A program made the position numbers and the translations under genes. Source: a virus. Taken from it: 64,000 nucleotides of DNA. Below, in pieces: positions 1 through 64,000 of this stretch; within the stretch, counting starts at the first letter, position 1; every line of letters begins with the position of its first letter. The DNA lies in the IMG/VR virus record IMGVR_UViG_3300042868_011620, positions 32,001 to 96,000 of that record, one strand, 5' to 3'. Below the pieces are notes generated by a model. That model was not told where the DNA came from and ran no database searches. It saw only the letters and a program-made list of their open reading frames with translations.

Positions 1-22
1 GCAAAGGAATTGAGGTTAAATA

Positions 23-2713
23 CTAAAAAGTAGACAAGAAAACTCTTCCCCATCCACTTCCAGCAGTGCCAGTACAAATGTAAAGACCAGATCCGCTAAC
101 TGCCATTTCTCCAAATTTTCCAGTTTGACTAGATAACCCAGCAAAAGCTGGCAGGCTGAAATAAGTTCCAGCTGCGAAGTCTAATGTACAAGCATTTGCG
201 GCTCTTGATAAGTGTACTCTATTATCGCCATCAGCTATTACTGTAGATCCACTATGAGAAGCTGGAATTGAAGCTCTTCTTCCTCCTAAAATACTTGAAA
301 AATCTCCACTGGTAATATGTTTAGTGCCTCCCACAATAGTTGTGTACCTGCCACTAGAGGTATTTTCTTGACCTCCACCAATGAATGAATTTTCTCCGCT
401 AGTGATTACATTAACCCATCCTCCTCCAATAGTTGAATATTGACCGCTAGAAGTATTCTCTCTTCCTCCTGCTATAACACTATTAATTCCAGACTTAATC
501 TGATTGCCAGATCCGCCAACAATAACTGAATACTCGCCAGTAACATAGTTTGCGCCACCACCCCCAATAAATAATTTATTACCTCCGCAAACATTAGCTG
601 ATCCACCTACTATAGAATTATGATTTCCAGTTGTAATTGCATTAACCTCTCCTCCACCAAGAACTGAATAATTTGCAGATGTGGTATTTTCAGATCCTCC
701 ACCAATAGATGTATAAGATCCAGAAAGTATATTGTTTTCTCCTCCATTAATATTTGATATATCTGAATTGATTTCATTACCAAGTCCACCATTAATGCAT
801 GAATTTGCACCAAAAGCGTTAATTGTATTATTATTTCCTCCATTAATATTTGAATTACTACCGTAAACTTTGTTTCCTTGTCCACCACCAATGAATGAAT
901 AACCTCCAAGAATAATTTCATTACTATATCCGCCTAACACTGCCGAATTACTTCCACTACAAGTATTGTATTGACCTCCACCTACGATGCTATAATTTCC
1001 ACTTTTAATAACATTATTATTTCCAGCACCAATAAATGAATGCGTTCCGCTGTTTTTATTGTAAGTCCCCGCTCCAATTAATGAAAAATCTCCTTTAATA
1101 TCATTAACTGCTCCTCCCATTATAGCGCTATAATCTCCACTTGTAATAGTATTATTACTGCCAGCAACAATTGCTGTGGCTAATCCACTTGAACTATTAG
1201 CTTCTCCACCACCAATGAATGAATAGTCTCCATTAATAATTATATTTGTGTATCCCCCACCAACAAATGAATAATTTGCATTTGCTGTATTAGATAGTCC
1301 CGCAGCAATAGATGAAGATACTCCACTTGCCGAATTAGCCTTGCCAGCACCAATAAAAGCACCGCTTCCGCGTGCTATATTATCTTCCCCGCCGCCAATG
1401 AATGAAAATCCTCCATTGGATCGATTATTTTCGCCACCACAAATTGTGGAGTTTATACCACTAGTTTTATTAAAAGCCCCGCCTCCTATAAATGATAAAG
1501 TTCCACTAATAAAATTACCGCCACCCGCCATGATAGCGCTATAGTCTCCAATTACAATAGTATTATTGCTTCCAGCAACAATTGCCGCTCCTGATGCATT
1601 TACAGAATTAGCTTCTCCCCCCCCAATAAATGAATGAATTCCGCTTGTGATTGTATTACCTCCTCCTCCTCCAATAAATGCAAAGTTTCCATTTGCCATA
1701 TTACCAAATCCCGCAACAACAGATGAAGATGCTCCACTTGTAGAGTTAAATTGTCCAGCTCCAATAAAAGCATCACTTCCAATTGCTATATTATGTTCTC
1801 CACCACCAATAAAATTAAAAGCTCCATTTGATCGATTATCCTCGCCGCCACATATAGTAGAGTTTGTCCCGCTAGTAATGTTGAGTTCTCCTCCTCCAAT
1901 AAAAGAGTATTGGTCATTTATTCTATTTCCAGAACCCCCAACAATTGATGAATAGTTTGCTATTGTAGTATTTCTAAGTCCTCCCCCAATAAATGAATTA
2001 GCTCCACTGTTAATTCCACTAACTCCTCCAACTATACTAGCATATAATCCGCTATTGAAATTCCCAGATCCTCCACCAATAAAACTATAATCTTTTATAT
2101 TTATATTACCAGATCCTGCGCCAATAAATGAATTTTTTCCGCTTACTCTATTATTTTCTCCATTAACAATTGTGGAATATTCACCATGCGTAGTATTTAA
2201 ATATCCACCACCAATAAAAGAATTTGCTCCACTTGTTGTATTAAATCCTCCTGCTGCCACATACGATCCCGCGCCAACTTGAGAGTTGGAATTTGCAGTA
2301 TTTTTAATTTGATTTTGAAATGTTTTAAATCCTGATATATTTTGAGTTCCACTTGTAACTACAACATTAAGCGGATTAACTGCAATCGCATCAGATGAAA
2401 CTGTAATTCCATAACCAGTTCCAATATTTAATGTAATATCTCCAACTAATTGCCCACCCCCCACTAGTCCACTTCCAGCAATTACTAGTCTATCTGCGCG
2501 AAGTGCATGTTGAGTCGAGTTTGCTTGAGTAATTAAAAAAACTGGATTATTAAAATATTTCTCTCCAGTAATAAATTGATTTCCAGTTTTAGCAACAACT
2601 CCCCCCGCGTCCCAATTAACTGATCCGTTATTTCCCAGAGTAATTGGATTAGCTCCACTTTGATTTAAAACAAATGGATATGTTACGCTTACTTGTGTTG
2701 GACCTAAGTTCAT
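23..2713 (-). CDS. Gly/Asn-rich repeat tail fibre or adhesin-like protein
   Basis: 896 aa with dozens of ~14-15 aa 'SFIGGGxxN' repeats (beta-helix-like), at the end of the tail module. Confidence 0.7.
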   Translation of the reverse strand: MNLGPTQVSVTYPFVLNQSGANPITLGNNGSVNWDAGGVVAKTGNQFITGEKYFNNPVFLITQANSTQHALRADRLVIAGSGLVGGGQLVGDITLNIGTGYGITVSSDAIAVNPLNVVVTSGTQNISGFKTFQNQIKNTANSNSQVGAGSYVAAGGFNTTSGANSFIGGGYLNTTHGEYSTIVNGENNRVSGKNSFIGAGSGNINIKDYSFIGGGSGNFNSGLYASIVGGVSGINSGANSFIGGGLRNTTIANYSSIVGGSGNRINDQYSFIGGGELNITSGTNSTICGGEDNRSNGAFNFIGGGEHNIAIGSDAFIGAGQFNSTSGASSSVVAGFGNMANGNFAFIGGGGGNTITSGIHSFIGGGEANSVNASGAAIVAGSNNTIVIGDYSAIMAGGGNFISGTLSFIGGGAFNKTSGINSTICGGENNRSNGGFSFIGGGEDNIARGSGAFIGAGKANSASGVSSSIAAGLSNTANANYSFVGGGYTNIIINGDYSFIGGGEANSSSGLATAIVAGSNNTITSGDYSAIMGGAVNDIKGDFSLIGAGTYNKNSGTHSFIGAGNNNVIKSGNYSIVGGGQYNTCSGSNSAVLGGYSNEIILGGYSFIGGGQGNKVYGSNSNINGGNNNTINAFGANSCINGGLGNEINSDISNINGGENNILSGSYTSIGGGSENTTSANYSVLGGGEVNAITTGNHNSIVGGSANVCGGNKLFIGGGGANYVTGEYSVIVGGSGNQIKSGINSVIAGGRENTSSGQYSTIGGGWVNVITSGENSFIGGGQENTSSGRYTTIVGGTKHITSGDFSSILGGRRASIPASHSGSTVIADGDNRVHLSRAANACTLDFAAGTYFSLPAFAGLSSQTGKFGEMAVSGSGLYICTGTAGSGWGRVFLSTF

Positions 2714-2729
2714 ACTAATTTTTACACAT

Positions 2730-3920
2730 TTATTCTAAAGATTGCCAATTAACATTAATTGAACTCCATAAATTAGGTATTGTGTCCCACAGGGTTGGTT
2801 TTACTATTCTATCAATATAAAATCCTTTAGAATCATTCGTTTCTACTGAAAACTGCGCTGTAAAATTTAAAATATTATTAACAGCTATTGAATAATTAAA
2901 ATTATCGAGTTTAGCATTTGTTATACTGTAAAATCCAGTAGCAAATTTTGTTGGCTCTGAAAATAATATATCAAAATTATAACCACTTTCATTGTATAAC
3001 ATTCCACTTAAAAATCCACTTGAGAATCCAGAAACTTGAGCGGATAAACTTACTGATCCATTGATTGGATACTCTAACTTTCTGTTATAAACGTAATTAC
3101 TTCCTAGTCCATAAAGTGGAGTTCTTGGCAAATTAAAATTTAAGGATAAATTTTGCAATATAGGTTTAGATTGACTTGATAAAGCAACTCCTCCAACCTG
3201 TAAATTCTGTAAAGAGAATGTGCAATAAGATGGAACAGCTACTGGTTGATTATATTCTGTTTTGCCATTTGTTAGTCCCGTAACAAAATTTCCAGTTAAT
3301 GAAGAGTAAAGTCCAGATAAATTTAACGAACCAGCATTAATAGAATTTCCGCTGATGCTATTAATGGCTGGAATAGTGATTGAGTTTCCAGTTAAAACAT
3401 CAAATTTCATATTAGAAGCTTCAAATCCAACTGAAACTTTAGGTATTTGATTTAAACTAAAATCAACACTATACTTATTTAAATAGCAATTTCCAAAAGA
3501 TAAAACATTAAATCCACTATAGCTAGTGCTTGTGATACTTGGATTTTTAGGCTGATCAAACGCATCTCTAAGATCTTCTGGATCAACAACAATATAAAAA
3601 TTGTTGTTGTTGTTTTTCATATTAACAAATGCGCCAATATTAGCAGCACTTTTCTTCTGAAAATTCATTGCTAATTCGTTACTAATATAAGGCGATAAAT
3701 AATAATCAAAAGATAATTCTATATTTGGCGCTCTAACAAGATCATTAACAGAGTAGTCTTGACTTCCGATTTGTTTTAATTTTTGCCTCTCATTAGTAAC
3801 TGAAAAATTACAGTTTTGAACCAACGGAAATAATCGTGCAGAATCATTACCAGTCGTCCATGATGGAGACTGACCAATAGCTACAAATGCTGAATTGCTT
3901 TTTAAAATGGTTCTATTCAT
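2730..3920 (-). CDS. tail tube-like protein, paralogue of the major tail protein
   Basis: VQNCNFSVTNERQ...PNIELSFDYYL and RTPLYGLGS align by eye with 18262..19416 (VQSANYSFTINRQ...PTVNLDFTYYL, RTPIQRLGS). Confidence 0.65.
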   Translation of the reverse strand: MNRTILKSNSAFVAIGQSPSWTTGNDSARLFPLVQNCNFSVTNERQKLKQIGSQDYSVNDLVRAPNIELSFDYYLSPYISNELAMNFQKKSAANIGAFVNMKNNNNNFYIVVDPEDLRDAFDQPKNPSITSTSYSGFNVLSFGNCYLNKYSVDFSLNQIPKVSVGFEASNMKFDVLTGNSITIPAINSISGNSINAGSLNLSGLYSSLTGNFVTGLTNGKTEYNQPVAVPSYCTFSLQNLQVGGVALSSQSKPILQNLSLNFNLPRTPLYGLGSNYVYNRKLEYPINGSVSLSAQVSGFSSGFLSGMLYNESGYNFDILFSEPTKFATGFYSITNAKLDNFNYSIAVNNILNFTAQFSVETNDSKGFYIDRIVKPTLWDTIPNLWSSINVNWQSLE

Positions 3921-4858
3921 GAGCCTGTTGGTACTATTCCTAGCGGATCTTCAATTAATGACACTTCTAAATCATGAGAATTACTATAATTCCAAGTGTG
4001 ACTCCAAGATGGAGAGTAGAATACTTTCAATCTATTATACACTGATGGAGGATCACTATAGAATCTGCGATATCCACCTTTGTTTTCTAAGAAATGTAAA
4101 ATAGCTTTAGCTTTTTTGCTAGAAGCTTTGTCAAATTTATAAGAAAAATCTGTTGTGGCTATGTTTGTTCTTGTTTTCATTCTTTGAACAAATGAATTTT
4201 TAAATTCAATCTTATCAACCTTTAAAGCTACGCTATTCTGCATAGCAACATCTGGTTCAAAAAAGAAATATTGAGACCACTTTGTTTGACTTCCAGTTGG
4301 TCCATCAACAGCAGGATCTAAACCAGTATGATCTCCCGAACAATAATAATAGTTATCAAGCTTATTGGAGCTAGTTGGAAAATAAGCTATATCATATTTC
4401 TCATAAATTCTATTAGCTTCCCAAGCTTCAAGGGGAGCATTTATAAAAGTCATTCCAGACCAGTTTAATAAATTCGGAGCCTCATCAACTTGTAGAGATA
4501 AGTCAATCTCATAATGATTTTTATTAACATGATTGATAGAATAGTTATCAATTACTCCAGAAATTGTTTTATAAAAATCAGATGCATCTGAGAAAGGAAG
4601 CAAAGTGGTTCCATTTTTGTTCTCAACATAATTTATTAATTTTTGTGCGTTGAGTTCATTTAGCTCAAATTTTAATTGATACTCTGCGGTTAAGCTATTA
4701 ACTGATAATGGAATAAAATTATAATATCCATTATGAGTTTCGTAAGAATAATAAGTGCTTTTGAAATTTATTTTTGATCCATATGATGGAGTAAAAGTTA
4801 AATCTGTAATAGGAACAATTCCACTAATATTAGAATCTCTATTGTAAAAAGCGCTCAT
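3917..4858 (-). CDS. minor tail (distal tail-like) protein
   Basis: Downstream of the tape measure gene; two internally similar halves. Confidence 0.5.
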   Translation of the reverse strand: MSAFYNRDSNISGIVPITDLTFTPSYGSKINFKSTYYSYETHNGYYNFIPLSVNSLTAEYQLKFELNELNAQKLINYVENKNGTTLLPFSDASDFYKTISGVIDNYSINHVNKNHYEIDLSLQVDEAPNLLNWSGMTFINAPLEAWEANRIYEKYDIAYFPTSSNKLDNYYYCSGDHTGLDPAVDGPTGSQTKWSQYFFFEPDVAMQNSVALKVDKIEFKNSFVQRMKTRTNIATTDFSYKFDKASSKKAKAILHFLENKGGYRRFYSDPPSVYNRLKVFYSPSWSHTWNYSNSHDLEVSLIEDPLGIVPTGS

Positions 4859-5643
4859 GAGTGACCAATAAAGTTTAATGTTAATCTTACACCACCATCA
4901 GCACTACTAGAAAGGCGTTCAGATACTAAAGATGCATTTGGTATACTTATAGCTTGAAGAGTATTAGTTAATGTTTTATCTTTTATAGAAAACTCAACTG
5001 TTTTGTATTGGCGAATTGTTAAAAATTCAAAAGAATTTTGAAGAAAAGCGTCATCAACATCAATTTGCACAGATGCTGAATATTGCGTGGGAGCAACTGT
5101 AACTACTTCGTAAGGATTTTTATCTCCAACAACGTAGATTGCTTTTTTGCTAATCTTAATTGCATAATCAAATCCAACAACTCTGTTAGTTGAAGAGTAG
5201 TCGCAAACTAAAGATATACTTCCTTGATTAGGAATATAAATAGAGGGAGGTGGAACAGTTTGCGATGGAAGATCTTTAGTTACAATCTCATCGAATATAA
5301 CAAAATTAGTAGAAACTTTAGGTATTGATCCTATAGCACAATTAACCATATACTCAGTTAAATATCCATTAGAGAATCCGCACGATTTATCATTATACAC
5401 TAGGCCAGCCTCTACTACTCTTCCATCTACATAAGAATAAATTGGATCTGCATAAATTAAATTTCTAGAAACTGACAGCTGTTGAGAAGCTGCGCCTCCA
5501 ATTGATGTAAACGAGGAATTTCTTCCCAGCATGTTAGAAATAACTGCTGAATTAGTGTAGGATAAATCAAGACTTTCAATTCCTAATATTTCCTGATCAA
5601 GAATGAATAATCGATTATCGTAGATATTAGTAGAATCAAACAT
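4855..5643 (-). CDS. tail protein (tube-fold-like)
   Basis: Immediately after the TMP; FSNGYLTEYMVNCAIGSIPKVS resembles FGNCYLNKYSVDFSLNQIPKVS of 2730..3920. Confidence 0.55.
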   Translation of the reverse strand: MFDSTNIYDNRLFILDQEILGIESLDLSYTNSAVISNMLGRNSSFTSIGGAASQQLSVSRNLIYADPIYSYVDGRVVEAGLVYNDKSCGFSNGYLTEYMVNCAIGSIPKVSTNFVIFDEIVTKDLPSQTVPPPSIYIPNQGSISLVCDYSSTNRVVGFDYAIKISKKAIYVVGDKNPYEVVTVAPTQYSASVQIDVDDAFLQNSFEFLTIRQYKTVEFSIKDKTLTNTLQAISIPNASLVSERLSSSADGGVRLTLNFIGHS

Positions 5644-5644
5644 A

Positions 5645-8600
5645 TTACATTCCTCTTCTTAATTGACCTCCAAGGCGTTTTTCCTCTTGAATAACTTTTA
5701 AAACAGCATCTCTAATTTGACGCGAGAGTTGCTGGCCCGATTGTTGAGTTTGTCCAGTTGAAGCTTCTGAGCTTTTACCAGTAGATCCATCCACATTGAT
5801 TGTGATTGAGCCTGTTGATTTTTCAGTTGTGCCAATGAGTTCATCAAATTTAGAAATTAATTTATCATTTAAATCTCTAGAAGCTTTTTCGTCAACTGGT
5901 TTAGAAGCTCCAGCATTCATAGCTTGCAAGTTTCCTGTTCCAATGTTTTCAGCAGCAGCTTTGTTCATGATAAACTCGCCGCCAGAAAGCATTGTTGGGA
6001 TTGTGTCTATTCCTGCCGTTTGAGAAATTGATCCTCCAGTAGCTCTCTTTGCTGGAGTATATTTTTCAAGAAAACCTGGTGGAAATAATCCTCCATCATC
6101 AAATCCTCCTCCATATGGAAGAGCTAATCCATTTGCATTGGATTGATTTGAATTGATATTGTTACCAGCATTAACTTTTTGAGATTCTTGAATTGGTCCT
6201 ATAAAATCTTTGCCATAAGTTGATTGAATGTATTTAGAAGCATCAGTAATGCCACCTCTCTTTGAAAACATATTAAGGATTCCGCCATAATTATTTCCTT
6301 GTAATCCATCTACTCCTCCTCCCGTCACCATTCCTCCGAGTCCTGACATTGCATTTTTTGCAAATGTTCCGCCTGCAAGTTTTGATGTTGAGAAAGCATT
6401 TTTGAATCCACTCATTGCGCCACCCACTAATGCTGATCCAGCTATAGAAACTCCTGCCATAATCAAAGCATTTTTAAAAGCTTTTTTTCTAGCTTTCTTT
6501 TCTTCCTCTTCTTGTTTCTTAAGCTCAGCAGCTTTTCTCATTTCGTCAATATAAATGCCAAACATTTGCTTTCTAACATCTTTAGCTCTTTGAGCTTGCG
6601 GACTATTTCTTCTTCCAAAATTAGTTAATCTCACACTTTCTGGCTCTAAAGAGACTGATGCAAATCCATTTCCAGAACTAATTTTATCTTTGCTTCCGCT
6701 AGTATATTCTTGAGTTGCAAAAGCTAATAAATCATCATCAGTAGTCATTTGTTTCACTCCATAAGTTCCAGGAGTAAAATAATCTTTTACTTTTCCGCCT
6801 TTGGCGTATCCGTCTAAACTTCCAGAGTTGATAGCTTCTAAAAACGCTGGTCCATATTTATTAACTGATTTTTTATTAATAACATACTCACCGCCCATGA
6901 GCATTGCTGGAACGTCATCCTTGCTTCCGCTTCCTCCACGAATGTACCCTCCAGCAGCCGCACCCTGCGGAGCGCCAAAGCCTGGAAGAAAATTCCCCAA
7001 ACCTTGCGTAAATAAATCAGCCATATTAGAAATAGACTTGCTAGATATAGCTTTTAAAAAGCTAGTAGCAGCATCCATTAAAGACTCTTTTAATGATTTG
7101 GTTCCATCAAGAGCGCCTTCAATTGCAGATGCTAGACCATTAGAAAACAATTGAGGAATTTCTGTGCCAAATTTATATTGGAAATTGTTGGTTTGTTTAT
7201 TTAATTCTATAAATCCGCTACTTAATCCAGATTTGAAAGTTCCTTCTTGTTTATTTTTTTCTAACTCATCTTGAGTCTTACGTTCTTTATTTTGAGCTTT
7301 TATTTTTGCATTAGAAGCTTGTATTCTAGAGACTTGTTCAGTTAAATTTGTGGCATACTGAGTAATTTGATCTTGACTTCCATCTATAGTCTGTGCGATT
7401 GCATTAATCGCATCTGATAATTGAGAAGAGTCTAAAGTTTGATTTGCAAGTTTGTTTACAAGATCATTTGCCCTTGCAATAATTGCATCTGAGCTATTCA
7501 CATCTTTATATGCATTAACGCCATACGCTCCTAATGAACTATTAGGAGTTAGATTATTACTATTAGATATATTTTCTTGAGTTGGCGCTGAAACTGCAAG
7601 CCCATTAGTCTTCGTCGCTCTCTCTCCTCTCATTACTGCCCAGTATTTTGATAATCCTTGATATCCATCATTTTTATTTCCTCCAGCAATTGCCCCGCCA
7701 CTCTCCTCAATCATTTGTTTCATGATTTCAGCGGCAATCATTGCATTTTGTTGAGGATCTAATAAGTCTTCTTGCGTAATACTTGGTTTATTATTTTTTT
7801 CTCTCCATTTATTTACTGATTCAGTAGACATCTGAAATAAGCCAGTGCTTATAACATTTTTCCCTTGGTTGTCTTTAATTTTCTTTTCTTCGTATGTTTT
7901 TTTTGGATCAAACCCACTTTCTTCAGAAGCTATATTAGTTAAAAGTTTTTTCCAATCGCCTGGACCTGGAACATCTTTCCCAAAAAATTGTTGAGATTGC
8001 TCTTTATTAACTACCGTTGATTGTATACCAGAATATAGTACAGCTTTACTTATAGCCGCATCTATATTAGATGGAGTATTTGGAATATTACTTGAATTAA
8101 CCTGATTAGAAATCAATTGTGGATCTACAGGAGTAGAATCTTTTATCTGTTGTATTTGCTGTTGCAATTGATCGATTAATTTTCCTAATGTGTCTGTATT
8201 AGCATTTAAAGCAGAGATATTATCTTGCGTTAATAATTTTTTAGCTAAATCAATTGAAGCTTGACGATCTTCAATTTCTCTTTCTAATTGCACTCTTCTA
8301 TCAAAGGACTCTTTTTCAATTTGTTGTGTTTTTTCAATTCTGCCAGCTTCTGTTCTGATGCCTGAAAATGTATTAGGATTTGATAAAACATCATTTTTTC
8401 TCATTTCATCTATTTTGATAGATGATTCGGCAGCTATGTTTTGAATGCTTCTAGAGTTTAAAATTGTGTCTAATGAATTTGAATATTTCTGAAAATCTCT
8501 GTTAATTTGCTCAGTTGCTTTTTGTCTTTGTAAATCAATTAATAAAATTTCTTTATTTTTTAATGTTGTAGTTGAGAGATCTTTATTTGCATCTTTTATT

Positions 8601-11600
8601 GACTCCCCAATTTTGATAAATGACAAAGATAAAGCCTTTGCTGCTTCTTGAGAGTCATCTCCTTCAACTCCTAATTGTTTAAGAATATTTAAGCTTTGAG
8701 CTAATACTGATTGTGTATCAGTAGCTCCAGCTATATCTGTAAATAAATTAGGATTATTTTTTAATAAACTTGGTATGCCCTGAGTAATTGATTGCTTAGC
8801 TGGTGCGGTAACGCCTGTACCACTAAATCCTTCTTCTAGTAATGATTTCGCAGAAGTTAAAACGCTTAATTCTTGCGCAACTAAACCTGCTCTTTCTTCA
8901 TATTTTAAATTTATTAAACTTTCAATTTTTGATCTATCTTCGGCTGATACTGTTAAGCTATTAGACAAGGCTGAGAGTTCTCTTTGTTTTGCAATCTCAG
9001 CATTTGCGGAAATTTGAGCAAAGCTAGCTATTTTATTTTTATAGATAGACTCTGCTCCTAGCTCTCTAACATATTTTTCGAGAGCAATGTTTCTTGTTTC
9101 AACTGCCTCTTTCTCTTCTCTGCTTGTTGCTTGCAATTGCTCGCGAGTTTTCTTAACTATATTAATAGCAAAAGTTTTACCTATGCCTTGATCTTTAATT
9201 AAATCTGATATTAAATTTTCAGATTCTATAATCTTAGTTAATTCTCCAACGCTTTTACCAGCAATTAATGATTTTACTTTTATAGGATCATTTGTACTTT
9301 TATTGAGTAAAGATTCTACTTTTTTACCAATAAAATCTGAATTAATCGCTGTATAGTCTGGAGTTGCGGCTGCGGCTGCGGCTGCTTCGTTTTTTAGCTG
9401 TAATTCACTTTTCTTAGATGGGGTGCTCTCCCTATACATTCCACCCTTACCACCCATCATACCGTCTGTTAGTTGAACGGGCTTTAACTGAACTTCTCTG
9501 ATGGATGATTTTAAAAAGTCATCCATTTCTTGTTTTGTAACAGATCCAGCCTGTAACATTTCAAAAGCTTTAATAAGCTGCTCTTTCATTGGATCATCAA
9601 TAGATAGCCCAGCTCTCATTGACGTTTTCTCTCCACTTGCACTCTCAAATTGATAAGTCCCTTTTGTTAATTGAGCTACATATTCTTCCGCCTGTTTTTT
9701 AATAGAAGTTTGTTCCGTTGGATTATAATCTTGAAGATTAGCCGCAGCATTTTTTGCAGCATCAGCCAAAGAATTAGCAGCTTTTGCAGCCCTTTCATTT
9801 GCTCCAGAAAACTCGTAATATAGTTCTTTACCGCCTTTAAATACTTCGTATGCAATACCCAAAGCAGCTCCAACTTGTCCTAGTTTACCAAAAGCAGCTG
9901 TTAATTTATTACTAGATGATGCAATGCTAGAAAATCCACTCATTGCAAAAGCGGCAGTGCTCACATTAGATAAAGAATCAGCTACTATACTGGTATATTT
10001 TCCAATTTGAGAAGCGCTATCTTTAAAAGCGCCACTTAATAAAGATAATCCTCCTTGAACTGCAAAAATTGTGCCAAGCATTTTTTCACTAGACATTCCA
10101 GATTTTGGAGGTTCTGGTGGAGCTGCATTTATTTGAGCATTTGGTCTAGCTGGAGTTGGAAGTGGAAGTTTAGCGGGAGCGGCAGCAGCAGCGGGAGCCG
10201 AAGCAGACATCGCTTTTGTAACAGCAGCAGCAATTGATGCGGCAATTGCATTTGTTGCAGCAGTCACCGCTGCTGATTGATTTACTGGCGGTTGAGTATT
10301 AGAGGTGGAGTTTCCTGGTGTTTGAAATGACCCCATGGTAGCATAGTTTGGCACGAATCCATTAGCAGCACCATAAGTCATTGGATTGGCTCCCTCTTTA
10401 CGCGCTCTAGCAATGCCCTGAGAGCCTCCCATTGGTTCGTCAATACGATTAGCCACCATGAGTCCATTGGGATTCATGGCATTCTTTAATGATGCGTTCT
10501 GATCAATGTAAATTTGAGAAGCTGGAACGCCAGCACTCATTTCTCTTCCAATAGCAGCTTGAACTGGATCAGCAAAGTTTGGCAAAAATCCTTTAGCTCC
10601 AGATTTAGTAGTAGCTTTAACAAGAAGTTTAGCTAATTTATCTTGAAGAGTTTTGCTAACTTTTAAACCATAACTCTCAGCACTTTGAACAAACTTTACT
10701 GCATTTGGGCCAGCAAAAGATGCTGAATACATTGCGCTATCTTTAATGGTTTTAAAGATGCCCTCAGTCTCTAATCCATGACCAGCATCTCCTAAAACTA
10801 AATCTGCAAAAAATTTCTCTGGAAGAACCTTGAATAAATTACCAATGGTGCCAGTGGCGCTTCTATATTTTTGAGCTTTGGCGGATCTTTCTCTCTGTCT
10901 TCTTGCGTACTCTGGATCTTTTCCTAGTGCTACTGTAGTGTTTGCAAAGTTTGGAATGAATCCTCTAGCAGATCTTTCAGTAGTATTTCCTTTGGCAGCT
11001 TCTTTTAAACGAAAGGCGCTAATTTTTTGAGCCATGCTGCTTAAATTTGGATCGCTTAAATCATTTTTAAAATCAGCAGCTAGCATCTCTGGATTTATAT
11101 TGCCAGCGATAGAAGCTTTTAATATTCCGCCTCTTTCCATAGACCCAACAAATGAATTTAACTTGGTTCTACTTGGCAAATCAAATGTTTGACCAATATT
11201 TGGCGGCACTTCCATAGCCGACTGAAATACGCTTTCAAAAACTGTTCCAAAAGCAGCTTCAATAGTTCCAGGATTTAAATTACTTTTTATTCCTGCTGCA
11301 AATCTCTCTTCTTGTATGATATCAGGATTAAATCCTAAATTTTTAGCATAGTTCATTCCAGCATTAATAATTCCCTTTTCAACTTCAGGGTACAAGTCAT
11401 CTGATGGTTTTCCAATAATTGGAATACCCTTTACAACTTCTCTTTGATTTCCAACTAAAAATGATGAGACTTTTCCTTTTGAATTTGATGGATAAATCAT
11501 TCCAAATTCAGCTACAGCCCCAGTTGTATCTGCGCGTCTTGCAGTTACACCCTCTTGTTTATTAGATTTATAATCGTCTCTAATTTGAATAGCATTTTGT

Positions 11601-14203
11601 GCTATATGAAGATCAAGTGCTTTTGATATTTCAATAGCTTTTGTTTTATTAGGACTAGTTCCACTTTGTGCGCTAGCAGTTTTTATAAAATCAAATGTTT
11701 TACCATTTTTCAATGGGCTATCCCAAGCATTATAAGCAGCTTCTCTTTGGCTAATTGCAAAATTTGGAATAAAACCGTTAGCAGAAATGGGAATTTTAGT
11801 TCCAATTTGTTCTCTAGGAATATTTTTATATTTTTCAATGATCCGCCTAGCTTCACCAAATAATGAATTATGACTTATTCCAGTATTGCGATTTATTTCT
11901 GCTTTTTTATTTTTTTCTAATCTTTGATCATATTCTTTAGAAGAAGTACTTGGTAAAACTAAACGATTCCCTTTACCACCCATAAGTTCTGGAATTCCAA
12001 AACTAGGATCTTCATACGCTGCTTTTCCTGATAATTTAGCTTCTGCTATTTTGAAATTTCCTTTTTTAATATCCGCTTCTTGTTTGTTTTCTTGTATATC
12101 AATATACTTTAACCCCTGAAGGCGAGACTCAAATATTCTTCCAGCTAAAACATATGGAGCTGTTTTTTGATCTCCATTTTTCTCTGATTCAGATTCTACA
12201 ATATATCTATCAAAATTATATTTAAGATCTTTCCCCTGCAAACCTCCGATTCCAAATAACTGCTTATTTTTAGTATTTATATTTTCAATAGCTTTTTTAG
12301 CATAATTTGGTATAAAACCTTCGGCAGAATTAATTTTTTGCGCCCCACTAGGCATTCCCATTTTTCTCACCATGTCTCTATTAAAGATGGCGCTTCCGCT
12401 GCCTCCATTAAAGTTTGGAACAATGTGCTCACCAGAGTTTGCCACCATGGTTCCGCGTTTTCCGCCACCAAAGTTGAAATTTGGAATGACTACTGGCTTA
12501 TCTGAAGCTTTAGCTCCACCCACTCCACGTTTCACGCTAGAAGCTTCCTCTGCAACTGCTGGCATATATCCATCAGCAGCTTTTGGCACGCGCAAGCCTT
12601 GTCCTGTTGATCTAACGCCACTGCCGTATAAACCAGGAGCAATTGCAGCAGATGTGCTAGCAATTCTTCTAAGCATAGCCTCCTGATTAATAATCTCAGC
12701 GCTAATAATTTTTAATTGAGCTGCGCGATTTCCCTCAAGACCCAACAATCTCTGTTGTAAAGAAACATTTGTAGACAGTGCTTGAGCAACAGACTTTTCA
12801 ACATCTGCAATTTGTTTAGCAGCTTGACCAATGCCAAAAAAACTTTTTAAACTAGAAAATCCAAACTGAACAAGATCCCTGGACAACTTGAGAATGATAG
12901 CTCCAAACAGTGCTAGTCCTGGCCCAGAGATTACTGCTCCAATTCCTTTAGCGAGTCCTTTAAAAAATGTGCCAACAGCACTATCTTCTCTTAATAAATT
13001 TTGAACACTATCCAAAAGACCACCAAAGAAATTAAGAATATTTTTTAAATTATCAGTAACGCCAAGTTCGCCAAGAGTCGCGCCAAGTTGCTGAGCACTA
13101 ATAAGTGTTTTATTAATGATAGCTTCTAAAGTTTGATTTAAAGCTGCGTTTTTCTTATAAGCCTCGTCACTCACTTTAGCTGAGACTTCAATTGCTTTTC
13201 TATAAACTGACTGAGCGCTAGATAAATCTTGCACAGCAGCTAATAAATTGTTTAATTGATAAATTCCGCCTAATTTTTGAGAAATATCAGACTGATCTAA
13301 TGCAGAAAAAGATTCAAATTGTGCTGCTAAATTTTCTAATAATTTAGATGCTGGTAATAGTTTTCCTTGCAAGTCTGTAACTTGAATTCCAATATCTTTT
13401 AAATATGAAATTGTGCTAGTATTTTGAAGTCCTGCAAAAATCGTTTTGAATGACTGACCAATGACTGCGCCACCTCTAGAAGTCTTTTCTTGAACAGCAG
13501 TAATTAAACCAGCAAGTTCATCAAAAGAAACTCCAGCTTGTTTAGCAGTAGAGCCAGATCTCTTGATACCTTCAATAAGATCTCGCTCAGAAACAGCGTA
13601 TTCCTGAGAAACTGCAACAAGTTTATTTAAAATTTGAGCAGTTGTTATTCCAGTTTCTTTAAAAGAGTTGAATGCTGCTGTTAAACCAGAAACAGCATCT
13701 TCTGAACTCAAACCAGATAGTCTAGTTAAAATAAGAGCGTCGCTCAAGCGCTTTAAAACTTCTTCAGCTCCTAATCCTTGGCGAGATAACTCTAATGCTC
13801 CATTAGCAACATCCTTAAAGGTTTGAGATGTATTTTTAGCAATATTAAATAATCCATCTCCAAATTTTTGAAGTCCAGCGCCACTTTCATTTAAAGCAGT
13901 GTTAATACTAGCTAAAGAACTTTCAACTTCAATTGTATTTTGAACAACGCTCTTAAGAGCTTGACTAACGCTATTAATAATTCCAACAGATGCTCCGAAT
14001 GCAAAGACGCGAGCATTCGCAGCTTCCATTGATTTTGTGAATTGATCAGCTTGACCAGTGATTCTTCCCAGCGGTTGAGATAGCGAAGAGATTTGTTTGG
14101 CGCTAGTGCCCAAATTAATTACAGCACTTTTACCAGCGCTTTTCATTGCTGCTTGGATGCTTGCTTCTAAACCTGTTTGTACTACTGGAAGTTGTAATGC
14201 CAT
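5645..14203 (-). CDS. tail tape measure protein with lytic transglycosylase (SLT-like) domain
   Basis: 2852 aa; N-terminal TP901-type TMP region; IASEESGFDP...GLFQM...LLDPQQNA SLT motifs; C-terminal DDVPAMLMGGEYV motifs. Confidence 0.9.
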   Translation of the reverse strand: MALQLPVVQTGLEASIQAAMKSAGKSAVINLGTSAKQISSLSQPLGRITGQADQFTKSMEAANARVFAFGASVGIINSVSQALKSVVQNTIEVESSLASINTALNESGAGLQKFGDGLFNIAKNTSQTFKDVANGALELSRQGLGAEEVLKRLSDALILTRLSGLSSEDAVSGLTAAFNSFKETGITTAQILNKLVAVSQEYAVSERDLIEGIKRSGSTAKQAGVSFDELAGLITAVQEKTSRGGAVIGQSFKTIFAGLQNTSTISYLKDIGIQVTDLQGKLLPASKLLENLAAQFESFSALDQSDISQKLGGIYQLNNLLAAVQDLSSAQSVYRKAIEVSAKVSDEAYKKNAALNQTLEAIINKTLISAQQLGATLGELGVTDNLKNILNFFGGLLDSVQNLLREDSAVGTFFKGLAKGIGAVISGPGLALFGAIILKLSRDLVQFGFSSLKSFFGIGQAAKQIADVEKSVAQALSTNVSLQQRLLGLEGNRAAQLKIISAEIINQEAMLRRIASTSAAIAPGLYGSGVRSTGQGLRVPKAADGYMPAVAEEASSVKRGVGGAKASDKPVVIPNFNFGGGKRGTMVANSGEHIVPNFNGGSGSAIFNRDMVRKMGMPSGAQKINSAEGFIPNYAKKAIENINTKNKQLFGIGGLQGKDLKYNFDRYIVESESEKNGDQKTAPYVLAGRIFESRLQGLKYIDIQENKQEADIKKGNFKIAEAKLSGKAAYEDPSFGIPELMGGKGNRLVLPSTSSKEYDQRLEKNKKAEINRNTGISHNSLFGEARRIIEKYKNIPREQIGTKIPISANGFIPNFAISQREAAYNAWDSPLKNGKTFDFIKTASAQSGTSPNKTKAIEISKALDLHIAQNAIQIRDDYKSNKQEGVTARRADTTGAVAEFGMIYPSNSKGKVSSFLVGNQREVVKGIPIIGKPSDDLYPEVEKGIINAGMNYAKNLGFNPDIIQEERFAAGIKSNLNPGTIEAAFGTVFESVFQSAMEVPPNIGQTFDLPSRTKLNSFVGSMERGGILKASIAGNINPEMLAADFKNDLSDPNLSSMAQKISAFRLKEAAKGNTTERSARGFIPNFANTTVALGKDPEYARRQRERSAKAQKYRSATGTIGNLFKVLPEKFFADLVLGDAGHGLETEGIFKTIKDSAMYSASFAGPNAVKFVQSAESYGLKVSKTLQDKLAKLLVKATTKSGAKGFLPNFADPVQAAIGREMSAGVPASQIYIDQNASLKNAMNPNGLMVANRIDEPMGGSQGIARARKEGANPMTYGAANGFVPNYATMGSFQTPGNSTSNTQPPVNQSAAVTAATNAIAASIAAAVTKAMSASAPAAAAAPAKLPLPTPARPNAQINAAPPEPPKSGMSSEKMLGTIFAVQGGLSLLSGAFKDSASQIGKYTSIVADSLSNVSTAAFAMSGFSSIASSSNKLTAAFGKLGQVGAALGIAYEVFKGGKELYYEFSGANERAAKAANSLADAAKNAAANLQDYNPTEQTSIKKQAEEYVAQLTKGTYQFESASGEKTSMRAGLSIDDPMKEQLIKAFEMLQAGSVTKQEMDDFLKSSIREVQLKPVQLTDGMMGGKGGMYRESTPSKKSELQLKNEAAAAAAATPDYTAINSDFIGKKVESLLNKSTNDPIKVKSLIAGKSVGELTKIIESENLISDLIKDQGIGKTFAINIVKKTREQLQATSREEKEAVETRNIALEKYVRELGAESIYKNKIASFAQISANAEIAKQRELSALSNSLTVSAEDRSKIESLINLKYEERAGLVAQELSVLTSAKSLLEEGFSGTGVTAPAKQSITQGIPSLLKNNPNLFTDIAGATDTQSVLAQSLNILKQLGVEGDDSQEAAKALSLSFIKIGESIKDANKDLSTTTLKNKEILLIDLQRQKATEQINRDFQKYSNSLDTILNSRSIQNIAAESSIKIDEMRKNDVLSNPNTFSGIRTEAGRIEKTQQIEKESFDRRVQLEREIEDRQASIDLAKKLLTQDNISALNANTDTLGKLIDQLQQQIQQIKDSTPVDPQLISNQVNSSNIPNTPSNIDAAISKAVLYSGIQSTVVNKEQSQQFFGKDVPGPGDWKKLLTNIASEESGFDPKKTYEEKKIKDNQGKNVISTGLFQMSTESVNKWREKNNKPSITQEDLLDPQQNAMIAAEIMKQMIEESGGAIAGGNKNDGYQGLSKYWAVMRGERATKTNGLAVSAPTQENISNSNNLTPNSSLGAYGVNAYKDVNSSDAIIARANDLVNKLANQTLDSSQLSDAINAIAQTIDGSQDQITQYATNLTEQVSRIQASNAKIKAQNKERKTQDELEKNKQEGTFKSGLSSGFIELNKQTNNFQYKFGTEIPQLFSNGLASAIEGALDGTKSLKESLMDAATSFLKAISSKSISNMADLFTQGLGNFLPGFGAPQGAAAGGYIRGGSGSKDDVPAMLMGGEYVINKKSVNKYGPAFLEAINSGSLDGYAKGGKVKDYFTPGTYGVKQMTTDDDLLAFATQEYTSGSKDKISSGNGFASVSLEPESVRLTNFGRRNSPQAQRAKDVRKQMFGIYIDEMRKAAELKKQEEEEKKARKKAFKNALIMAGVSIAGSALVGGAMSGFKNAFSTSKLAGGTFAKNAMSGLGGMVTGGGVDGLQGNNYGGILNMFSKRGGITDASKYIQSTYGKDFIGPIQESQKVNAGNNINSNQSNANGLALPYGGGFDDGGLFPPGFLEKYTPAKRATGGSISQTAGIDTIPTMLSGGEFIMNKAAAENIGTGNLQAMNAGASKPVDEKASRDLNDKLISKFDELIGTTEKSTGSITINVDGSTGKSSEASTGQTQQSGQQLSRQIRDAVLKVIQEEKRLGGQLRRGM

Positions 14204-14240
14204 TGTCCTTGCTCCTTTAAGAACTTTACACTAAAAAATC

Positions 14241-15218
14241 CTAACCATCCATCAATTTCATCATTTGTTCCATATTAAGACTTCCGCCATTTTGCCTAAC
14301 AGCATCTTCTAAAGAAATAGTTCGAGCATTAGGATCTATTTGCTTCAAATCTTCTTTTGTAGCTCCAAAAACTACTGTTGATTCAGAGTCCCTAGACTGT
14401 CTTTGAGATGACTGCTTGCCAGTCTTTTTGCTTTCAGAGAATCTTAAAATTGCAGATGGATCTTTTTTAATATTGTCTGGAAGATCTTCGTTATATTGAA
14501 ATATATTAAAAAATACTCTAGCATACAAAGCTAGTTTTAATTGAAAGATTGATAATTGAATAATTGGCTTACCATAAAATGCTGACAAGTGCTCTGTTTG
14601 AGAAAGATACATGTTAAAGAAATCTCTCAAAACACAATGTTGAATATTGTCTTCGCTCAGTCTAGCATTAGAAGTTGAATAAATTTTAACTAAATAATTT
14701 ATATTATAATCTTCCAAATCGTCAAACTCTTCTTGCGAAAATAAATGTTCCTTGAGAGTTTCGTCTTTGAATAAAATATATCTTATAAACTCTTCATTTG
14801 TTCTGGTAGAAGCGTAAGACTCTGCTGTATTACCAGAAATTTCTTTTTTAGCGGACAGCAATTTGCTTAATTCATAATTCTTCTCAAGAATAGTTTTATT
14901 AAAATTACTTTTTTGAGATGGTAAGTAAGCTGCTTTTTGAGACTCTTTTAATTTAGTAATTTCAAACTCTAAATTAGCAATATTTAAATCATCAGAGTCG
15001 CTCCACAAGTCGTCATTTTTTAGTCTAACTAAAATTTCTTTTTCACTTGGTATTCCCTTTTGTAAAGCAATGTTTTTATATTTATCATAATAGCGATGAA
15101 TATATCTCTGATCTCTAATTGAGAAATGCTTCAAGTACGCTGGTCTTCCAGCGTACTCGAATTCTGTATAGCCATCAAATATTTCTCCAACTATAGAAAT
15201 ATACTCTTCTTCGCTCAC
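14241..15218 (-). CDS. hypothetical protein, possible tail assembly chaperone
   Basis: 325-aa ORF directly upstream of the TMP. Confidence 0.5.
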   Translation of the reverse strand: MSEEEYISIVGEIFDGYTEFEYAGRPAYLKHFSIRDQRYIHRYYDKYKNIALQKGIPSEKEILVRLKNDDLWSDSDDLNIANLEFEITKLKESQKAAYLPSQKSNFNKTILEKNYELSKLLSAKKEISGNTAESYASTRTNEEFIRYILFKDETLKEHLFSQEEFDDLEDYNINYLVKIYSTSNARLSEDNIQHCVLRDFFNMYLSQTEHLSAFYGKPIIQLSIFQLKLALYARVFFNIFQYNEDLPDNIKKDPSAILRFSESKKTGKQSSQRQSRDSESTVVFGATKEDLKQIDPNARTISLEDAVRQNGGSLNMEQMMKLMDG

Positions 15219-15970
15219 AATTCATTAGTTTCGAGTCGTTTCATCAATCCATCAAAAGAGTCTTTGTCAGATGTTTGGTTGAAGAACCAAAATGCTAAAA
15301 TTGTTGCAGCCTTTTTAGTAATCAAAAAGTACAAAGGATCTTCGCCCTCTTCTCTCTTGTAGTACTCTTCCATCTTGTCTTCAAAAGATCCCTTGCCAAA
15401 AAATGGCTTTGGATTTTCATCACCCTCTTCTTGAACATGAGTGAGCATAATAACATACCAGAGAATGAGTCGATTCTGCGCTCTAACATCTGCTGTATGA
15501 TCAAACAAAGATTGATAGTTGCTTTCAAACTCTACAATTTGGCGGCGAACTTTAACAAGATCAGTAGAAATTTCCTCTACTCTTTCTTTTTGTTTGTCAG
15601 TTTTATTTTGAACAATTTCTAGACGAGAGTATTCATTTTGTAAATCAAAAATCTTTTTGTAAGAATCCACTAAGGACTGAGCATCATCTTCACTCATTAA
15701 GCCGCCAGTATCGCTGTACTTTTTGGCTAACATAGCTTTTGTCAAAATGCCTTTCTTGACACATCGACTCATCTCAACACTAAACTCTAACTCAGCCTCT
15801 TCAAGCTCTCTGCGCGAGGGGCGTTTTAGTTTAATAACTACTGGCACCTTTTCTTTAACTGTTTTTTTAGTGATAGTTTCTTCACCAGTTTTCTTATCTT
15901 TCTTAGAAGACTCGATTACTTTTTCCACTTCTTTATCTACTGTAAAATTGTATAGTTCTTTAAATTCCAT
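15215..15970 (-). CDS. hypothetical protein, possible tail assembly chaperone
   Basis: 251-aa charged helical ORF whose stop overlaps the next start. Confidence 0.5.
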   Translation of the reverse strand: MEFKELYNFTVDKEVEKVIESSKKDKKTGEETITKKTVKEKVPVVIKLKRPSRRELEEAELEFSVEMSRCVKKGILTKAMLAKKYSDTGGLMSEDDAQSLVDSYKKIFDLQNEYSRLEIVQNKTDKQKERVEEISTDLVKVRRQIVEFESNYQSLFDHTADVRAQNRLILWYVIMLTHVQEEGDENPKPFFGKGSFEDKMEEYYKREEGEDPLYFLITKKAATILAFWFFNQTSDKDSFDGLMKRLETNEL

Positions 15971-15985
15971 ATGCCTTAATATATT

Positions 15986-16276
15986 TTAATTTTTAAATAC
16001 AAAAGTTACAGTATATTTTTCAAATTCATCAGAAAAATCTCTGATAGCTTCATTTCCAATGTCTAAAATTCGTTTTCTCAATCTAACTGACTTTTCATCT
16101 GTTAAATAATTTGCTGCATAAATTAAGTTATGATGCTCAGTTGGTAAAACATCTAAAATTTTCCTAAATTGAGAGTCATGTTCAAACTTTAAATCCTCAA
16201 TGATAACTAGCATATCCTTAAATAAGCTAGACATTGACCGTTTACACCTTTCTTCTAAAGAATTTTTAGCATTCAT
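15986..16276 (-). CDS. hypothetical protein
   Basis: 96-aa ORF in the same operon. Confidence 0.6.
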   Translation of the reverse strand: MNAKNSLEERCKRSMSSLFKDMLVIIEDLKFEHDSQFRKILDVLPTEHHNLIYAANYLTDEKSVRLRKRILDIGNEAIRDFSDEFEKYTVTFVFKN

Positions 16277-16321
16277 CCGTATACCTTTATATATAATACT
16301 TTTTAAAGTGTAAATTTCAAT

Positions 16322-16771
16322 ATGGCTAGTTTACTTAACGCATCAAAACAAACAGCAATCAATAGTATTTATGTTAATCTTCATGATACTTTTTCAAGAG
16401 CAATTGTTGTTTATAAAAATGCTCAAAAATCAGTGTCAACATCTAACGCTAAATTTAATGGCATTTATGGCAACGCTGGTAAAACTACTAGCATTGTAAA
16501 TCAGGAAGTTAGTCAAACCATTCAAGCAAGAATTTACTATACCAATTTAAAAGAAGAAATCTTATCAGATTCCAACGCTCCAGCTAGTAAAATTATACTG
16601 CCACAAGGCTCTGTTAAAATTATTGTAGATTTTGCAGGCGCTGAATTTATAAGAGAAGCTCGTCGAGTAGAATTCGATGGTAAAATATTTGCTATTAAAA
16701 GCGAATGGACTCCAATTTGTTTGTTTGATAATTTATATTATGAGTTTTACTTGAGTCCAATTGATTCTTGA
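16322..16771 (+). CDS. putative head-closure/neck protein
   Basis: 149 aa, beta-rich; first gene of the inverted neck-tail block. Confidence 0.5.
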   Translation: MASLLNASKQTAINSIYVNLHDTFSRAIVVYKNAQKSVSTSNAKFNGIYGNAGKTTSIVNQEVSQTIQARIYYTNLKEEILSDSNAPASKIILPQGSVKIIVDFAGAEFIREARRVEFDGKIFAIKSEWTPICLFDNLYYEFYLSPIDS

Positions 16772-17349
16772 TTATGAAACTTCCCAAAGACGTACAGAGC
16801 ATTATAGATGCTCAAACTCCAAAACTTTTACGAGTTCCTTTTGAGCAAGCTCTTCAAAAAAGATTTGAAACTTTAAAAAATCAAATGATTAATGAGTTTT
16901 TGAATCACCCAGTTTCTCAAGAAATTTCAGGTGGTCCAGAAGCATCAAATTCGAGCGGTTCTCTTGGGGGATATGGAAATTTATTTTCATTCATTGGATT
17001 TGAAGAGGATGATGAACCTCTCAAACCAATTTTAGAACAGCTACAAGCAACAAACTTTATATACTCTGGAGAGATTGCTTCTGGAGTTAAATTCTCAATA
17101 CTACTTCCAACAGCTAAGGAGATTTTTGAGGTTACTCCCATGCCATGGGCCTCTGGTAGAAGTTGGGCCAAAGGAATCGAAAGTGGAATCTCTGGACTAG
17201 GATTTTATTTAAAATTAAAAAGTAAAAATAGTAGATCTGGCGAAGGAATACAAACTAGTGTAAAAGCTAATACTAGAAGATTTAAAAATCAACAATACAT
17301 TTCTCTTTTGATTAATAAATACACTAACTTATTCGCTCAATTAAAATGA
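16768..17349 (+). CDS. putative neck/tail completion protein
   Basis: 193 aa; position between head-closure-like and terminator-like genes. Confidence 0.45.
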   Translation: MIMKLPKDVQSIIDAQTPKLLRVPFEQALQKRFETLKNQMINEFLNHPVSQEISGGPEASNSSGSLGGYGNLFSFIGFEEDDEPLKPILEQLQATNFIYSGEIASGVKFSILLPTAKEIFEVTPMPWASGRSWAKGIESGISGLGFYLKLKSKNSRSGEGIQTSVKANTRRFKNQQYISLLINKYTNLFAQLK

Positions 17350-18194
17350 TAGAACAATTCCAACACAGAGCCACGACTTCTTTTTTACTATGGTTTGACA
17401 ATTTCTTGTTACGCAAAGGAGAAGCATTTTCCAATCAAACTGGAAAGTTTTTTAATTATACTGATGATCGCTTAGATTCTAGATATAAACCATATGGTAG
17501 CGCTTACAAGCAGTGGGTCACAGATTCTTCTATAGCTAATGCTGTGGTTCCTAGTGGGGTTCATATCAGCGGATCTTTCGTTCCAAGAAGCAATTCTTTA
17601 ATCATTGATTTTGAAAATGGAAGAGTTTTAGCTAGCGGAGTTGCTGCATCCGCTCCAATTACAGGATCATTCTCCGTAAAAGATTTTAATGTTTATTTTA
17701 CTAATGACTCTGAGGATGATTTGATTGTGGAGAGAAAGTATATTCAAAACTCTCGAATCTCTAGTCCTGATGAAAGCTATATTTCACCATATGATCAAGT
17801 AGTGCCTGCTATTTTCTTGTCTAGTGATTCTATGAAGAATGATGGATTTGCATTTGGCGGCATGGATACTACTAAAATTAATATGAAAGCTGTAATTTTA
17901 GCTGAAAATGCTTATCAGTTAGATGGAGTTCTATCTATTTTTGCAGATTCATATAATGAGAATATTTGCAACGTTCCCTTTTCTGGTCACCCTCAAACAG
18001 AGTATGGAGATTTAAAAAATGGATCTTATTCTTATGCAAATTTAAAGTCAACTTACGCTTCTAATACTTCATTTTTTATTAACAGCGTAAATGCTTCCAA
18101 ATTAACCGATAAGGCTAGAACAACTTTAACAGATAACTTGTATGTTGGATTTTTAGACTTTGAAATACACCAACAAAGATATTCAAGACAATAA
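17346..18194 (+). CDS. putative tail terminator/structural protein
   Basis: 282 aa immediately upstream of the major tail protein. Confidence 0.45.
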   Translation: MIEQFQHRATTSFLLWFDNFLLRKGEAFSNQTGKFFNYTDDRLDSRYKPYGSAYKQWVTDSSIANAVVPSGVHISGSFVPRSNSLIIDFENGRVLASGVAASAPITGSFSVKDFNVYFTNDSEDDLIVERKYIQNSRISSPDESYISPYDQVVPAIFLSSDSMKNDGFAFGGMDTTKINMKAVILAENAYQLDGVLSIFADSYNENICNVPFSGHPQTEYGDLKNGSYSYANLKSTYASNTSFFINSVNASKLTDKARTTLTDNLYVGFLDFEIHQQRYSRQ

Positions 18195-18261
18195 AAAAAA
18201 TTCTCTTTAATAGGGAAAAACTGTAAATAAAACGAACCCCAACTAAACCTATTTAACTACC

Positions 18262-19416
18262 ATGGCTAGAAATCGAGTAATTTATCAATCAGACGCATTA
18301 TACGTCAGCAAAAATATCACTGGATCTGTGAGCGGCGCTCACGTTCAACTTGATCGCGTTCAAAGCGCAAACTACAGTTTCACTATCAATCGTCAAGACA
18401 TCAATCAATTTGGTGAACTTGGACGCATTGGATATGTGACTCTTGAGCCGCCAACTGTTAATCTTGACTTTACTTATTATTTAACAGATGGAGCTAATGA
18501 AAGAGCTATGAATTTCCACGTTAGAAATGGTGGAGTTGGAATGACTGGAGAAAGAACATTTCTTTCTGGACACATGATTGCAGACTTTAGTGGACAAAAT
18601 TTCTACATCTTAACATCTACAGAAGGAAATGATGTTAATAATACTACTGGAGATGTGACTGGAGCTGGAAACTACATTAAAAATGCTGTTGGCATTGGTA
18701 ATGCTTATATTACTAATTATAGTCTTGATGCATCAGTTGGTAACCTCCCAACAGTATCAGTTTCATTTGAAGGTGCCAATATGAATGCTGTTACTGGAGT
18801 AACCCCACTTTCTGGTGGTTGGAGTGGATTGCAAAATGCAGCTGTTCAACCAGAAAGTGGAATTTCATTCTCTGGAACTGGAGTTCTTCTTCCAAGTGGC
18901 AAAAGCTCCTTGGGAATAGCTGGAATCACCGCTCTTCGCCCTGGAGACATCACATTAAACTTATCACTTTTTGATGATGTTGGAAGTGGAGTTTTCTCTA
19001 AAGTAAGTGGAACAGACGCTATTCATATTCAGAGTGCTGCGTTAGCTATTCCTCTCTCTAGAACTCCAATTCAGCGCCTTGGAAGTAGATTTGCATTCAG
19101 CAGACCATTAGACTTGCCAGCAAGTGCTACGCTTTCAGTTTCCGCTATCGTTAATGAAATGACTGCTGAAAATCTTGCCGCAGTTCTTGATTTAACTTAT
19201 GAAAAAGATATTACCCTTACTATTAACGCCCCAACTGGTGGTGCAGCAGTAATTTATACTCTTAAAAAATGCCGCTTAGACAGCGAATCATTCTCTAGTA
19301 GCATTGGCGCAAATAAAACTGTTGATCTTGTTTTCTCTACTCAGTACAGCAGCTTGAATGATACTACGCGAGGAGTTTTCATGAGTGGTATTTCCACTGG
19401 AACAATCTTCGCTTAA
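18262..19416 (+). CDS. major tail tube protein
   Basis: 384 aa, S/T/G-rich beta protein with its own promoter motif and a strong terminator. Confidence 0.7.
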   Translation: MARNRVIYQSDALYVSKNITGSVSGAHVQLDRVQSANYSFTINRQDINQFGELGRIGYVTLEPPTVNLDFTYYLTDGANERAMNFHVRNGGVGMTGERTFLSGHMIADFSGQNFYILTSTEGNDVNNTTGDVTGAGNYIKNAVGIGNAYITNYSLDASVGNLPTVSVSFEGANMNAVTGVTPLSGGWSGLQNAAVQPESGISFSGTGVLLPSGKSSLGIAGITALRPGDITLNLSLFDDVGSGVFSKVSGTDAIHIQSAALAIPLSRTPIQRLGSRFAFSRPLDLPASATLSVSAIVNEMTAENLAAVLDLTYEKDITLTINAPTGGAAVIYTLKKCRLDSESFSSSIGANKTVDLVFSTQYSSLNDTTRGVFMSGISTGTIFA

Positions 19417-19426
19417 CCGCTTAAAT

Positions 19427-19461
19427 AAAAAAGGAGCATGGGAAACCATGCTCCTTTTTTT
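19427..19461. terminator. bidirectional intrinsic terminator
   Basis: AAAAAA-GGAGCATGG-GAAA-CCATGCTCC-TTTTTTT between convergent genes. Confidence 0.9.
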
Positions 19462-19483
19462 ATATTATCACAGCTGAAAAATT

Positions 19484-19933
19484 TTAGTTTATATCTGTTT
19501 CAATTCCGCCTAATTGAAGTGGCTCAGATTGATACATGTTATATTTGTGACTCATAGAATCAATTTTAGCTTGGCAATCTGTTGCCATGGACTTGTAGAC
19601 TTTTGCTACTTCGTTTTTATTAGTGAATGATACTGAGCTATTGCCATCTCGTAAACTCAAAACATCTCCTCCATTAGATGCTGAAAGTATGCCTCTGAGA
19701 GCATTACGAGATTGTTTATTGTAATAACTACAGAGATACATCTCTTTATAAATGGCGCTAGACTCTAAATCCAAGAGCGCTCCGCTACCACTATACGATG
19801 TATTAATAAGTGTATTTAATTGTCCAAGATTCTCATTTAGCCAAGAGGTGATGTAAGACTCTGGAACAATGCCAGAATCTCCATCAAATTCAGTTTGAAA
19901 AATGCCAGAACTTAAATCACTAATAGCGCTCAT
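19484..19933 (-). CDS. putative head-tail adaptor
   Basis: 149-aa helical ORF downstream of the capsid genes. Confidence 0.45.
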   Translation of the reverse strand: MSAISDLSSGIFQTEFDGDSGIVPESYITSWLNENLGQLNTLINTSYSGSGALLDLESSAIYKEMYLCSYYNKQSRNALRGILSASNGGDVLSLRDGNSSVSFTNKNEVAKVYKSMATDCQAKIDSMSHKYNMYQSEPLQLGGIETDIN

Positions 19934-19947
19934 ATAAACATTTTACA

Positions 19948-20394
19948 CTAAATGTCATTGATAATTTTCATTAAGTGTTTATGTTCAGGATTATTAGGGT
20001 CCATTACAAAGCTATTCATAGAAGTTGGCATGATGTTTCTGCGGCTATTGCGCGTGGAAGCAGAGAATTCTTTTAATAAGTTTTTCTTTAGAGTGGGATA
20101 ATCGTGAAAAGGATTGAGTCCAACTTTTTGAGCAAGTTTTTGAATTTCTGATAAGCTCATGCCAGCCAAGGACTCTTGAAATACTTCTAGTTCATTAGTT
20201 CCGAATGGGCTAATCTGAGATACTCCTAATAGGATTTCTAACTCTCTCATTTTAGCTACAAATTCTGGAGTGTTTGTGGAATTTGAAGCTCTCATTTCGT
20301 TGATTTCTTCAATCAGTGTGCGGCTGGAATGTGGATTAGATTCATAACTAGAGGTTACTCCGTTGGCAGTTTCCATTTGATTTGTGTTGCTCAT
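19948..20394 (-). CDS. hypothetical protein
   Basis: 148-aa ORF. Confidence 0.6.
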   Translation of the reverse strand: MSNTNQMETANGVTSSYESNPHSSRTLIEEINEMRASNSTNTPEFVAKMRELEILLGVSQISPFGTNELEVFQESLAGMSLSEIQKLAQKVGLNPFHDYPTLKKNLLKEFSASTRNSRRNIMPTSMNSFVMDPNNPEHKHLMKIINDI

Positions 20395-20428
20395 ACTATA
20401 TTATAAATTAAATATAGCGTTTTTAAAT

Positions 20429-20457
20429 AAAAAGAGCCGCCCCTTTCAGGGCGGCTC
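20429..20457 (-). terminator. intrinsic terminator after the capsid gene
   Basis: GAGCCGCCC hairpin plus U tract on the minus strand. Confidence 0.85.
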
Positions 20458-20475
20458 AGTTTAAGAAAGACTAGC

Positions 20476-21618
20476 TTATGCTAATCCAGAGACGATCTTA
20501 CCAACAAGGGCGCGAGTGTCAAGCACCATGCGACCTTCTTCAAGGCTACCAAAGTATCCAATCTTGTTCTGACGGATTGAGTACTGGTCATCAGCGATGA
20601 GGCTGAACTCAGAGCCTGTATCAGAGTCTGTAGCAACTGCGCGAATGAGAGACTCGCGACCACGATCAATACCGATGATGATTTCGTCATTAGCGCCATC
20701 AAATGCTCCGCTGATTGTGCTAGAAGCATTAAAGAAGCTTGTGGCTCCAGCAACGTTATCAAAGATGGTGTTAAAGCGCTGATTACGGCCAAGCTCATTA
20801 ATTTCCATGATTGAAACTCCATAAAACTCTGGAATACCAGCGCTGTTATAGATTGCTGTTCTCATGTCATCTGGAGCAGTAATGCCATCAGTAGGGGTTC
20901 CGCCAGCAGGACTTCCTTTTGTGTTGATAGGATTGTAAGCCATTGCGCGAAGCTCTTGAACAACTTCTGGGGAAACAATGATGTCGGTGATGCCACGGCC
21001 ACTGCGGCTCTCTGGAGTGCCTTTGAGCCATGATGTGTTGATTCTCTTGGCGAGAGTGAAGAGTTCGTTGAGGTCAGCCAAGAGGAAGCGCCCATTGCTT
21101 GTAGCGCGTTGAACGTGACGTTTACCGTTGGTTGTTGCTCCAGCCAAAGCTGCGAGAAGCAAGTTGGCAGAGGTTTTCTCTTGTTTGAAGAGAATTTCTT
21201 GAGCCATGCGAGTGAAGGTTTTGCTAATCACATCCATGCGACTCTTAGATGCATAACGCTTATCAAAGCTGAGTGCAGAGTCGAGGGAATAGGTAGCAAT
21301 TTTCATTTCGCTCACAGTTGGGAGCACTTGGTTCTGGGGAAGACCACCAGCAACGCTCTGACTGTAAACAGTGATATAATCTTCAGCAGAGATATCATAG
21401 TAGAGGTCGAGAGGAATGCTAGGATTATCATCCTTGTTGAACTGGAACACTGTAAACAAGTTACTAAGTGTTGGAGCGTTGTTGATAACTTCAGCTAAAA
21501 CTGGACCAATAAATTCAGCGAGAGCTGTTTGTGCTTCTGATGCAACAGCGCGGTTTTTTGAGGCCATAGCCTTGATTAACTCGATTTGCTCAGGAGTTCT
21601 TTTGAGTGTAATTTTCAT
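20476..21618 (-). CDS. major capsid protein
   Basis: 380 aa; portal-protease/scaffold-decoration-MCP gene order, biased codon usage, downstream terminator. Confidence 0.8.
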   Translation of the reverse strand: MKITLKRTPEQIELIKAMASKNRAVASEAQTALAEFIGPVLAEVINNAPTLSNLFTVFQFNKDDNPSIPLDLYYDISAEDYITVYSQSVAGGLPQNQVLPTVSEMKIATYSLDSALSFDKRYASKSRMDVISKTFTRMAQEILFKQEKTSANLLLAALAGATTNGKRHVQRATSNGRFLLADLNELFTLAKRINTSWLKGTPESRSGRGITDIIVSPEVVQELRAMAYNPINTKGSPAGGTPTDGITAPDDMRTAIYNSAGIPEFYGVSIMEINELGRNQRFNTIFDNVAGATSFFNASSTISGAFDGANDEIIIGIDRGRESLIRAVATDSDTGSEFSLIADDQYSIRQNKIGYFGSLEEGRMVLDTRALVGKIVSGLA

Positions 21619-21639
21619 TATATTTTAAAAGGGTTAAGA

Positions 21640-22275
21640 TTAGATTCCGAGAGCAATGATAGCGTATGCGCTAGTTCCTGTTCCTGCGAATTGATCGGGA
21701 ATTGATGTTGAAGGTGTACGAGATCCTGTTGCCATGACAAATGCCACGCGAGTAGGATCGGTGATTGCACAACCAGTGAGTTTTCCACTAACTCCACTAG
21801 GAAGCTTTAATCCACTACCAATACCAATAGCGCCAACATAAGCGGCATCAGTGATAGTGAAAAATCCTTTGCAAGCAACTGGAACAGCTTGTCCTGGAAG
21901 AACAGCTTGTAACTCAGCAGCTTTCTGAGGATAATAGAGAAGTTTTTCTCCATTTTCATCAGTTTTAGCAGTCTGATTAAGAGTGAGTCCAAGAAGAGAG
22001 TCTCCAGATGTTGCTGGTTTAACAGAGAGAGTGACTCTTGGATAGGAATTACTTCCAACAAAAGCATAGTCTGTTTTACCTAAATACGATGCATAAGTGT
22101 TATCAAATGTGATAGTATCAAGGTTTAAATTGCCAGAACTCATAGTAACGAAAACGCCAGCGTCTCCGTTAGTAGTTCCAGTTGTGCTTTCGCCAACATA
22201 TGCTGCATCAAGTGCAAACATGTTAATAACGTTAGATTCGTGATATTGTCTAAATGGTAAGATTCGGAGTGCCAT
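21640..22275 (-). CDS. capsid decoration/cement protein
   Basis: 211-aa small-residue-rich ORF between scaffold and MCP. Confidence 0.6.
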   Translation of the reverse strand: MALRILPFRQYHESNVINMFALDAAYVGESTTGTTNGDAGVFVTMSSGNLNLDTITFDNTYASYLGKTDYAFVGSNSYPRVTLSVKPATSGDSLLGLTLNQTAKTDENGEKLLYYPQKAAELQAVLPGQAVPVACKGFFTITDAAYVGAIGIGSGLKLPSGVSGKLTGCAITDPTRVAFVMATGSRTPSTSIPDQFAGTGTSAYAIIALGI

Positions 22276-22287
22276 ATATTTTTTTAA

Positions 22288-23871
22288 TTAGGAAATGATA
22301 ATGTTGTTACGGTTAAAAGCTGCTGCGAATTTATCGCGCAGAGATGGTTCGGAACGAGAAGATGTTTCATTTGAGCTAGAAATGCCAGCTTCAGAAGCTT
22401 CAGCATTTTCAATAGCATCAGGAATTGAATCAGACTCTTCTGGTTCTTTTTCAGCTTCTTTTTCTTCAGAAGCTTTTGATAATTTGAGTTTAGCGATTTT
22501 CTTTTCAACTTCAGCATCAATTTTGTCTTGAATGCTCTTGTCAATAGAAGCTTTAGCTTCTTTATTTTTGTGTTTCCACACAACTGCTAATTTGCCTTGG
22601 AATGAAGCGAAGCTCTCTTCTGTTTCATCCAAAGACTTGAGTTCTTGAACTAAAAATTGTCGATCTTCAGCATCTAATTCGTAGCTTTGATCAACAGTGT
22701 CCATGCGAGAATTGAATCGGGCTAAGCCCTCTTCAATTTTCTTAAAAGCTTCAAATTCAGCAAGCTTTTGACTGGAAACTTCAAGCTGTTCACGAATTTC
22801 AGCCATGGAAGCTTTGAGAGCTTCACGCTCAGCGGCCAATGCTTCTTTTTCTTTTGAAGCGGCAACCAAAGACTCTTTGTATTCAGCATCTTTCTGCTTG
22901 ATAGCATCAGCGAATGTGTTAGTCATATTAGCCACGGCTTCTTCGGAAAATTTCTTTTCCAAAAGAACATCTTTTAACTCTAAGAGAATTTTTTCTACTT
23001 CCATAGTCTTTATTTTTGTGTTATTTACAGCAAGAATTTTATCTTGTGAAATTTTAGATTTATTTTTTTCATTGAAGAGCGGATGCTTCATATTGAAAAT
23101 TGATTTTTTTTCTTGAACTGGAAACGCATTGAATTCGGATTGATCTGAGAACAAACCTTTGACATCTGCTGCTGGATTTGTTGTGAATCCAATTCCTAGT
23201 GGGAAAACTTCTCCTTTTAAAATGCGATAAACTTTAGAACCGTCACTCAATCTGCCAGGTCCGCCATAAGCTTTGAGTTTAGCTTTCATTTCTTCAAAGT
23301 GTTTTGGATTAGTGATTAATTCACAATCTGCGAAGTCCTCACCACCAACTGCAATTGTAAAATCATTAAAACCAATCTCCCAACTAGTAGAAATGTGTTG
23401 ATACATAGTATCAGTTGGATCTACTGATCTTTGAATCATGCTAGCAAAATCTTTGTTAGCATATTTATAAACAACAGCTCCCAAAGAAATGTTAAAAGCA
23501 TCTGTTCTAGATGCTACAGTGTCTAAGGAGATTAAAGCGCTGTCTTGACCATATTCGCTAAAGCCAGCAGAAACAATGTGTCCAACAATTTGACTCTTAT
23601 CATGCTCAATGTTCGTTGGTTTGTGAATAAAGTTTTTAACAACTTGAGATGCTGTAACAGCATCCATTCCATCGTCATTTTTATTAAATTTATTAACAAC
23701 AGCAGCATTAAATGCTACTCCCAACAAATCAATATTCTCAGAAAAATTAATTTCTTGAGGAATAAGAGGTTTTAAATTTTCAAGTGAAGCTTTAGAAATA
23801 AACGACTCGTCGCCCAATGCGCAAAAGCGAATTGGCGATGAAAATGAACTCGTATATTTATATTGCTTCAT
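22288..23871 (-). CDS. prohead protease-scaffold fusion
   Basis: N-terminal globular domain (NKNDDG, NIEHD, STSWE) plus long acidic coiled-coil C-terminus. Confidence 0.7.
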   Translation of the reverse strand: MKQYKYTSSFSSPIRFCALGDESFISKASLENLKPLIPQEINFSENIDLLGVAFNAAVVNKFNKNDDGMDAVTASQVVKNFIHKPTNIEHDKSQIVGHIVSAGFSEYGQDSALISLDTVASRTDAFNISLGAVVYKYANKDFASMIQRSVDPTDTMYQHISTSWEIGFNDFTIAVGGEDFADCELITNPKHFEEMKAKLKAYGGPGRLSDGSKVYRILKGEVFPLGIGFTTNPAADVKGLFSDQSEFNAFPVQEKKSIFNMKHPLFNEKNKSKISQDKILAVNNTKIKTMEVEKILLELKDVLLEKKFSEEAVANMTNTFADAIKQKDAEYKESLVAASKEKEALAAEREALKASMAEIREQLEVSSQKLAEFEAFKKIEEGLARFNSRMDTVDQSYELDAEDRQFLVQELKSLDETEESFASFQGKLAVVWKHKNKEAKASIDKSIQDKIDAEVEKKIAKLKLSKASEEKEAEKEPEESDSIPDAIENAEASEAGISSSNETSSRSEPSLRDKFAAAFNRNNIIIS

Positions 23872-23877
23872 TAATGA

Positions 23878-24270
23878 TTACTTTCCTTCTTCTGTTTTTT
23901 CCATTTCGTCACTCTCTTCATTTTCATGCTCATCAGAGTCATCTGGACTGTCCATTTTTTTCAAAATAGCTTTTTGAAGTGCAGGAGGAAGTTTCTTTTG
24001 GCCTGGAGTGAGTTCTCCAGAAGTGCTCTTTTCCATCATCATCTTTTTCATCTTGTCGAATTGCATAGCGCATGTAGACATGGTAGCCTCTTTGCTCATT
24101 CCAGCAGTGTTCACAAGATCTTCTTCATTTGCAGCGCAAAGACTCATAAAGCTCTTGTAAAGATACTCTTGCTTTGGTTTCATTTTAGAAAGAGAAATTT
24201 CATATTCTCCATTTTTAAATTCAACAGTTTTTTCTAATGGAACTTTGATGTCGCCTAAGTTAATTTTCAT
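23878..24270 (-). CDS. hypothetical head-module protein
   Basis: 130-aa ORF overlapping the portal stop. Confidence 0.6.
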   Translation of the reverse strand: MKINLGDIKVPLEKTVEFKNGEYEISLSKMKPKQEYLYKSFMSLCAANEEDLVNTAGMSKEATMSTCAMQFDKMKKMMMEKSTSGELTPGQKKLPPALQKAILKKMDSPDDSDEHENEESDEMEKTEEGK

Positions 24271-26245
24271 TGATTTGGTTTGAGTGGTAAAGGATTGCTG
24301 CGGATAAGTCGTCTTCTAGTTGATGCTCCGCCAAAATGGATAAGATTTCCTCTTTTGGTTGCAAAAGAGAAATTTGTTCAAAGTCGTTTACACAAGAACT
24401 AGCACAAGATGCCCAATTTTCTGCATCTTTAGAAACAATAACTTTCTCGCACAGTTGATCTAGGATGTTAGACTGCTGTTCTGAAAGAGTTTTAATTTTA
24501 AATTTCTTTTTGAGAGAGGCATCTGCCAAAGCTCTCATTTGCTCCATTTTTTTAATGGTAGAGTGAATGTTTTTAACAGAGTATTCAGCTTTAACAATGG
24601 GAATGCCAGTTGTTCCCTGTGGTCGTCCAGGCACTTTGTTAGTAGCATTGATTTTGCCGCCTTCTGGAGTTGGAGGAGCGATGAAAGGAATACCACCAAC
24701 GATAGGATTGTAGTATCCATCTTTTCTCTCGTTGATATAAGCAGACTGAGCTGGAGCAATGTCTTCTGGTTTTGGAAATTTGCCAGTTTGGAACATTTCC
24801 ATGCCTTGTTGAGGAGTGAGAATGCCAAGCTCCATTAAACGACTAGAAACTCTCATGAGTTGAGTTTGATCTCTAATGTCAATGTCTCTGAAGTGTGCTG
24901 TGGGATAAGATCTAAAGCCAAGATTTTTAGCTATGCGTTTAATCTCAACTTGCAAAAAGTCGTTCAAGAAAGCGTTGCGAGATTCTTTTAAACGATCAAC
25001 AAAAATCTGAGCTTTAACTTCTGTGGCACTATATTTTTCCTCGCCAACAATGATGTTTTGCAACCCTTGCTTAATGTCTTCATTTAACACTTTGTATTTT
25101 TCAGAACCAAGAACTTTGTTTAGATCTGGAAGAATAAAATCCGCTTTTGTAGTATAGTCTGAAACTAAAACTCTGCCAACACTCTCATTTCTAAACAAGC
25201 CTTGCATAGCTTGCAAATTATTAGCATTAATGCCGCCCTTGTCTGGATCTGTACCCATTGTAATGAGCAGAATAACATTCTCGACAGTGCGAGTAATTGC
25301 TTGATCCATTTTCTTCAACTCTAATTTAGCGTTGATGTCTTCTAACACTGAAAATCCAAATGGAACTGCAAACGGTTCGTAGTCTTGCTTTTTATAGAAT
25401 GAATAACTTAATTTAGATGGATCAAGTTCAATTTTCAAGCCATCCGTAAAGTAAGTTCCTATTTTAATCTGCTCTCTCACCTTTGGTGGTAGACCATTTA
25501 AAATATCTCTGTCCTCTTCAGTAACAGGAGTTTGAAGGCGAGAGAGTTCGTACTCTGAAAGAATTTTTTCGTAGAGTCCAACTGCAAAACTAGAGCTTCT
25601 CTTGGCAACAACGTCAAAAGGATTGAGTAAAATATATTTAACAGGAATAGAATTGTTAATTTTGGACACTTCGCCAAGTTGCTTTACTAAAAGAGCAAAA
25701 TCATCAGCTTTAAATTTGCCATCAACTCTGTACAAGAAAATATTTCCTCCTCTGTAATACTCTCTAAAGTACTGATCTTTCAAGTTCCAAATTTTAATGC
25801 GTTTAAACCACTCAGTGAAAAAATCACGACTCTTTTTATTTCCACCCTCTAAGTAAATTTCAGTATTGGCAAACTCAGACATAACGTCAATAGCATTGCG
25901 AAAAACAGAAACGTTAGCGTAAGCTTTTTGACACAATTCGATTGCTTCTCTAACATTAACTCCATCGATAGCATAATCATAAGGCAGCAATCCGTTGCGA
26001 ATGCTGCCGTAACGATCTAGTGTTGGAGCAAAGGCTGAAGCGTTCTTTCTGCTGCTAGTTACAGATGCTGCTTTGCGAGAGTAAGCTGCGTTGGATGAAG
26101 ATTTAAAAGAAGACTGTGAAACATAAAAAGGATCACCAGATAATTCTGGAGAAAAATTGCCCATTTGTGGTGGAATTGCCTCTACAGATGGTTTAGTAAA
26201 ATTAGACCAGTAATCAGACTTTTTAGTATATGCTCTTTTTTCCAT
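24260..26245 (-). CDS. portal protein
   Basis: 661 aa directly after TerL. Confidence 0.75.
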   Translation of the reverse strand: MEKRAYTKKSDYWSNFTKPSVEAIPPQMGNFSPELSGDPFYVSQSSFKSSSNAAYSRKAASVTSSRKNASAFAPTLDRYGSIRNGLLPYDYAIDGVNVREAIELCQKAYANVSVFRNAIDVMSEFANTEIYLEGGNKKSRDFFTEWFKRIKIWNLKDQYFREYYRGGNIFLYRVDGKFKADDFALLVKQLGEVSKINNSIPVKYILLNPFDVVAKRSSSFAVGLYEKILSEYELSRLQTPVTEEDRDILNGLPPKVREQIKIGTYFTDGLKIELDPSKLSYSFYKKQDYEPFAVPFGFSVLEDINAKLELKKMDQAITRTVENVILLITMGTDPDKGGINANNLQAMQGLFRNESVGRVLVSDYTTKADFILPDLNKVLGSEKYKVLNEDIKQGLQNIIVGEEKYSATEVKAQIFVDRLKESRNAFLNDFLQVEIKRIAKNLGFRSYPTAHFRDIDIRDQTQLMRVSSRLMELGILTPQQGMEMFQTGKFPKPEDIAPAQSAYINERKDGYYNPIVGGIPFIAPPTPEGGKINATNKVPGRPQGTTGIPIVKAEYSVKNIHSTIKKMEQMRALADASLKKKFKIKTLSEQQSNILDQLCEKVIVSKDAENWASCASSCVNDFEQISLLQPKEEILSILAEHQLEDDLSAAILYHSNQINEN

Positions 26246-26299
26246 ATTTTCATTTGGATTTACACTAAAATAGTAAAAGTCAACTTTAAAAGTTTAAAG

Positions 26300-29200
26300 T
26301 CAACAAATAAACATTGGTGTGAATCCAATTGGAGCAGCAGCAGCTTCTACTGCCATCATGTCATAATACATGTGCATCATCCAGTTACCCAACACTAAAG
26401 CAGAGTAAGAATCCTTTCGCGCTCTGTTTGCGCCTTTTTGTTTTTTTAGATTTGAGGGTAAATCAAAACTTTGAGTTCCTTGAGTAGAGGTTGTTACTTG
26501 CACAAGAGCGCATTGAACTTTGATTAGTTCAATCATGTCTTTCTGATGCTCAATAAAATCAATCAACTTAGCCCCAGACGATAAGTCCTCTTCAATTTTG
26601 CTATACTTGATATCATCAATGCTAATCTTAGCAGTTTTTTGCCTAGAATAGTCATCATCAATTGCCATGCCCGCGAACCAAATTCTTCTATGATCAAAAG
26701 AACCCTGAAGCAATTCATTAGCATATCTAATCCAAAAAGAACTAGGCTTTCTCAAGTGAACTATCCTTTTGGTTGTTAAATTGTATTGACTTCTAGCCTC
26801 GCGCAAAGATTTGTCGTAATCTGCTATATTGTCAAAATCAAAATCAAAAGTGTCTAGTTTTAAACCGTCTCTTTTAAAAACTTCGCTCTCATTACATGCG
26901 CTCAAAAATTGAACGCCTCCATTGTAGTCTCCCACAACAGCTATAATATTAAAATTACTTAATAAATAGTGAAAATACTCGATGTGCTTTTTCAAGTTGG
27001 TTCCTGCCATAGCATAAGAGTGAACCACGGTTCCTCCTTTTTTAGATGGATTTAATTTGATTAATTGAATGGCAAAATCATCTGATCCATCACTCTCTGA
27101 CCATGAAGGGTCAAAACTAGCAATGTATTCAGCTTTGGATTCTCCCATAATTTCTACACTTTGCCCCTCTCCATCAACTACTGTGCATAAAGCCATTTTA
27201 CTAACTTTAAAATACCCCGAACTGTCGTCTGTAAACACACTGCCAAATTCTCGCTCAAATTGAGACTGACTCATTGTGGCTTTTGCTTGGCTGAGCAAGT
27301 TTTGATCATACAATTGTTGAGGAGCGCAGTCGTAACTAAAATGCATGATCACTCTGTGAGCGCCATCTTGTCGATCTGGATGCATAATGAGTCTTTCGTA
27401 CTCTTGATACAACTTATATAAGTATTCAAACTTGTAGCTTGCTGATGACAAACCAATAATCTTATTGCTTGGCCAGCGATAGCGATCTTCTTCTATCATT
27501 TCTCCCTTGGCTATTAATTTGCTCTCTAAATCGTGAAGCTGCTGTCTTTCTGTGGGATTTTCCACCACAGATAAGAATGGAAGAATAACTTCATTCAAAA
27601 TCTTTTCGGGCATCAAAAGAAGCTCATCAATAATCATTCTTTGAAAGCGAAAACCTCTTAATTTTTCACCATCTCCCAGTGGCAAAGCAGTGATTCTGCT
27701 TCTTCCAATTTCAATAATCCATTCATCATTTGTTTTGGAAATTCTAGTGATGCATTGAGCTAAAAATCCAGCTTTTGGACTTCGAGAGATTTCTTCAATT
27801 TTTCTAAAAATCATTTTCGACTGACGAAATGATTTACTAATAATTCCAATGTGAACTCCTTGATTTAACGTCGCATCTAAGATGGCAAACACTGCTGTAG
27901 AGAAGCTTTTACTCATGCCGCGTGAATTATGATGCACAATGCCGTTGCCCACGTAATTCTCTTCGGAATCAACTGTAATGTCTACTGTGGAAGTTTCGAT
28001 GGAAGTTATAGTTTCAATTTTTGAAAAATAAATATTTTCATTTTTTAAAACTAAAAGAGCCTGTCTATCTTTTTCATCTAAAAATTTTGCTGATAAGGCA
28101 GAGTCTAAACACATGTCTTTTCCAAAGTTTCCTCTCTCTCCAAATAATTTTTGCCACGTTTTATATTTTTTCTTTAGATAAGTTCCTAAATTTGGTACTA
28201 AATTTATTTGATATTTTCTACTTGGAAGATTTAAAACTTCTAATAAATTATCTTGTTTATGATCTGAAATGAATCCAATTCTATCGCTAAATTTTTGATG
28301 TCCACTTTTAGGTATTTTTAAATCATAGTATGGAACATCTTTATGAGATCCGCTATATCTAATAGAAGATTCTACTCCAAAATTATTAAGGAGCATTTTC
28401 ACCTGCCTCAACAATTCAATAGATGTATTCTTTAATCCTAATTTAACTGTTTTTGAATTAGAGTATCTCTTGTCTTTTAAAATGCTGCAATATCCATCTG
28501 CACTAAAAATTCCGCTAATTAAAGCTGCCATTTTTTGCTCATTAATTTGCAAGATAGAATCTGGTATAATTTTATTTTTTGCTTTTAAGGATCTGTCGAA
28601 TCCAATAGATTTTAACCAATCAATTAAGTCTTTACTAGAAATTCCCATTTCTAAAAATCCATTATCAGCTCTTGAGCGGCAAATAATTTTATTTTTAGGA
28701 AAATACTCTTTAGCTTTAGCTATTGTCATGTCAATAACTTTAGAATCTTCGGAGCACCAATGCATAGTATAGTCATCAAAATATCCATCTCCAATCATGT
28801 ATCCTAATAAAAAATACCAATAATCACAATCTTCAATGTTCATCTTTGGAGAGTTCTCCACTAATTGAGCGTCTCCCCAACAGTTCATGCCAAGTTTAAT
28901 TGGTAAGAAATCTTCAGTACTTAAAGTTTCAATCTCTTTAAATTCTAAATCTAAAGTTAAACTATTATAAATTAAAGTTTTATGACCAAGCTTTGCCTTA
29001 AAAGAATCGCCAGAAAATGTTTTAATATATAATCCTTTTTCATTTGGAGCATTGAATTTTTTATCAGTAACTAGATTTAATTTATTTCTAGATCTTACTC
29101 GTTCTCCAACATTCACATCTTTAATTTTCTTGAAACCACTTTCTGTTAAAACGTATTCGTTTTCATCTAGACACCAAATGCCCAAAAAGTAATCAGAGTC

Positions 29201-29407
29201 CATCATCGCTTTAATAGCCATGTGTTGAAAAGGAAACAAAGAGACTCCTGTCATGAATTCGGAAGTGAACGAGGGATTTTCTTTTAAAAATTTATATAAT
29301 AAAATTTTAGATTTTCTCTCGTCAATAAATCCTTTGGTATTTAGAATTTCTTCATTAATTCCTCTGAATTTATTGTGTAGTTTTTGATGTCCAGCTTCCC
29401 AACTCAT
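26300..29407 (-). CDS. terL: terminase large subunit containing an intein
   Basis: Walker A-like SRGMSKS, LRGFRF..IIDE Walker B, C-terminal RNase H-like FDP..SDDFA..KDSYSA. Confidence 0.9.
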   Translation of the reverse strand: MSWEAGHQKLHNKFRGINEEILNTKGFIDERKSKILLYKFLKENPSFTSEFMTGVSLFPFQHMAIKAMMDSDYFLGIWCLDENEYVLTESGFKKIKDVNVGERVRSRNKLNLVTDKKFNAPNEKGLYIKTFSGDSFKAKLGHKTLIYNSLTLDLEFKEIETLSTEDFLPIKLGMNCWGDAQLVENSPKMNIEDCDYWYFLLGYMIGDGYFDDYTMHWCSEDSKVIDMTIAKAKEYFPKNKIICRSRADNGFLEMGISSKDLIDWLKSIGFDRSLKAKNKIIPDSILQINEQKMAALISGIFSADGYCSILKDKRYSNSKTVKLGLKNTSIELLRQVKMLLNNFGVESSIRYSGSHKDVPYYDLKIPKSGHQKFSDRIGFISDHKQDNLLEVLNLPSRKYQINLVPNLGTYLKKKYKTWQKLFGERGNFGKDMCLDSALSAKFLDEKDRQALLVLKNENIYFSKIETITSIETSTVDITVDSEENYVGNGIVHHNSRGMSKSFSTAVFAILDATLNQGVHIGIISKSFRQSKMIFRKIEEISRSPKAGFLAQCITRISKTNDEWIIEIGRSRITALPLGDGEKLRGFRFQRMIIDELLLMPEKILNEVILPFLSVVENPTERQQLHDLESKLIAKGEMIEEDRYRWPSNKIIGLSSASYKFEYLYKLYQEYERLIMHPDRQDGAHRVIMHFSYDCAPQQLYDQNLLSQAKATMSQSQFEREFGSVFTDDSSGYFKVSKMALCTVVDGEGQSVEIMGESKAEYIASFDPSWSESDGSDDFAIQLIKLNPSKKGGTVVHSYAMAGTNLKKHIEYFHYLLSNFNIIAVVGDYNGGVQFLSACNESEVFKRDGLKLDTFDFDFDNIADYDKSLREARSQYNLTTKRIVHLRKPSSFWIRYANELLQGSFDHRRIWFAGMAIDDDYSRQKTAKISIDDIKYSKIEEDLSSGAKLIDFIEHQKDMIELIKVQCALVQVTTSTQGTQSFDLPSNLKKQKGANRARKDSYSALVLGNWMMHMYYDMMAVEAAAAPIGFTPMFIC
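27926..29173 (-). mobile_element. intein with LAGLIDADG homing endonuclease (416 aa)
   Basis: Starts CLDENEYV, ends GIVHHN followed by Ser; LLGYMIGDG and ISGIFSADG motifs. Confidence 0.92.
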
Positions 29408-29413
29408 AATATT

Positions 29414-30340
29414 TTAATAATCTAATAGTCCAACGTTCAAATAATATTGAACATCAACATTTTTCATCACATCTCCTAAAACTAACAGTTTAGGAATTAA
29501 AAATTCGCTGCGTTTTCTACTGCCGCTAAAAACGAACTGACAGCAGTCGCCATACTCTTGCTGAACATCTCTAAGAGCGTGTAAAATAAATTTTAAATTT
29601 ATTTGTCTGCGTTTAAAGATGGTTAAGCTTTCTAATTTGTACAAATCTTCTTCAATCACGATGAACAAGAAACATCCTGCGCTTCTACAGCGCTCAAGTT
29701 CTTTTCTAAAGCGAGCATTTCCAGAAGATAAGGTTCCTGCCAAGTCTTCAATAGATTTTCGGTCTACATAGCAATATTTATAATAATCTCCAGAAACAGC
29801 ATAGTCTCCAGTGTCTAATTTTAACTTTTCAGAATTTTTAAACTCTAGCGGTTTCTGTTCTCTAGTGTCTATAAAAATTTTGACGCTTGAGAAATCATTA
29901 TGAAAACTGCGTGTAATTGAACTCGCGAACATAGGCTTAACGCCGCATTTTTCACATGCAGCAGAATAGCTTCCAAAATGTTTTTTATATAAACTAACAG
30001 GTGGGAGATTGGCAGAATATAATTCAATAGTACTTGGTCCATATTTTAATTCTTTTTTATCTATTCTATTCTTTAAAAGAGACAATATATATTCTGATAC
30101 GATTTCTGGAGGGGAAATTTCGCACCACTTTAATAATTGCTCATAATTGGAAAAATCTTTTTCAAAATATTCACTATAATTTTTAAAAGGAATAAGTTCG
30201 CCAGTTAATTTATTTTTGCGCCTATAGTGCTTGACATAATAATCTCCCAAAAGCATGTTGTGCTTTTTAACGTGAGCGTGCAAGCTTTTTAAAGCATCAA
30301 ACTCTGAATTGCATTCTTGACATTTAAAGCACATCTTCAA
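29414..30340 (-). CDS. C2H2 zinc finger plus ERCC4/XPF-like nuclease
   Basis: CQEC..HVKKH; IDTREQ, GDY, VDRKS..DL motifs. Confidence 0.8.
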   Translation of the reverse strand: MKMCFKCQECNSEFDALKSLHAHVKKHNMLLGDYYVKHYRRKNKLTGELIPFKNYSEYFEKDFSNYEQLLKWCEISPPEIVSEYILSLLKNRIDKKELKYGPSTIELYSANLPPVSLYKKHFGSYSAACEKCGVKPMFASSITRSFHNDFSSVKIFIDTREQKPLEFKNSEKLKLDTGDYAVSGDYYKYCYVDRKSIEDLAGTLSSGNARFRKELERCRSAGCFLFIVIEEDLYKLESLTIFKRRQINLKFILHALRDVQQEYGDCCQFVFSGSRKRSEFLIPKLLVLGDVMKNVDVQYYLNVGLLDY

Positions 30341-31376
30341 TTGAAATTCCTAAAACTCTAGCTTTCCAGTCAGCCATTCCTTCAATCTTTTCAGCCTCAT
30401 CTTTTACTAGTTGCCGCTGCATTTCAGCAATGCGAACCATGTTGACTCTCTCTTCCTCATCTTGAAAAAATTGAACCAGTGATAATATAGAAGAATTCTC
30501 TTTGTGGCGACTCTTCATTCGCTCAGATCGATCTCCTTGCAGTTTTTTTGTTAAGTTTTCAATGCGACTTTCGCATTGATGATATTCTGAGCTTTTAGCT
30601 TTGATGATTTCTGCTAGTCGAACAGTGATTTCGTCATTATCGCTGGCAAGATCAAAAGCGTCGTTTAGTTTGTTCAAATGCTTGCTAACAATTTCTAAGC
30701 TAATGATTTCTTTGCACACGTTCATGTACAAGTTTAGTTCATCAGATGTTAAATCTGGCTTGTCCCATGTTAAGCGAACAAATTCTTCTTCAAACAACAC
30801 TCTGTCTTCTTTGGAAGTGTAGTTATTAACAATTGTTAAAAAACGCGAATTGTTCAAGTTGATTCCCAAGCGATCTATGCAGATTTTGTGCTGTCGGTTG
30901 AGTTTTTCATCTTCTAGTGCGCTGCCAGTAGCATCGTTGATTTTTTTAACAATTCTTCCTGGTGATTTTGGCGCAATGTAGTTGCTTAGGGGAGTGTCAA
31001 CGTCAGAGCTGGGAGTGAAGTCTGGATTCTCTTCTCTAATCACATCTAGCACTCCTCTCTGCTCAATAGACAGTGCTCCCACATCTCGCAGTGGAAAGAT
31101 TAAGCGAGCAATTGCTAAGGAAGATAAGCCAGCGTTAGCATTTGCTAAGATAAACTTTCTTTGCTCTGGAGAAAAATCTAAAGGATCAGCTTTGTCTCGC
31201 TTTGTTGTTTTAAATTTGACTTTGCTGTTGATGAGATAAGATCTAACTAGTCTGCCCTCTTTGCTTCTGCCATCAAGACTGGGACTGTCGAATGCGAAAC
31301 GCACAATCTCATTCAAATCAGTGGTTGATTTGAGAATTTCTAAAATTCTAGCTTCTTGTTCGGGTAGTAGAGTCAT
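30324..31376 (-). CDS. hypothetical protein (possible terminase small subunit/DNA-binding)
   Basis: 350 aa with coiled-coil C-terminus, upstream of TerL. Confidence 0.5.
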   Translation of the reverse strand: MTLLPEQEARILEILKSTTDLNEIVRFAFDSPSLDGRSKEGRLVRSYLINSKVKFKTTKRDKADPLDFSPEQRKFILANANAGLSSLAIARLIFPLRDVGALSIEQRGVLDVIREENPDFTPSSDVDTPLSNYIAPKSPGRIVKKINDATGSALEDEKLNRQHKICIDRLGINLNNSRFLTIVNNYTSKEDRVLFEEEFVRLTWDKPDLTSDELNLYMNVCKEIISLEIVSKHLNKLNDAFDLASDNDEITVRLAEIIKAKSSEYHQCESRIENLTKKLQGDRSERMKSRHKENSSILSLVQFFQDEEERVNMVRIAEMQRQLVKDEAEKIEGMADWKARVLGISIEDVL

Positions 31377-32056
31377 TTGATGATGTCGTTTTGATAAATG
31401 ATTTCTTTCGCCTTGTTTTTGAGCATGTTCTTTAAATTTTTGATTTGCTTGTAGCCAGCTTTGCGGTTTTTTTCGTTAGTTTTATAACCCATGAAATTTG
31501 CCACATCTTCTTCTGATTTTTTTTCTAAAAAAAGCATCACATACACTGTGTAATGCTCTGCTGACAAAGCGTTTTTCATCATCTTGTTCAACTCTTCTAG
31601 TGATGAATCAAAATGAATGTAAGAGTCTTGCTTTTGGTCAACTTCTACGAGATGATTCTCAATAGAGAGAGGCATTTTTATTCCGTAGCCAATTTTTTTT
31701 AATTTTGACCATTTAGCATAGTCACTGCAAGATTCTTCTTGATTGCCAGATGAATTTTTAGCACACAGTGTGCCGCCCATGTTGAATTCGCAGTTCATGC
31801 AGGGACGCACATAGTTTGTGTAGTTGTTTCGGATAATATTTTTGATTTGATTGCTAGTGATTCGCGCAATCCATGGTTCAAGGGGTTTTGTTTCATCCCA
31901 CATGTGCCACTTTTTATAAATGTGCAATTTGACCATTTGAGATACATCCTCAAAATCAAACCAAGCAATAGCTTTTAGCTGCCATTTTTTTTGGAACTTG
32001 CTGACTACCGCATCAATTGTTGCATAGTGTTCAGTGTAGGAGTTGTTATTGGACAC
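31373..32056 (-). CDS. sigma70/ECF-like phage sigma factor
   Basis: DFEDVSQ..LHIYKKWHMWD...WIARI..NQIKN (region 2-like) and C-terminal HTH; GTG start at 32056 preferred over 32131. Confidence 0.7.
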   Translation of the reverse strand: MSNNNSYTEHYATIDAVVSKFQKKWQLKAIAWFDFEDVSQMVKLHIYKKWHMWDETKPLEPWIARITSNQIKNIIRNNYTNYVRPCMNCEFNMGGTLCAKNSSGNQEESCSDYAKWSKLKKIGYGIKMPLSIENHLVEVDQKQDSYIHFDSSLEELNKMMKNALSAEHYTVYVMLFLEKKSEEDVANFMGYKTNEKNRKAGYKQIKNLKNMLKNKAKEIIYQNDIIK

Positions 32057-32420
32057 GCTTTTTTTCAATAAAATCTTCAAAGTTTTGGGTGGACTTTTTG
32101 CGTCTAGGAGACTCGTTAGAATTTGACCCAAATAAAGATCCTAGTTTAAAGCTAGAAATTCCCTCGTAGTCAGACTCTACATCTACTGCGAGACTGCGAA
32201 GCTTGGGAACGCGCATTGAATCTGAAAAATCAGAGGAATCATAGTCGTCATCATCCTCATCGATAACATCATCGTCATCAAAAGCCTCTTTGCTAGGAGG
32301 AGTTTTTTTGGGGGGATTTTTAACAGCGCCAAATGCTGATCCGCACCCTGAGCAGAATTTTGGTTTCGAGTAAGTGTAAGAGTGTTTGTTTCCACACTCA
32401 AAACAAAAAATATTATTCAT
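32046..32420 (-). CDS. zinc-ribbon protein
   Basis: CFECG...FCSGCG followed by an acidic tract. Confidence 0.7.
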   Translation of the reverse strand: MNNIFCFECGNKHSYTYSKPKFCSGCGSAFGAVKNPPKKTPPSKEAFDDDDVIDEDDDDYDSSDFSDSMRVPKLRSLAVDVESDYEGISSFKLGSLFGSNSNESPRRKKSTQNFEDFIEKKRVQ

Positions 32421-32467
32421 ATACACTTATTATAAGTGTATAAAATTATAATTCTAATTTTTTTAAA

Positions 32468-32530
32468 TGGGGGCTCGCTGCCTTTTTCGTTACTTCAGCC
32501 TACACGGCTCAGTGTTGCAGCGGCCCCCAC
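32468..32530 (-). ncRNA. candidate structured small RNA
   Basis: GGGGGCCGCTGC...GCAGCGAGCCCCC closing stem with inner AGCC/GGCT hairpin, downstream of an AGTGTAAA motif. Confidence 0.35.
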
Positions 32531-32536
32531 TTTCTT

Positions 32537-33268
32537 TTACACTTTTGTTTGGCGAGTTTCTAACTTAGAAACTAAAAACTTGAGAATTTCGCTTCTCACA
32601 ATGTCAGAGTTGTCAAAGCCAAAACACTGAACTCCTCGCTCGCGGCTAACTTCATCATTGAACATTTCAAACATTTCGCGAAAGCCAGAGCGAGAGCCAA
32701 TGTCGCTCTGCATATAATCGCCGCAAATCATGAGTTTAGAACCTTCGGCAATTCGAGTGATTACAGTGGTGAGTTCTTTGAAGGTGAAGTTTTGAGCTTC
32801 ATCCACAACAATAACTTTGTTGCTCCAGTTTGCTCCTCGCAAAAAGTTGACTGGAATAGCTGCGATTTTTTCTTGACCTTTTAACCAAATGATGTCTGGA
32901 GTTTCAACCATCTCTTCTAGCTTGTCGTATAGTGGCATGAGAAATGGATCAAACTTTTCAGCCATGTCTCCTGGCAAACTGCCAAGTCCTTTGTCAGCGC
33001 TTTCAATGATGCTGCGCACGTAGAGTAGTTGTTTGTCTCTGTCTGCCATTAAAAGCTGCAAAGCAACGTAGATGCTAGAATAACTTTTGGCGGAACCTGC
33101 TGGTCCAGCTACAAAAATGATGGAGTTTTGCGGTTCAAGGGCAAGTTCTAAGAATTTTCGCTGCTTGTCTGTGAATTTGAATTTTCTTGGTTTGAATCGA
33201 ATAGAATGCTCAATTTGTGAGTGGATTTGTAATTGAGCGACGGGTTTTTCAATTTTTTTCTTTGACAT
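32537..33268 (-). CDS. phoH: PhoH-family ATPase
   Basis: GPAGSAKS, LGSLPGD, FLRG, DEAQN, GDYMQSD, DIVRS. Confidence 0.93.
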   Translation of the reverse strand: MSKKKIEKPVAQLQIHSQIEHSIRFKPRKFKFTDKQRKFLELALEPQNSIIFVAGPAGSAKSYSSIYVALQLLMADRDKQLLYVRSIIESADKGLGSLPGDMAEKFDPFLMPLYDKLEEMVETPDIIWLKGQEKIAAIPVNFLRGANWSNKVIVVDEAQNFTFKELTTVITRIAEGSKLMICGDYMQSDIGSRSGFREMFEMFNDEVSRERGVQCFGFDNSDIVRSEILKFLVSKLETRQTKV

Positions 33269-33284
33269 CTAAAATGAATTACAC

Positions 33285-34205
33285 TTACAAAATTATTTCG
33301 CGCAAAGTAACTTGACCCCCAAGCACATCTCCAGCATTTATTGATAAGTTTTGTGAAATGATTCTAGCATTATGCGAGAAAAATAGTGGCGGCTCTAATG
33401 GAATTTGATTTGGGGTTCTCAAGCTCACTGTTATTAATGATTCTTTGTTTGGATTGTCTGCTGAACCACTATAATTAATGAATTGATTAACATTGTCGGA
33501 CTTGATGGAAATTTCTTTGCTCACTGCATCTAAAAAACAGTTGGTGGCATCAATGCTTCCTATAGTGTAAACTGGAGAACGATTGCAGGATACTTTGTAC
33601 GACAAAGTTTCTCTAGTATTGGTTAAAAGATTTCCTCCAGTGATGACAACATTGTGACCATAGTACATGCCATTTTCGGGCAAGGCTGAACTGCCATTTA
33701 AATAAACTAAAACATCTTCGCCATACATGGACAAAAGATTTTGATAGTAAATAGCGTCGCCAGGAGGAAGAGTTGTTGGATCTGCTGATTTAATAGCTCC
33801 AAGACTGTCGCTGTCAAAATTTGTGCTTAAACAAATGAAATCTGCGCTCATCATTGTTGGCATGAAAGGCGCAATTTCCATGGAGAGATTTTCCAAATAG
33901 CAGTTGGGAACGACTGTTGATCCAATTTTAATATCACTGCGCACATCTCCTGTTAAAATTGATAAGATTTGCTGCGTGGCAGTGTAATTAACTCCTGAGA
34001 AAAGAGAAGTTGCGGCAAAAAAGTTGAGACTCACTTTTACATCTAAATTGCCGCCAATTTTAAAATGTTGATTCGGGGCGAGAGAGAGATTTTTGTTTTC
34101 TTCTAGTTTTGGGGAGAGAGAAACGCTAGCGCTGGTGGATGCACAAAAGTGCTCCACTCCAGTAACGAAAATGCTAACGGGTAAATTGCTGTAAAGAGTG
34201 GCCAT
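33285..34205 (-). CDS. probable structural (tube-like) protein
   Basis: NCYLENLSMEI and NRSPVYTIGS resemble the tail-tube paralogues; late motif upstream. Confidence 0.45.
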   Translation of the reverse strand: MATLYSNLPVSIFVTGVEHFCASTSASVSLSPKLEENKNLSLAPNQHFKIGGNLDVKVSLNFFAATSLFSGVNYTATQQILSILTGDVRSDIKIGSTVVPNCYLENLSMEIAPFMPTMMSADFICLSTNFDSDSLGAIKSADPTTLPPGDAIYYQNLLSMYGEDVLVYLNGSSALPENGMYYGHNVVITGGNLLTNTRETLSYKVSCNRSPVYTIGSIDATNCFLDAVSKEISIKSDNVNQFINYSGSADNPNKESLITVSLRTPNQIPLEPPLFFSHNARIISQNLSINAGDVLGGQVTLREIIL

Positions 34206-34463
34206 GCTTTTCTTTACACTCTATGGGAATTTGGGGATTGGGGTTTGGTTTTTTTTCTGTTTTTCAATCGAGTTGTTCCAGTAATTTTTGGTTTGGTTTT
34301 TGTGATTTGGGGGGGGGTTGAGGGATGGGAGATTGGTGTGGTCGGCAATTGAGGAGAATGTCCCCCCCGCGTTATGTTAGAGTTGACCTCTAACATCTTT
34401 TTGAGAAATGGGGGGGGGTATAACAAAAATGCCCACCCTTTCGGGTGGGCTAGCTTGCTAGTG

Positions 34464-34745
34464 TTAGCCAAGCTCAAGTTCTGCTAGCGTATCCTTTGCG
34501 ACCTTTACCTGACGTTGAAGGCAATCGCAATAGAGTTCGCCATCTCTGTCGCATGAGAAGCAAGTCACTTCATGCACTTCGATCAAGTCTAGCAATACGC
34601 GCAATTGGATTTCCATTTTTTTGGCAACGCTAGAGGGAACCCATCCCTCTGGCAAGTAATTCCGTTCGCAGATGATTTCATCGTTTGCTGTCTCTGCATC
34701 GGTGATTGGTGATAGTGATAGGGTTTTGATTTGAGTGTTGTTCAT
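34464..34745 (-). CDS. hypothetical protein with Cys cluster
   Basis: MNNTQIK start; ends at TAAC-terminator repeat. Confidence 0.6.
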   Translation of the reverse strand: MNNTQIKTLSLSPITDAETANDEIICERNYLPEGWVPSSVAKKMEIQLRVLLDLIEVHEVTCFSCDRDGELYCDCLQRQVKVAKDTLAELELG

Positions 34746-34800
34746 AGTGTTTTTTTTCTGTTGAGGTTGAGATGCCCACCCTTTCGGGTGGGCTGTTTGG

Positions 34801-34959
34801 TTAGTGTGCGCCGTGGTATTTTGCATCGTCCCATGCAGCTTCTTGCGCATCCCGTTCATGTTCTAACGCATCGGCCATGTCATCGTAACCGTCCAACTGT
34901 TTTTCCCATGCGATGATTTTTGCGATTGCCAGTTTCTGTGCTTCGGTGATTTCGTTCAT
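34801..34959 (-). CDS. hypothetical acidic 52-aa protein
   Basis: MNEITEAQKL...YHGAH, read manually; preceded by TTGCGC-N16-TATAGT. Confidence 0.65.
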   Translation of the reverse strand: MNEITEAQKLAIAKIIAWEKQLDGYDDMADALEHERDAQEAAWDDAKYHGAH

Positions 34960-35061
34960 GTGATTACTATACCCCATGGCGAGGAAAGCGCAAACTCTTT
35001 TTTCTTCTTTTAGAAACTTTTTTCAGCCCCAAAAAAAACTCCTAAAAGCTCAAAATAAAAG

Positions 35062-35089
35062 TTGCGTTCTCCCATTCCTCGCCTATAGT
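35062..35089 (+). promoter_or_regulatory. early sigma70-like promoter (representative)
   Basis: TTGCGT-N16-TATAGT with A-rich UP tract, ATG 8 nt downstream; similar copies near 35518, 36049, 36878, 37336, 37548, 38187, 38642, 39202, 40098, 41161, 42169, 43165, 44301. Confidence 0.8.
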
Positions 35090-35097
35090 AGGGAATC

Positions 35098-35292
35098 ATG
35101 AACGAACAAGAAATGACAGACGCAGGCTACGAAAATCTCGGCTTCTCCAACGGTTGGAGTGATGAGTTCCACGCGCAAGTGATGGCGCTATGGTTCAAAC
35201 ACGGTGGACGCCCCGTGGCCCGCTACAAGGGAGCAAGGCAAGATGTCTTTGCTGTAGACGGTGCCAAAATCTTCTGGACCACAAGCCTCTAA
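35098..35292 (+). CDS. hypothetical early protein
   Basis: Promoter-ORF-terminator cassette. Confidence 0.7.
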   Translation: MNEQEMTDAGYENLGFSNGWSDEFHAQVMALWFKHGGRPVARYKGARQDVFAVDGAKIFWTTSL

Positions 35293-35305
35293 CACTAGCA
35301 AGACA

Positions 35306-35331
35306 ACCCACCCGAAAGGGTGGGCTTTTTT
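35306..35331 (+). terminator. repeated intrinsic terminator (representative)
   Basis: CCCACCC-GAAA-GGGTGGG-C-TTTTTT; copies near 35837, 36813, 37122, 38021, 38476, 38969, 39894, 41957, 43008 and, on the minus strand, 34431. Confidence 0.88.
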
Positions 35332-35351
35332 GTGTTAGAGAGGCGGGAGTC

Positions 35352-35426
35352 ATAAGTCGTTGATTATCAACGCCCTAACAATTTTTGCCCCCCGCTCGCG
35401 TAAGTCGTTGACTTTCAACGAGTTAC
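35352..35426. repeat. double 27-bp palindrome element (representative of 12)
   Basis: GTAACTCGTTGA-NNN-TCAACGAGTTAC twice, starts 48 bp apart. Confidence 0.9.
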
Positions 35427-35553
35427 GATGACGCTCTTGCCTATAACATATAGCGTTCGCGCCATTGTCAAGCGCAAAGTTTCAGGAAAGAAAAAGCCTA
35501 AAAGATCAAAATAAAACTTGCGTTCTTTCCTTCCTCGCGTATACTAAGGAATC

Positions 35554-35823
35554 ATGTTCACCACTACTCATCCCGCCTTCAAGCTCGCTCGTAAAGCCAC
35601 CACCCTCGAACTGCAAATGCAGTTCGACGATCAACTCATCAAGGTTATGATCAAGATCGGAGCCAAGCACACCTACAAAGCCCTTCATGAAGAAACCCTT
35701 AAGCAGGGCAAGCTGCCACTAGCATACCGCCTAGTGATCACTCCCTTCCATCAGAAAGCCATCTGGTTCCAAGTGGAGAAGGGAACACGGTTCGATATGT
35801 ACCTCATGACTGCCAACCTCTAA
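35554..35823 (+). CDS. hypothetical early protein, paralogue of 37371..37526
   Basis: LQMQFDDQLIKV..ALHEETLK vs LQIHFDSLVVKV..AVHKETVK. Confidence 0.7.
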   Translation: MFTTTHPAFKLARKATTLELQMQFDDQLIKVMIKIGAKHTYKALHEETLKQGKLPLAYRLVITPFHQKAIWFQVEKGTRFDMYLMTANL

Positions 35824-36084
35824 CACTAGCAAGATGACCCACCCTTCGGGGTGGGCTTTTTTATGTTAGCAAAAGGAGAGTTATAAGTCGTTGACTGTCA
35901 ACGAGTTACGAAGTTGCACCCCGCGCCCGCGTAACTCGTTGATTATCAACGAGTTATCAATTCCCACTCGCCTATAACATATATGACTTGTGCCATTGTC
36001 AAGCGCAAAGTTTCAGGAAAAAAAATCTTTTAAATCAATAAAAATGTCTTGCACCTTTCCCCTGATCAGGTATAGTAGGGGATC

Positions 36085-36219
36085 ATGAACGACACCACTA
36101 CATTCCACGACCTGTTCACTAACTTCTCCCCGCACTGGCCCTCTGACGCTGGCGAGGTGGCAGAATACGATGCCTTCCTTGCTGAGTTCCACGCTCAAGT
36201 GGAGGATCAAGAAGCCTAA
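36085..36219 (+). CDS. hypothetical 44-aa acidic protein
   Basis: MNDTTTFHDL...EDQEA, read manually between promoter and hairpin. Confidence 0.6.
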   Translation: MNDTTTFHDLFTNFSPHWPSDAGEVAEYDAFLAEFHAQVEDQEA

Positions 36220-36268
36220 CAACTTAGCCCACCCTTCGGGGTGGGCACACCACACCCTATAACACATT

Positions 36269-36520
36269 ATGATTGAAACCCTCGACACTGACCTGATGGC
36301 TCTCATGTTCCGCAAGATGGCAACTAAGCTATACATGGGATTGACCGTGAGCGAATCGCACAGTTTGATACATAACCTTTCTGTGCTGAGCACTCTCACA
36401 ACAGGTTTATCGCCATGTGAAGATAATACAATGCTGGCTGAATTGCTAGAGAATCAGGCGACTCATGCTGTGAATCGGCACATGGCTGAATTAATCAATG
36501 TGCTGATGCAAGATGGCTAA
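36269..36520 (+). CDS. hypothetical protein
   Basis: 83-aa ORF. Confidence 0.55.
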   Translation: MIETLDTDLMALMFRKMATKLYMGLTVSESHSLIHNLSVLSTLTTGLSPCEDNTMLAELLENQATHAVNRHMAELINVLMQDG

Positions 36521-36542
36521 CACAATATAGAATCAAATCAAA

Positions 36543-36800
36543 ATGACAAACACTGACAAATATCATCAAGCAATCGTCAAGCGCGATGAAGCTTGGCAAA
36601 CGTGGAATGAATTTCATGCAGCTTGCCGCGAAGCTTACGTTGCCGCCACTAACGCACCTGATTTCACTTACGGTGAAACCCTGTGCTGGGAAAAATACGA
36701 GGCAACTTGTAAAAAGCGCGAGGACGCTTATGTTGAAGCGGTTGATGCTGATGAAGATGTTTGGAGAGCAAAAAACTGGGCAAACAATTACGGCGCATAA
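36543..36800 (+). CDS. hypothetical helical protein
   Basis: 85 aa ending at TAAC-terminator repeat. Confidence 0.7.
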   Translation: MTNTDKYHQAIVKRDEAWQTWNEFHAACREAYVAATNAPDFTYGETLCWEKYEATCKKREDAYVEAVDADEDVWRAKNWANNYGA

Positions 36801-36912
36801 CACTAGCAAGACAGCCCACCCTTCGGGGTGGGCTTTTTTGTGCCTTGAAAAAGTTCTCAAAAGAAGAAAAAAAAACTTGCGCTCTCTCCTTCCTCATGTA
36901 TACTAGGGAATC

Positions 36913-37116
36913 ATGAACAAACCACTTAAAGCTAGTGACGCCGAGGACTATCGCCGTATAATCGAAGTGCTAAAAAAACTTGTAGCTTTCGATGATCTTA
37001 TGAATGACCCCACATGGGAGGATTCAGGAACTTACATGGGCGCTTATCATGCCTACTATAAGGGGAATTTTGAAGTATGGAAAGAAGCTAGATCATTTCT
37101 ACCCCAAGAAGCCTAG
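36913..37116 (+). CDS. hypothetical early protein
   Basis: Own promoter and terminator. Confidence 0.7.
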   Translation: MNKPLKASDAEDYRRIIEVLKKLVAFDDLMNDPTWEDSGTYMGAYHAYYKGNFEVWKEARSFLPQEA

Positions 37117-37370
37117 CAATTAGCCCACCCTTCGGGGTGGGCTTTTTTGTGTTAGAGAAAGGGGAGTCATAAGTCGTTGACTGTCAACGACTTACGAGGC
37201 TGCGCCCCGCGTTTGCGTAACTCGTTGATTTTCAACGTGCTATCAATTCACCCCTCTCTATAACAACTCTCTGTCTCGCGATTGTCAAGCGAGAATTTCA
37301 GAAAAAGAAAATACCTAAAAACTCAAAAAACATCTTGCGTTCATCTCATCATGAGGTATACTAAGGAACA

Positions 37371-37526
37371 ATGAAGCAAGCTTCCTCCCACGTTACTCTC
37401 CAGATTCACTTCGACTCTCTTGTTGTCAAGGTCAAGGTCAAGCGCAACGATGCCGCTATCAATTCCGCCGTTCACAAGGAAACTGTCAAGCGCAAAAATC
37501 TTCCAAACTTCTACACCTTTGCTTGA
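37371..37526 (+). CDS. hypothetical 51-aa protein, paralogue of 35554..35823
   Basis: MKQASSHVTLQIHFD..., read manually after promoter at 37336. Confidence 0.65.
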   Translation: MKQASSHVTLQIHFDSLVVKVKVKRNDAAINSAVHKETVKRKNLPNFYTFA

Positions 37527-37584
37527 ATTTAAAGTCTTAAAAAACACTTGCATCTCTCCCATCACCTGCTACACTAAAAACATC

Positions 37585-38007
37585 ATGAAACTGATCCTTC
37601 CTCTTTGCTCCTTCCTCGCCGTTGCCGCTTGCGTCTACACCCTGGACTTTCCCGCTACTAGCATCTTTTACGCTTTGTTAGTTCTCTGGGCAGTGACTGG
37701 CATTGCCCTGTCCATCATGATTCTAAACGCTCGCCTTCGCCGCAAGGCTAAGCAAGCAAAAATGTATGCCCACCTTGAAAAGCTGATTGTTGCTAGCAAA
37801 GGCAAATTCTTCTCTCTGAGCTTCACCTTGCCCAACGGCAAAAAACAAGTTATCAATGGCAAAAATTTCTACTACTCTCTGCTGCGCCTCAACGAGCCTG
37901 TGCGCTACAAATTTGTTGATAGGAACCGCAAAGCTTTCACGCAGCTTAAAAGAGCCTCAAACGTTCGGTTCATCTGCGGCAAAGTGAACACTATGGTCGG
38001 CCACTAA
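37585..38007 (+). CDS. membrane-anchored SH3/Sm-like (WYL_2-like) protein
   Basis: Two hydrophobic helices plus KGKFFSLSFT..NG...INGKN, paralogous to 42205..42480. Confidence 0.6.
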   Translation: MKLILPLCSFLAVAACVYTLDFPATSIFYALLVLWAVTGIALSIMILNARLRRKAKQAKMYAHLEKLIVASKGKFFSLSFTLPNGKKQVINGKNFYYSLLRLNEPVRYKFVDRNRKAFTQLKRASNVRFICGKVNTMVGH

Positions 38008-38222
38008 CACTAGCAAGACTAGCCCACCCTTCGGGGTGGGCTTTTTTGTGTTAGCAAAGCGGGAGTCATAAGTCGTTGATTATCAACGAGTTACGAAGTT
38101 GCACCGCGCAGCCGCGTAAGTCGTTGATAATCAACGTGCTATCAATCTTTAAAAAGCATTTTAATTCTAAAAGAGTGAAAAAAAACTTGCACTCTGCCGC
38201 TTCTGCTGTATAGTGGTGGATC

Positions 38223-38459
38223 ATGAAGTCCTCCCATTCTTCCCCTCCCGTCTATCGTCAACTCGTTCGCTTTGCGCAGCACTTCTACTGTAGCAGCGAT
38301 AAAACTGAAGTGTCCTCTTATCGGCAATATAGCAATGGTGATGTTGAACTCGAAGTTGTCCATTGTTCTGGCAGGCTATCACTCTACGATTCGGTTGCTT
38401 GGACTAATGACATCCTTGGGGTACTGGATGAACATGGCGAATCAGCACTCTGCTGGTAG
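38223..38459 (+). CDS. hypothetical early protein
   Basis: Promoter-ORF-terminator cassette. Confidence 0.65.
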   Translation: MKSSHSSPPVYRQLVRFAQHFYCSSDKTEVSSYRQYSNGDVELEVVHCSGRLSLYDSVAWTNDILGVLDEHGESALCW

Positions 38460-38677
38460 CTAACACTAGCAAGATAGCCCACCCTTTGGGGTGGGCTTTT
38501 TTGTGGTCGTGAATAGACTTGCGTAACTCGTTGAGTATCAACGAGTTACGAGGTTGCACCGCGCAGCCGCGTAAGTCGTTGATAATCAACGTGCTATCAA
38601 TCTTTAAAAAGCATTTTAATTCCAAAAGAGTAAAAAAAAACTTGCACTCTGCCGCTTCTGACGTATAGTAATGGATC

Positions 38678-38962
38678 ATGAAGTCTCTCTCTTCTCTCTC
38701 TCCTACTCAAGCCATTATCATCCGCTTTCTCTGCAATCTGTGGAAGCGTAATCACGCTCAAGTCAAACTTGCCAGAATCAACTCAGTCAAGGCCCATTCT
38801 GGTCTTGCCACAAATCGCCTCTTAGATATGTTAGACGCTGAACTGACAGCGGCAGAAACTCGCCGCAACATTGCCTTTCATGAATTGATGAATTTTGTCG
38901 ATGAAATCGGATTGGACGATTCGGAAGTTGTTGACTTGTTAGACCCTAAACTGAGTCGCTAA
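38678..38962 (+). CDS. hypothetical early protein
   Basis: Promoter-ORF-terminator cassette. Confidence 0.7.
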   Translation: MKSLSSLSPTQAIIIRFLCNLWKRNHAQVKLARINSVKAHSGLATNRLLDMLDAELTAAETRRNIAFHELMNFVDEIGLDDSEVVDLLDPKLSR

Positions 38963-39140
38963 CAACTTAGCTCACTCGAAAGAGTGGGCTTTTTTGTGGT
39001 CGCGAATAGACATGCGTAACTCGTTGATTATCAACAGGTTACGAGGTTGCACCGCGCAGCGCCGTAACTCGTTGATTATCAACAACTTATGAACGCCCTC
39101 TTCTCATCCATCGATCCCAGACTCTCTATTTAGCACTTTG

Positions 39141-39197
39141 CTATTTGCAACTCTCCTATTTGCAACTCTCCTATTTGCAACTCTTTCACTTGCAACT
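39141..39197. repeat. 15-bp tandem repeat CTATTTGCAACTCTC
   Basis: Three copies plus one degenerate copy; related cluster at 44760-44862. Confidence 0.85.
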
Positions 39198-39238
39198 CCT
39201 CTTGACAAGAGAAAAATTCTCGCGTAAGATGAAGTCCT

Positions 39239-39436
39239 ATGAACCAAATAGAACAAGCCCTCTTTTATCGCGACGGACTGTCTGTAGCCGAAGCGGAATT
39301 CTTTGTTAGAGAAGCTCGCGCCCGCGTATGGGATGGCGAAAGTCCTGAAAAAATTCTACAAGACGAATTCTTTCTTGAACCAGAATATGCTATCGACTTG
39401 ATCGGCTCCCAATCTTTTACCGCAATTGATGAATAA
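39239..39436 (+). CDS. hypothetical protein
   Basis: 65 aa after a TTGACA...TAAGAT promoter. Confidence 0.7.
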   Translation: MNQIEQALFYRDGLSVAEAEFFVREARARVWDGESPEKILQDEFFLEPEYAIDLIGSQSFTAIDE

Positions 39437-39487
39437 TCTCTTGACTCTCGCCCAAAATAATGTATTTTAAATCTCCACTACACCTTA

Positions 39488-39663
39488 TGAAAAAACTCCT
39501 CTTCCTTCTCAACAAAACCTTTTTCCCCGCATCTAAAGAAATCGAAGAATGGTTTCGCGCTGGGGATCAACCAGTCTATGGCGCGAAAGTCTTTTCTCAA
39601 AAATCTTGGATGGAAAAACAAATCGAAGAATCGATGCGCAAAAAATCCCTTGGACTTCACTAA
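39488..39663 (+). CDS. hypothetical protein
   Basis: MKKLLF start. Confidence 0.5.
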
Positions 39664-39689
39664 TCTCACCTTTGAACAATACAAATCAA

Positions 39690-39878
39690 ATGGACAAACC
39701 TTCAAACGAAATCATGGCAATCATTTGTAGCTTAGCCGCCAATGCTTTGCAGCAAAACAAAAATTGGGAAGATGCGATTGAAACGCACGGCTACATGGCA
39801 GAAATGGAATACTGCAACAAAGAAAAGGAGAGCCTCAAGCTTCTTGACGAATGGATCGACCAAGTCGAAGCTGAATAA
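39690..39878 (+). CDS. hypothetical protein
   Basis: MDKPSNE start; ends before terminator. Confidence 0.6.
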   Translation: MDKPSNEIMAIICSLAANALQQNKNWEDAIETHGYMAEMEYCNKEKESLKLLDEWIDQVEAE

Positions 39879-40170
39879 GATCCTAACGCTACTAGCCCAC
39901 TCTTCGGAGTGGGCTTTTTACTGCTCATCGCTAAACTGTTGATTATCAAGGACTTACAGCGCTGCGTGGCCCGCCCGCGTAACTCGTTGATAATCAACGA
40001 GTTATCAATTCACACCATCTTATAACAATTGTTGCGCCCGCCATTGTCAACCGCGAATTCAAGAAAAAAAATAATCACATCAAATTCAAAATAAAAGTTG
40101 CGTTCTCCAGTTCCTCGCCTATAGTCTTTTTAGCTGCACGTTGCAGTTCTTCACACTAACTAACTACACT

Positions 40171-40929
40171 ATGTCCCTCCTCCTTGCCAAAAACGTCGTT
40201 TCCCGCGAAGCTCTGTCCCGCGTCCCCACTCCTGATGCGGTGGATCGTTTTCATCCCATTGCCCATGGTGAACTTGCTGATGCAACTCGCCTTGCCATTT
40301 CCAACGCTGGTTTGGAAATCCTCGAAGAGGAACACGCTCTTGCTCGCGGCGGCTTGCGCTACTTTGGCGGGTTCGCTTTGCGCGGTGCTGGAATTGATAG
40401 CGCTGACCGCAACATCGTGCTGGGCCTCCGCAACGCTCACGATAAAACGTTTGCCGCCAGCATCTGCGTTGGCAACCGCATGATCGTTTGTGACAACCTG
40501 TGCTTTGCTAGCGACATCAAGCTGGCCCGCCGTCACACCACCAACATCATGAACGACATTCCTCGCGTTCTTGCTAGTGCAGTGTCCCGCGTGGTGAGTC
40601 ACTGGAACGACATGGGCAAGCGCATCAAAGCCTATCAAGAAACCGTGATCGGTGACGCCACCGCTTCGGACCTGCTGGTGAAGCTGGTGGATAGCAAAGC
40701 CTTCCCCGCCCGCGACATTTACAACGCGATTCTGGAGTTCCGCGCTCCCCGCCATCCTGAGTTTGCTGGCAACTCTCTGTGGAGCCTTTACAACTCTGTG
40801 ACCGAGAATCTCAAGAACGGAGACTTGACCAAGCTCCCCGCCCGCACCATGGTGATGCAAAGCGTGTTTGACCGCGTGGCGCATCATGAAAGCATCATCG
40901 AAATCGATGCTGAAATCCTCGTCGCCTAA
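40171..40929 (+). CDS. DUF932-like protein
   Basis: HPIAH, GLRNAHDK, G.R.IVCDNL, RRHT, SLWSLYNSVTE motifs. Confidence 0.7.
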   Translation: MSLLLAKNVVSREALSRVPTPDAVDRFHPIAHGELADATRLAISNAGLEILEEEHALARGGLRYFGGFALRGAGIDSADRNIVLGLRNAHDKTFAASICVGNRMIVCDNLCFASDIKLARRHTTNIMNDIPRVLASAVSRVVSHWNDMGKRIKAYQETVIGDATASDLLVKLVDSKAFPARDIYNAILEFRAPRHPEFAGNSLWSLYNSVTENLKNGDLTKLPARTMVMQSVFDRVAHHESIIEIDAEILVA

Positions 40930-41194
40930 CCGCTAGCGCAAGCCCCGCAATCCTAACCGATTGCGGGGTTTTTTGCGTCTACTCTCAGAGCTTCATAACT
41001 CGTTGAGTATCAACGAGTTACGGGGCTGCGCCCCGCGTTCGCGTAACTCGTTGATTATCAACGACTTACGACTGCGCCTCTCTTTATAACAACAACTCGT
41101 TCCGCCTTTGTCAACCGCGTTTTTCAAGAAAAATAAAATGCTTTAAAATGATTTAAAATGTTGCAATCCTTTTTCCCCGTGCTATAGTTTGGCC

Positions 41195-41881
41195 ATGCAG
41201 CTACTCTCTAAAAACAATACGAAGATCATCAAGGGGCAAAAACTCAAGGTGATGACATGGGGACTCTCTCTGGTCCCTAACACAATGAACGGCAAGATCA
41301 ACCTTTGCCCCTTTGCTAGTGATGGGTGCATTTTTGGTTGCTTGGAAACCGCTGGTCGCGGCGTCTTTGAAAACGTAAGGGCAGCGCGAATGAAACGCAC
41401 AATGCTGTTTGTTGACCACCAAAAAACTTTCTTGATTCAATTGGAGTCGGAAATTAATGCTGCGCAGAAAAGCGCCAAGCGGGCAGGAATGAAGTGTGCC
41501 ATTCGGCTGAATGTGCTTTCCGATGTGGGATGGCACAAATTGCTAGACTTTTCCAAGTGGCCCGACATCCAGTTCTACGACTACACCCCTAACACTAACA
41601 GAATGGTGCAGTACCTCCAAGGCAAACTCCCTAGCAATTACCACCTCACCTTCAGCCGCAAGGAAAACAACCAGACTGCTGTGGAGTTGATCGCGGCCAT
41701 GGGCGGCAACATCGCCGTCGTGTTCGATGAACTCCCTAACACTTACCTTGGCAAAACTGTTGTCAACGGTGATGACACCGACGTTCGCTTTCTGGACGGT
41801 CAAAACGTTATCGTGGGACTGAAAGCCAAGGGTCGCGCCAGAAAAGATTCCTCTGGGTTTGTGGTCAAAGCACTAGCATAA
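41195..41881 (+). CDS. GP88-family protein
   Basis: CPFAS.GC...CL..AGRG, IRLNVLSD, FYDYT, YHLTFS, GDDTDVRFLD, VGLKAKG. Confidence 0.75.
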   Translation: MQLLSKNNTKIIKGQKLKVMTWGLSLVPNTMNGKINLCPFASDGCIFGCLETAGRGVFENVRAARMKRTMLFVDHQKTFLIQLESEINAAQKSAKRAGMKCAIRLNVLSDVGWHKLLDFSKWPDIQFYDYTPNTNRMVQYLQGKLPSNYHLTFSRKENNQTAVELIAAMGGNIAVVFDELPNTYLGKTVVNGDDTDVRFLDGQNVIVGLKAKGRARKDSSGFVVKALA

Positions 41882-42204
41882 ATTATGATCACCACCCTTT
41901 CCATCATGCTGATCCTCACCTTAATATCCCTAACCAAAAAGAAAGCCTAGCAAACTAGCCCACCCTTCGGGGTGGGCCTTTTTGTGTTAGCGAAGGGGGA
42001 GTCATAAGTCGTTGAGTATCAACGAGTTACGCGGCTGCGCCCCGCGCCCGCGTAACCCCTTGAAAATCAACGAGTTACGAGGTTCCATGCGCCTATAACA
42101 ATTTCTTTTCCTACGCTTGTCAACCGAGAATGTGGAGGAAAATAATTGCTTTAAAATCAAAAGAAATGTTGCACTCTGCCAAGGATGGGCTACTATAGTG
42201 AACT

Positions 42205-42480
42205 ATGAACAACCAACTTGACGATCTCATTGCTGCCACTAAAGGCAAGTTCTTCAGTATCACCTTCACTAAGAAGGACGGCACCTCCCGCACCATCAAT
42301 GGCAAGAACCGATATGATCGGTTAGTGAAGGGCGTTGGCTCTCCCGCAACCGTCGCTTTGAAAGAAGGCGGTTACACTAGCTTTGTGAACCGTAACCGTG
42401 ATGGCTGGGTTTCTGCACACAAGGAAAACGTGCTGACTTTCAAGTGTGGCAAGATTCGAGAAACTTTCGTGATGATCTGA
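42205..42480 (+). CDS. SH3/Sm-like beta-barrel (WYL_2-like) protein
   Basis: GKFFSITFTKKDGTSRTING. Confidence 0.65.
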   Translation: MNNQLDDLIAATKGKFFSITFTKKDGTSRTINGKNRYDRLVKGVGSPATVALKEGGYTSFVNRNRDGWVSAHKENVLTFKCGKIRETFVMI

Positions 42481-42512
42481 GACAGTCTCTTTAACCCATA
42501 CCTCATAACAAT

Positions 42513-42716
42513 ATGACCGTTTATCAAATGTTGATTCGCAAAGCTCATCTTTCAGATGGATACAGGGCCGCTGCTGCCTTGAATAAAGAATCTTACAGGC
42601 GTCTTCGCGAAGCAAAGCTTCTTTATGGCCACAACACTCTCAAAAGCCATAAGCACTTTGAGAAAGTCAAGATGCAAATGGCAAGAGAAGCTACAGCAGT
42701 TATTCGCTCCCTTTAA
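42513..42716 (+). CDS. hypothetical protein, paralogue of the next gene
   Basis: MTVYQMLIRKAHL...REATAVIRSL. Confidence 0.7.
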   Translation: MTVYQMLIRKAHLSDGYRAAAALNKESYRRLREAKLLYGHNTLKSHKHFEKVKMQMAREATAVIRSL

Positions 42717-42734
42717 CCCACAACCAACAACAAC

Positions 42735-43001
42735 ATGACCACCTATCAATTCCTGATTAAAAAAGCTCACCTCAACGATTGTGAGGAAGACTCTAATTCC
42801 ATCGTGGCAGAAAAACATTGGGATATCGCGACAGATGAGCGCAACCATCGCATTCAAACTGGTATGGCAATTTTCTGCTATCTTTCTCATGGTGGCAGTG
42901 AAATGTTGCAATCGCCTGCTGCTATCAACTTCAAGCGGAAAATCGAACGCGACCTGAACAGGGAAGCTGCCGAAGCGATTCGCGCTCTGTATCAAGAATA
43001 A
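42735..43001 (+). CDS. hypothetical protein, paralogue of the previous gene
   Basis: MTTYQFLIKKAHL...REAAEAIRAL. Confidence 0.7.
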   Translation: MTTYQFLIKKAHLNDCEEDSNSIVAEKHWDIATDERNHRIQTGMAIFCYLSHGGSEMLQSPAAINFKRKIERDLNREAAEAIRALYQE

Positions 43002-43199
43002 CTAATCAGCCCACCCTTCGGGGTGGGCTTTTTTGTGTTAGCGAAGAGGGAGTTGTAACTCGTTGAGTTTCAACGACTTATGGCGCTGCACGGCGCAGCC
43101 GCGTAACCACTTGATAATCAACGTGCTATCAATGTTTAAAAAAGCATTTTAATTGAAAAAAAGTGTTGCACATCCTCCGTTCTACTGTATAATATTCCC

Positions 43200-43547
43200 A
43201 TGGACACTCGCTGTTACTTCAACCTACATAAGAGAAAGATTTCTGTTCAGAAAAAAATCAATGGAGTTTGGAAGGTGGTTCGCCATGCTGACTCTGTCGC
43301 TTTGGACAACGCTACCTTTCAAGTGTCCCAAGCTGGACGGGAGCGCGTCTTGCAACAGAAGCGCAAAAATGTTCATGCTTACATCTGTGGCACTGAATCA
43401 GGAAGTTTCGACTACTACAAGAAGCTCCGACAAGTCAACTACAATCCCTATCTCTTCGGTTACTTTTTCGAGAAGGAGTCTGGAGATCCAGTGTACAAAG
43501 CCCCCTCTGTTTTAATCTGCGGAAAAAAAATCATCATCACCCACTAA
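43200..43547 (+). CDS. conserved phage hypothetical protein
   Basis: YFNLHK...VSQAGRERVL..KRKNVHA...YNPY motif recalled from phage proteins. Confidence 0.7.
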   Translation: MDTRCYFNLHKRKISVQKKINGVWKVVRHADSVALDNATFQVSQAGRERVLQQKRKNVHAYICGTESGSFDYYKKLRQVNYNPYLFGYFFEKESGDPVYKAPSVLICGKKIIITH

Positions 43548-43663
43548 TATGTCAGCCAAAAAAAACAAAATGCCCAACCCGTTCATCTTTCTGCTGGTAT
43601 ACACTTTGTCAGTGGGCAGCATCCTGATGATTCTTATGAAACTCTTTCCTCGCGGCCTTTAAT

Positions 43664-43897
43664 ATGACTAGTTCCAACATCATCGTCACTGCTTTAAATA
43701 CCACTGTCGATCCCATTCTTGACAAGATCATCATGGACGCGGCAGATTTAGAGAATAGTTTTAATTCTTATCAACAAGCTGTAGAGTTTTCCTCTACAAG
43801 ATGCACATACGAGCAAGCAATGATTCTTTCCATCGCTTATAAAAGGCTCGCCCAAACCATGGAAGACATTGCCTCACACATCAAACCAAAAATATGA
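43664..43897 (+). CDS. hypothetical protein
   Basis: 77-aa ORF overlapping the next start. Confidence 0.55.
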   Translation: MTSSNIIVTALNTTVDPILDKIIMDAADLENSFNSYQQAVEFSSTRCTYEQAMILSIAYKRLAQTMEDIASHIKPKI

Positions 43898-44193
43898 GTC
43901 TCGACAAAGCAATCCAATACGGCAAAGAAAAGCGCGTACAGTATCGCCGCAGCTTAGCCTTTGACCGCAGTTGCCGCAACCATGGCAACTGCGGTTACTG
44001 TGAGAGTAACCGAACGATTCAATCTCAGAAAGAATTGCGTCGAATCGAATCACAAGAGCATGACCTTGATGATCCATGCTATCTTGATGATTTAATCAAT
44101 GGGGAAATCACTGTTGAAGAATGGAATAAAAGAGTTGACGCTCACGATGATTTACACCATGACTGGAGCGCTTATGTGCAATACATTAGGTAA
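43894..44193 (+). CDS. conserved phage hypothetical (Cys/His) protein
   Basis: DRSCRNHGNCGYCESNR. Confidence 0.7.
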   Translation: MSLDKAIQYGKEKRVQYRRSLAFDRSCRNHGNCGYCESNRTIQSQKELRRIESQEHDLDDPCYLDDLINGEITVEEWNKRVDAHDDLHHDWSAYVQYIR

Positions 44194-44336
44194 CTCGTTG
44201 AATATCAACGAGTTACGAGGCTGCGCCCCGCGTTCGCGTAAGTCGTTGAATATCAACAGGTTACGAGGATTTAAAAAAGAATTTAAATTCAAAAAAACTC
44301 TTGCATCTTGCTCGCCCTGCACTATAGTCTTTTATT

Positions 44337-44618
44337 ATGATTAAACTTGCTGTACACGATGGAACCCTGCATCTCTATTCTGAAGACTTCAATGGCGACG
44401 ACCTTGGCGACTTTTTTGGAACTGAAGAATTTGTGGAGCTACTTACTAACGATACCTGCGCCAGTGTCACGTATGACAAAGGAGTGTTTGATAAACAGAT
44501 GTTAGCAGGCATCCTTTACGATTACATCGAATGTGGTTGGATGAAAAATGTTAGGGAGGTGGAGCTGCCAGATGGTCGCACGTTCCATATTGAATTCAAC
44601 CTTGAATTCTCTGCGTAA
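44337..44618 (+). CDS. acidic hypothetical protein
   Basis: Own promoter; flanked by double palindromes. Confidence 0.7.
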   Translation: MIKLAVHDGTLHLYSEDFNGDDLGDFFGTEEFVELLTNDTCASVTYDKGVFDKQMLAGILYDYIECGWMKNVREVELPDGRTFHIEFNLEFSA

Positions 44619-44874
44619 CAAGAGACGCCCTTGTAACCCGTTGAATATCAACGAGTTACGAGAGCGGGGGGCGCAGCCGCGTAACCCCTTGATTATCAAC
44701 GAGTTACGACTGGCACTGTGCTGGATTTTATGTTAGCATCACTCTTATTAAGGGGTCGCTTATTTGCAACTTTCTCGTTTGCAAGTCTTTATTAAGAGTT
44801 CCCTTATTTGCAAGTTTCTCGTTTGCAAGCTCTTATTTGTGTTAGTCTTATTTGCAAGTTTCTCGATTGTAAGT

Positions 44875-44993
44875 GTCCGATTGATGGCTTTGAACCACCT
44901 TCTCCAAAATTACTTGCTCCCTCTAGTTATTCACATTGCGCGTCCGCACGAAGGGTAATTGTGGCGCTTTAGACCAAAAATAAGCTAATCGGA
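44875..44993 (-). ncRNA. tRNA-like RNA with enlarged anticodon arm
   Basis: TCCGATT/AATCGGA acceptor stem, GCTT/AAGC D-arm, GGTGG-TTCAAAG-CCATC T-arm, ~60-nt branched anticodon arm. Confidence 0.6.
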
Positions 44994-45003
44994 AATTGTT
45001 TTG

Positions 45004-45597
45004 TTAATCATCCCAAGGGCAGATCTGCCATCCTTCCAGTTTGAAGGAGGTTCCAGTCGGTGGGCTGGAGCGCACCCACTCTTCCATTTTTTCCTTAACA
45101 TGTTCTGGGATAGAGTCGCAGTCTCCTTGGAAACCCCATTCATCGTAGTTGTCTCCAGGGGGATGGTCGCTCCATCCTGCCTCATCTTGAATGTAAGTTT
45201 CTACCCATGCTCCTTGTTCGTTGCGGATGAGAAAGCCGCGATACTCACGGTTGTTTTTTTGATCTTCGCGAGCCAAGTCTGCCGCATTGTCCAGAGTGTT
45301 TTGAATGTTAATCAAAGTCTCCTCGTCCGTTTCTCCACGACGCGCTAACAACTCTGTGGTGCCAGGAGTATCAAAGTCATCAGTGACTGAAACTGCACAC
45401 ACAAACGACTGTCCAGTGCAAATGATGCGCGAAGTGAGAAGTTCTTTCTTGCAAGCTCCCCAGTCAGTATCAAAAGGCAGTCCAGAAGCGATTGCCTGCA
45501 TAATTTCCTCGCGTTTATCGTCATAAAAATCGGATGCGCCCCACTTGGTCATGTCGCCCTTGTTGAACTGACTAGAGAATTCAAAATCTTCGTTCAT
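45004..45597 (-). CDS. acidic hypothetical protein
   Basis: 197-aa ORF. Confidence 0.7.
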   Translation of the reverse strand: MNEDFEFSSQFNKGDMTKWGASDFYDDKREEIMQAIASGLPFDTDWGACKKELLTSRIICTGQSFVCAVSVTDDFDTPGTTELLARRGETDEETLINIQNTLDNAADLAREDQKNNREYRGFLIRNEQGAWVETYIQDEAGWSDHPPGDNYDEWGFQGDCDSIPEHVKEKMEEWVRSSPPTGTSFKLEGWQICPWDD

Positions 45598-45632
45598 AGC
45601 TTTATTGGTGTTGGTGTTTTGTTTTAATGAGA

Positions 45633-46100
45633 TTATGCAGGAATGATCTGGAGTTTGCCAAGAGTCTCTTTACGCTTGCCAGTAACAAAGCGCAAGCCAA
45701 CTTCTCTGTGCCACTTGGGCAAGCGGTGATAAGAGCCAAGCTTTTCTCCACTCTCAGAGTTGATCATGTAATACTTGGGCTTGACGCGCACTGCCTCGCT
45801 AGTCATGTACTGCTTAGGCTCAGCACCAATCTGCACACAGATGTCTCTCCAGATTTTGCCGTGACCAACCTCGCCATGTTTGAGGTAAGCAAGAGCGTGA
45901 GCAATCTCATGCAGGATGGTATCGTGAACTTGAGCAACGCTGTTGCACTCGGTCAAGACAGAGGAGAGGTGAATTTCTTTGAGCTTGAAATAACAAGTTC
46001 CGAACACGCGCTTTTTACGAGTGAACTGGAAAGTCCAATCGGACAAACCATAGTGGTTCATGAGATACAAGGCGTGATTTTTGGCAAGTGCTGCGTTCAT
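45633..46100 (-). CDS. SprT-like zinc metalloprotease
   Basis: FGTC, TILHEIAHAL, GHGKIWR. Confidence 0.85.
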   Translation of the reverse strand: MNAALAKNHALYLMNHYGLSDWTFQFTRKKRVFGTCYFKLKEIHLSSVLTECNSVAQVHDTILHEIAHALAYLKHGEVGHGKIWRDICVQIGAEPKQYMTSEAVRVKPKYYMINSESGEKLGSYHRLPKWHREVGLRFVTGKRKETLGKLQIIPA

Positions 46101-46152
46101 GTAGGTACAGTAGCAGAGGAGTTGAGGATGTCAAATAAAAATGACTAAAAAT

Positions 46153-46227
46153 TGGTGGATCTACTTGGAATCGAACCAAGATTAAAAGCTTAGAAGGCTC
46201 TTGTCTTATCCATTAGACGATAGATCC
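46153..46227 (-). tRNA. tRNA-Arg(TCT)
   Basis: Cloverleaf, anticodon loop CTTCTAA, encoded CCA. Confidence 0.9.
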
Positions 46228-46382
46228 AAAGGTTTATTTGCGTTTAAATACAGATGGTCTCTGCATAGCAATGATAGTCAAGATGAGAAGATTTACAAGC
46301 AGAATATAAGGTTGGTCCATATTATTTTTTGGTTTGGGGCAGAGAGCCACTACACTCCCTGCCCCGTTATGTACCACTACTC

Positions 46383-47288
46383 CTACAGACTAGCAAGCAC
46401 ATTCAAGCCCTTGCTAGTAATTTTTCTAGTCACATCAATTCTAATGAAGTTTTTCTTCAGCAAGAAACTTTCAACATCGCGTTGCAAAGTACTGCGACTC
46501 AAACCAGTAACTGCACTAAGCATAGTCAAGGTGCAATCGCCTCTTTCTTTCAAGATGTTTAACACTTCGATTTCAGAATTGCTCAAACCATTCTTTTCAA
46601 TGTTCACCAAGCTGCAAAGATCTTCCCAAGAACTAGAGTCAAAGAAACTCTGATTGTTTTTATTACAGTACCGCAAGATTTCATTTGCTCTGAGAACTGC
46701 ACTGCGAGCATTGCCCCGAACGCTATCAGCAATGGTTTCGAGAACATCATCGCGAAACTCTACCCAGGAAGTTGCCACTTTGATGATCTGCGCCATCTCC
46801 CCACTACTGTATGGTTTAAAATCAATGATTGTGAATCGATCCTTCAATGGGGCGAACACTTTCTCTTGATCAGTAGTAGCAAACAAATAAGTTTGTTTGT
46901 CAAAGTTGAACTCTGCAATCTCATCATTAAAGCTGAACTCTCTCACTGCTGGGCCTTGAGTGTTAAACACAGTGAGGAAAGTCATCATTAAACTTTTGGG
47001 CAAAGCATGACACTCATCAAACAAAACTGTAACAGCTTTATTCATAATGTGCGGCACAAAGATTTGCTCGAAGAACTGATTAGAGTCTTTGATGGTGGAA
47101 CAGTTAATTTCCATCATTGGTTTCTTCAGCGCCTTGGCAAAGCCTCGGCAGAATTCAGTCTTGCCCGAACCCTTCGCGCCATTCATCATGATGAAAGGAA
47201 TGCGAGTGTTGGAGGTTTGACTGTCCAGATAAAAACCAAGTTGTCGTTTAATGTGATCCTGCCCAATGAGAGAAGAGAAGTTTTCCAT
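46383..47288 (-). CDS. ruvB: RuvB-like Holliday junction branch migration AAA+ ATPase
   Basis: LIGQDHIK, GAKGSGKT, FDECH, ATT, PLKDRF, RGNAR and C-terminal winged helix (VESFLLK..FI). Confidence 0.8.
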   Translation of the reverse strand: MENFSSLIGQDHIKRQLGFYLDSQTSNTRIPFIMMNGAKGSGKTEFCRGFAKALKKPMMEINCSTIKDSNQFFEQIFVPHIMNKAVTVLFDECHALPKSLMMTFLTVFNTQGPAVREFSFNDEIAEFNFDKQTYLFATTDQEKVFAPLKDRFTIIDFKPYSSGEMAQIIKVATSWVEFRDDVLETIADSVRGNARSAVLRANEILRYCNKNNQSFFDSSSWEDLCSLVNIEKNGLSNSEIEVLNILKERGDCTLTMLSAVTGLSRSTLQRDVESFLLKKNFIRIDVTRKITSKGLNVLASL

Positions 47289-47338
47289 TGTAGTGTAGTG
47301 TATAGTGGAAAGGAAGGTAGCCGCACTGCGGAGGGTTG

Positions 47339-47599
47339 TCAAGCGTTTTCTAGTGGCGCATACTCATCAAAGTTTGTCACGCTAAAAGAAATCTTGCTTT
47401 CTGGTTCTTCAGACTCAACAACAGTTTTAACGAGGTTTACTTTTTGTTCAATGCTGATGTGATTTTCGCGCAACCACATGGTAGAAACTTTCACCACTGC
47501 ATTCTCTCCAACCATAGAGATTAAGTCTTGCAGTTTAATTTTGGCAAAGCTGTTGCTACCAGGAGGACGACCACGACGTTTAGGGGATTCAGTGTTCAT
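47339..47599 (-). CDS. small AT-hook-containing protein
   Basis: PKRRGRPPGS. Confidence 0.65.
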   Translation of the reverse strand: MNTESPKRRGRPPGSNSFAKIKLQDLISMVGENAVVKVSTMWLRENHISIEQKVNLVKTVVESEEPESKISFSVTNFDEYAPLENA

Positions 47600-47843
47600 A
47601 GAGTATATATAGTATAGTAGTTTGATGTTTGTCAAGAACAGAGTGTTCGAGAAGGGAAAGTACAGCATACATGCCGCGAGTCAAGGATTTTTTTCACATT
47701 TAAATCTTTTTTTAAAAGCAAGGAGTTTTTTAGTGTAAACTCTTTTTCGGCGCGAAAAGCTGTGGGTTTGCAGACTTCTTTTATTTGACAAAAAGTCGTT
47801 CGTAATTAGACCCTGTTTATTTGGCAAAAAGTCGTTCGTAATT

Positions 47844-47919
47844 TGGTACATCATGTCGGACTCGAACCGACACTAGACAGATTTTAAGTCTGTTGCCTCT
47901 GCCATTGGGCTAATGATGC
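47844..47919 (-). tRNA. tRNA-Leu(TAA), short variable loop
   Basis: Cloverleaf, loop CTTAAAA, CCA, 76 nt. Confidence 0.88.
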
Positions 47920-47992
47920 ATAGTGTATACTAAAGAGAGTTCAGCTCTTGTCAATGGGATTTTGTTTATTTGTCCCACTCTCTTTCGTAATT

Positions 47993-48068
47993 TGGTGGAC
48001 GCACAGGGGCTCGAACCCTGGACCAAGAAATTATGAGTTTCACGCTCTAACCGCTGAGCTATACGTCC
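47993..48068 (-). tRNA. tRNA-CAT (probably Ile2; Met not excluded)
   Basis: Cloverleaf, loop CTCATAA, CCA; G1-C72 paired so not initiator. Confidence 0.88.
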
Positions 48069-48210
48069 AAAGTGCTTAAAAAAGTTCTTGTTCTCTATCC
48101 TGCAAGTATTGTGTAGCGTTGAGGACTTGGTTAGTGTTAAAAAATGTTTGGATCTTCTTTAGAAGTTTTGCCATACACTATTTTACACTGGGTGGGAGAG
48201 TTGTCCACCT

Positions 48211-48417
48211 TTACCATGTGTCATTTTTGACACACTCTATTGCGCCAAACGTTTCTGGCTCAGTTATTTTTAATTCATAAATTAAATTCTCCATCATTTT
48301 AAACGTTTCCATTCTAGTCTCGGCGCATCCTGAAAGCAAGTGCTCATCAAGCAACTCAAAAATGCGGTGAGTAAAGTTTTTTCCGCCAATTGCGCTGTAG
48401 ATGTTGTGCTTTTTCAT
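48211..48417 (-). CDS. hypothetical protein
   Basis: 68-aa ORF. Confidence 0.55.
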   Translation of the reverse strand: MKKHNIYSAIGGKNFTHRIFELLDEHLLSGCAETRMETFKMMENLIYELKITEPETFGAIECVKNDTW

Positions 48418-48523
48418 GAGCTTATAATACTATATAGTATATATTACAAGCGTCAAGGAGTTTTGTGATGTTTTTTCAGGTATAGTTGTATTTAGCCTAG
48501 AGAAAAAAAACACTTTTGGCTAT

Positions 48524-48731
48524 AAAGTTGTATTTTAGGGGGGTAAAAAGCATACAAAACGTACTTTATGGTTCCAAACTGGTACTTTAAAGGCGAAAAG
48601 TATATGTTAGAAGCGCTAAGTCTGGCGTGAGATGGGACGAATGTCAGATTAGTATTAGTTTTTCTTATTTTAGGGGGGTAAAAACAATACTAAACCATTA
48701 AAAGTTGTATTTTAGGGGGTAAAAAGTATAC
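48524..48731. repeat. three copies of TATTTTA-G5/6-TAAAAA (iteron-like)
   Basis: Copies at about 48524-48555, 48666-48690 and 48701-48731. Confidence 0.8.
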
Positions 48732-48732
48732 C

Positions 48733-48957
48733 TTAATTGTTTTTGGCCTTTTTTTCTAGTTCTTTTACATACTTTTCCCACACACCTAACTCCTCTTCTG
48801 GCTCTTTTGCCGCTGGCTTTTTGGTCAACGCCTCTACCGTTCCATTGACGAAACCCACTATGCTCATGAAAAATGTTATCGTTGCTATACCCAAAGCTAC
48901 TAGGGGAGAGATAATAATGGCGATTGTTAGCGTTAAGAATTTAAAAAAGATGTTCAT
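48733..48957 (-). CDS. small membrane protein
   Basis: Hydrophobic N-terminus, charged tail. Confidence 0.6.
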   Translation of the reverse strand: MNIFFKFLTLTIAIIISPLVALGIATITFFMSIVGFVNGTVEALTKKPAAKEPEEELGVWEKYVKELEKKAKNN

Positions 48958-49499
48958 AAAGTATAAAAGTGCGACAAAATGTCCCAAAGTGTTGCAAAAT
49001 GCGAGAAAAAGTGCTCAAAAAGGCTCATCCTAACAAGAAATGGGTTAAAAAGAGTTTTAATTCGCAGACTTCTCCTTCTCCCCTTAATATATCACCTTTT
49101 CCTCACCTCCTCAACTCTTTTCTCTTCTCTCTTTCTCCTATATTATACTATAAGAAAGGATTGTTTCTTCTTATAAAAGAGAGGTTTTTGTTTTGTTCTT
49201 GTAGTAGGGGGTAGTTCTAAGGGAGAGGGGGATATTTTGGGGGGTTAAATTAGGGGAGAAAAGGGGTTGAGAAAGATAACGTGAGACGCCATAAAATCAT
49301 CCATAAAATTGAGCATTGAAGCAATAGTTTTAGAGGCGAATTTTTAGTATAAAAAAGAGTAGTTTTGAGGCTGAGAATTGCTCTCTAGTAATAATTGTAT
49401 AATAATCACTGTTTAAGCTCTAGGAATCTTTCTTGAGTACTTGCAAAAAGCTATTAATATAATTAAAAACAACTCTCTTGCCCCGAAAACTATTTGTAA

Positions 49500-49736
49500 T
49501 TACACTTTTGCTTCTTTTTCGCTATTAGTAATTTCAAAATCGTTGAAAATGTAGTCAAACAAGAATCCTTGATCTTTGTCCACCACCAAGCTAGTATTTT
49601 GAAAGCCTAATTGTTTTTCTATTAGCTCTTTGTACAGATGGTCTTGCATTTCGCTTAATTTGTAAATGATTTTTTTGCAATCATTGATTTGCATCATTTC
49701 TTCGTCAGAGTATTTGCGGTTACCAATTTGTTTCAT
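49500..49736 (-). CDS. hypothetical protein
   Basis: 78-aa ORF. Confidence 0.6.
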   Translation of the reverse strand: MKQIGNRKYSDEEMMQINDCKKIIYKLSEMQDHLYKELIEKQLGFQNTSLVVDKDQGFLFDYIFNDFEITNSEKEAKV

Positions 49737-49739
49737 AAG

Positions 49740-50231
49740 TTATTTATTTTTTTGTGGTTTAATGTAAAAGTTATACCCCTTACCATTGCAAGCTGAACAA
49801 CAAACTTCTGGATAGTCTTCTACTCCAGATCCATCGCAAATCGGACAGAAATTATTCATTTCCATTAGTTCCCGTTCATAAGCATCCAATTTTGATTGTT
49901 TAACTGCATCAGACAGGCACATAAAAACCTCTTCGCCGTCAACCAAAACTTCATCATAATGATCAGGCTCCCAACGTCCTCCATTGGACATTTTGATAGT
50001 AGATCGAATCCAAACTTGTTTATTAGTAGTCTTACTCAAGATGCCACGAACAGGAACTTCCATCATGACGGAATAATAGAAAAATTCCCTATCTGTATAA
50101 ACGCCTTCTTTTAATTTTAAATTCCAGTCAGAAACCTGCTGGGCGAGATTCAAGTCTGCGTCTGTAGCAGCAAGAAACTCTTCTAATTCGCAAGATAATT
50201 GGGGCGTGTCAATGGTTTTGATTTTGATCAT
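49740..50231 (-). CDS. hypothetical protein with DnaJ-type zinc finger
   Basis: CPICDGSG...CSACNGKG. Confidence 0.7.
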   Translation of the reverse strand: MIKIKTIDTPQLSCELEEFLAATDADLNLAQQVSDWNLKLKEGVYTDREFFYYSVMMEVPVRGILSKTTNKQVWIRSTIKMSNGGRWEPDHYDEVLVDGEEVFMCLSDAVKQSKLDAYERELMEMNNFCPICDGSGVEDYPEVCCSACNGKGYNFYIKPQKNK

Positions 50232-50382
50232 GACTTAGATTACTGCAATTTGCGCGAGAATCAAGGGATTTTTTCTATTTTTTAAAAAACTAAATATTAA
50301 TCTTCTGCTATTTGATCATCTAGTTCATCATCACTATCAGTTTCATACACTTCATCTGTGTCATCTTCGATTTCGTAAGTTA

Positions 50383-50583
50383 TCAATTTGTTTTTCTAGA
50401 ATTCCAAGAGTCAAGTGCAGCTTGAAGATTGTGATGCCAAGGACCATTGCAAGCGCATTCTTCACACTCTACTCTGTATCCTCCTGGATAAGTGTGAAGC
50501 GAGATGGCTGGAGTTTCCTCGTCATTGATTTTGTCTTGATCAGTTATCCCGCAGAATGGACAGTGTTGTAATTTTTGACTCAT
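50383..50583 (-). CDS. Lar-like (restriction alleviation) zinc-finger protein
   Basis: LQHCPFCG...VECEEC..NGP...A...WNSR. Confidence 0.65.
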   Translation of the reverse strand: MSQKLQHCPFCGITDQDKINDEETPAISLHTYPGGYRVECEECACNGPWHHNLQAALDSWNSRKTN

Positions 50584-50586
50584 AAA

Positions 50587-50787
50587 TTATTCATTTTGTT
50601 TAAAGTAATCTATTGTAACATCCTCTACAAAATCGGCTACAGAATAATATACAGAATTCCTTACAGAATCATCTACAGAATCCACTACAAAACTCCATGC
50701 AGAATTCCATCCAGAAAATTTTATACAAGTATGTATACTATTTCTTAAAGAATCCCTTAAATCGTCGATGGCAGTATCATGTATCAT
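50587..50787 (-). CDS. array microprotein
   Basis: SVxxSV repeats, ends DYFKQNE. Confidence 0.75.
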   Translation of the reverse strand: MIHDTAIDDLRDSLRNSIHTCIKFSGWNSAWSFVVDSVDDSVRNSVYYSVADFVEDVTIDYFKQNE

Positions 50788-50969
50788 TTTGTTTTAAAGT
50801 AATCTTTTACAGAACTCCTTACAACATCCCATACAGAATACCTTACAGAATCCAATATAGAATCCGATACAGAAGCCTGTACGGAACATCTCACAGGCCA
50901 ATTTACAGAATAATATAAAGAATTCCTTACAGAACTCAATACGGCTTTATTAATGCTGGAGTTAATCAT
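50784..50969 (-). CDS. array microprotein
   Basis: Ends DYFKTK. Confidence 0.75.
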   Translation of the reverse strand: MINSSINKAVLSSVRNSLYYSVNWPVRCSVQASVSDSILDSVRYSVWDVVRSSVKDYFKTK

Positions 50970-50973
50970 TGCT

Positions 50974-51252
50974 TTATTTTATCAGAGTTCGCAATCTATG
51001 CAACAAGTATTTTATTGGTGAAATTGGTTTTGGTTCTTCGATTGCTGGACGAGCTAAGGCATAGCCGCCAATGCGTATCAGCAATAGCATATCATTGTGG
51101 TATTCCGCTGGAATGCCCGTAAAATCAAATGTTGCAGTTACTCCATAACCATGTGCGGTCACATAGTTTTTTATTTTTAGAATTGGCGGGATGTCCACAG
51201 TGAATGATGGATTAGAGTCGTATATCGATATGTTTTCGGCAGTTTCAGTCAT
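50974..51252 (-). CDS. unrelated hypothetical protein inserted in the array
   Basis: 92 aa, no SVxxSV or DYFK motif. Confidence 0.65.
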   Translation of the reverse strand: MTETAENISIYDSNPSFTVDIPPILKIKNYVTAHGYGVTATFDFTGIPAEYHNDMLLLIRIGGYALARPAIEEPKPISPIKYLLHRLRTLIK

Positions 51253-51437
51253 AATTTTTGTTTAAAGTAATCATTTACAGAAGCTTTTACAGAATCCGAT
51301 ACAGAATTCTTTACAGAATTCTTTACAGAATTATATACAAAAATCCTTACGGTCTCCCTCGCAGCTTTCATTACAGAATGCCATACAGCTTTCCTTACAG
51401 AATCCCATACAGCTTGACTAACGATAGAATCATTCAT
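51249..51437 (-). CDS. array microprotein
   Basis: Ends DYFKQKL. Confidence 0.75.
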   Translation of the reverse strand: MNDSIVSQAVWDSVRKAVWHSVMKAARETVRIFVYNSVKNSVKNSVSDSVKASVNDYFKQKL

Positions 51438-51645
51438 TTTGTTTAAAGTAATCTCTTATAGAGTCTCTTACAGTAGCTTTTATAAAATCGTTTACAGCGC
51501 TCTCTACAGAACGTACTACAGAATTATATACAGGACACCGTACAAACCCCTCTATATAATGCCATGCAGAGTCCCTTGCAGAATTTTCTACAGAATCCAT
51601 TACAGACTCCAATGTATTTTCATAAACGATAGAATAATTCATCAC
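51430..51645 (-). CDS. array microprotein
   Basis: Ends DYFKQNE. Confidence 0.75.
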   Translation of the reverse strand: MMNYSIVYENTLESVMDSVENSARDSAWHYIEGFVRCPVYNSVVRSVESAVNDFIKATVRDSIRDYFKQNE

Positions 51646-51710
51646 TTTATTTTATCAGAGTTCGTTTGAAGTAATTTTTTATCATTTTTAATTACTGAGT
51701 AGGATTGTAT

Positions 51711-51965
51711 CTATAGTAGCTCAAGGTCTTGTGTTGTCAAGGAGTTTTGTTCAAAGTAATCTCTTGCAGAACCCCACACATCATGCCTTAGAGAGGTCTC
51801 TACATCTTCCTCTATACAATCCCATCCAAAGTCCCATACAGATCTGTCTATGATCCTTGCAGAACGTACTATAGAATTATATACAGATTCTCCTATAGCA
51901 TCATAGGCAAATTTCCATACGTAATCATCGATATTAAAATTTTTAGTGTTGTTTTTATTATTCAT
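51711..51965 (-). CDS. array microprotein
   Basis: DYFEQN plus extension. Confidence 0.75.
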   Translation of the reverse strand: MNNKNNTKNFNIDDYVWKFAYDAIGESVYNSIVRSARIIDRSVWDFGWDCIEEDVETSLRHDVWGSARDYFEQNSLTTQDLELL

Positions 51966-52149
51966 TTTGTTTAAAGTGATCTACTACAAAATCATATACA
52001 GAATCTTTTATATTAGTCCAAACAGGATCTCCTACAGCACTCCTTGCATGAATCCTCGCAGGCAGCTGTATATTCTCTTTTATACAATTCCACACAGAAG
52101 CTTCTACATGATCATTCTTTATAGAGCACCAATATCTTATACTATTCAT
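51958..52149 (-). CDS. array microprotein
   Basis: Ends DHFKQNE. Confidence 0.75.
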   Translation of the reverse strand: MNSIRYWCSIKNDHVEASVWNCIKENIQLPARIHARSAVGDPVWTNIKDSVYDFVVDHFKQNE

Positions 52150-52375
52150 TTTTTAAGCGTTTTTGTTTGAAGTACTCTACTGTAGTGTCTCTTACAGAAC
52201 TCTCTACAGACCTTCCTATAGTTCGCCATACAGAATGCTCTACAGGATGCTCTACAGAATAGCTGACAGCATCCGCTATAGCATCCTCTACATAATCCTT
52301 TATCCCATCGTTTACAGAATTTCCTACAGAATGATATATAGAATACCACACGGCAATGCTTGTATTATTATTCAT
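52142..52375 (-). CDS. array microprotein
   Basis: EYFKQK. Confidence 0.75.
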   Translation of the reverse strand: MNNNTSIAVWYSIYHSVGNSVNDGIKDYVEDAIADAVSYSVEHPVEHSVWRTIGRSVESSVRDTTVEYFKQKRLKNE

Positions 52376-52556
52376 TTTGTTTAAAGTAATCTATTGTAGA
52401 ATCTATCACATAAATCTCTACCCAATTTACGACAGAAAACTTTGTAATATTCCATGCAGAAAGTACTATAGGGCCTCTTACAGAACTCCATATAGAACAC
52501 CATGCAGAATCTTCTACAGAAATCCACGCAGCTTTATAAACAGAGAAGTTATTCAT
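52368..52556 (-). CDS. array microprotein
   Basis: MNNFSV start, ends DYFKQNE. Confidence 0.72.
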   Translation of the reverse strand: MNNFSVYKAAWISVEDSAWCSIWSSVRGPIVLSAWNITKFSVVNWVEIYVIDSTIDYFKQNE

Positions 52557-52563
52557 TGCTTTA

Positions 52564-52779
52564 TTAATTTTCAAAGTAATCTCTTGCAGTACCGCTTGCA
52601 GCATCCCTTATTGAAACCTTTACGGAATTACCAATAACAATCCATATAGACTCATGTACAGAAACTCTTGCAGGATTTGTTACAAAATCGAATACAGACC
52701 TCCATACTAATCTTCTTACAGAATATGTAATGCTATAACCTATATCATCTTTTATAATATGCATTACTTTATTGTTCAT
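52564..52779 (-). CDS. array microprotein
   Basis: MNNKVM start, ends DYFEN. Confidence 0.72.
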   Translation of the reverse strand: MNNKVMHIIKDDIGYSITYSVRRLVWRSVFDFVTNPARVSVHESIWIVIGNSVKVSIRDAASGTARDYFEN

Positions 52780-52990
52780 TTTGTTTGAAGTAATCTCTCG
52801 TAGCATTTGCTATATCAAACCATACAGAAGCTCTTGCTTTAAAATCTCTTCCAGTAGTAAATCTTACAGTATAACTAGTAGAATTAAACAAAGAGTCCCA
52901 CATAGAAGCTCTAAAACTATTCCATATCGAAATTTCTACAGAATCCTGTACTTTTTTAGTGATAAAAAAATCATTCATTGGTTTATCCAA
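52769..52990 (-). CDS. array microprotein
   Basis: Ends DYFKQNEQ. Confidence 0.75.
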   Translation of the reverse strand: MDKPMNDFFITKKVQDSVEISIWNSFRASMWDSLFNSTSYTVRFTTGRDFKARASVWFDIANATRDYFKQNEQ

Positions 52991-53205
52991 TTTTGATTGA
53001 AGTAATTAATTGTACAGTTTGCTATAGGAATCTCTATAGACGGTTTTACCGTGTCCCACACAGCGTTCCTGATGTATTGACCAGCACCATTCCATACTCC
53101 ATCTCCTACAGATTCTTCTATAGTATCCACTATAGGATATGCCAAGGAATCAGATATTAATTTTGACGGACAATATCTCACATTCTCTCTTATAGTTTTA
53201 TTCAT
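52975..53205 (-). CDS. array microprotein
   Basis: NYFNQN. Confidence 0.75.
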   Translation of the reverse strand: MNKTIRENVRYCPSKLISDSLAYPIVDTIEESVGDGVWNGAGQYIRNAVWDTVKPSIEIPIANCTINYFNQNWINQ

Positions 53206-53395
53206 TTTTAAAGTAATCTTTAGTAGCCTCTCTTGTAAAATCCTGCATAAGAGAACCTATAGGGTCTTCCGAACCGTGTCCAATAGGATAAATTACAGTG
53301 AGCAACACACATACATGTACAACCTCTTCTACAGCGTGCCACACTTTAACTCTTAAACTTCGTTCTACAGTTTCGCTAATGGTAGAATCATTCAT
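53198..53395 (-). CDS. array microprotein
   Basis: Ends DYFKNE. Confidence 0.75.
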   Translation of the reverse strand: MNDSTISETVERSLRVKVWHAVEEVVHVCVLLTVIYPIGHGSEDPIGSLMQDFTREATKDYFKNE

Positions 53396-53600
53396 TTTGT
53401 TTAAAGCAATCTCTTGCAGAGTCTCTTACAGCCTTAAATACAGAATTAATTATTACGCTTCTTGTGCAATTATATACAGGCTTGTTTACAGAAACTCCTA
53501 CAGCCCTCCATATAGGATTTTGTATAGAACTTCTTATAGAACTCTCTACAGGAACTCTACAGAGATCATTCACAGCTTTATAAATAGTAGAATGATTCAT
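53388..53600 (-). CDS. array microprotein
   Basis: Ends DCFKQNE. Confidence 0.75.
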   Translation of the reverse strand: MNHSTIYKAVNDLCRVPVESSIRSSIQNPIWRAVGVSVNKPVYNCTRSVIINSVFKAVRDSARDCFKQNE

Positions 53601-53800
53601 TGTTTAAAGTAATTTTTTGCAGAACGATGTATAAAAATTGTAAAATGCTCTGTACAATTCTGCGTAAAACTACGCCACGCTGATTGTACAGCATCATTTC
53701 GCACAGAAGTAAACAAACAATGTCTCAGTGGTTTCCATATGTCGCTAATTACAGCTTGCTGCACAGAATCTCTTACAGAGGCTTTGATATTAGTATTCAT
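53597..53800 (-). CDS. array microprotein
   Basis: MNTNIK start, ends NYFKQ. Confidence 0.72.
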   Translation of the reverse strand: MNTNIKASVRDSVQQAVISDIWKPLRHCLFTSVRNDAVQSAWRSFTQNCTEHFTIFIHRSAKNYFKQ

Positions 53801-54002
53801 TTTTAAAGTAATCACTGGCGGCATCCTCCACTGCAAAACCGATTGAACTCCATGAAACATACCTCATGGATTCTCTCACCACAGCTCTAACATCTCCCCA
53901 TACTTGATTCCATATAGAATATGTTATAAAATTTCTTGCAACCTCGCCCGTGCATTCTCGCACATTTTTTTGAACAGCTTGGTTAATAGTGGATTTGTTC
54001 AT
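53790..54002 (-). CDS. array microprotein
   Basis: Ends DYFKNEY. Confidence 0.75.
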   Translation of the reverse strand: MNKSTINQAVQKNVRECTGEVARNFITYSIWNQVWGDVRAVVRESMRYVSWSSIGFAVEDAASDYFKNEY

Positions 54003-54223
54003 TTTTGTTTAAAGTAATCTAGCGCAGCATCATCTATATCAGACCATACATCATCTATTACTAAACTCCTTACACGATCTATTGTCCAATCTCTTAGATT
54101 GCCCCGCACAGAAGTTCTAATGTATCTCCATGTAGGTTGTCTTAGTTCCCCTAGCTTATATCCAGAATTTAATATTGAATTTGCAACATAAATAGTTTTA
54201 GGTTCACTTATTCTATTATTCAT
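53999..54223 (-). CDS. array microprotein
   Basis: Ends DYFKQK. Confidence 0.75.
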   Translation of the reverse strand: MNNRISEPKTIYVANSILNSGYKLGELRQPTWRYIRTSVRGNLRDWTIDRVRSLVIDDVWSDIDDAALDYFKQK

Positions 54224-54441
54224 TTTTGTTTAAAGTAATTAAAAAGAGAATCCTCTATAAAATTCTCTATCTCCATTAGCGTAACAACTGTGGGAGAGGC
54301 CACTATAAGTACTCTACAAGATTCTGCAACAGAATTCTTTACAAAACGATGAACAATATCCTCTATGGAACCCCACATTAAACTTCCCGCAGCAATTCTT
54401 GTGGAGTATTTAATGCTGCCTGATGATATTTTATTTTTCAT
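54220..54441 (-). CDS. array microprotein
   Basis: Ends NYFKQK. Confidence 0.75.
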   Translation of the reverse strand: MKNKISSGSIKYSTRIAAGSLMWGSIEDIVHRFVKNSVAESCRVLIVASPTVVTLMEIENFIEDSLFNYFKQK

Positions 54442-54649
54442 TTTTAAAAAAATCTTCTACAGAGTATTCTATCGAAAGATTTGCATAAGTTCCTATAGTA
54501 GTCCATACAGGGAACCTTACAGAATTCCATACAGATTCTCTTAGAGTAAAATGTGTACACTCTACTACAGAGCTATATACAGCATAACCTACGCGCCTTG
54601 TAACTATACCAGCAGTAGAGTGCTGCGTTGCAATAATAATATCACTCAT
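54431..54649 (-). CDS. array microprotein
   Basis: Ends DFFKNEK. Confidence 0.75.
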   Translation of the reverse strand: MSDIIIATQHSTAGIVTRRVGYAVYSSVVECTHFTLRESVWNSVRFPVWTTIGTYANLSIEYSVEDFFKNEK

Positions 54650-54906
54650 TTTTTTGTTTTAAAATAATTAATTGATGCGCTCTCTATAATTGTTTGAATG
54701 GGGCGATTCAAGCCATCATCTATTAAACCACGAACTGATGAATGCCACACATTATACTTAACAGAATCGTGAACAATGTCCTCTACGGGACGCAATGTAC
54801 AACGATGAACACAAAAGTAAACAGAAAAATAAACACAATTCCAAACAGATTTTCTAGTCGATTTATTAGTGGGAACGTTTAGGGATTTTAATGATTTTTT
54901 ATTCAT
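54646..54906 (-). CDS. array microprotein
   Basis: Ends NYFKTKK. Confidence 0.75.
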   Translation of the reverse strand: MNKKSLKSLNVPTNKSTRKSVWNCVYFSVYFCVHRCTLRPVEDIVHDSVKYNVWHSSVRGLIDDGLNRPIQTIIESASINYFKTKK

Positions 54907-55130
54907 TGTTTAAAATAATTATGAATTTCCTCGCTTACACAATTACTTGTGGAATCTCTTACAGAGCGCCCTATAGAATAAAAAACATTAATCCTTAAAA
55001 AATCCCTCATAAAACTTGATGAAACTTCCAATACCAGTTCATCCACAGTCTTCTCTACATTATCCCATACAGCATAATATGCTGAATCTACTGCGCGAAT
55101 CACTACATCTTCATCGGTTTTATCGTTCAT
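54903..55130 (-). CDS. array microprotein
   Basis: Ends NYFKQ. Confidence 0.75.
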   Translation of the reverse strand: MNDKTDEDVVIRAVDSAYYAVWDNVEKTVDELVLEVSSSFMRDFLRINVFYSIGRSVRDSTSNCVSEEIHNYFKQ

Positions 55131-55362
55131 TTTGTTTAAAGTAATCTTTTACATGAGGATTGATGGGAAGCTCTATAGAACTCCATACAGAATCCCAATA
55201 AGATTTTCTTTCGGAAATTCTTATAGAATCGAGTATAGATTCCCTTAGAGAGTAACCCGCAGAGTTGCATACAGAATGGTAAACAACTCTTTGAGCAGAA
55301 TTCCACATAGCGTGCTCTACACAATCCCACACAATTCCAGCAATAGCAGAGTCGTCTTTCAT
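55120..55362 (-). CDS. array microprotein
   Basis: Ends DYFKQNER. Confidence 0.75.
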   Translation of the reverse strand: MKDDSAIAGIVWDCVEHAMWNSAQRVVYHSVCNSAGYSLRESILDSIRISERKSYWDSVWSSIELPINPHVKDYFKQNER

Positions 55363-55556
55363 TTTGTTTTAAAGTAATCCTCTACAGATCGCTATACAGG
55401 AATATATACAGAAATATTTACAGAAATCTTTACAGAACCTAATATAGAACCTAATACAGAACCCCTTACAGAACTCCATATCGAATCCCATACAGGACTC
55501 CTTAAAGAATCAAATACAGACTTCGTCACATATTCATAAAGGGTAGAGTCATTCAT
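55359..55556 (-). pseudogene. array unit with in-frame TAG
   Basis: MNDSTLYEYV...IPV*RSVEDYFKTK; TAG at 55392-55394. Confidence 0.75.
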
Positions 55557-55755
55557 TTTGTTTAAAGTAATCGTAAGAGGCTTGACTAATGCAATTTTTT
55601 ATAATTTGTTCTGAATGCCAAGTGCTGTCCCATACTGGATGCCATACAGAAGTTGATACTCTATTAACAACACATTTCCATACAGGATTATCTACTGATT
55701 TTGTCATAGACATTTGTATAGAAAAAGTAGTCGTGTCACTTAATTTATCAATCAT
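55549..55755 (-). CDS. array microprotein
   Basis: Ends DYFKQNE. Confidence 0.75.
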   Translation of the reverse strand: MIDKLSDTTTFSIQMSMTKSVDNPVWKCVVNRVSTSVWHPVWDSTWHSEQIIKNCISQASYDYFKQNE

Positions 55756-55945
55756 TTTGTTTAAAGTAATCTTGTGTACACTGCATCGCAGTATTTCGCG
55801 CAGAATGAATCGTGCGATTCTGTATGTAATGCCCGACAGTATTCCATAGATGAATCTTTATAGAACGCCAAACAATTCTTTGAACAGGATTTTGCGAAGA
55901 ACCCCATAAAATATTTCGTGTAGTTTTGTTTATTTCGTCAGTCAT
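55748..55945 (-). CDS. array microprotein
   Basis: MTDEIN start, ends DYFKQND. Confidence 0.72.
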   Translation of the reverse strand: MTDEINKTTRNILWGSSQNPVQRIVWRSIKIHLWNTVGHYIQNRTIHSARNTAMQCTQDYFKQND

Positions 55946-56396
55946 TTTTAAAGTAATCAATTACAGAATCATTTACAGGCCGCTTTATACGAGTCTGCAC
56001 ATAAAACACCACAGGATTTTCTACACCGTTCCATACTTCAAACCTTACAGAAAAATCCATAGAATCCCAGAAAGAATAATCTATCAATGTCTTTAGACAA
56101 TCCACTGTCTTTATAGAATCCACCGTTGACTGGTTCATTCCATATTTTATTTTATTTGTTTTTATTTTATTTGTTTCAAAGTAATCTTCTATAGAAGCTT
56201 TTATAGGTATCCATGGTATACCTCTTATATCGTAAAGAGAACAAATGGACCCATACGCAGGATCTCCCACTGCATCTTCATTTTCCACATATTCTGTTAT
56301 AATATCCTCGACAGAGTTCCATACGCAATCTCTTGCGAAAGCACATGAATAGTTTTCGATAGAAAATTCTATAAGTTTATTTAATTTATCGTTCAT
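55938..56396 (-). CDS. fusion of two array units
   Basis: Internal DYFETNK...MNQST and terminal DYFKND. Confidence 0.72.
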   Translation of the reverse strand: MNDKLNKLIEFSIENYSCAFARDCVWNSVEDIITEYVENEDAVGDPAYGSICSLYDIRGIPWIPIKASIEDYFETNKIKTNKIKYGMNQSTVDSIKTVDCLKTLIDYSFWDSMDFSVRFEVWNGVENPVVFYVQTRIKRPVNDSVIDYFKND

Positions 56397-56604
56397 TTTT
56401 TTGTTCAAAGTAATCAACAACAGCATCTCCCGCACTATACAACACTTTAAGACTTGCGGATTCTCCTGCGTAAAAATCCCATACAAAATTTCTCGCAGAA
56501 TATGCTACAGACTGAGTGATGGCTTTCCAAGCGGGATAATCTCTACCAGCATCTGTTACTGAATACCAAACGTCACGGTCTACGTATTTATTAATTGTAT
56601 TCAT
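56386..56604 (-). CDS. array microprotein
   Basis: Ends DYFEQKNER. Confidence 0.75.
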   Translation of the reverse strand: MNTINKYVDRDVWYSVTDAGRDYPAWKAITQSVAYSARNFVWDFYAGESASLKVLYSAGDAVVDYFEQKNER

Positions 56605-56783
56605 TTTTGTTTGAAGTAGTCAACGACAGAAGCTTGTACAGGATTACTCACAGTGCGACTGATGGATATGGAAATATCATCCCATGTAGCATAATCTACA
56701 TACTTCCATATGATATAACCTACATTCTTCCAAACAGTAAACTTCGCAGAATTTAAAATTTTTCTCACATCGCCGATATTCAT
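56601..56783 (-). CDS. array microprotein (first unit)
   Basis: Ends DYFKQK. Confidence 0.75.
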   Translation of the reverse strand: MNIGDVRKILNSAKFTVWKNVGYIIWKYVDYATWDDISISISRTVSNPVQASVVDYFKQK

Positions 56784-56793
56784 TTTATATAAT

Positions 56794-56831
56794 AAAAAAG
56801 GCCCCCTGAAGTTTGATGTCTTCAGAGGGCC
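56794..56831 (-). terminator. intrinsic terminator between the DUF6745-like operon and the array
   Basis: GGCCCTCTGAAG...CTTCAGGGGGCC-TTTTTT. Confidence 0.8.
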
Positions 56832-56844
56832 ACTGTTTTAGCGA

Positions 56845-57183
56845 TTAATCTGCCACGTTGCGTTTGGCTTGAGCAATGTAATCGTATTCTTGTTGAATGC
56901 CAATTACATAAGTGCCAGGCACAATGTCAATGGTAGTGTGACGCTCCGACATGACGCAGCTAATGTCAGTTGCTACAGTGCTGTTCATGTAGCGCTTGCC
57001 AGTCTTCTTAGAGTTCCAGAAGGTGACTCCAGGCTTATTAGCAATAACGTGATGGTTGCCAGTAACTTCGCTGTTGGCGACAATCACTACTTTACTAGTG
57101 TGATTCTCAGCAATAGCGTCATCAGGCAAGCCTGCGCACTGAGCCACAATGCATTCGCCGTGAAGGATGATTTTCTTTTTCAT
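56845..57183 (-). CDS. His-motif beta protein typically paired with DUF6745 genes
   Basis: HGE, SEVTGNHH, RH..I...PGTY....QQEYD....RNVAD; pairing recalled, not searched. Confidence 0.7.
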   Translation of the reverse strand: MKKKIILHGECIVAQCAGLPDDAIAENHTSKVVIVANSEVTGNHHVIANKPGVTFWNSKKTGKRYMNSTVATDISCVMSERHTTIDIVPGTYVIGIQQEYDYIAQAKRNVAD

Positions 57184-57205
57184 ATGTTTATTTATTGTTT
57201 AATTA

Positions 57206-58165
57206 TTAAGCGATACCAACGATTTCATGATCCGAGAGATCAATGTCTCCGAGACGCTCAGCAATTGCTTGCTGAAGGTTCTTACACTCTGGAGAGACAC
57301 TTTCGACATGCCACACTCCAACAGTTTGATTGAGCATCTTCAGGTGAGGAGCATAATCAATGCCTGGGTACAAAGCGGCCATGTCCCAGAGTTCATACTC
57401 ACTCTTAGTCCACCACTCTTCAGTAGGATAGTTTTCGTAAGAGTCAATCTTCTTGCCGAAAGAAAGCATTCTTTCAACTCCGAATTTGCGAACAAACTCC
57501 ATTTTGTGGTCTGCATTGTCCAGAGTATTGTACTGATCAAGAGTGAGTTCATTGCTTGGAGTAACTGCCAACCACTCAGGAACTCTCGTTCCGTTGAGGA
57601 TGAAGATGCTGTTCAATCCGTAACCATTGTAAGCAATGGCTGGACCACCGTCACAGTGAGTCACATTGTCTTCGTTGAGGTGAATCACAGTAGGCTTTTG
57701 ACTCACTACCACAGCAGTGGGCATAGGATAAATCTGTCCCAGTTTGTGAGTAGCGTGCCAAATCTCGTAGCACTCATTAGCCTCTTTGAAGTCGATGCCG
57801 ACTTCGTCGCGGAAGAAGTCGTAGAAGCTCCAGACATTCGCATCGAACGATCCGTTGAGGTAGGGAGTGGTGTAAGTTTCGATTGCCATTTTAACACCTT
57901 GAACAAAGTATTCTTCAAGCTTTGATGGAATGTCTGCTGCTTCTACTCCAGCTTTCAAGTAGTGACAAGCTACCCATGCTTCCACAGGATTGTTCACAAT
58001 GATTACTGGAGTAGGCTCAACCTTGAGCAAGTGAGTTTGCACTTTGTGAATGATGCTCACAGTCTCATCATAGTCGAGACGATCAGTATTAATGCCAATC
58101 TTCAGCCACTTCTCAGTGTACTCAGACATTTTGGCAGTTTGTTCGGGAGTGAGGGATTCGATCAT
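57206..58165 (-). CDS. DUF6745-like protein
   Basis: LTPEQ......KWL.IG, W.FYDFF, HCDGGPAIAY, NGTRVP motifs; family recalled from memory. Confidence 0.7.
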   Translation of the reverse strand: MIESLTPEQTAKMSEYTEKWLKIGINTDRLDYDETVSIIHKVQTHLLKVEPTPVIIVNNPVEAWVACHYLKAGVEAADIPSKLEEYFVQGVKMAIETYTTPYLNGSFDANVWSFYDFFRDEVGIDFKEANECYEIWHATHKLGQIYPMPTAVVVSQKPTVIHLNEDNVTHCDGGPAIAYNGYGLNSIFILNGTRVPEWLAVTPSNELTLDQYNTLDNADHKMEFVRKFGVERMLSFGKKIDSYENYPTEEWWTKSEYELWDMAALYPGIDYAPHLKMLNQTVGVWHVESVSPECKNLQQAIAERLGDIDLSDHEIVGIA

Positions 58166-58175
58166 TTTATTTAGT

Positions 58176-58466
58176 TTATTTTAGGTTGTTGTTGGTGGAT
58201 TCTTGAAACAGTTCAGTCATTTGTTTGAGCCTACTGTTTGCACTCTCAAGCTCTTTGTCAATGACAAAATCAGGTCGAACAGTAAATATTTTATCACATT
58301 CAAGCATTTCAATTTCAAGCTTGATTTTCTCAATCTCGTAATAATGTTGAGTGAGAGCGCCTCCTGCTACGGGAGGCTTATCTGCTGTAACAGTAGAAGC
58401 ATTGTTTCTTACGATAATTAATGTAAGTACTGTTACTACAGAGGTGGCGAGGAGAATTGCTTTCAT
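58176..58466 (-). CDS. secreted/membrane hypothetical protein
   Basis: MKAILLA start just after TTGACA-N16-TATTCT (58499-58472). Confidence 0.6.
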   Translation of the reverse strand: MKAILLATSVVTVLTLIIVRNNASTVTADKPPVAGGALTQHYYEIEKIKLEIEMLECDKIFTVRPDFVIDKELESANSRLKQMTELFQESTNNNLK

Positions 58467-58510
58467 TTTGGAGAATACTCTAGATTTTTCGATTGTCAAA
58501 GTTTTTTTCT

Positions 58511-58936
58511 CTAAAAATAAGATTCGCCAAGGGGAGCTTTATCGCACATCAAAGATTCAATGATTTTTGCAGCGTTGTCATGAAAGCTGGGATATTGAAG
58601 ATGAGAGAATTCTTGTCCATGTTTAGCGATCAAAGCATTCCAGTCAGCTAACGCTTCTGGAGAAATTTCCACTTTTACTGGTCGAGCCTCACTAGCTTCT
58701 CTGATAATTTGAATCAAAGATTCACTCTTGTCGCGAGCAGCAGCAGCAATTTCGGCGCGGCGAGGATAAATAGTACTACGCATGGAAATTCCTCCTTTGT
58801 CAGACACTTTTACCAACCACCAACCAGCAGAGAGTCCTTGATATGCCCAAGGATCATTGATTGGCACATATTTTTTCCCCTGCTTTTTGTAAACAATCTC
58901 TTCAGATCGATCTTGAATGTTTGAGTAAGCTGTCAT
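58511..58936 (-). CDS. hypothetical protein
   Basis: 141 aa after TTGACG-N16-TAAGAT. Confidence 0.7.
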   Translation of the reverse strand: MTAYSNIQDRSEEIVYKKQGKKYVPINDPWAYQGLSAGWWLVKVSDKGGISMRSTIYPRRAEIAAAARDKSESLIQIIREASEARPVKVEISPEALADWNALIAKHGQEFSHLQYPSFHDNAAKIIESLMCDKAPLGESYF

Positions 58937-58981
58937 GAGAGTATCTTACCACTCATTTAGACTGCGTCAAGCATTTTTCGA

Positions 58982-59395
58982 CTAATTTTTGGGAATTTTT
59001 CCAGCAGACTCTAATTTTTTCCGATTAGCTTGGTGCAAGTCTTTAATATTATTTTTATTTTCACCATTATATGGTACAGCATAGCCATCTCGAATGAGAC
59101 AAGTTGACACAGACTCTTGGTTCACTATAAAATCTCCTAAAATGCGACCGTATTTGTCATTTATAGTTGTTTGAACAACTTGAATGGATGAAATTGGCAA
59201 GAGTTCTGCTAGTCTTTTCTTGCTTAAAACGCCAAAAGATTTTTCAACGGGATCAGAGGTGCGACTCTCTGGAGAGTCGATGCCCAGCAGTCGAATCACC
59301 ACGTTGTTCATCCAAATATTAAACCCAACATCAACATCCACTTTCACAGTATCGCCATCAATGATTTCAATTATTTTGCATTTGTACTGATACAT
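58982..59395 (-). CDS. thermonuclease (SNase-like)
   Basis: IIDGDT, IRLLGIDSPE, DKYGRILG. Confidence 0.9.
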   Translation of the reverse strand: MYQYKCKIIEIIDGDTVKVDVDVGFNIWMNNVVIRLLGIDSPESRTSDPVEKSFGVLSKKRLAELLPISSIQVVQTTINDKYGRILGDFIVNQESVSTCLIRDGYAVPYNGENKNNIKDLHQANRKKLESAGKIPKN

Positions 59396-59396
59396 T

Positions 59397-59714
59397 TTAC
59401 TTTTTTAAGAATTTTAATGGATCAGCCGCGAATTTTATTCCAATTTTAACAATGCCATTAATGATTTCGGGAGATATCACTCCAATAATGCCATAAGTAA
59501 CAGCTTTATAAAGACTAGAAATGTCTGTTTGCTCTAAAACAAACCACGCAACACCACTGCTTATAGCAGCAGTGATGATGCGTTTGATTTGATTGAGTAC
59601 TGTTAAATTAGAGTCAGATGACAATAATCTTGCTAACATTGCGCCCGCCCCTATCAAAGGAACAATCCATCCTCCGTTCACGAATTCCTTTAATAATGAC
59701 TTTTCTGTTTCCAT
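59397..59714 (-). CDS. membrane protein, possible holin
   Basis: Three hydrophobic segments, basic C-terminus. Confidence 0.55.
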   Translation of the reverse strand: METEKSLLKEFVNGGWIVPLIGAGAMLARLLSSDSNLTVLNQIKRIITAAISSGVAWFVLEQTDISSLYKAVTYGIIGVISPEIINGIVKIGIKFAADPLKFLKK

Positions 59715-59779
59715 ATATACCTTTACAGTATATAACAAAAAATGAGGTTAAATACTAGCATTTTGTTCGTGATATTGCA

Positions 59780-60487
59780 TTAATATTCTACAATATTTAT
59801 CTTTTCAACTTGAGTTTCGCCCCACGCTTCTAAAGTGTGTTTAAAGGGAGAACCTTCAATGTTTTTAACCAGTTCGAGCATTTCTTGCGCTAATTCTCTG
59901 ATTTCTAATTGAGCGTGCTCACTGTTGCGCAAGTTTTGAAAATTAGCAAAACTTCTCATGTTGAAAGCGATGTCTGCTTGAATTTGAGAATTATAAGTCT
60001 TAAAAAAGCGAGCGCTTTCTTTAGCTCTTTTTCTGCCCAAGGTTGGTTCGAGGTCTTTAACACACTGATGATAAAGAGAGTTGCCCATTTTAGTATACTC
60101 TTCTAACAGACTTAACCATGAATTTTTAGTAAAACCGTAGGTATCATCTTGAGGGCCAATATCTTGGGATGGATACAACCCTTCCCAATCTTCAGGAAGA
60201 TAAAATTTGTCCTCTTTTAATTCTTTATATCTCGCCGATTCTGCATTCATTGATGAAATTCTGTGTTTAAGCAGATGGCAATGCGAAGCAATTTCGGTAT
60301 CTACTAAAAAATGCACCATGCCTTTTTCCCAAGGAGTGTGATGACCTTCTCGCCATAGTCTCTGAATCATTCTAGGAATGCGATTTCTTTTCTCTTCGCT
60401 TAAATCTCTAGAAGTTGAGGTCCACGCTGAGCAAGCAATGATTTCATCTGATCCGTAATATCCAATGAGTGATACTTTATTTTTCAT
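59780..60487 (-). CDS. thyX: FAD-dependent thymidylate synthase
   Basis: HHTPWE, LLKHRISSMNAESARY, NMRS, HAQLEIRELA. Confidence 0.92.
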   Translation of the reverse strand: MKNKVSLIGYYGSDEIIACSAWTSTSRDLSEEKRNRIPRMIQRLWREGHHTPWEKGMVHFLVDTEIASHCHLLKHRISSMNAESARYKELKEDKFYLPEDWEGLYPSQDIGPQDDTYGFTKNSWLSLLEEYTKMGNSLYHQCVKDLEPTLGRKRAKESARFFKTYNSQIQADIAFNMRSFANFQNLRNSEHAQLEIRELAQEMLELVKNIEGSPFKHTLEAWGETQVEKINIVEY

Positions 60488-61151
60488 AGTTTAGTTTATA
60501 GAGTTCAAGTTCAGCGCAAATGCGGCTTTTGCAACCGTTATTTTCTGCACGACAAACAGAGTGAAAGTGACCGCAAAAATGATATTTAGGCTGGCAAAGC
60601 TCAATTAGTGAAGAAACTCCTTTTCTCTCTTCGCAGCACTCTACCCAAAGAGTTGCATCGTCAACTTCCCAGCTACGAATTGGACCTTTAGTGGTTGGAC
60701 CGTTCCAAATTGGAGCGGAATGAGTGATGAGGATATCGCACTTTTGAGCTTTTTCAGGAATTAAAACGAATTTTTCTCCTCGCCACCAAGATACTCCTTC
60801 TTGTCTAGCTTGTCGGTCAATGGATATTGCTCCACCCACAAAGAAGAATTTAATTCCTTCGATTTCTCGAAACGAATAATCTTCCAAAAGCTCGAAATTA
60901 GAGAATTTAAAATTGCCATGAAAAAAATCTGGATTGCTATGATTGCCGCGAATGCTCAAGTATTGAATATTCCTGTTTAAGAATACACTATTTAAACGAT
61001 CATATAAATCAAAAGATTCATACTGATCATGAAATCCTTCTCCACCATCACCAACGTGAAGAATGTAAGAGTCTCGCAAGTTAAATTTACTAATAATGCT
61101 TAATAATTTAGTATACTGACCATGATTGTCGCCAAGAATATAAATGTCCAT
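60477..61151 (-). CDS. calcineurin-like metallophosphoesterase
   Basis: GDNHG, HVGD, RGNH, ITHSAP, CGHFH. Confidence 0.9.
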   Translation of the reverse strand: MDIYILGDNHGQYTKLLSIISKFNLRDSYILHVGDGGEGFHDQYESFDLYDRLNSVFLNRNIQYLSIRGNHSNPDFFHGNFKFSNFELLEDYSFREIEGIKFFFVGGAISIDRQARQEGVSWWRGEKFVLIPEKAQKCDILITHSAPIWNGPTTKGPIRSWEVDDATLWVECCEERKGVSSLIELCQPKYHFCGHFHSVCRAENNGCKSRICAELELYKLNYEK

Positions 61152-61158
61152 AGTGTTT

Positions 61159-61371
61159 TTATTCGTCAAAGTTAAAATTGTACTGTCTAGAATCATCAGA
61201 CTGAGCAATGATGTTTTTAATATTAACCACTTCTTGGATTAAAACAACGTCTTTGGGAAAAGCTTCGCGTATTGTTGCGTAACTCTCAAAAGCTTGCGTG
61301 CGACTTGCGGTGGACAAACTACTGATTGTATTGCCGCTGTGAATGATTTCGTATCTGGTTTGAGTGGTCAT
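61159..61371 (-). CDS. hypothetical protein
   Basis: 70-aa ORF. Confidence 0.6.
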   Translation of the reverse strand: MTTQTRYEIIHSGNTISSLSTASRTQAFESYATIREAFPKDVVLIQEVVNIKNIIAQSDDSRQYNFNFDE

Positions 61372-61377
61372 AAATGG

Positions 61378-61402
61378 AAAAGCAGCCCCAAACGGGGCTG
61401 CT
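61378..61402 (-). terminator. probable terminator
   Basis: AGCAGCCCC-GTTT-GGGGCTGCT-TTT. Confidence 0.6.
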
Positions 61403-61448
61403 AGATGGTTTGGTTTGGCAAGTATAGAGAGAATTTCTCAGTTGTCAA

Positions 61449-61658
61449 TTATTTTTTCAAGAGCGGATTGGAAACGCCAGTTTGTTTGGCTTTACCAATG
61501 TTGAGCGCTGCGAAATCAATAATTTTATATAATTTAGACCAGCGTGATCCTGGCGTAGGAGTTGGAGTGATTGCTGCAATTGCAGATGCAGTTGTAACGA
61601 TACTTGCCACTACTGGAAACCATGGCTGGGCTTTGAAGATTTGAATAAGAATGTCCAT
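61449..61658 (-). CDS. small membrane protein, possible holin
   Basis: Hydrophobic helix, TPTP, ALNIGKAK; next to the endolysin. Confidence 0.6.
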   Translation of the reverse strand: MDILIQIFKAQPWFPVVASIVTTASAIAAITPTPTPGSRWSKLYKIIDFAALNIGKAKQTGVSNPLLKK

Positions 61659-61681
61659 AGTACTATATATTACACTAGAAT

Positions 61682-62311
61682 TTATTCAAAAGTGCGAATT
61701 CTGCTGCGAATTTGTGAAATGTGACGTTTCTTTTGCAAAACAGAACCTCCTTCTCGACTGCCTGCACCGTCAGTATTACCCTCTATTGTTTGAATGTAAC
61801 CAGCAGAATCAATGCCTGAAATTGCTAATCCAATGTGCGAAAAAGTAAAGACTACAATGTCGCCAGGTTGAATGTCATTGTTGGGTGGTTTTTGCAGTTT
61901 GATAGAATCATTCTCTCCTCGCGCCCAATCTTCAAAACCCCATGCGCTAGCAGTTGTGGGTCTAGAAAAAGAGTGTTTAGAGTTTCTCATGCCCTCTTTG
62001 AATAACCAACAAATAAATGCAGCGCACCAAGGCCAGCTAGAGCGGGAATTTAAAGTTGTTGATGATTTGTATTCATTAACTCTAGGTCCGCAATTTGTTC
62101 CATTAATTTCTTCAACTCCAATTTCTTCCTTTGCTAATTCTACTAGTTTTTTTGCCAAAGAACCTGTTTTAGAGACTAAGATGCTTGGAGATTCTTTGGG
62201 CAGGGGAGCTAGTTCATCAACAATAGCTTTCCAAGTGGCTGGGCCAGCAACGCCATCCACTTCTAAGTTCAAAGAGGTTTGAATTCTTTTGATTAAAAAT
62301 TGAATGTCCAT
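61682..62311 (-). CDS. endolysin (peptidoglycan-binding plus CHAP domain)
   Basis: VDGVAGPAT; PWCAAF, SHIG, IEGNT. Confidence 0.85.
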   Translation of the reverse strand: MDIQFLIKRIQTSLNLEVDGVAGPATWKAIVDELAPLPKESPSILVSKTGSLAKKLVELAKEEIGVEEINGTNCGPRVNEYKSSTTLNSRSSWPWCAAFICWLFKEGMRNSKHSFSRPTTASAWGFEDWARGENDSIKLQKPPNNDIQPGDIVVFTFSHIGLAISGIDSAGYIQTIEGNTDGAGSREGGSVLQKKRHISQIRSRIRTFE

Positions 62312-62312
62312 G

Positions 62313-62765
62313 TTAAACTACTTCTAATGGCACTTCTGGGACGGTTTCCTCTGAGACAGTTTCCTCTGGAACGGTTTCCTCTGGAAGAACTTCTGCTGGA
62401 ACTTCTTCAGGAAGCTCTTCTGGAAGCACTTCTGGAACCACTTCAATGACTGGAGGTGGTTGAGGAGCGTTTTGAGCAGCGATCCACTCTCTCAATGGAA
62501 CGATGGCGTCAATGATTGCTTGATAAGCAATGCCCACTTCTGGAACGTCGTAAGCTGCTTGAAACAATTGATCTGTAGAAATGACTTCCAACCCTGACGA
62601 TGGTCCAATTTCTTGAACATCTGGATTGTATGGAAGCGCCTCAATATAAATTCGCCCAGAATTAACTGCTGGAGAATGAATATTAATGTTATAAAGCCAC
62701 AGATCAGAGAATGATTTTTCTGGAACTGCGGGAACGGTGGTTGGGTTTTGTGCTGGGATTGCCAT
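62313..62765 (-). CDS. hypothetical protein with PEE-repeat acidic tail
   Basis: 150 aa; (V/L)PEE repeats. Confidence 0.7.
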   Translation of the reverse strand: MAIPAQNPTTVPAVPEKSFSDLWLYNINIHSPAVNSGRIYIEALPYNPDVQEIGPSSGLEVISTDQLFQAAYDVPEVGIAYQAIIDAIVPLREWIAAQNAPQPPPVIEVVPEVLPEELPEEVPAEVLPEETVPEETVSEETVPEVPLEVV

Positions 62766-62772
62766 ATTTTTA

Positions 62773-63003
62773 TTAGTTTATATTTGGTAAGATGAATGAA
62801 GGGTTTGGTTCTGATGGTTCCGAAATTGGAATGTTAAAAAAGGCTTTTGCTTCTAGTTCACTATCAAACCAACTCCATCCATCAACTGGAAGAGTGTATT
62901 GTTCATGATTTTCGGCAATTAGCTCGTAGTTAGCATTTAATACGAAATTAGGTCCGTAAAAAAGCTCGTTGTTTGTGTATTTATAGAATCCTTGCGTGTT
63001 CAT
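62773..63003 (-). CDS. hypothetical protein (tail-fibre associated)
   Basis: MNTQGFYK...PVDGWSWFDSE. Confidence 0.6.
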   Translation of the reverse strand: MNTQGFYKYTNNELFYGPNFVLNANYELIAENHEQYTLPVDGWSWFDSELEAKAFFNIPISEPSEPNPSFILPNIN

Positions 63004-63011
63004 AAAATTGT

Positions 63012-64000
63012 TTAACCAGAAACTGTCCAAAATTTACCCGTTGCTATTGCTCTATTGCAGGTAGCAGCTCCAGGATTGCTTGCGATATTAATTGTTTGTG
63101 CGCCAGAAGCAGTTCCCAAACCTGAGAATATGTCATTAAGAGCGGCAGTTGAAAGTTTACAGTTGGCATAACTAATAGCTCTTCTTATTCCACTTGTACG
63201 ACCTGAGCATAAAGAGCGACAATTATCAAACATACTACTCGTGTCTGTTACAAGCGCAGTATTGAACTGTGGTATAGCTTGTAAAGATTGACAATTATTA
63301 AACATGCTGCTCATACTAGTTACTGCTGCTGTATTAAGAGAAGAAACGCTTTGCAAAGAATAACAATTACTAAACATGGCCCCCATAGTAGTCACTGATA
63401 CGGTATTGAAAGAAGGTGAGCTTTTTAAAGAATAACAACCATTAAACGTTGCCCCCATATTTGTTACTGTCGAAATAGGAAACAACGGGACGCTCTCAAG
63501 ACTGTGGCAATTATAAAACATTAAACTCATGTTTGTCAAAGCGCTTGTGACAAATAGTGGAACACTCTGAAGACTAAAACAAAAATAAAACATCTGACTC
63601 ATATTTGTTACGGCAGTTGTAATGAATAACGGAACACTCTGAAGATTATAACATTGCGTAAACATTAAGCTCATATTAGTTACAGATGAGGTATTAAATA
63701 GCGGGACACTTTTAAGAGAATAACATTGAGTAAACATTCCATTCATAGTCGCTACATTCACAGTATTAAATGAAGGAATGCTCTGCAAAGAAAAACACTG
63801 ATTAAACATAGAACTCATGCTAGTTACAGATAGAGTATTAAATAGCGGAACACTTTTTAAAGCGTGACAACTTTGAAACATTGCTAACATATCTGTAACA
63901 TTAGAAGTATTAAATAATGATACTGTTTGCAAAGAGTAGCATTGATAAAACATATTGCTCGTACTAGTGAGCGATTCTGAATTAAGCAGCGATACACTTT
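63012..64000 (-). CDS. BspA/DUF285-type 24-aa repeat surface protein (5' end beyond window)
   Basis: MFxxCxSLxSVPLFNTxxVTxM repeats; frame stays open to the window edge. Confidence 0.85.
   Translation of the reverse strand, partial: SVSLLNSESLTSTSNMFYQCYSLQTVSLFNTSNVTDMLAMFQSCHALKSVPLFNTLSVTSMSSMFNQCFSLQSIPSFNTVNVATMNGMFTQCYSLKSVPLFNTSSVTNMSLMFTQCYNLQSVPLFITTAVTNMSQMFYFCFSLQSVPLFVTSALTNMSLMFYNCHSLESVPLFPISTVTNMGATFNGCYSLKSSPSFNTVSVTTMGAMFSNCYSLQSVSSLNTAAVTSMSSMFNNCQSLQAIPQFNTALVTDTSSMFDNCRSLCSGRTSGIRRAISYANCKLSTAALNDIFSGLGTASGAQTINIASNPGAATCNRAIATGKFWTVSG

Follow-up and report, generated by a model that had tools for sequence, protein, structure and literature searches.

Can a variable repeat tract that lies inside a protein in some genomes be found outside it in others, as a row of separate small genes beside a protein that has lost it? 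The question is raised by a locus in the window, by which we mean the whole 64,000-nucleotide stretch of viral DNA that was analysed; the phage it belongs to is from lake water. The preliminary description of this DNA had proposed a split system, with a DUF6745-like scaffold, a partner protein and a repeat module supplied in trans. It placed the system at 55938-58165, an interval that takes in scaffold and partner but stops after the third gene of the array, which runs on to 50587. The features discussed here are:

57206-58165, minus strand: repeat-less DUF6745-type scaffold gene, 319 aa (open reading frame; Pfam, PHROG and fold matches)
56845-57183, minus strand: small all-beta His-motif partner gene, 112 aa, adjoining the scaffold (conserved motifs)
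56800-56831, minus strand: terminator-like hairpin in the gap that follows the partner and precedes the first unit, with a 12-bp stem, 8 G-C pairs and a T-run (consensus scan)
50587-56783, minus strand: array of 27 tract-type open reading frames, 28 units of 60-152 aa (open reading frames, periodicity, unit profile)
55938-56396, minus strand: two-unit fusion gene in the array, 152 aa, wholly absent from the related phage L065
55359-55556, minus strand: unit with a single in-frame TAG, otherwise intact to a DYFKTK tail (translation)
50974-51252, minus strand: unrelated 92-aa gene lying within the array, with an ATGA overlap with the preceding unit
50383-50583, minus strand: Lar-family restriction-alleviation gene (PF14354, 31.4 bits against a cut-off of 28.6)

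The gene at 57206-58165 encodes a DUF6745-type protein without a repeat, as had been proposed. Its match to PF20530 (DUF6745) has an E-value of 8.4e-6 and, at 25.7 bits, falls 1.3 bits short of the curated cut-off of 27, with scaffold residues 136-235 corresponding to profile positions 33-129 of 206; the relatives P0134 and L154 reach 94 and 111 bits against the same profile. The scaffold also matches phrog_31813 (E 3.9e-6). We found 191 homologues, and the 120 of them that were listed are all 283-354 aa long, 81 carrying PF20530 in precomputed annotation. The AF2 model (pLDDT 93.5) has the same fold as an annotated DUF6745 protein, that of Microcystis phage LMM01 (Foldseek against BFVD; E 1.9e-16, prob 1.00, TMq 0.59). 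The PDB yielded nothing convincing for this fold (Foldseek best E 0.44; VIA wide best Z 4.0), the GenBank phage collection gave no match to 55900-58200 by blastn or to the scaffold by tblastn, and no mention of DUF6745 or PF20530 was found in the literature searched.

Both flanking motifs of the family are present in the scaffold, VIIVNNP and VWSFYDFF, separated by only ~45 residues that include KLEEYFVQG and no period-4 tract. The scaffold and the tract-bearing proteins P0121 and P0122 share, in collinear order, an N-terminal region, FYDFF and a C-terminal domain (BLASTP); against P0122, scaffold residues 1-122 and 113-236 align and the P0122 tract falls between them. What is absent from the scaffold is the internal tetrapeptide tract, which is common in DUF6745 proteins and lies outside the Pfam domain model. 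The earlier statement that DUF6745 proteins carry an SVWDSVRDSV-type tract is correct for many members (P0121, P0122, P0125 and P0134) but does not extend to the scaffold's own subfamily, which is typically repeat-less (120/120 listed homologues). The linker segment KLEEYFVQG is conserved in the family as (V/L)..(Y/F)F.G(K/N). The resemblance first noticed between EEYFVQ and the DYFKQ of the array is a loose likeness to the unit tails of other lineages (KLxEYxF); lineage-specific co-variation between linker and tails is absent, and that the linker might be a relic of a unit tail is at best a lead, which we set aside.

The adjoining gene, at 56845-57183, shows the motifs that define the small neighbour in a DUF6745-partner pair (H..G, GH.H, H and a terminal V.D), including SEVTGNHHV and the C-terminal end IQQEYDYIAQAKRNVAD. 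Across 48 sequences of its family, the residues H8, G9, P20, A36, H45, V46, H82, G90, V110 and D112 are invariant, and an alignment with the neighbours of P0121-type genes has 10 invariant columns in common. The family comprises 408 proteins, without a name or a Pfam entry; a Pfam search with the partner gave no match, and phrog_27831 matched with E 0.0024 and 18.9 bits. For its AF2 model (pLDDT 85.8) no matching fold was found in the PDB (Foldseek best E 0.2; VIA best Z 3.9), the best E-value against PDB sequences was 0.67, and the ESM Atlas returned only unnamed viral clusters. Of the 26 repeat-less clusters that have 3 kb or more of flank, 25 show the gene beside the scaffold when searched with a partner HMM; next to tract-bearing DUF6745 genes it was found in three of four viral clusters and in six of 12 bacterial loci. 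Scaffold and partner are both under strong purifying selection (dN/dS 0.02-0.07), with values of 0.07 for the scaffold, compared with L002, and 0.02-0.03 for the partner.

The partner is followed, as had been described, by about 28 free-standing repeat peptides: the 28 units of the array are encoded in 27 open reading frames, one of which is the two-unit fusion. Each unit consists of an MN-type leader, a core with a four-residue period and a (D/N)YFKQ tail. Valine or isoleucine recurs at a lag of four residues with z = 17 against shuffles, while mean identity among units is 26%. At 24 of the 27 array junctions stop and start codons overlap by 4, 8 or 11 nt, and the Lar-family gene starts 3 nt past the stop codon of the last unit. 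The embedded 92-aa gene has no Pfam or PHROG match; a relative is present in the L005 array, at 16979-17299. Individual units carry net charges between -9 and +8 (mean -0.5), so they are not uniformly acidic, and the idea that they are DNA mimics was therefore dropped. In PADLOC-DB 2.0 (library of 2023) no family matched the scaffold, the partner or a unit at E <= 0.1, and NCBIfam and PADLOC profile searches gave nothing beyond compositional matches to SD repeats. The hairpin at 56800-56831 may act as a terminator, judging from its stem and T-run; it comes from a consensus scan only, which finds 4 such sites in the region where shuffled sequence would give 3.7.

At the level of sequence, the link between the units and the internal DUF6745 tracts is real. 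In many DUF6745 proteins the tract is a [W/R/G/E]-[D/N/A]-[S/E/K/Q]-V repeat located between the N-terminal part and FYDFF, and the unit profile matches P0121 and P0122 with E-values of 1.6e-21 and 1.8e-17, in agreement with the expected resemblance. Searched against 1.84 billion proteins, the profile gave 1972 matches at E <= 1e-3, and 78 of the best 150 of these are DUF6745 relatives. In those 78 the scaffold-family HMM match is split into an N-terminal and a C-terminal part, with the tract inserted at HMM positions ~80-105, where the scaffold has only its short linker. Likeness between periodic repeats can also come from convergence. Reversed and column-shuffled unit profiles scored ~0-3 bits, compared with 83.6 for the forward profile; since the targets had been chosen beforehand by the forward profile, this control is circular and we give it no weight. 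The tract is found as well in proteins of 200-280 aa with a C-terminal '...PSFDGxxWRLH' domain (e.g. L162-L171).

The fused and the detached form of the repeat are complementary in their distribution. We clustered repeat-less scaffolds at 80% identity (39 clusters sampled), counted those with at least 3 kb of flank, and scored units as present when there were two or more free units; the unit HMM was built from the DSV-type units of the window and may miss other flavours, which affects both arms of the count. Free units lie nearby in 17 of 26 such repeat-less clusters (11 of 17 with at least 8 kb of flank), whereas near tract-bearing DUF6745 genes with at least 3 kb of flank they were found in none of the 4 viral clusters and in none of the 11 bacterial loci (0/12 bacterial loci with any flank). 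The expected co-occurrence of tract-less DUF6745 with arrays is thus seen (17/26 versus 0/15, Fisher p = 3e-5), in a tract-bearing sample that is small and partly bacterial. Complete genomes give the same picture: G003 has 36 unit matches, all in one region, and G006 has 17, while in the tract-bearing G007 all six matches fall inside a 580-aa gene. Near scaffolds that are only 45-60% identical, arrays have their own leaders and tails and follow the same stop/start overlap principle. As a DNA pattern, the junction of the window's array occurs several times per contig only in the phage's own clade; of 36 stretches with a match, 33 have a single one, and 32 look like chance. Among the sequencing runs listed, 24 from lake water contain all or part of the stretch, and in 21 of these the share is half or more of its sampled words; none of the runs listed with it is an RNA run.

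The co-occurrence has exceptions. No units were detected in the flanks of five repeat-less lineages with at least 8 kb (L008, L078, L092, L096 and L132), in those of L085, with 7.7 kb, or in the 136-kb record of L009 (52% complete), so the scaffold has no strict need for units. Conversely, L149 has an array and no scaffold within its 109-kb record (32% complete). These unit-less lineages, the scaffold-less array, the hairpin that precedes the array in the window and the missing co-variation between linker and unit tails all stand against a strict three-component reading.

Compared with the conserved pair, the units change quickly. Shared units show dN/dS values of 0.47-3.4 at low dS; values near 1 are equally expected from relaxed constraint. 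In L005, a counterpart at least 58% identical exists for just 7 of 26 units, and the comparison with the 96%-identical L065 reveals cassette indels with breakpoints at unit borders, such as the loss or gain that leaves L065 without the gene at 55938-56396. Lake contigs likewise break or diverge at unit borders.

As to whether units bind the conserved proteins, the predicted complex of scaffold, partner and one unit reached a median ipSAE of 0.42 (runs 0.34, 0.42 and 0.60). The runs share at least 77% of their contacts, with a partner pLDDT of at least 55, and the best of three controls reached 0.02; the prediction named no interface. The score mark applied is passed by 58 of 80 solved complexes and by 2 of 110 mismatched pairs; at an ipSAE of 0.60 or less, it is reached by only 7 of the 80 solved complexes and by both of the passing mismatches. 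The model thus lends weak support to the binding of units in trans to the scaffold or partner. Consequently, the earlier proposal of an externalised repeat module stands as an evolutionary and genomic statement, well supported because DUF6745 identity, unit-tract similarity and co-occurrence with arrays all held, but the subunits or decoys of a three-component complex that it also claims are putative.

We suggest that the locus is the gene-fission ('detached-tract') form of a DUF6745-plus-partner module of phages and bacteria, an overall reading for and against which we see an even balance. Its parts differ in strength: that the units originated by detachment of the tract and are functionally linked to the pair is very probable; that they physically bind in trans is a possibility we rate slightly below even; and a counter-defence role, proposed by analogy, is doubtful. 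In many relatives a single protein combines a helical region at the N-terminus with the hypervariable tract and an alpha/beta domain at the C-terminus, and the His-motif partner gene follows it. In the phage, the core protein has a short linker in place of the tract, which is encoded instead by 27 translationally coupled mini-genes; these diversify fast, and at their conserved dual-coding junctions they come, go and are exchanged as cassettes. We infer that the mini-proteins most likely bind the scaffold or the scaffold-partner core non-covalently, so that one conserved core would bear many alternative variable surfaces. By analogy with Tweety gp54, the module would act in phage-host conflict as a tunable counter-defence; this analogy, the adjoining Lar-family gene and the arms-race-like evolution of the units are what led us to propose the role. 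We tentatively speculate further on a repertoire, in which the DUF6745-partner core could be armed non-covalently with any of ~28 interchangeable, fast-diversifying helices of four-residue repeats, and cassettes swapped between co-circulating phages at the dual-coding junctions would permit combinatorial recognition or counter-defence.

The mini-proteins might instead be small effectors in their own right, such as decoys or inhibitors of a host factor, that arose from a duplicated tract and do not bind the scaffold; they would lie near it only because the two have a common origin and share a region of accessory genes. We consider this unlikely, although several observations fit it: the occurrence of the tract in at least two other protein contexts, the '...PSFDGxxWRLH' proteins and Tweety gp54, which makes it a portable module without need of DUF6745; the terminator-like hairpin between the pair and the array; the repeat-less scaffolds without units and the L149 array without a scaffold; and the weakness of the docking support. 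It leaves unexplained, however, the complementary distribution of the two forms; arrays also still lie within a few kb of the scaffold-partner pair in lineages only 45-60% identical, and when chain 1 or the unit was replaced in the complex model, the docking score of 0.42 fell to no more than 0.02. A largely non-functional array, in which selfish tandem-repeat expansion leaves neutrally drifting reading frames as by-products, could account for the dN/dS of shared units, the in-frame stop in one of them, their low mean identity and the long open reading frames that the repeats also open in other frames. Such drift is hard to reconcile with 26 of 27 intact frames over 6.2 kb of AT-rich DNA, with a start codon, four-residue period and tail motif kept at 26% identity, with the same architecture in many distant lineages whose sequences differ, or with paired compensating 1-nt indels that hold the reading frame in lake variants, and we regard it as quite improbable.

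More improbable still is that the array consists of silent or semi-silent donor cassettes recombined into the scaffold gene to build internal tracts, as in the vls, pilS and Rhs/CDI systems. Conserved junctions, the gain and loss of cassettes at their borders and the variation in tract length among near-identical tract-bearing phages (365-516 aa) are all compatible with it, as is a single low-depth contig joint in run X3 that leads from inside the scaffold (57496) to the array (54434); that lone joint includes 21 foreign letters at a depth of 2.65 and may therefore be chimeric. Yet each unit starts with an ATG and ends with a stop of its own, with coupling overlaps, the scaffold is repeat-less in 39/39 repeat-less clusters sampled as well as in all listed homologues, and its linker has no lineage-specific match to unit tails. 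That programmed frameshifting links the units into a single long repeat polyprotein is scarcely credible: a TTTAAAC in the junction and a constant frame step between successive units invite the idea, but the heptamer is phased TTT-AAA-C and not X-XXY-YYZ, the next unit lies in frame +1 and not -1, each unit has its own ATG, and junction sequences are quite different in other lineages. It was rejected on junction phasing.

The tract-bearing DUF6745 proteins (P0121, P0122, P0134, L154 of Mycobacterium parascrofulaceum and the LMM01 protein) have the N-terminal region, FYDFF and C-terminal domain in common with the scaffold, are followed by the same type of partner gene, and have a repeat of the same chemistry and four-residue period as the units; unlike them, the phage has its tract as 27 separate coupled mini-genes with leaders and tails of their own. 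In gene fusion/fission 'Rosetta stone' pairs, domains that form a single protein in one genome and stand apart in another are taken to predict an interaction. The tract is similarly inside DUF6745 in some genomes and separate beside tract-less DUF6745 in others, and the complementary fused and detached forms thus provide an argument of this type that tract and core work together; here, in contrast, the detached piece is an internal segment amplified to dozens of diversifying paralogues. Cassette arrays that serve variation include Borrelia vls, Neisseria pilS, orphan Rhs/CDI toxin cassettes and the PeSL-flanked cassettes of T4. The array resembles them in its tandem related variable cassettes, conserved junctions, conserved neighbour gene and cassette-wise turnover, but its units are complete genes with coupling overlaps and none was seen inserted in the scaffold.

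To our knowledge, the only tetrapeptide-repeat phage protein that has been studied is a tunable counter-defence factor. The primary paper on the Tweety counter-defence is reportedly that of Dedrick et al. 2017. Tweety gp54 and the array units are alike in having a long hypervariable period-4 repeat, which is internal in gp54 and detached in the phage. Tweety gp54, with Che8 gp57 and PMC gp51, is described as having a hypervariable AA[G/W/Q][S/Y] tract of 15-48 copies between unique N- and C-terminal flanks (PMC2884959). The repeat number of gp54 is stated to tune escape from the defence by gp29/gp30 of the prophage Phrann (PMC9262239). Tweety gp54 belongs to no Pfam family and is not matched by the scaffold or partner HMMs, the unit HMM gives an insignificant 6.4 bits, and its neighbours gp53 and gp55 are not matched by the partner HMM. 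Tweety gp54 is the nearest studied analogue in a possible mode of action, and not a relative.

Together, DUF6745 and its partner constitute a large and so far unstudied module of two genes in phages and bacteria (191 scaffold and 408 partner relatives), and the low-complexity tract of these proteins becomes a testable hypothesis, namely that it is the variable, target-facing element. Even without docking, the arrays are among the largest families of coupled, fast-evolving phage micro-genes and are common in lake viromes. If docking in trans is true, it would be a new viral route to many surfaces on one protein, and the arrays would amount to a natural collection of small helical binders; if the repertoire is true as well, diversity would come from a subunit library, a route that differs from both diversity-generating retroelements and silent-cassette recombination.

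The window belongs to a tailed lake-water phage: it encodes a 2852-aa tape-measure protein and a terminase, as well as ThyX, an SNase-type nuclease, a metallophosphoesterase and a CHAP lysin, and the stretch is listed, whole or in part, for 24 lake-water runs, 21 of which hold at least half of the sampled words. A repeat-less DUF6745-type protein (the scaffold), a small His-motif protein (the partner) and an array of free-standing tetrapeptide-repeat mini-genes (the units) follow one another on the minus strand; this arrangement, noted in the preliminary description, is confirmed. The features of the region are:

57206-58165, minus strand: scaffold gene, 319 aa, first in minus-strand order
56845-57183, minus strand: partner gene, 112 aa, second in order
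56800-56831, minus strand: terminator-like hairpin (12 pairs, 8 of them G-C, with a T-run), 13 nt past the partner stop codon and 16 nt ahead of the first unit ATG
50587-56783, minus strand: array, 6.2 kb, 27 small ORFs
50974-51252, minus strand: 92-aa gene within the array, unrelated to the units and of no family, joined via an ATGA overlap
50383-50583, minus strand: restriction-alleviation gene of the Lar family (PF14354, scoring 31.4 bits where the cut-off is 28.6), starting 3 nt past the last unit's stop codon
49740-50231, minus strand: 163-aa protein just past the array, with a weak DnaJ-type CxxCxGxG zinc finger (18.7 bits)
58511-58936, minus strand: 141-aa protein upstream of the scaffold, with a weak PADLOC match to type IV Cas11 (E 4.6e-4, 18.2 bits)
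63012-63953, minus strand: protein of the DUF285 family (BspA-like leucine-rich repeat; E 8e-61, four repeats), adjoining the lysis/tail region

Given the hairpin between the partner and the first unit, the array may be expressed by read-through or from a signal of its own, and the Lar-family gene looks like the final gene of the coupled chain. The Cas11 match of the 141-aa protein is probably spurious; Pfam and PHROG searches with this protein gave no match, and a relative is found in locus L004 (15589-15981). Relatives of two other genes recur in compared loci: that of the embedded 92-aa gene also lies inside the L005 array (16979-17299), while in L002/L003 a relative of the zinc-finger protein (L002 13846-14373) divides the array into two blocks.

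When aligned, the 25 clean units have a mean identity of 26%, and only two residues are invariant, the initiating Met and the Phe within the (D/N)YFKQ tail. Val or Ile is spaced at four residues, the probability of V/I at i+4 given V/I at i being 0.51 compared to 0.19 after shuffling (z = 17), and the signal is present at lags 8 and 12 too. At 24 of the 27 junctions, the genes overlap (4, 8 or 11 nt): the ATG of each following unit falls among the final codons of the unit before it, so that a single DNA stretch encodes a tail together with the following leader. No Shine-Dalgarno sequence was found at the unit junctions, and such overlaps without one would fit translational coupling. One unit carries an in-frame TAG, and another array gene is a two-unit fusion.

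The scaffold matches Pfam DUF6745 just below the cut-off of 27 bits (25.7 bits, E 8.4e-6) and phrog_31813 with an E value of 3.9e-6. Its AF2 model (64 sequences, pLDDT 93.5) has no convincing match in the PDB (Foldseek best E 0.44; VIA best Z 4.0) but has one in BFVD, where the DUF6745 protein from Microcystis phage LMM01 is matched at E 1.9e-16, so that the proposed assignment to the DUF6745 type holds. A word-indexed search gave 191 relatives; the 120 listed are all 283-354 aa long, with PF20530 on 81 of them, and the repeat-less form is thus the norm of this subfamily. The partner has no match in Pfam, its match to phrog_27831 reaches no better than E 0.0024, and it belongs to a family of 408 unnamed proteins. 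Ten columns are invariant in 48 sequences, among them three His and the terminal Asp, from which a metal site might be guessed; the model (pLDDT 85.8) shows an all-beta fold plus a C-terminal helix, and no fold match was found in the PDB.

The link between the units and the DUF6745 family comes from profile searches. Against longer proteins, the 25-unit profile gave four matches, the best two of which (P0121, E 1.6e-21, and P0122, E 1.8e-17) are DUF6745-type proteins with an SVWDSVRDSV-type tract placed between the N-terminal part and 'SFYDFF'; in BLASTP, the scaffold aligns with both in the regions flanking the tract on either side. When 1.84 billion representatives were searched exhaustively with HMMER, 1972 matches reached E <= 1e-3 and 295 reached E <= 1e-10. 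Among the 150 listed, 78 fit the scaffold-family HMM in two pieces, N-terminal and C-terminal, the tract being inserted at about positions 80-105 of that HMM; the others are members of a second family (200-280 aa), a small number of very long proteins, and eight free-standing units of 65-94 aa from relatives of the window's phage. The matches span profile positions of about 5-64 of 70, leader and tail being peculiar to the free-standing form. Tracts come in several flavours (xDSV, xNEV, xDKV, xNQV) with Val constant at each fourth position, which argues for selection on the protein and not on the DNA repeat. Similarity among periodic repeats may come from convergence; the strongest argument against this is that, out of a library of a billion proteins, over half of the best matches come from one family, that of the gene lying two genes upstream. 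The expected resemblance between units and internal tract is thus borne out.

The second tract family (P0148, P0157, P0176, P0194, P0224 and others; L162-L171) is widespread and carries the same tetrapeptide tract, followed on its C-terminal side by a conserved '..AYIGSLFP..W.Y...YPFQSAVDLW..GLVPSFDG..WRLHSG' domain ('...PSFDGxxWRLH') and assigned to no Pfam family. It occurs in Dehalococcoidia, candidate-phyla-radiation bacteria and one archaeon; several members start with MCxFFS, which may mark an N-terminal Cys.

Loci for comparison were collected with the scaffold (9 viral loci), the tract-bearing P0121 (19), P0139 or P0130 (5), the scaffold alignment (80 metagenome loci) and P0134, another tract-bearing DUF6745 protein (22 bacterial or archaeal loci), and were scanned in all six frames with HMMs that we built for scaffold, partner and unit. 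A scaffold-type gene was present in 112 loci, which formed 43 clusters at 80% identity; 39 were repeat-less, 26 of these with at least 3 kb of flank.

At least two free-standing units were present in 17 of the 26 repeat-less clusters, the window's own among them, and the partner in 25; with at least 8 kb of flank, units were present in 11/17. In contrast, free units were found in none of the four tract-bearing viral clusters (partner in three) and at none of 12 tract-bearing bacterial DUF6745 loci (partner at six), which include Dehalococcoidia (two copies in one genome), Xenococcus, Granulosicoccaceae, Mycobacterium parascrofulaceum, Acidobacteria and Polyangiaceae. In a Fisher test, 17/26 differs from 0/15 (the four viral clusters and those 11 bacterial loci that have at least 3 kb of flank) at p = 3e-5, and viral clusters alone give p = 0.026. 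Complete genomes follow the same division: of the repeat-less ones, G003 (173 kb) has 36 unit matches and G006 (47 kb) has 17, while in tract-bearing G007 (54 kb) all six lie within one 580-aa gene.

Arrays next to scaffolds 45-60% identical to the window's also have overlapping junctions, with lineage-specific leaders (MTLKDSV, MKRSLNNSV, MTLENKV, MTSTNNSV) and tails (IKDLIKSHDT, SNKINETIT, NKLGQYGFGK, QKLKEYDFNK, AQMLEYRYEC); one is of the NQV flavour. The predicted association of arrays with tract-less DUF6745 proteins therefore stands, with exceptions: the HMM scan found no units in five repeat-less lineages with at least 8 kb of flank, nor in the 136-kb record of L009, and L149 has units with no scaffold in a 109-kb record (32% complete). 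The flanks of L008/L009, repeat-less scaffold loci without tetrapeptide units, hold another tandem family of 80-215-aa paralogues (8681-9969, 12096-14483; motifs '..LTSLKG.PK..' and '..LDY(V/I)P'), which may be a different type of mini-gene array occupying this position.

In comparisons with L005, L002 and L004, dN/dS is 0.02-0.07 for scaffold and partner, whose dS is saturated or high; the seven units with a recognisable L005 counterpart have dN/dS of 0.47-3.4 at a dS of just 0.02-0.6, which points to recent exchange and to relaxed or diversifying selection. In global alignments, these seven alone among 26 units are at least 58% identical to an L005 counterpart; by BLASTP six exceed 58% and the seventh is at 48%. 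Compared to L065 (96% nucleotide identity over the scaffold-partner pair), the two-unit gene is absent exactly at unit borders, one block is inserted, and the array's distal third is replaced. Unit borders are also where the contigs of four lake runs break, run off or show alternative joins, and these contigs contain paired compensating 1-nt indels. In run X3, a low-depth contig (2.65) joins the scaffold interior (57496) to an array-unit interior (54434) with 21 other letters between; it may reflect chimeric assembly or a variant with a rearrangement. Tracts vary as well: near-identical tract-bearing phages differ in tract length, over a range of 365-516 aa, and near-identical prophage-like viral contigs (L010 vs L013, L021 and L024) share one tract-bearing DUF6745 gene with stop-to-stop open frames of 372-516 aa and very different tract lengths, which indicates rapid repeat expansion and contraction.

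Three chains (scaffold, partner and the unit at 55120-55362) were supplied as alignments for a complex prediction, which reached a median ipSAE of 0.42 (runs 0.34, 0.42, 0.60) compared to 0.02 for the best of three controls, a score without interface read-out; the runs share at least 77% of contacts, with unit pLDDT of at least 55. By the tool's own grading this is weak support. Of 80 solved complexes, 58 reach the ipSAE mark, as do 2 of 110 mismatched pairs; with a score of 0.60 or lower, only seven of the 80 reach it, along with both passing mismatches. The model would raise the odds of binding modestly and is not evidence of binding. The mechanistic claim of the preliminary description, with units as interchangeable subunits in a three-part complex, is plausible but weakly supported, while its evolutionary claim, that the tract has been externalised from a DUF6745 protein, is well supported: the three findings set beforehand as refuting it (another protein family, units unlike the tract, arrays independent of tract-less DUF6745) were all tested for, and none was obtained.

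Literature searches for 'DUF6745' or 'PF20530' found no mention, and those for tetrapeptide-repeat tandem arrays in phages found none; the detached-tract arrangement is undescribed in the literature searched. Mycobacteriophage Tweety gp54 is an analogue of the module and not a relative: it has an AA[G/W/Q][S/Y] tract, no Pfam family, and no significant match to the scaffold, partner or unit HMMs. Excerpts of PMC2884959 give 48 tetrapeptide repeats for Tweety, 26 for Che8 and 15 for PMC, and describe the gene as non-essential; according to excerpts of PMC9262239, defence-escape mutants alter the gp54 repeat number and thereby 'tune' gp54 against Phrann gp29/gp30. Our best available guess is that the module may play a role in counter-defence, judging from the gp54 analogy, the Lar-family gene next to the array and the way the units evolve, which resembles an arms race.
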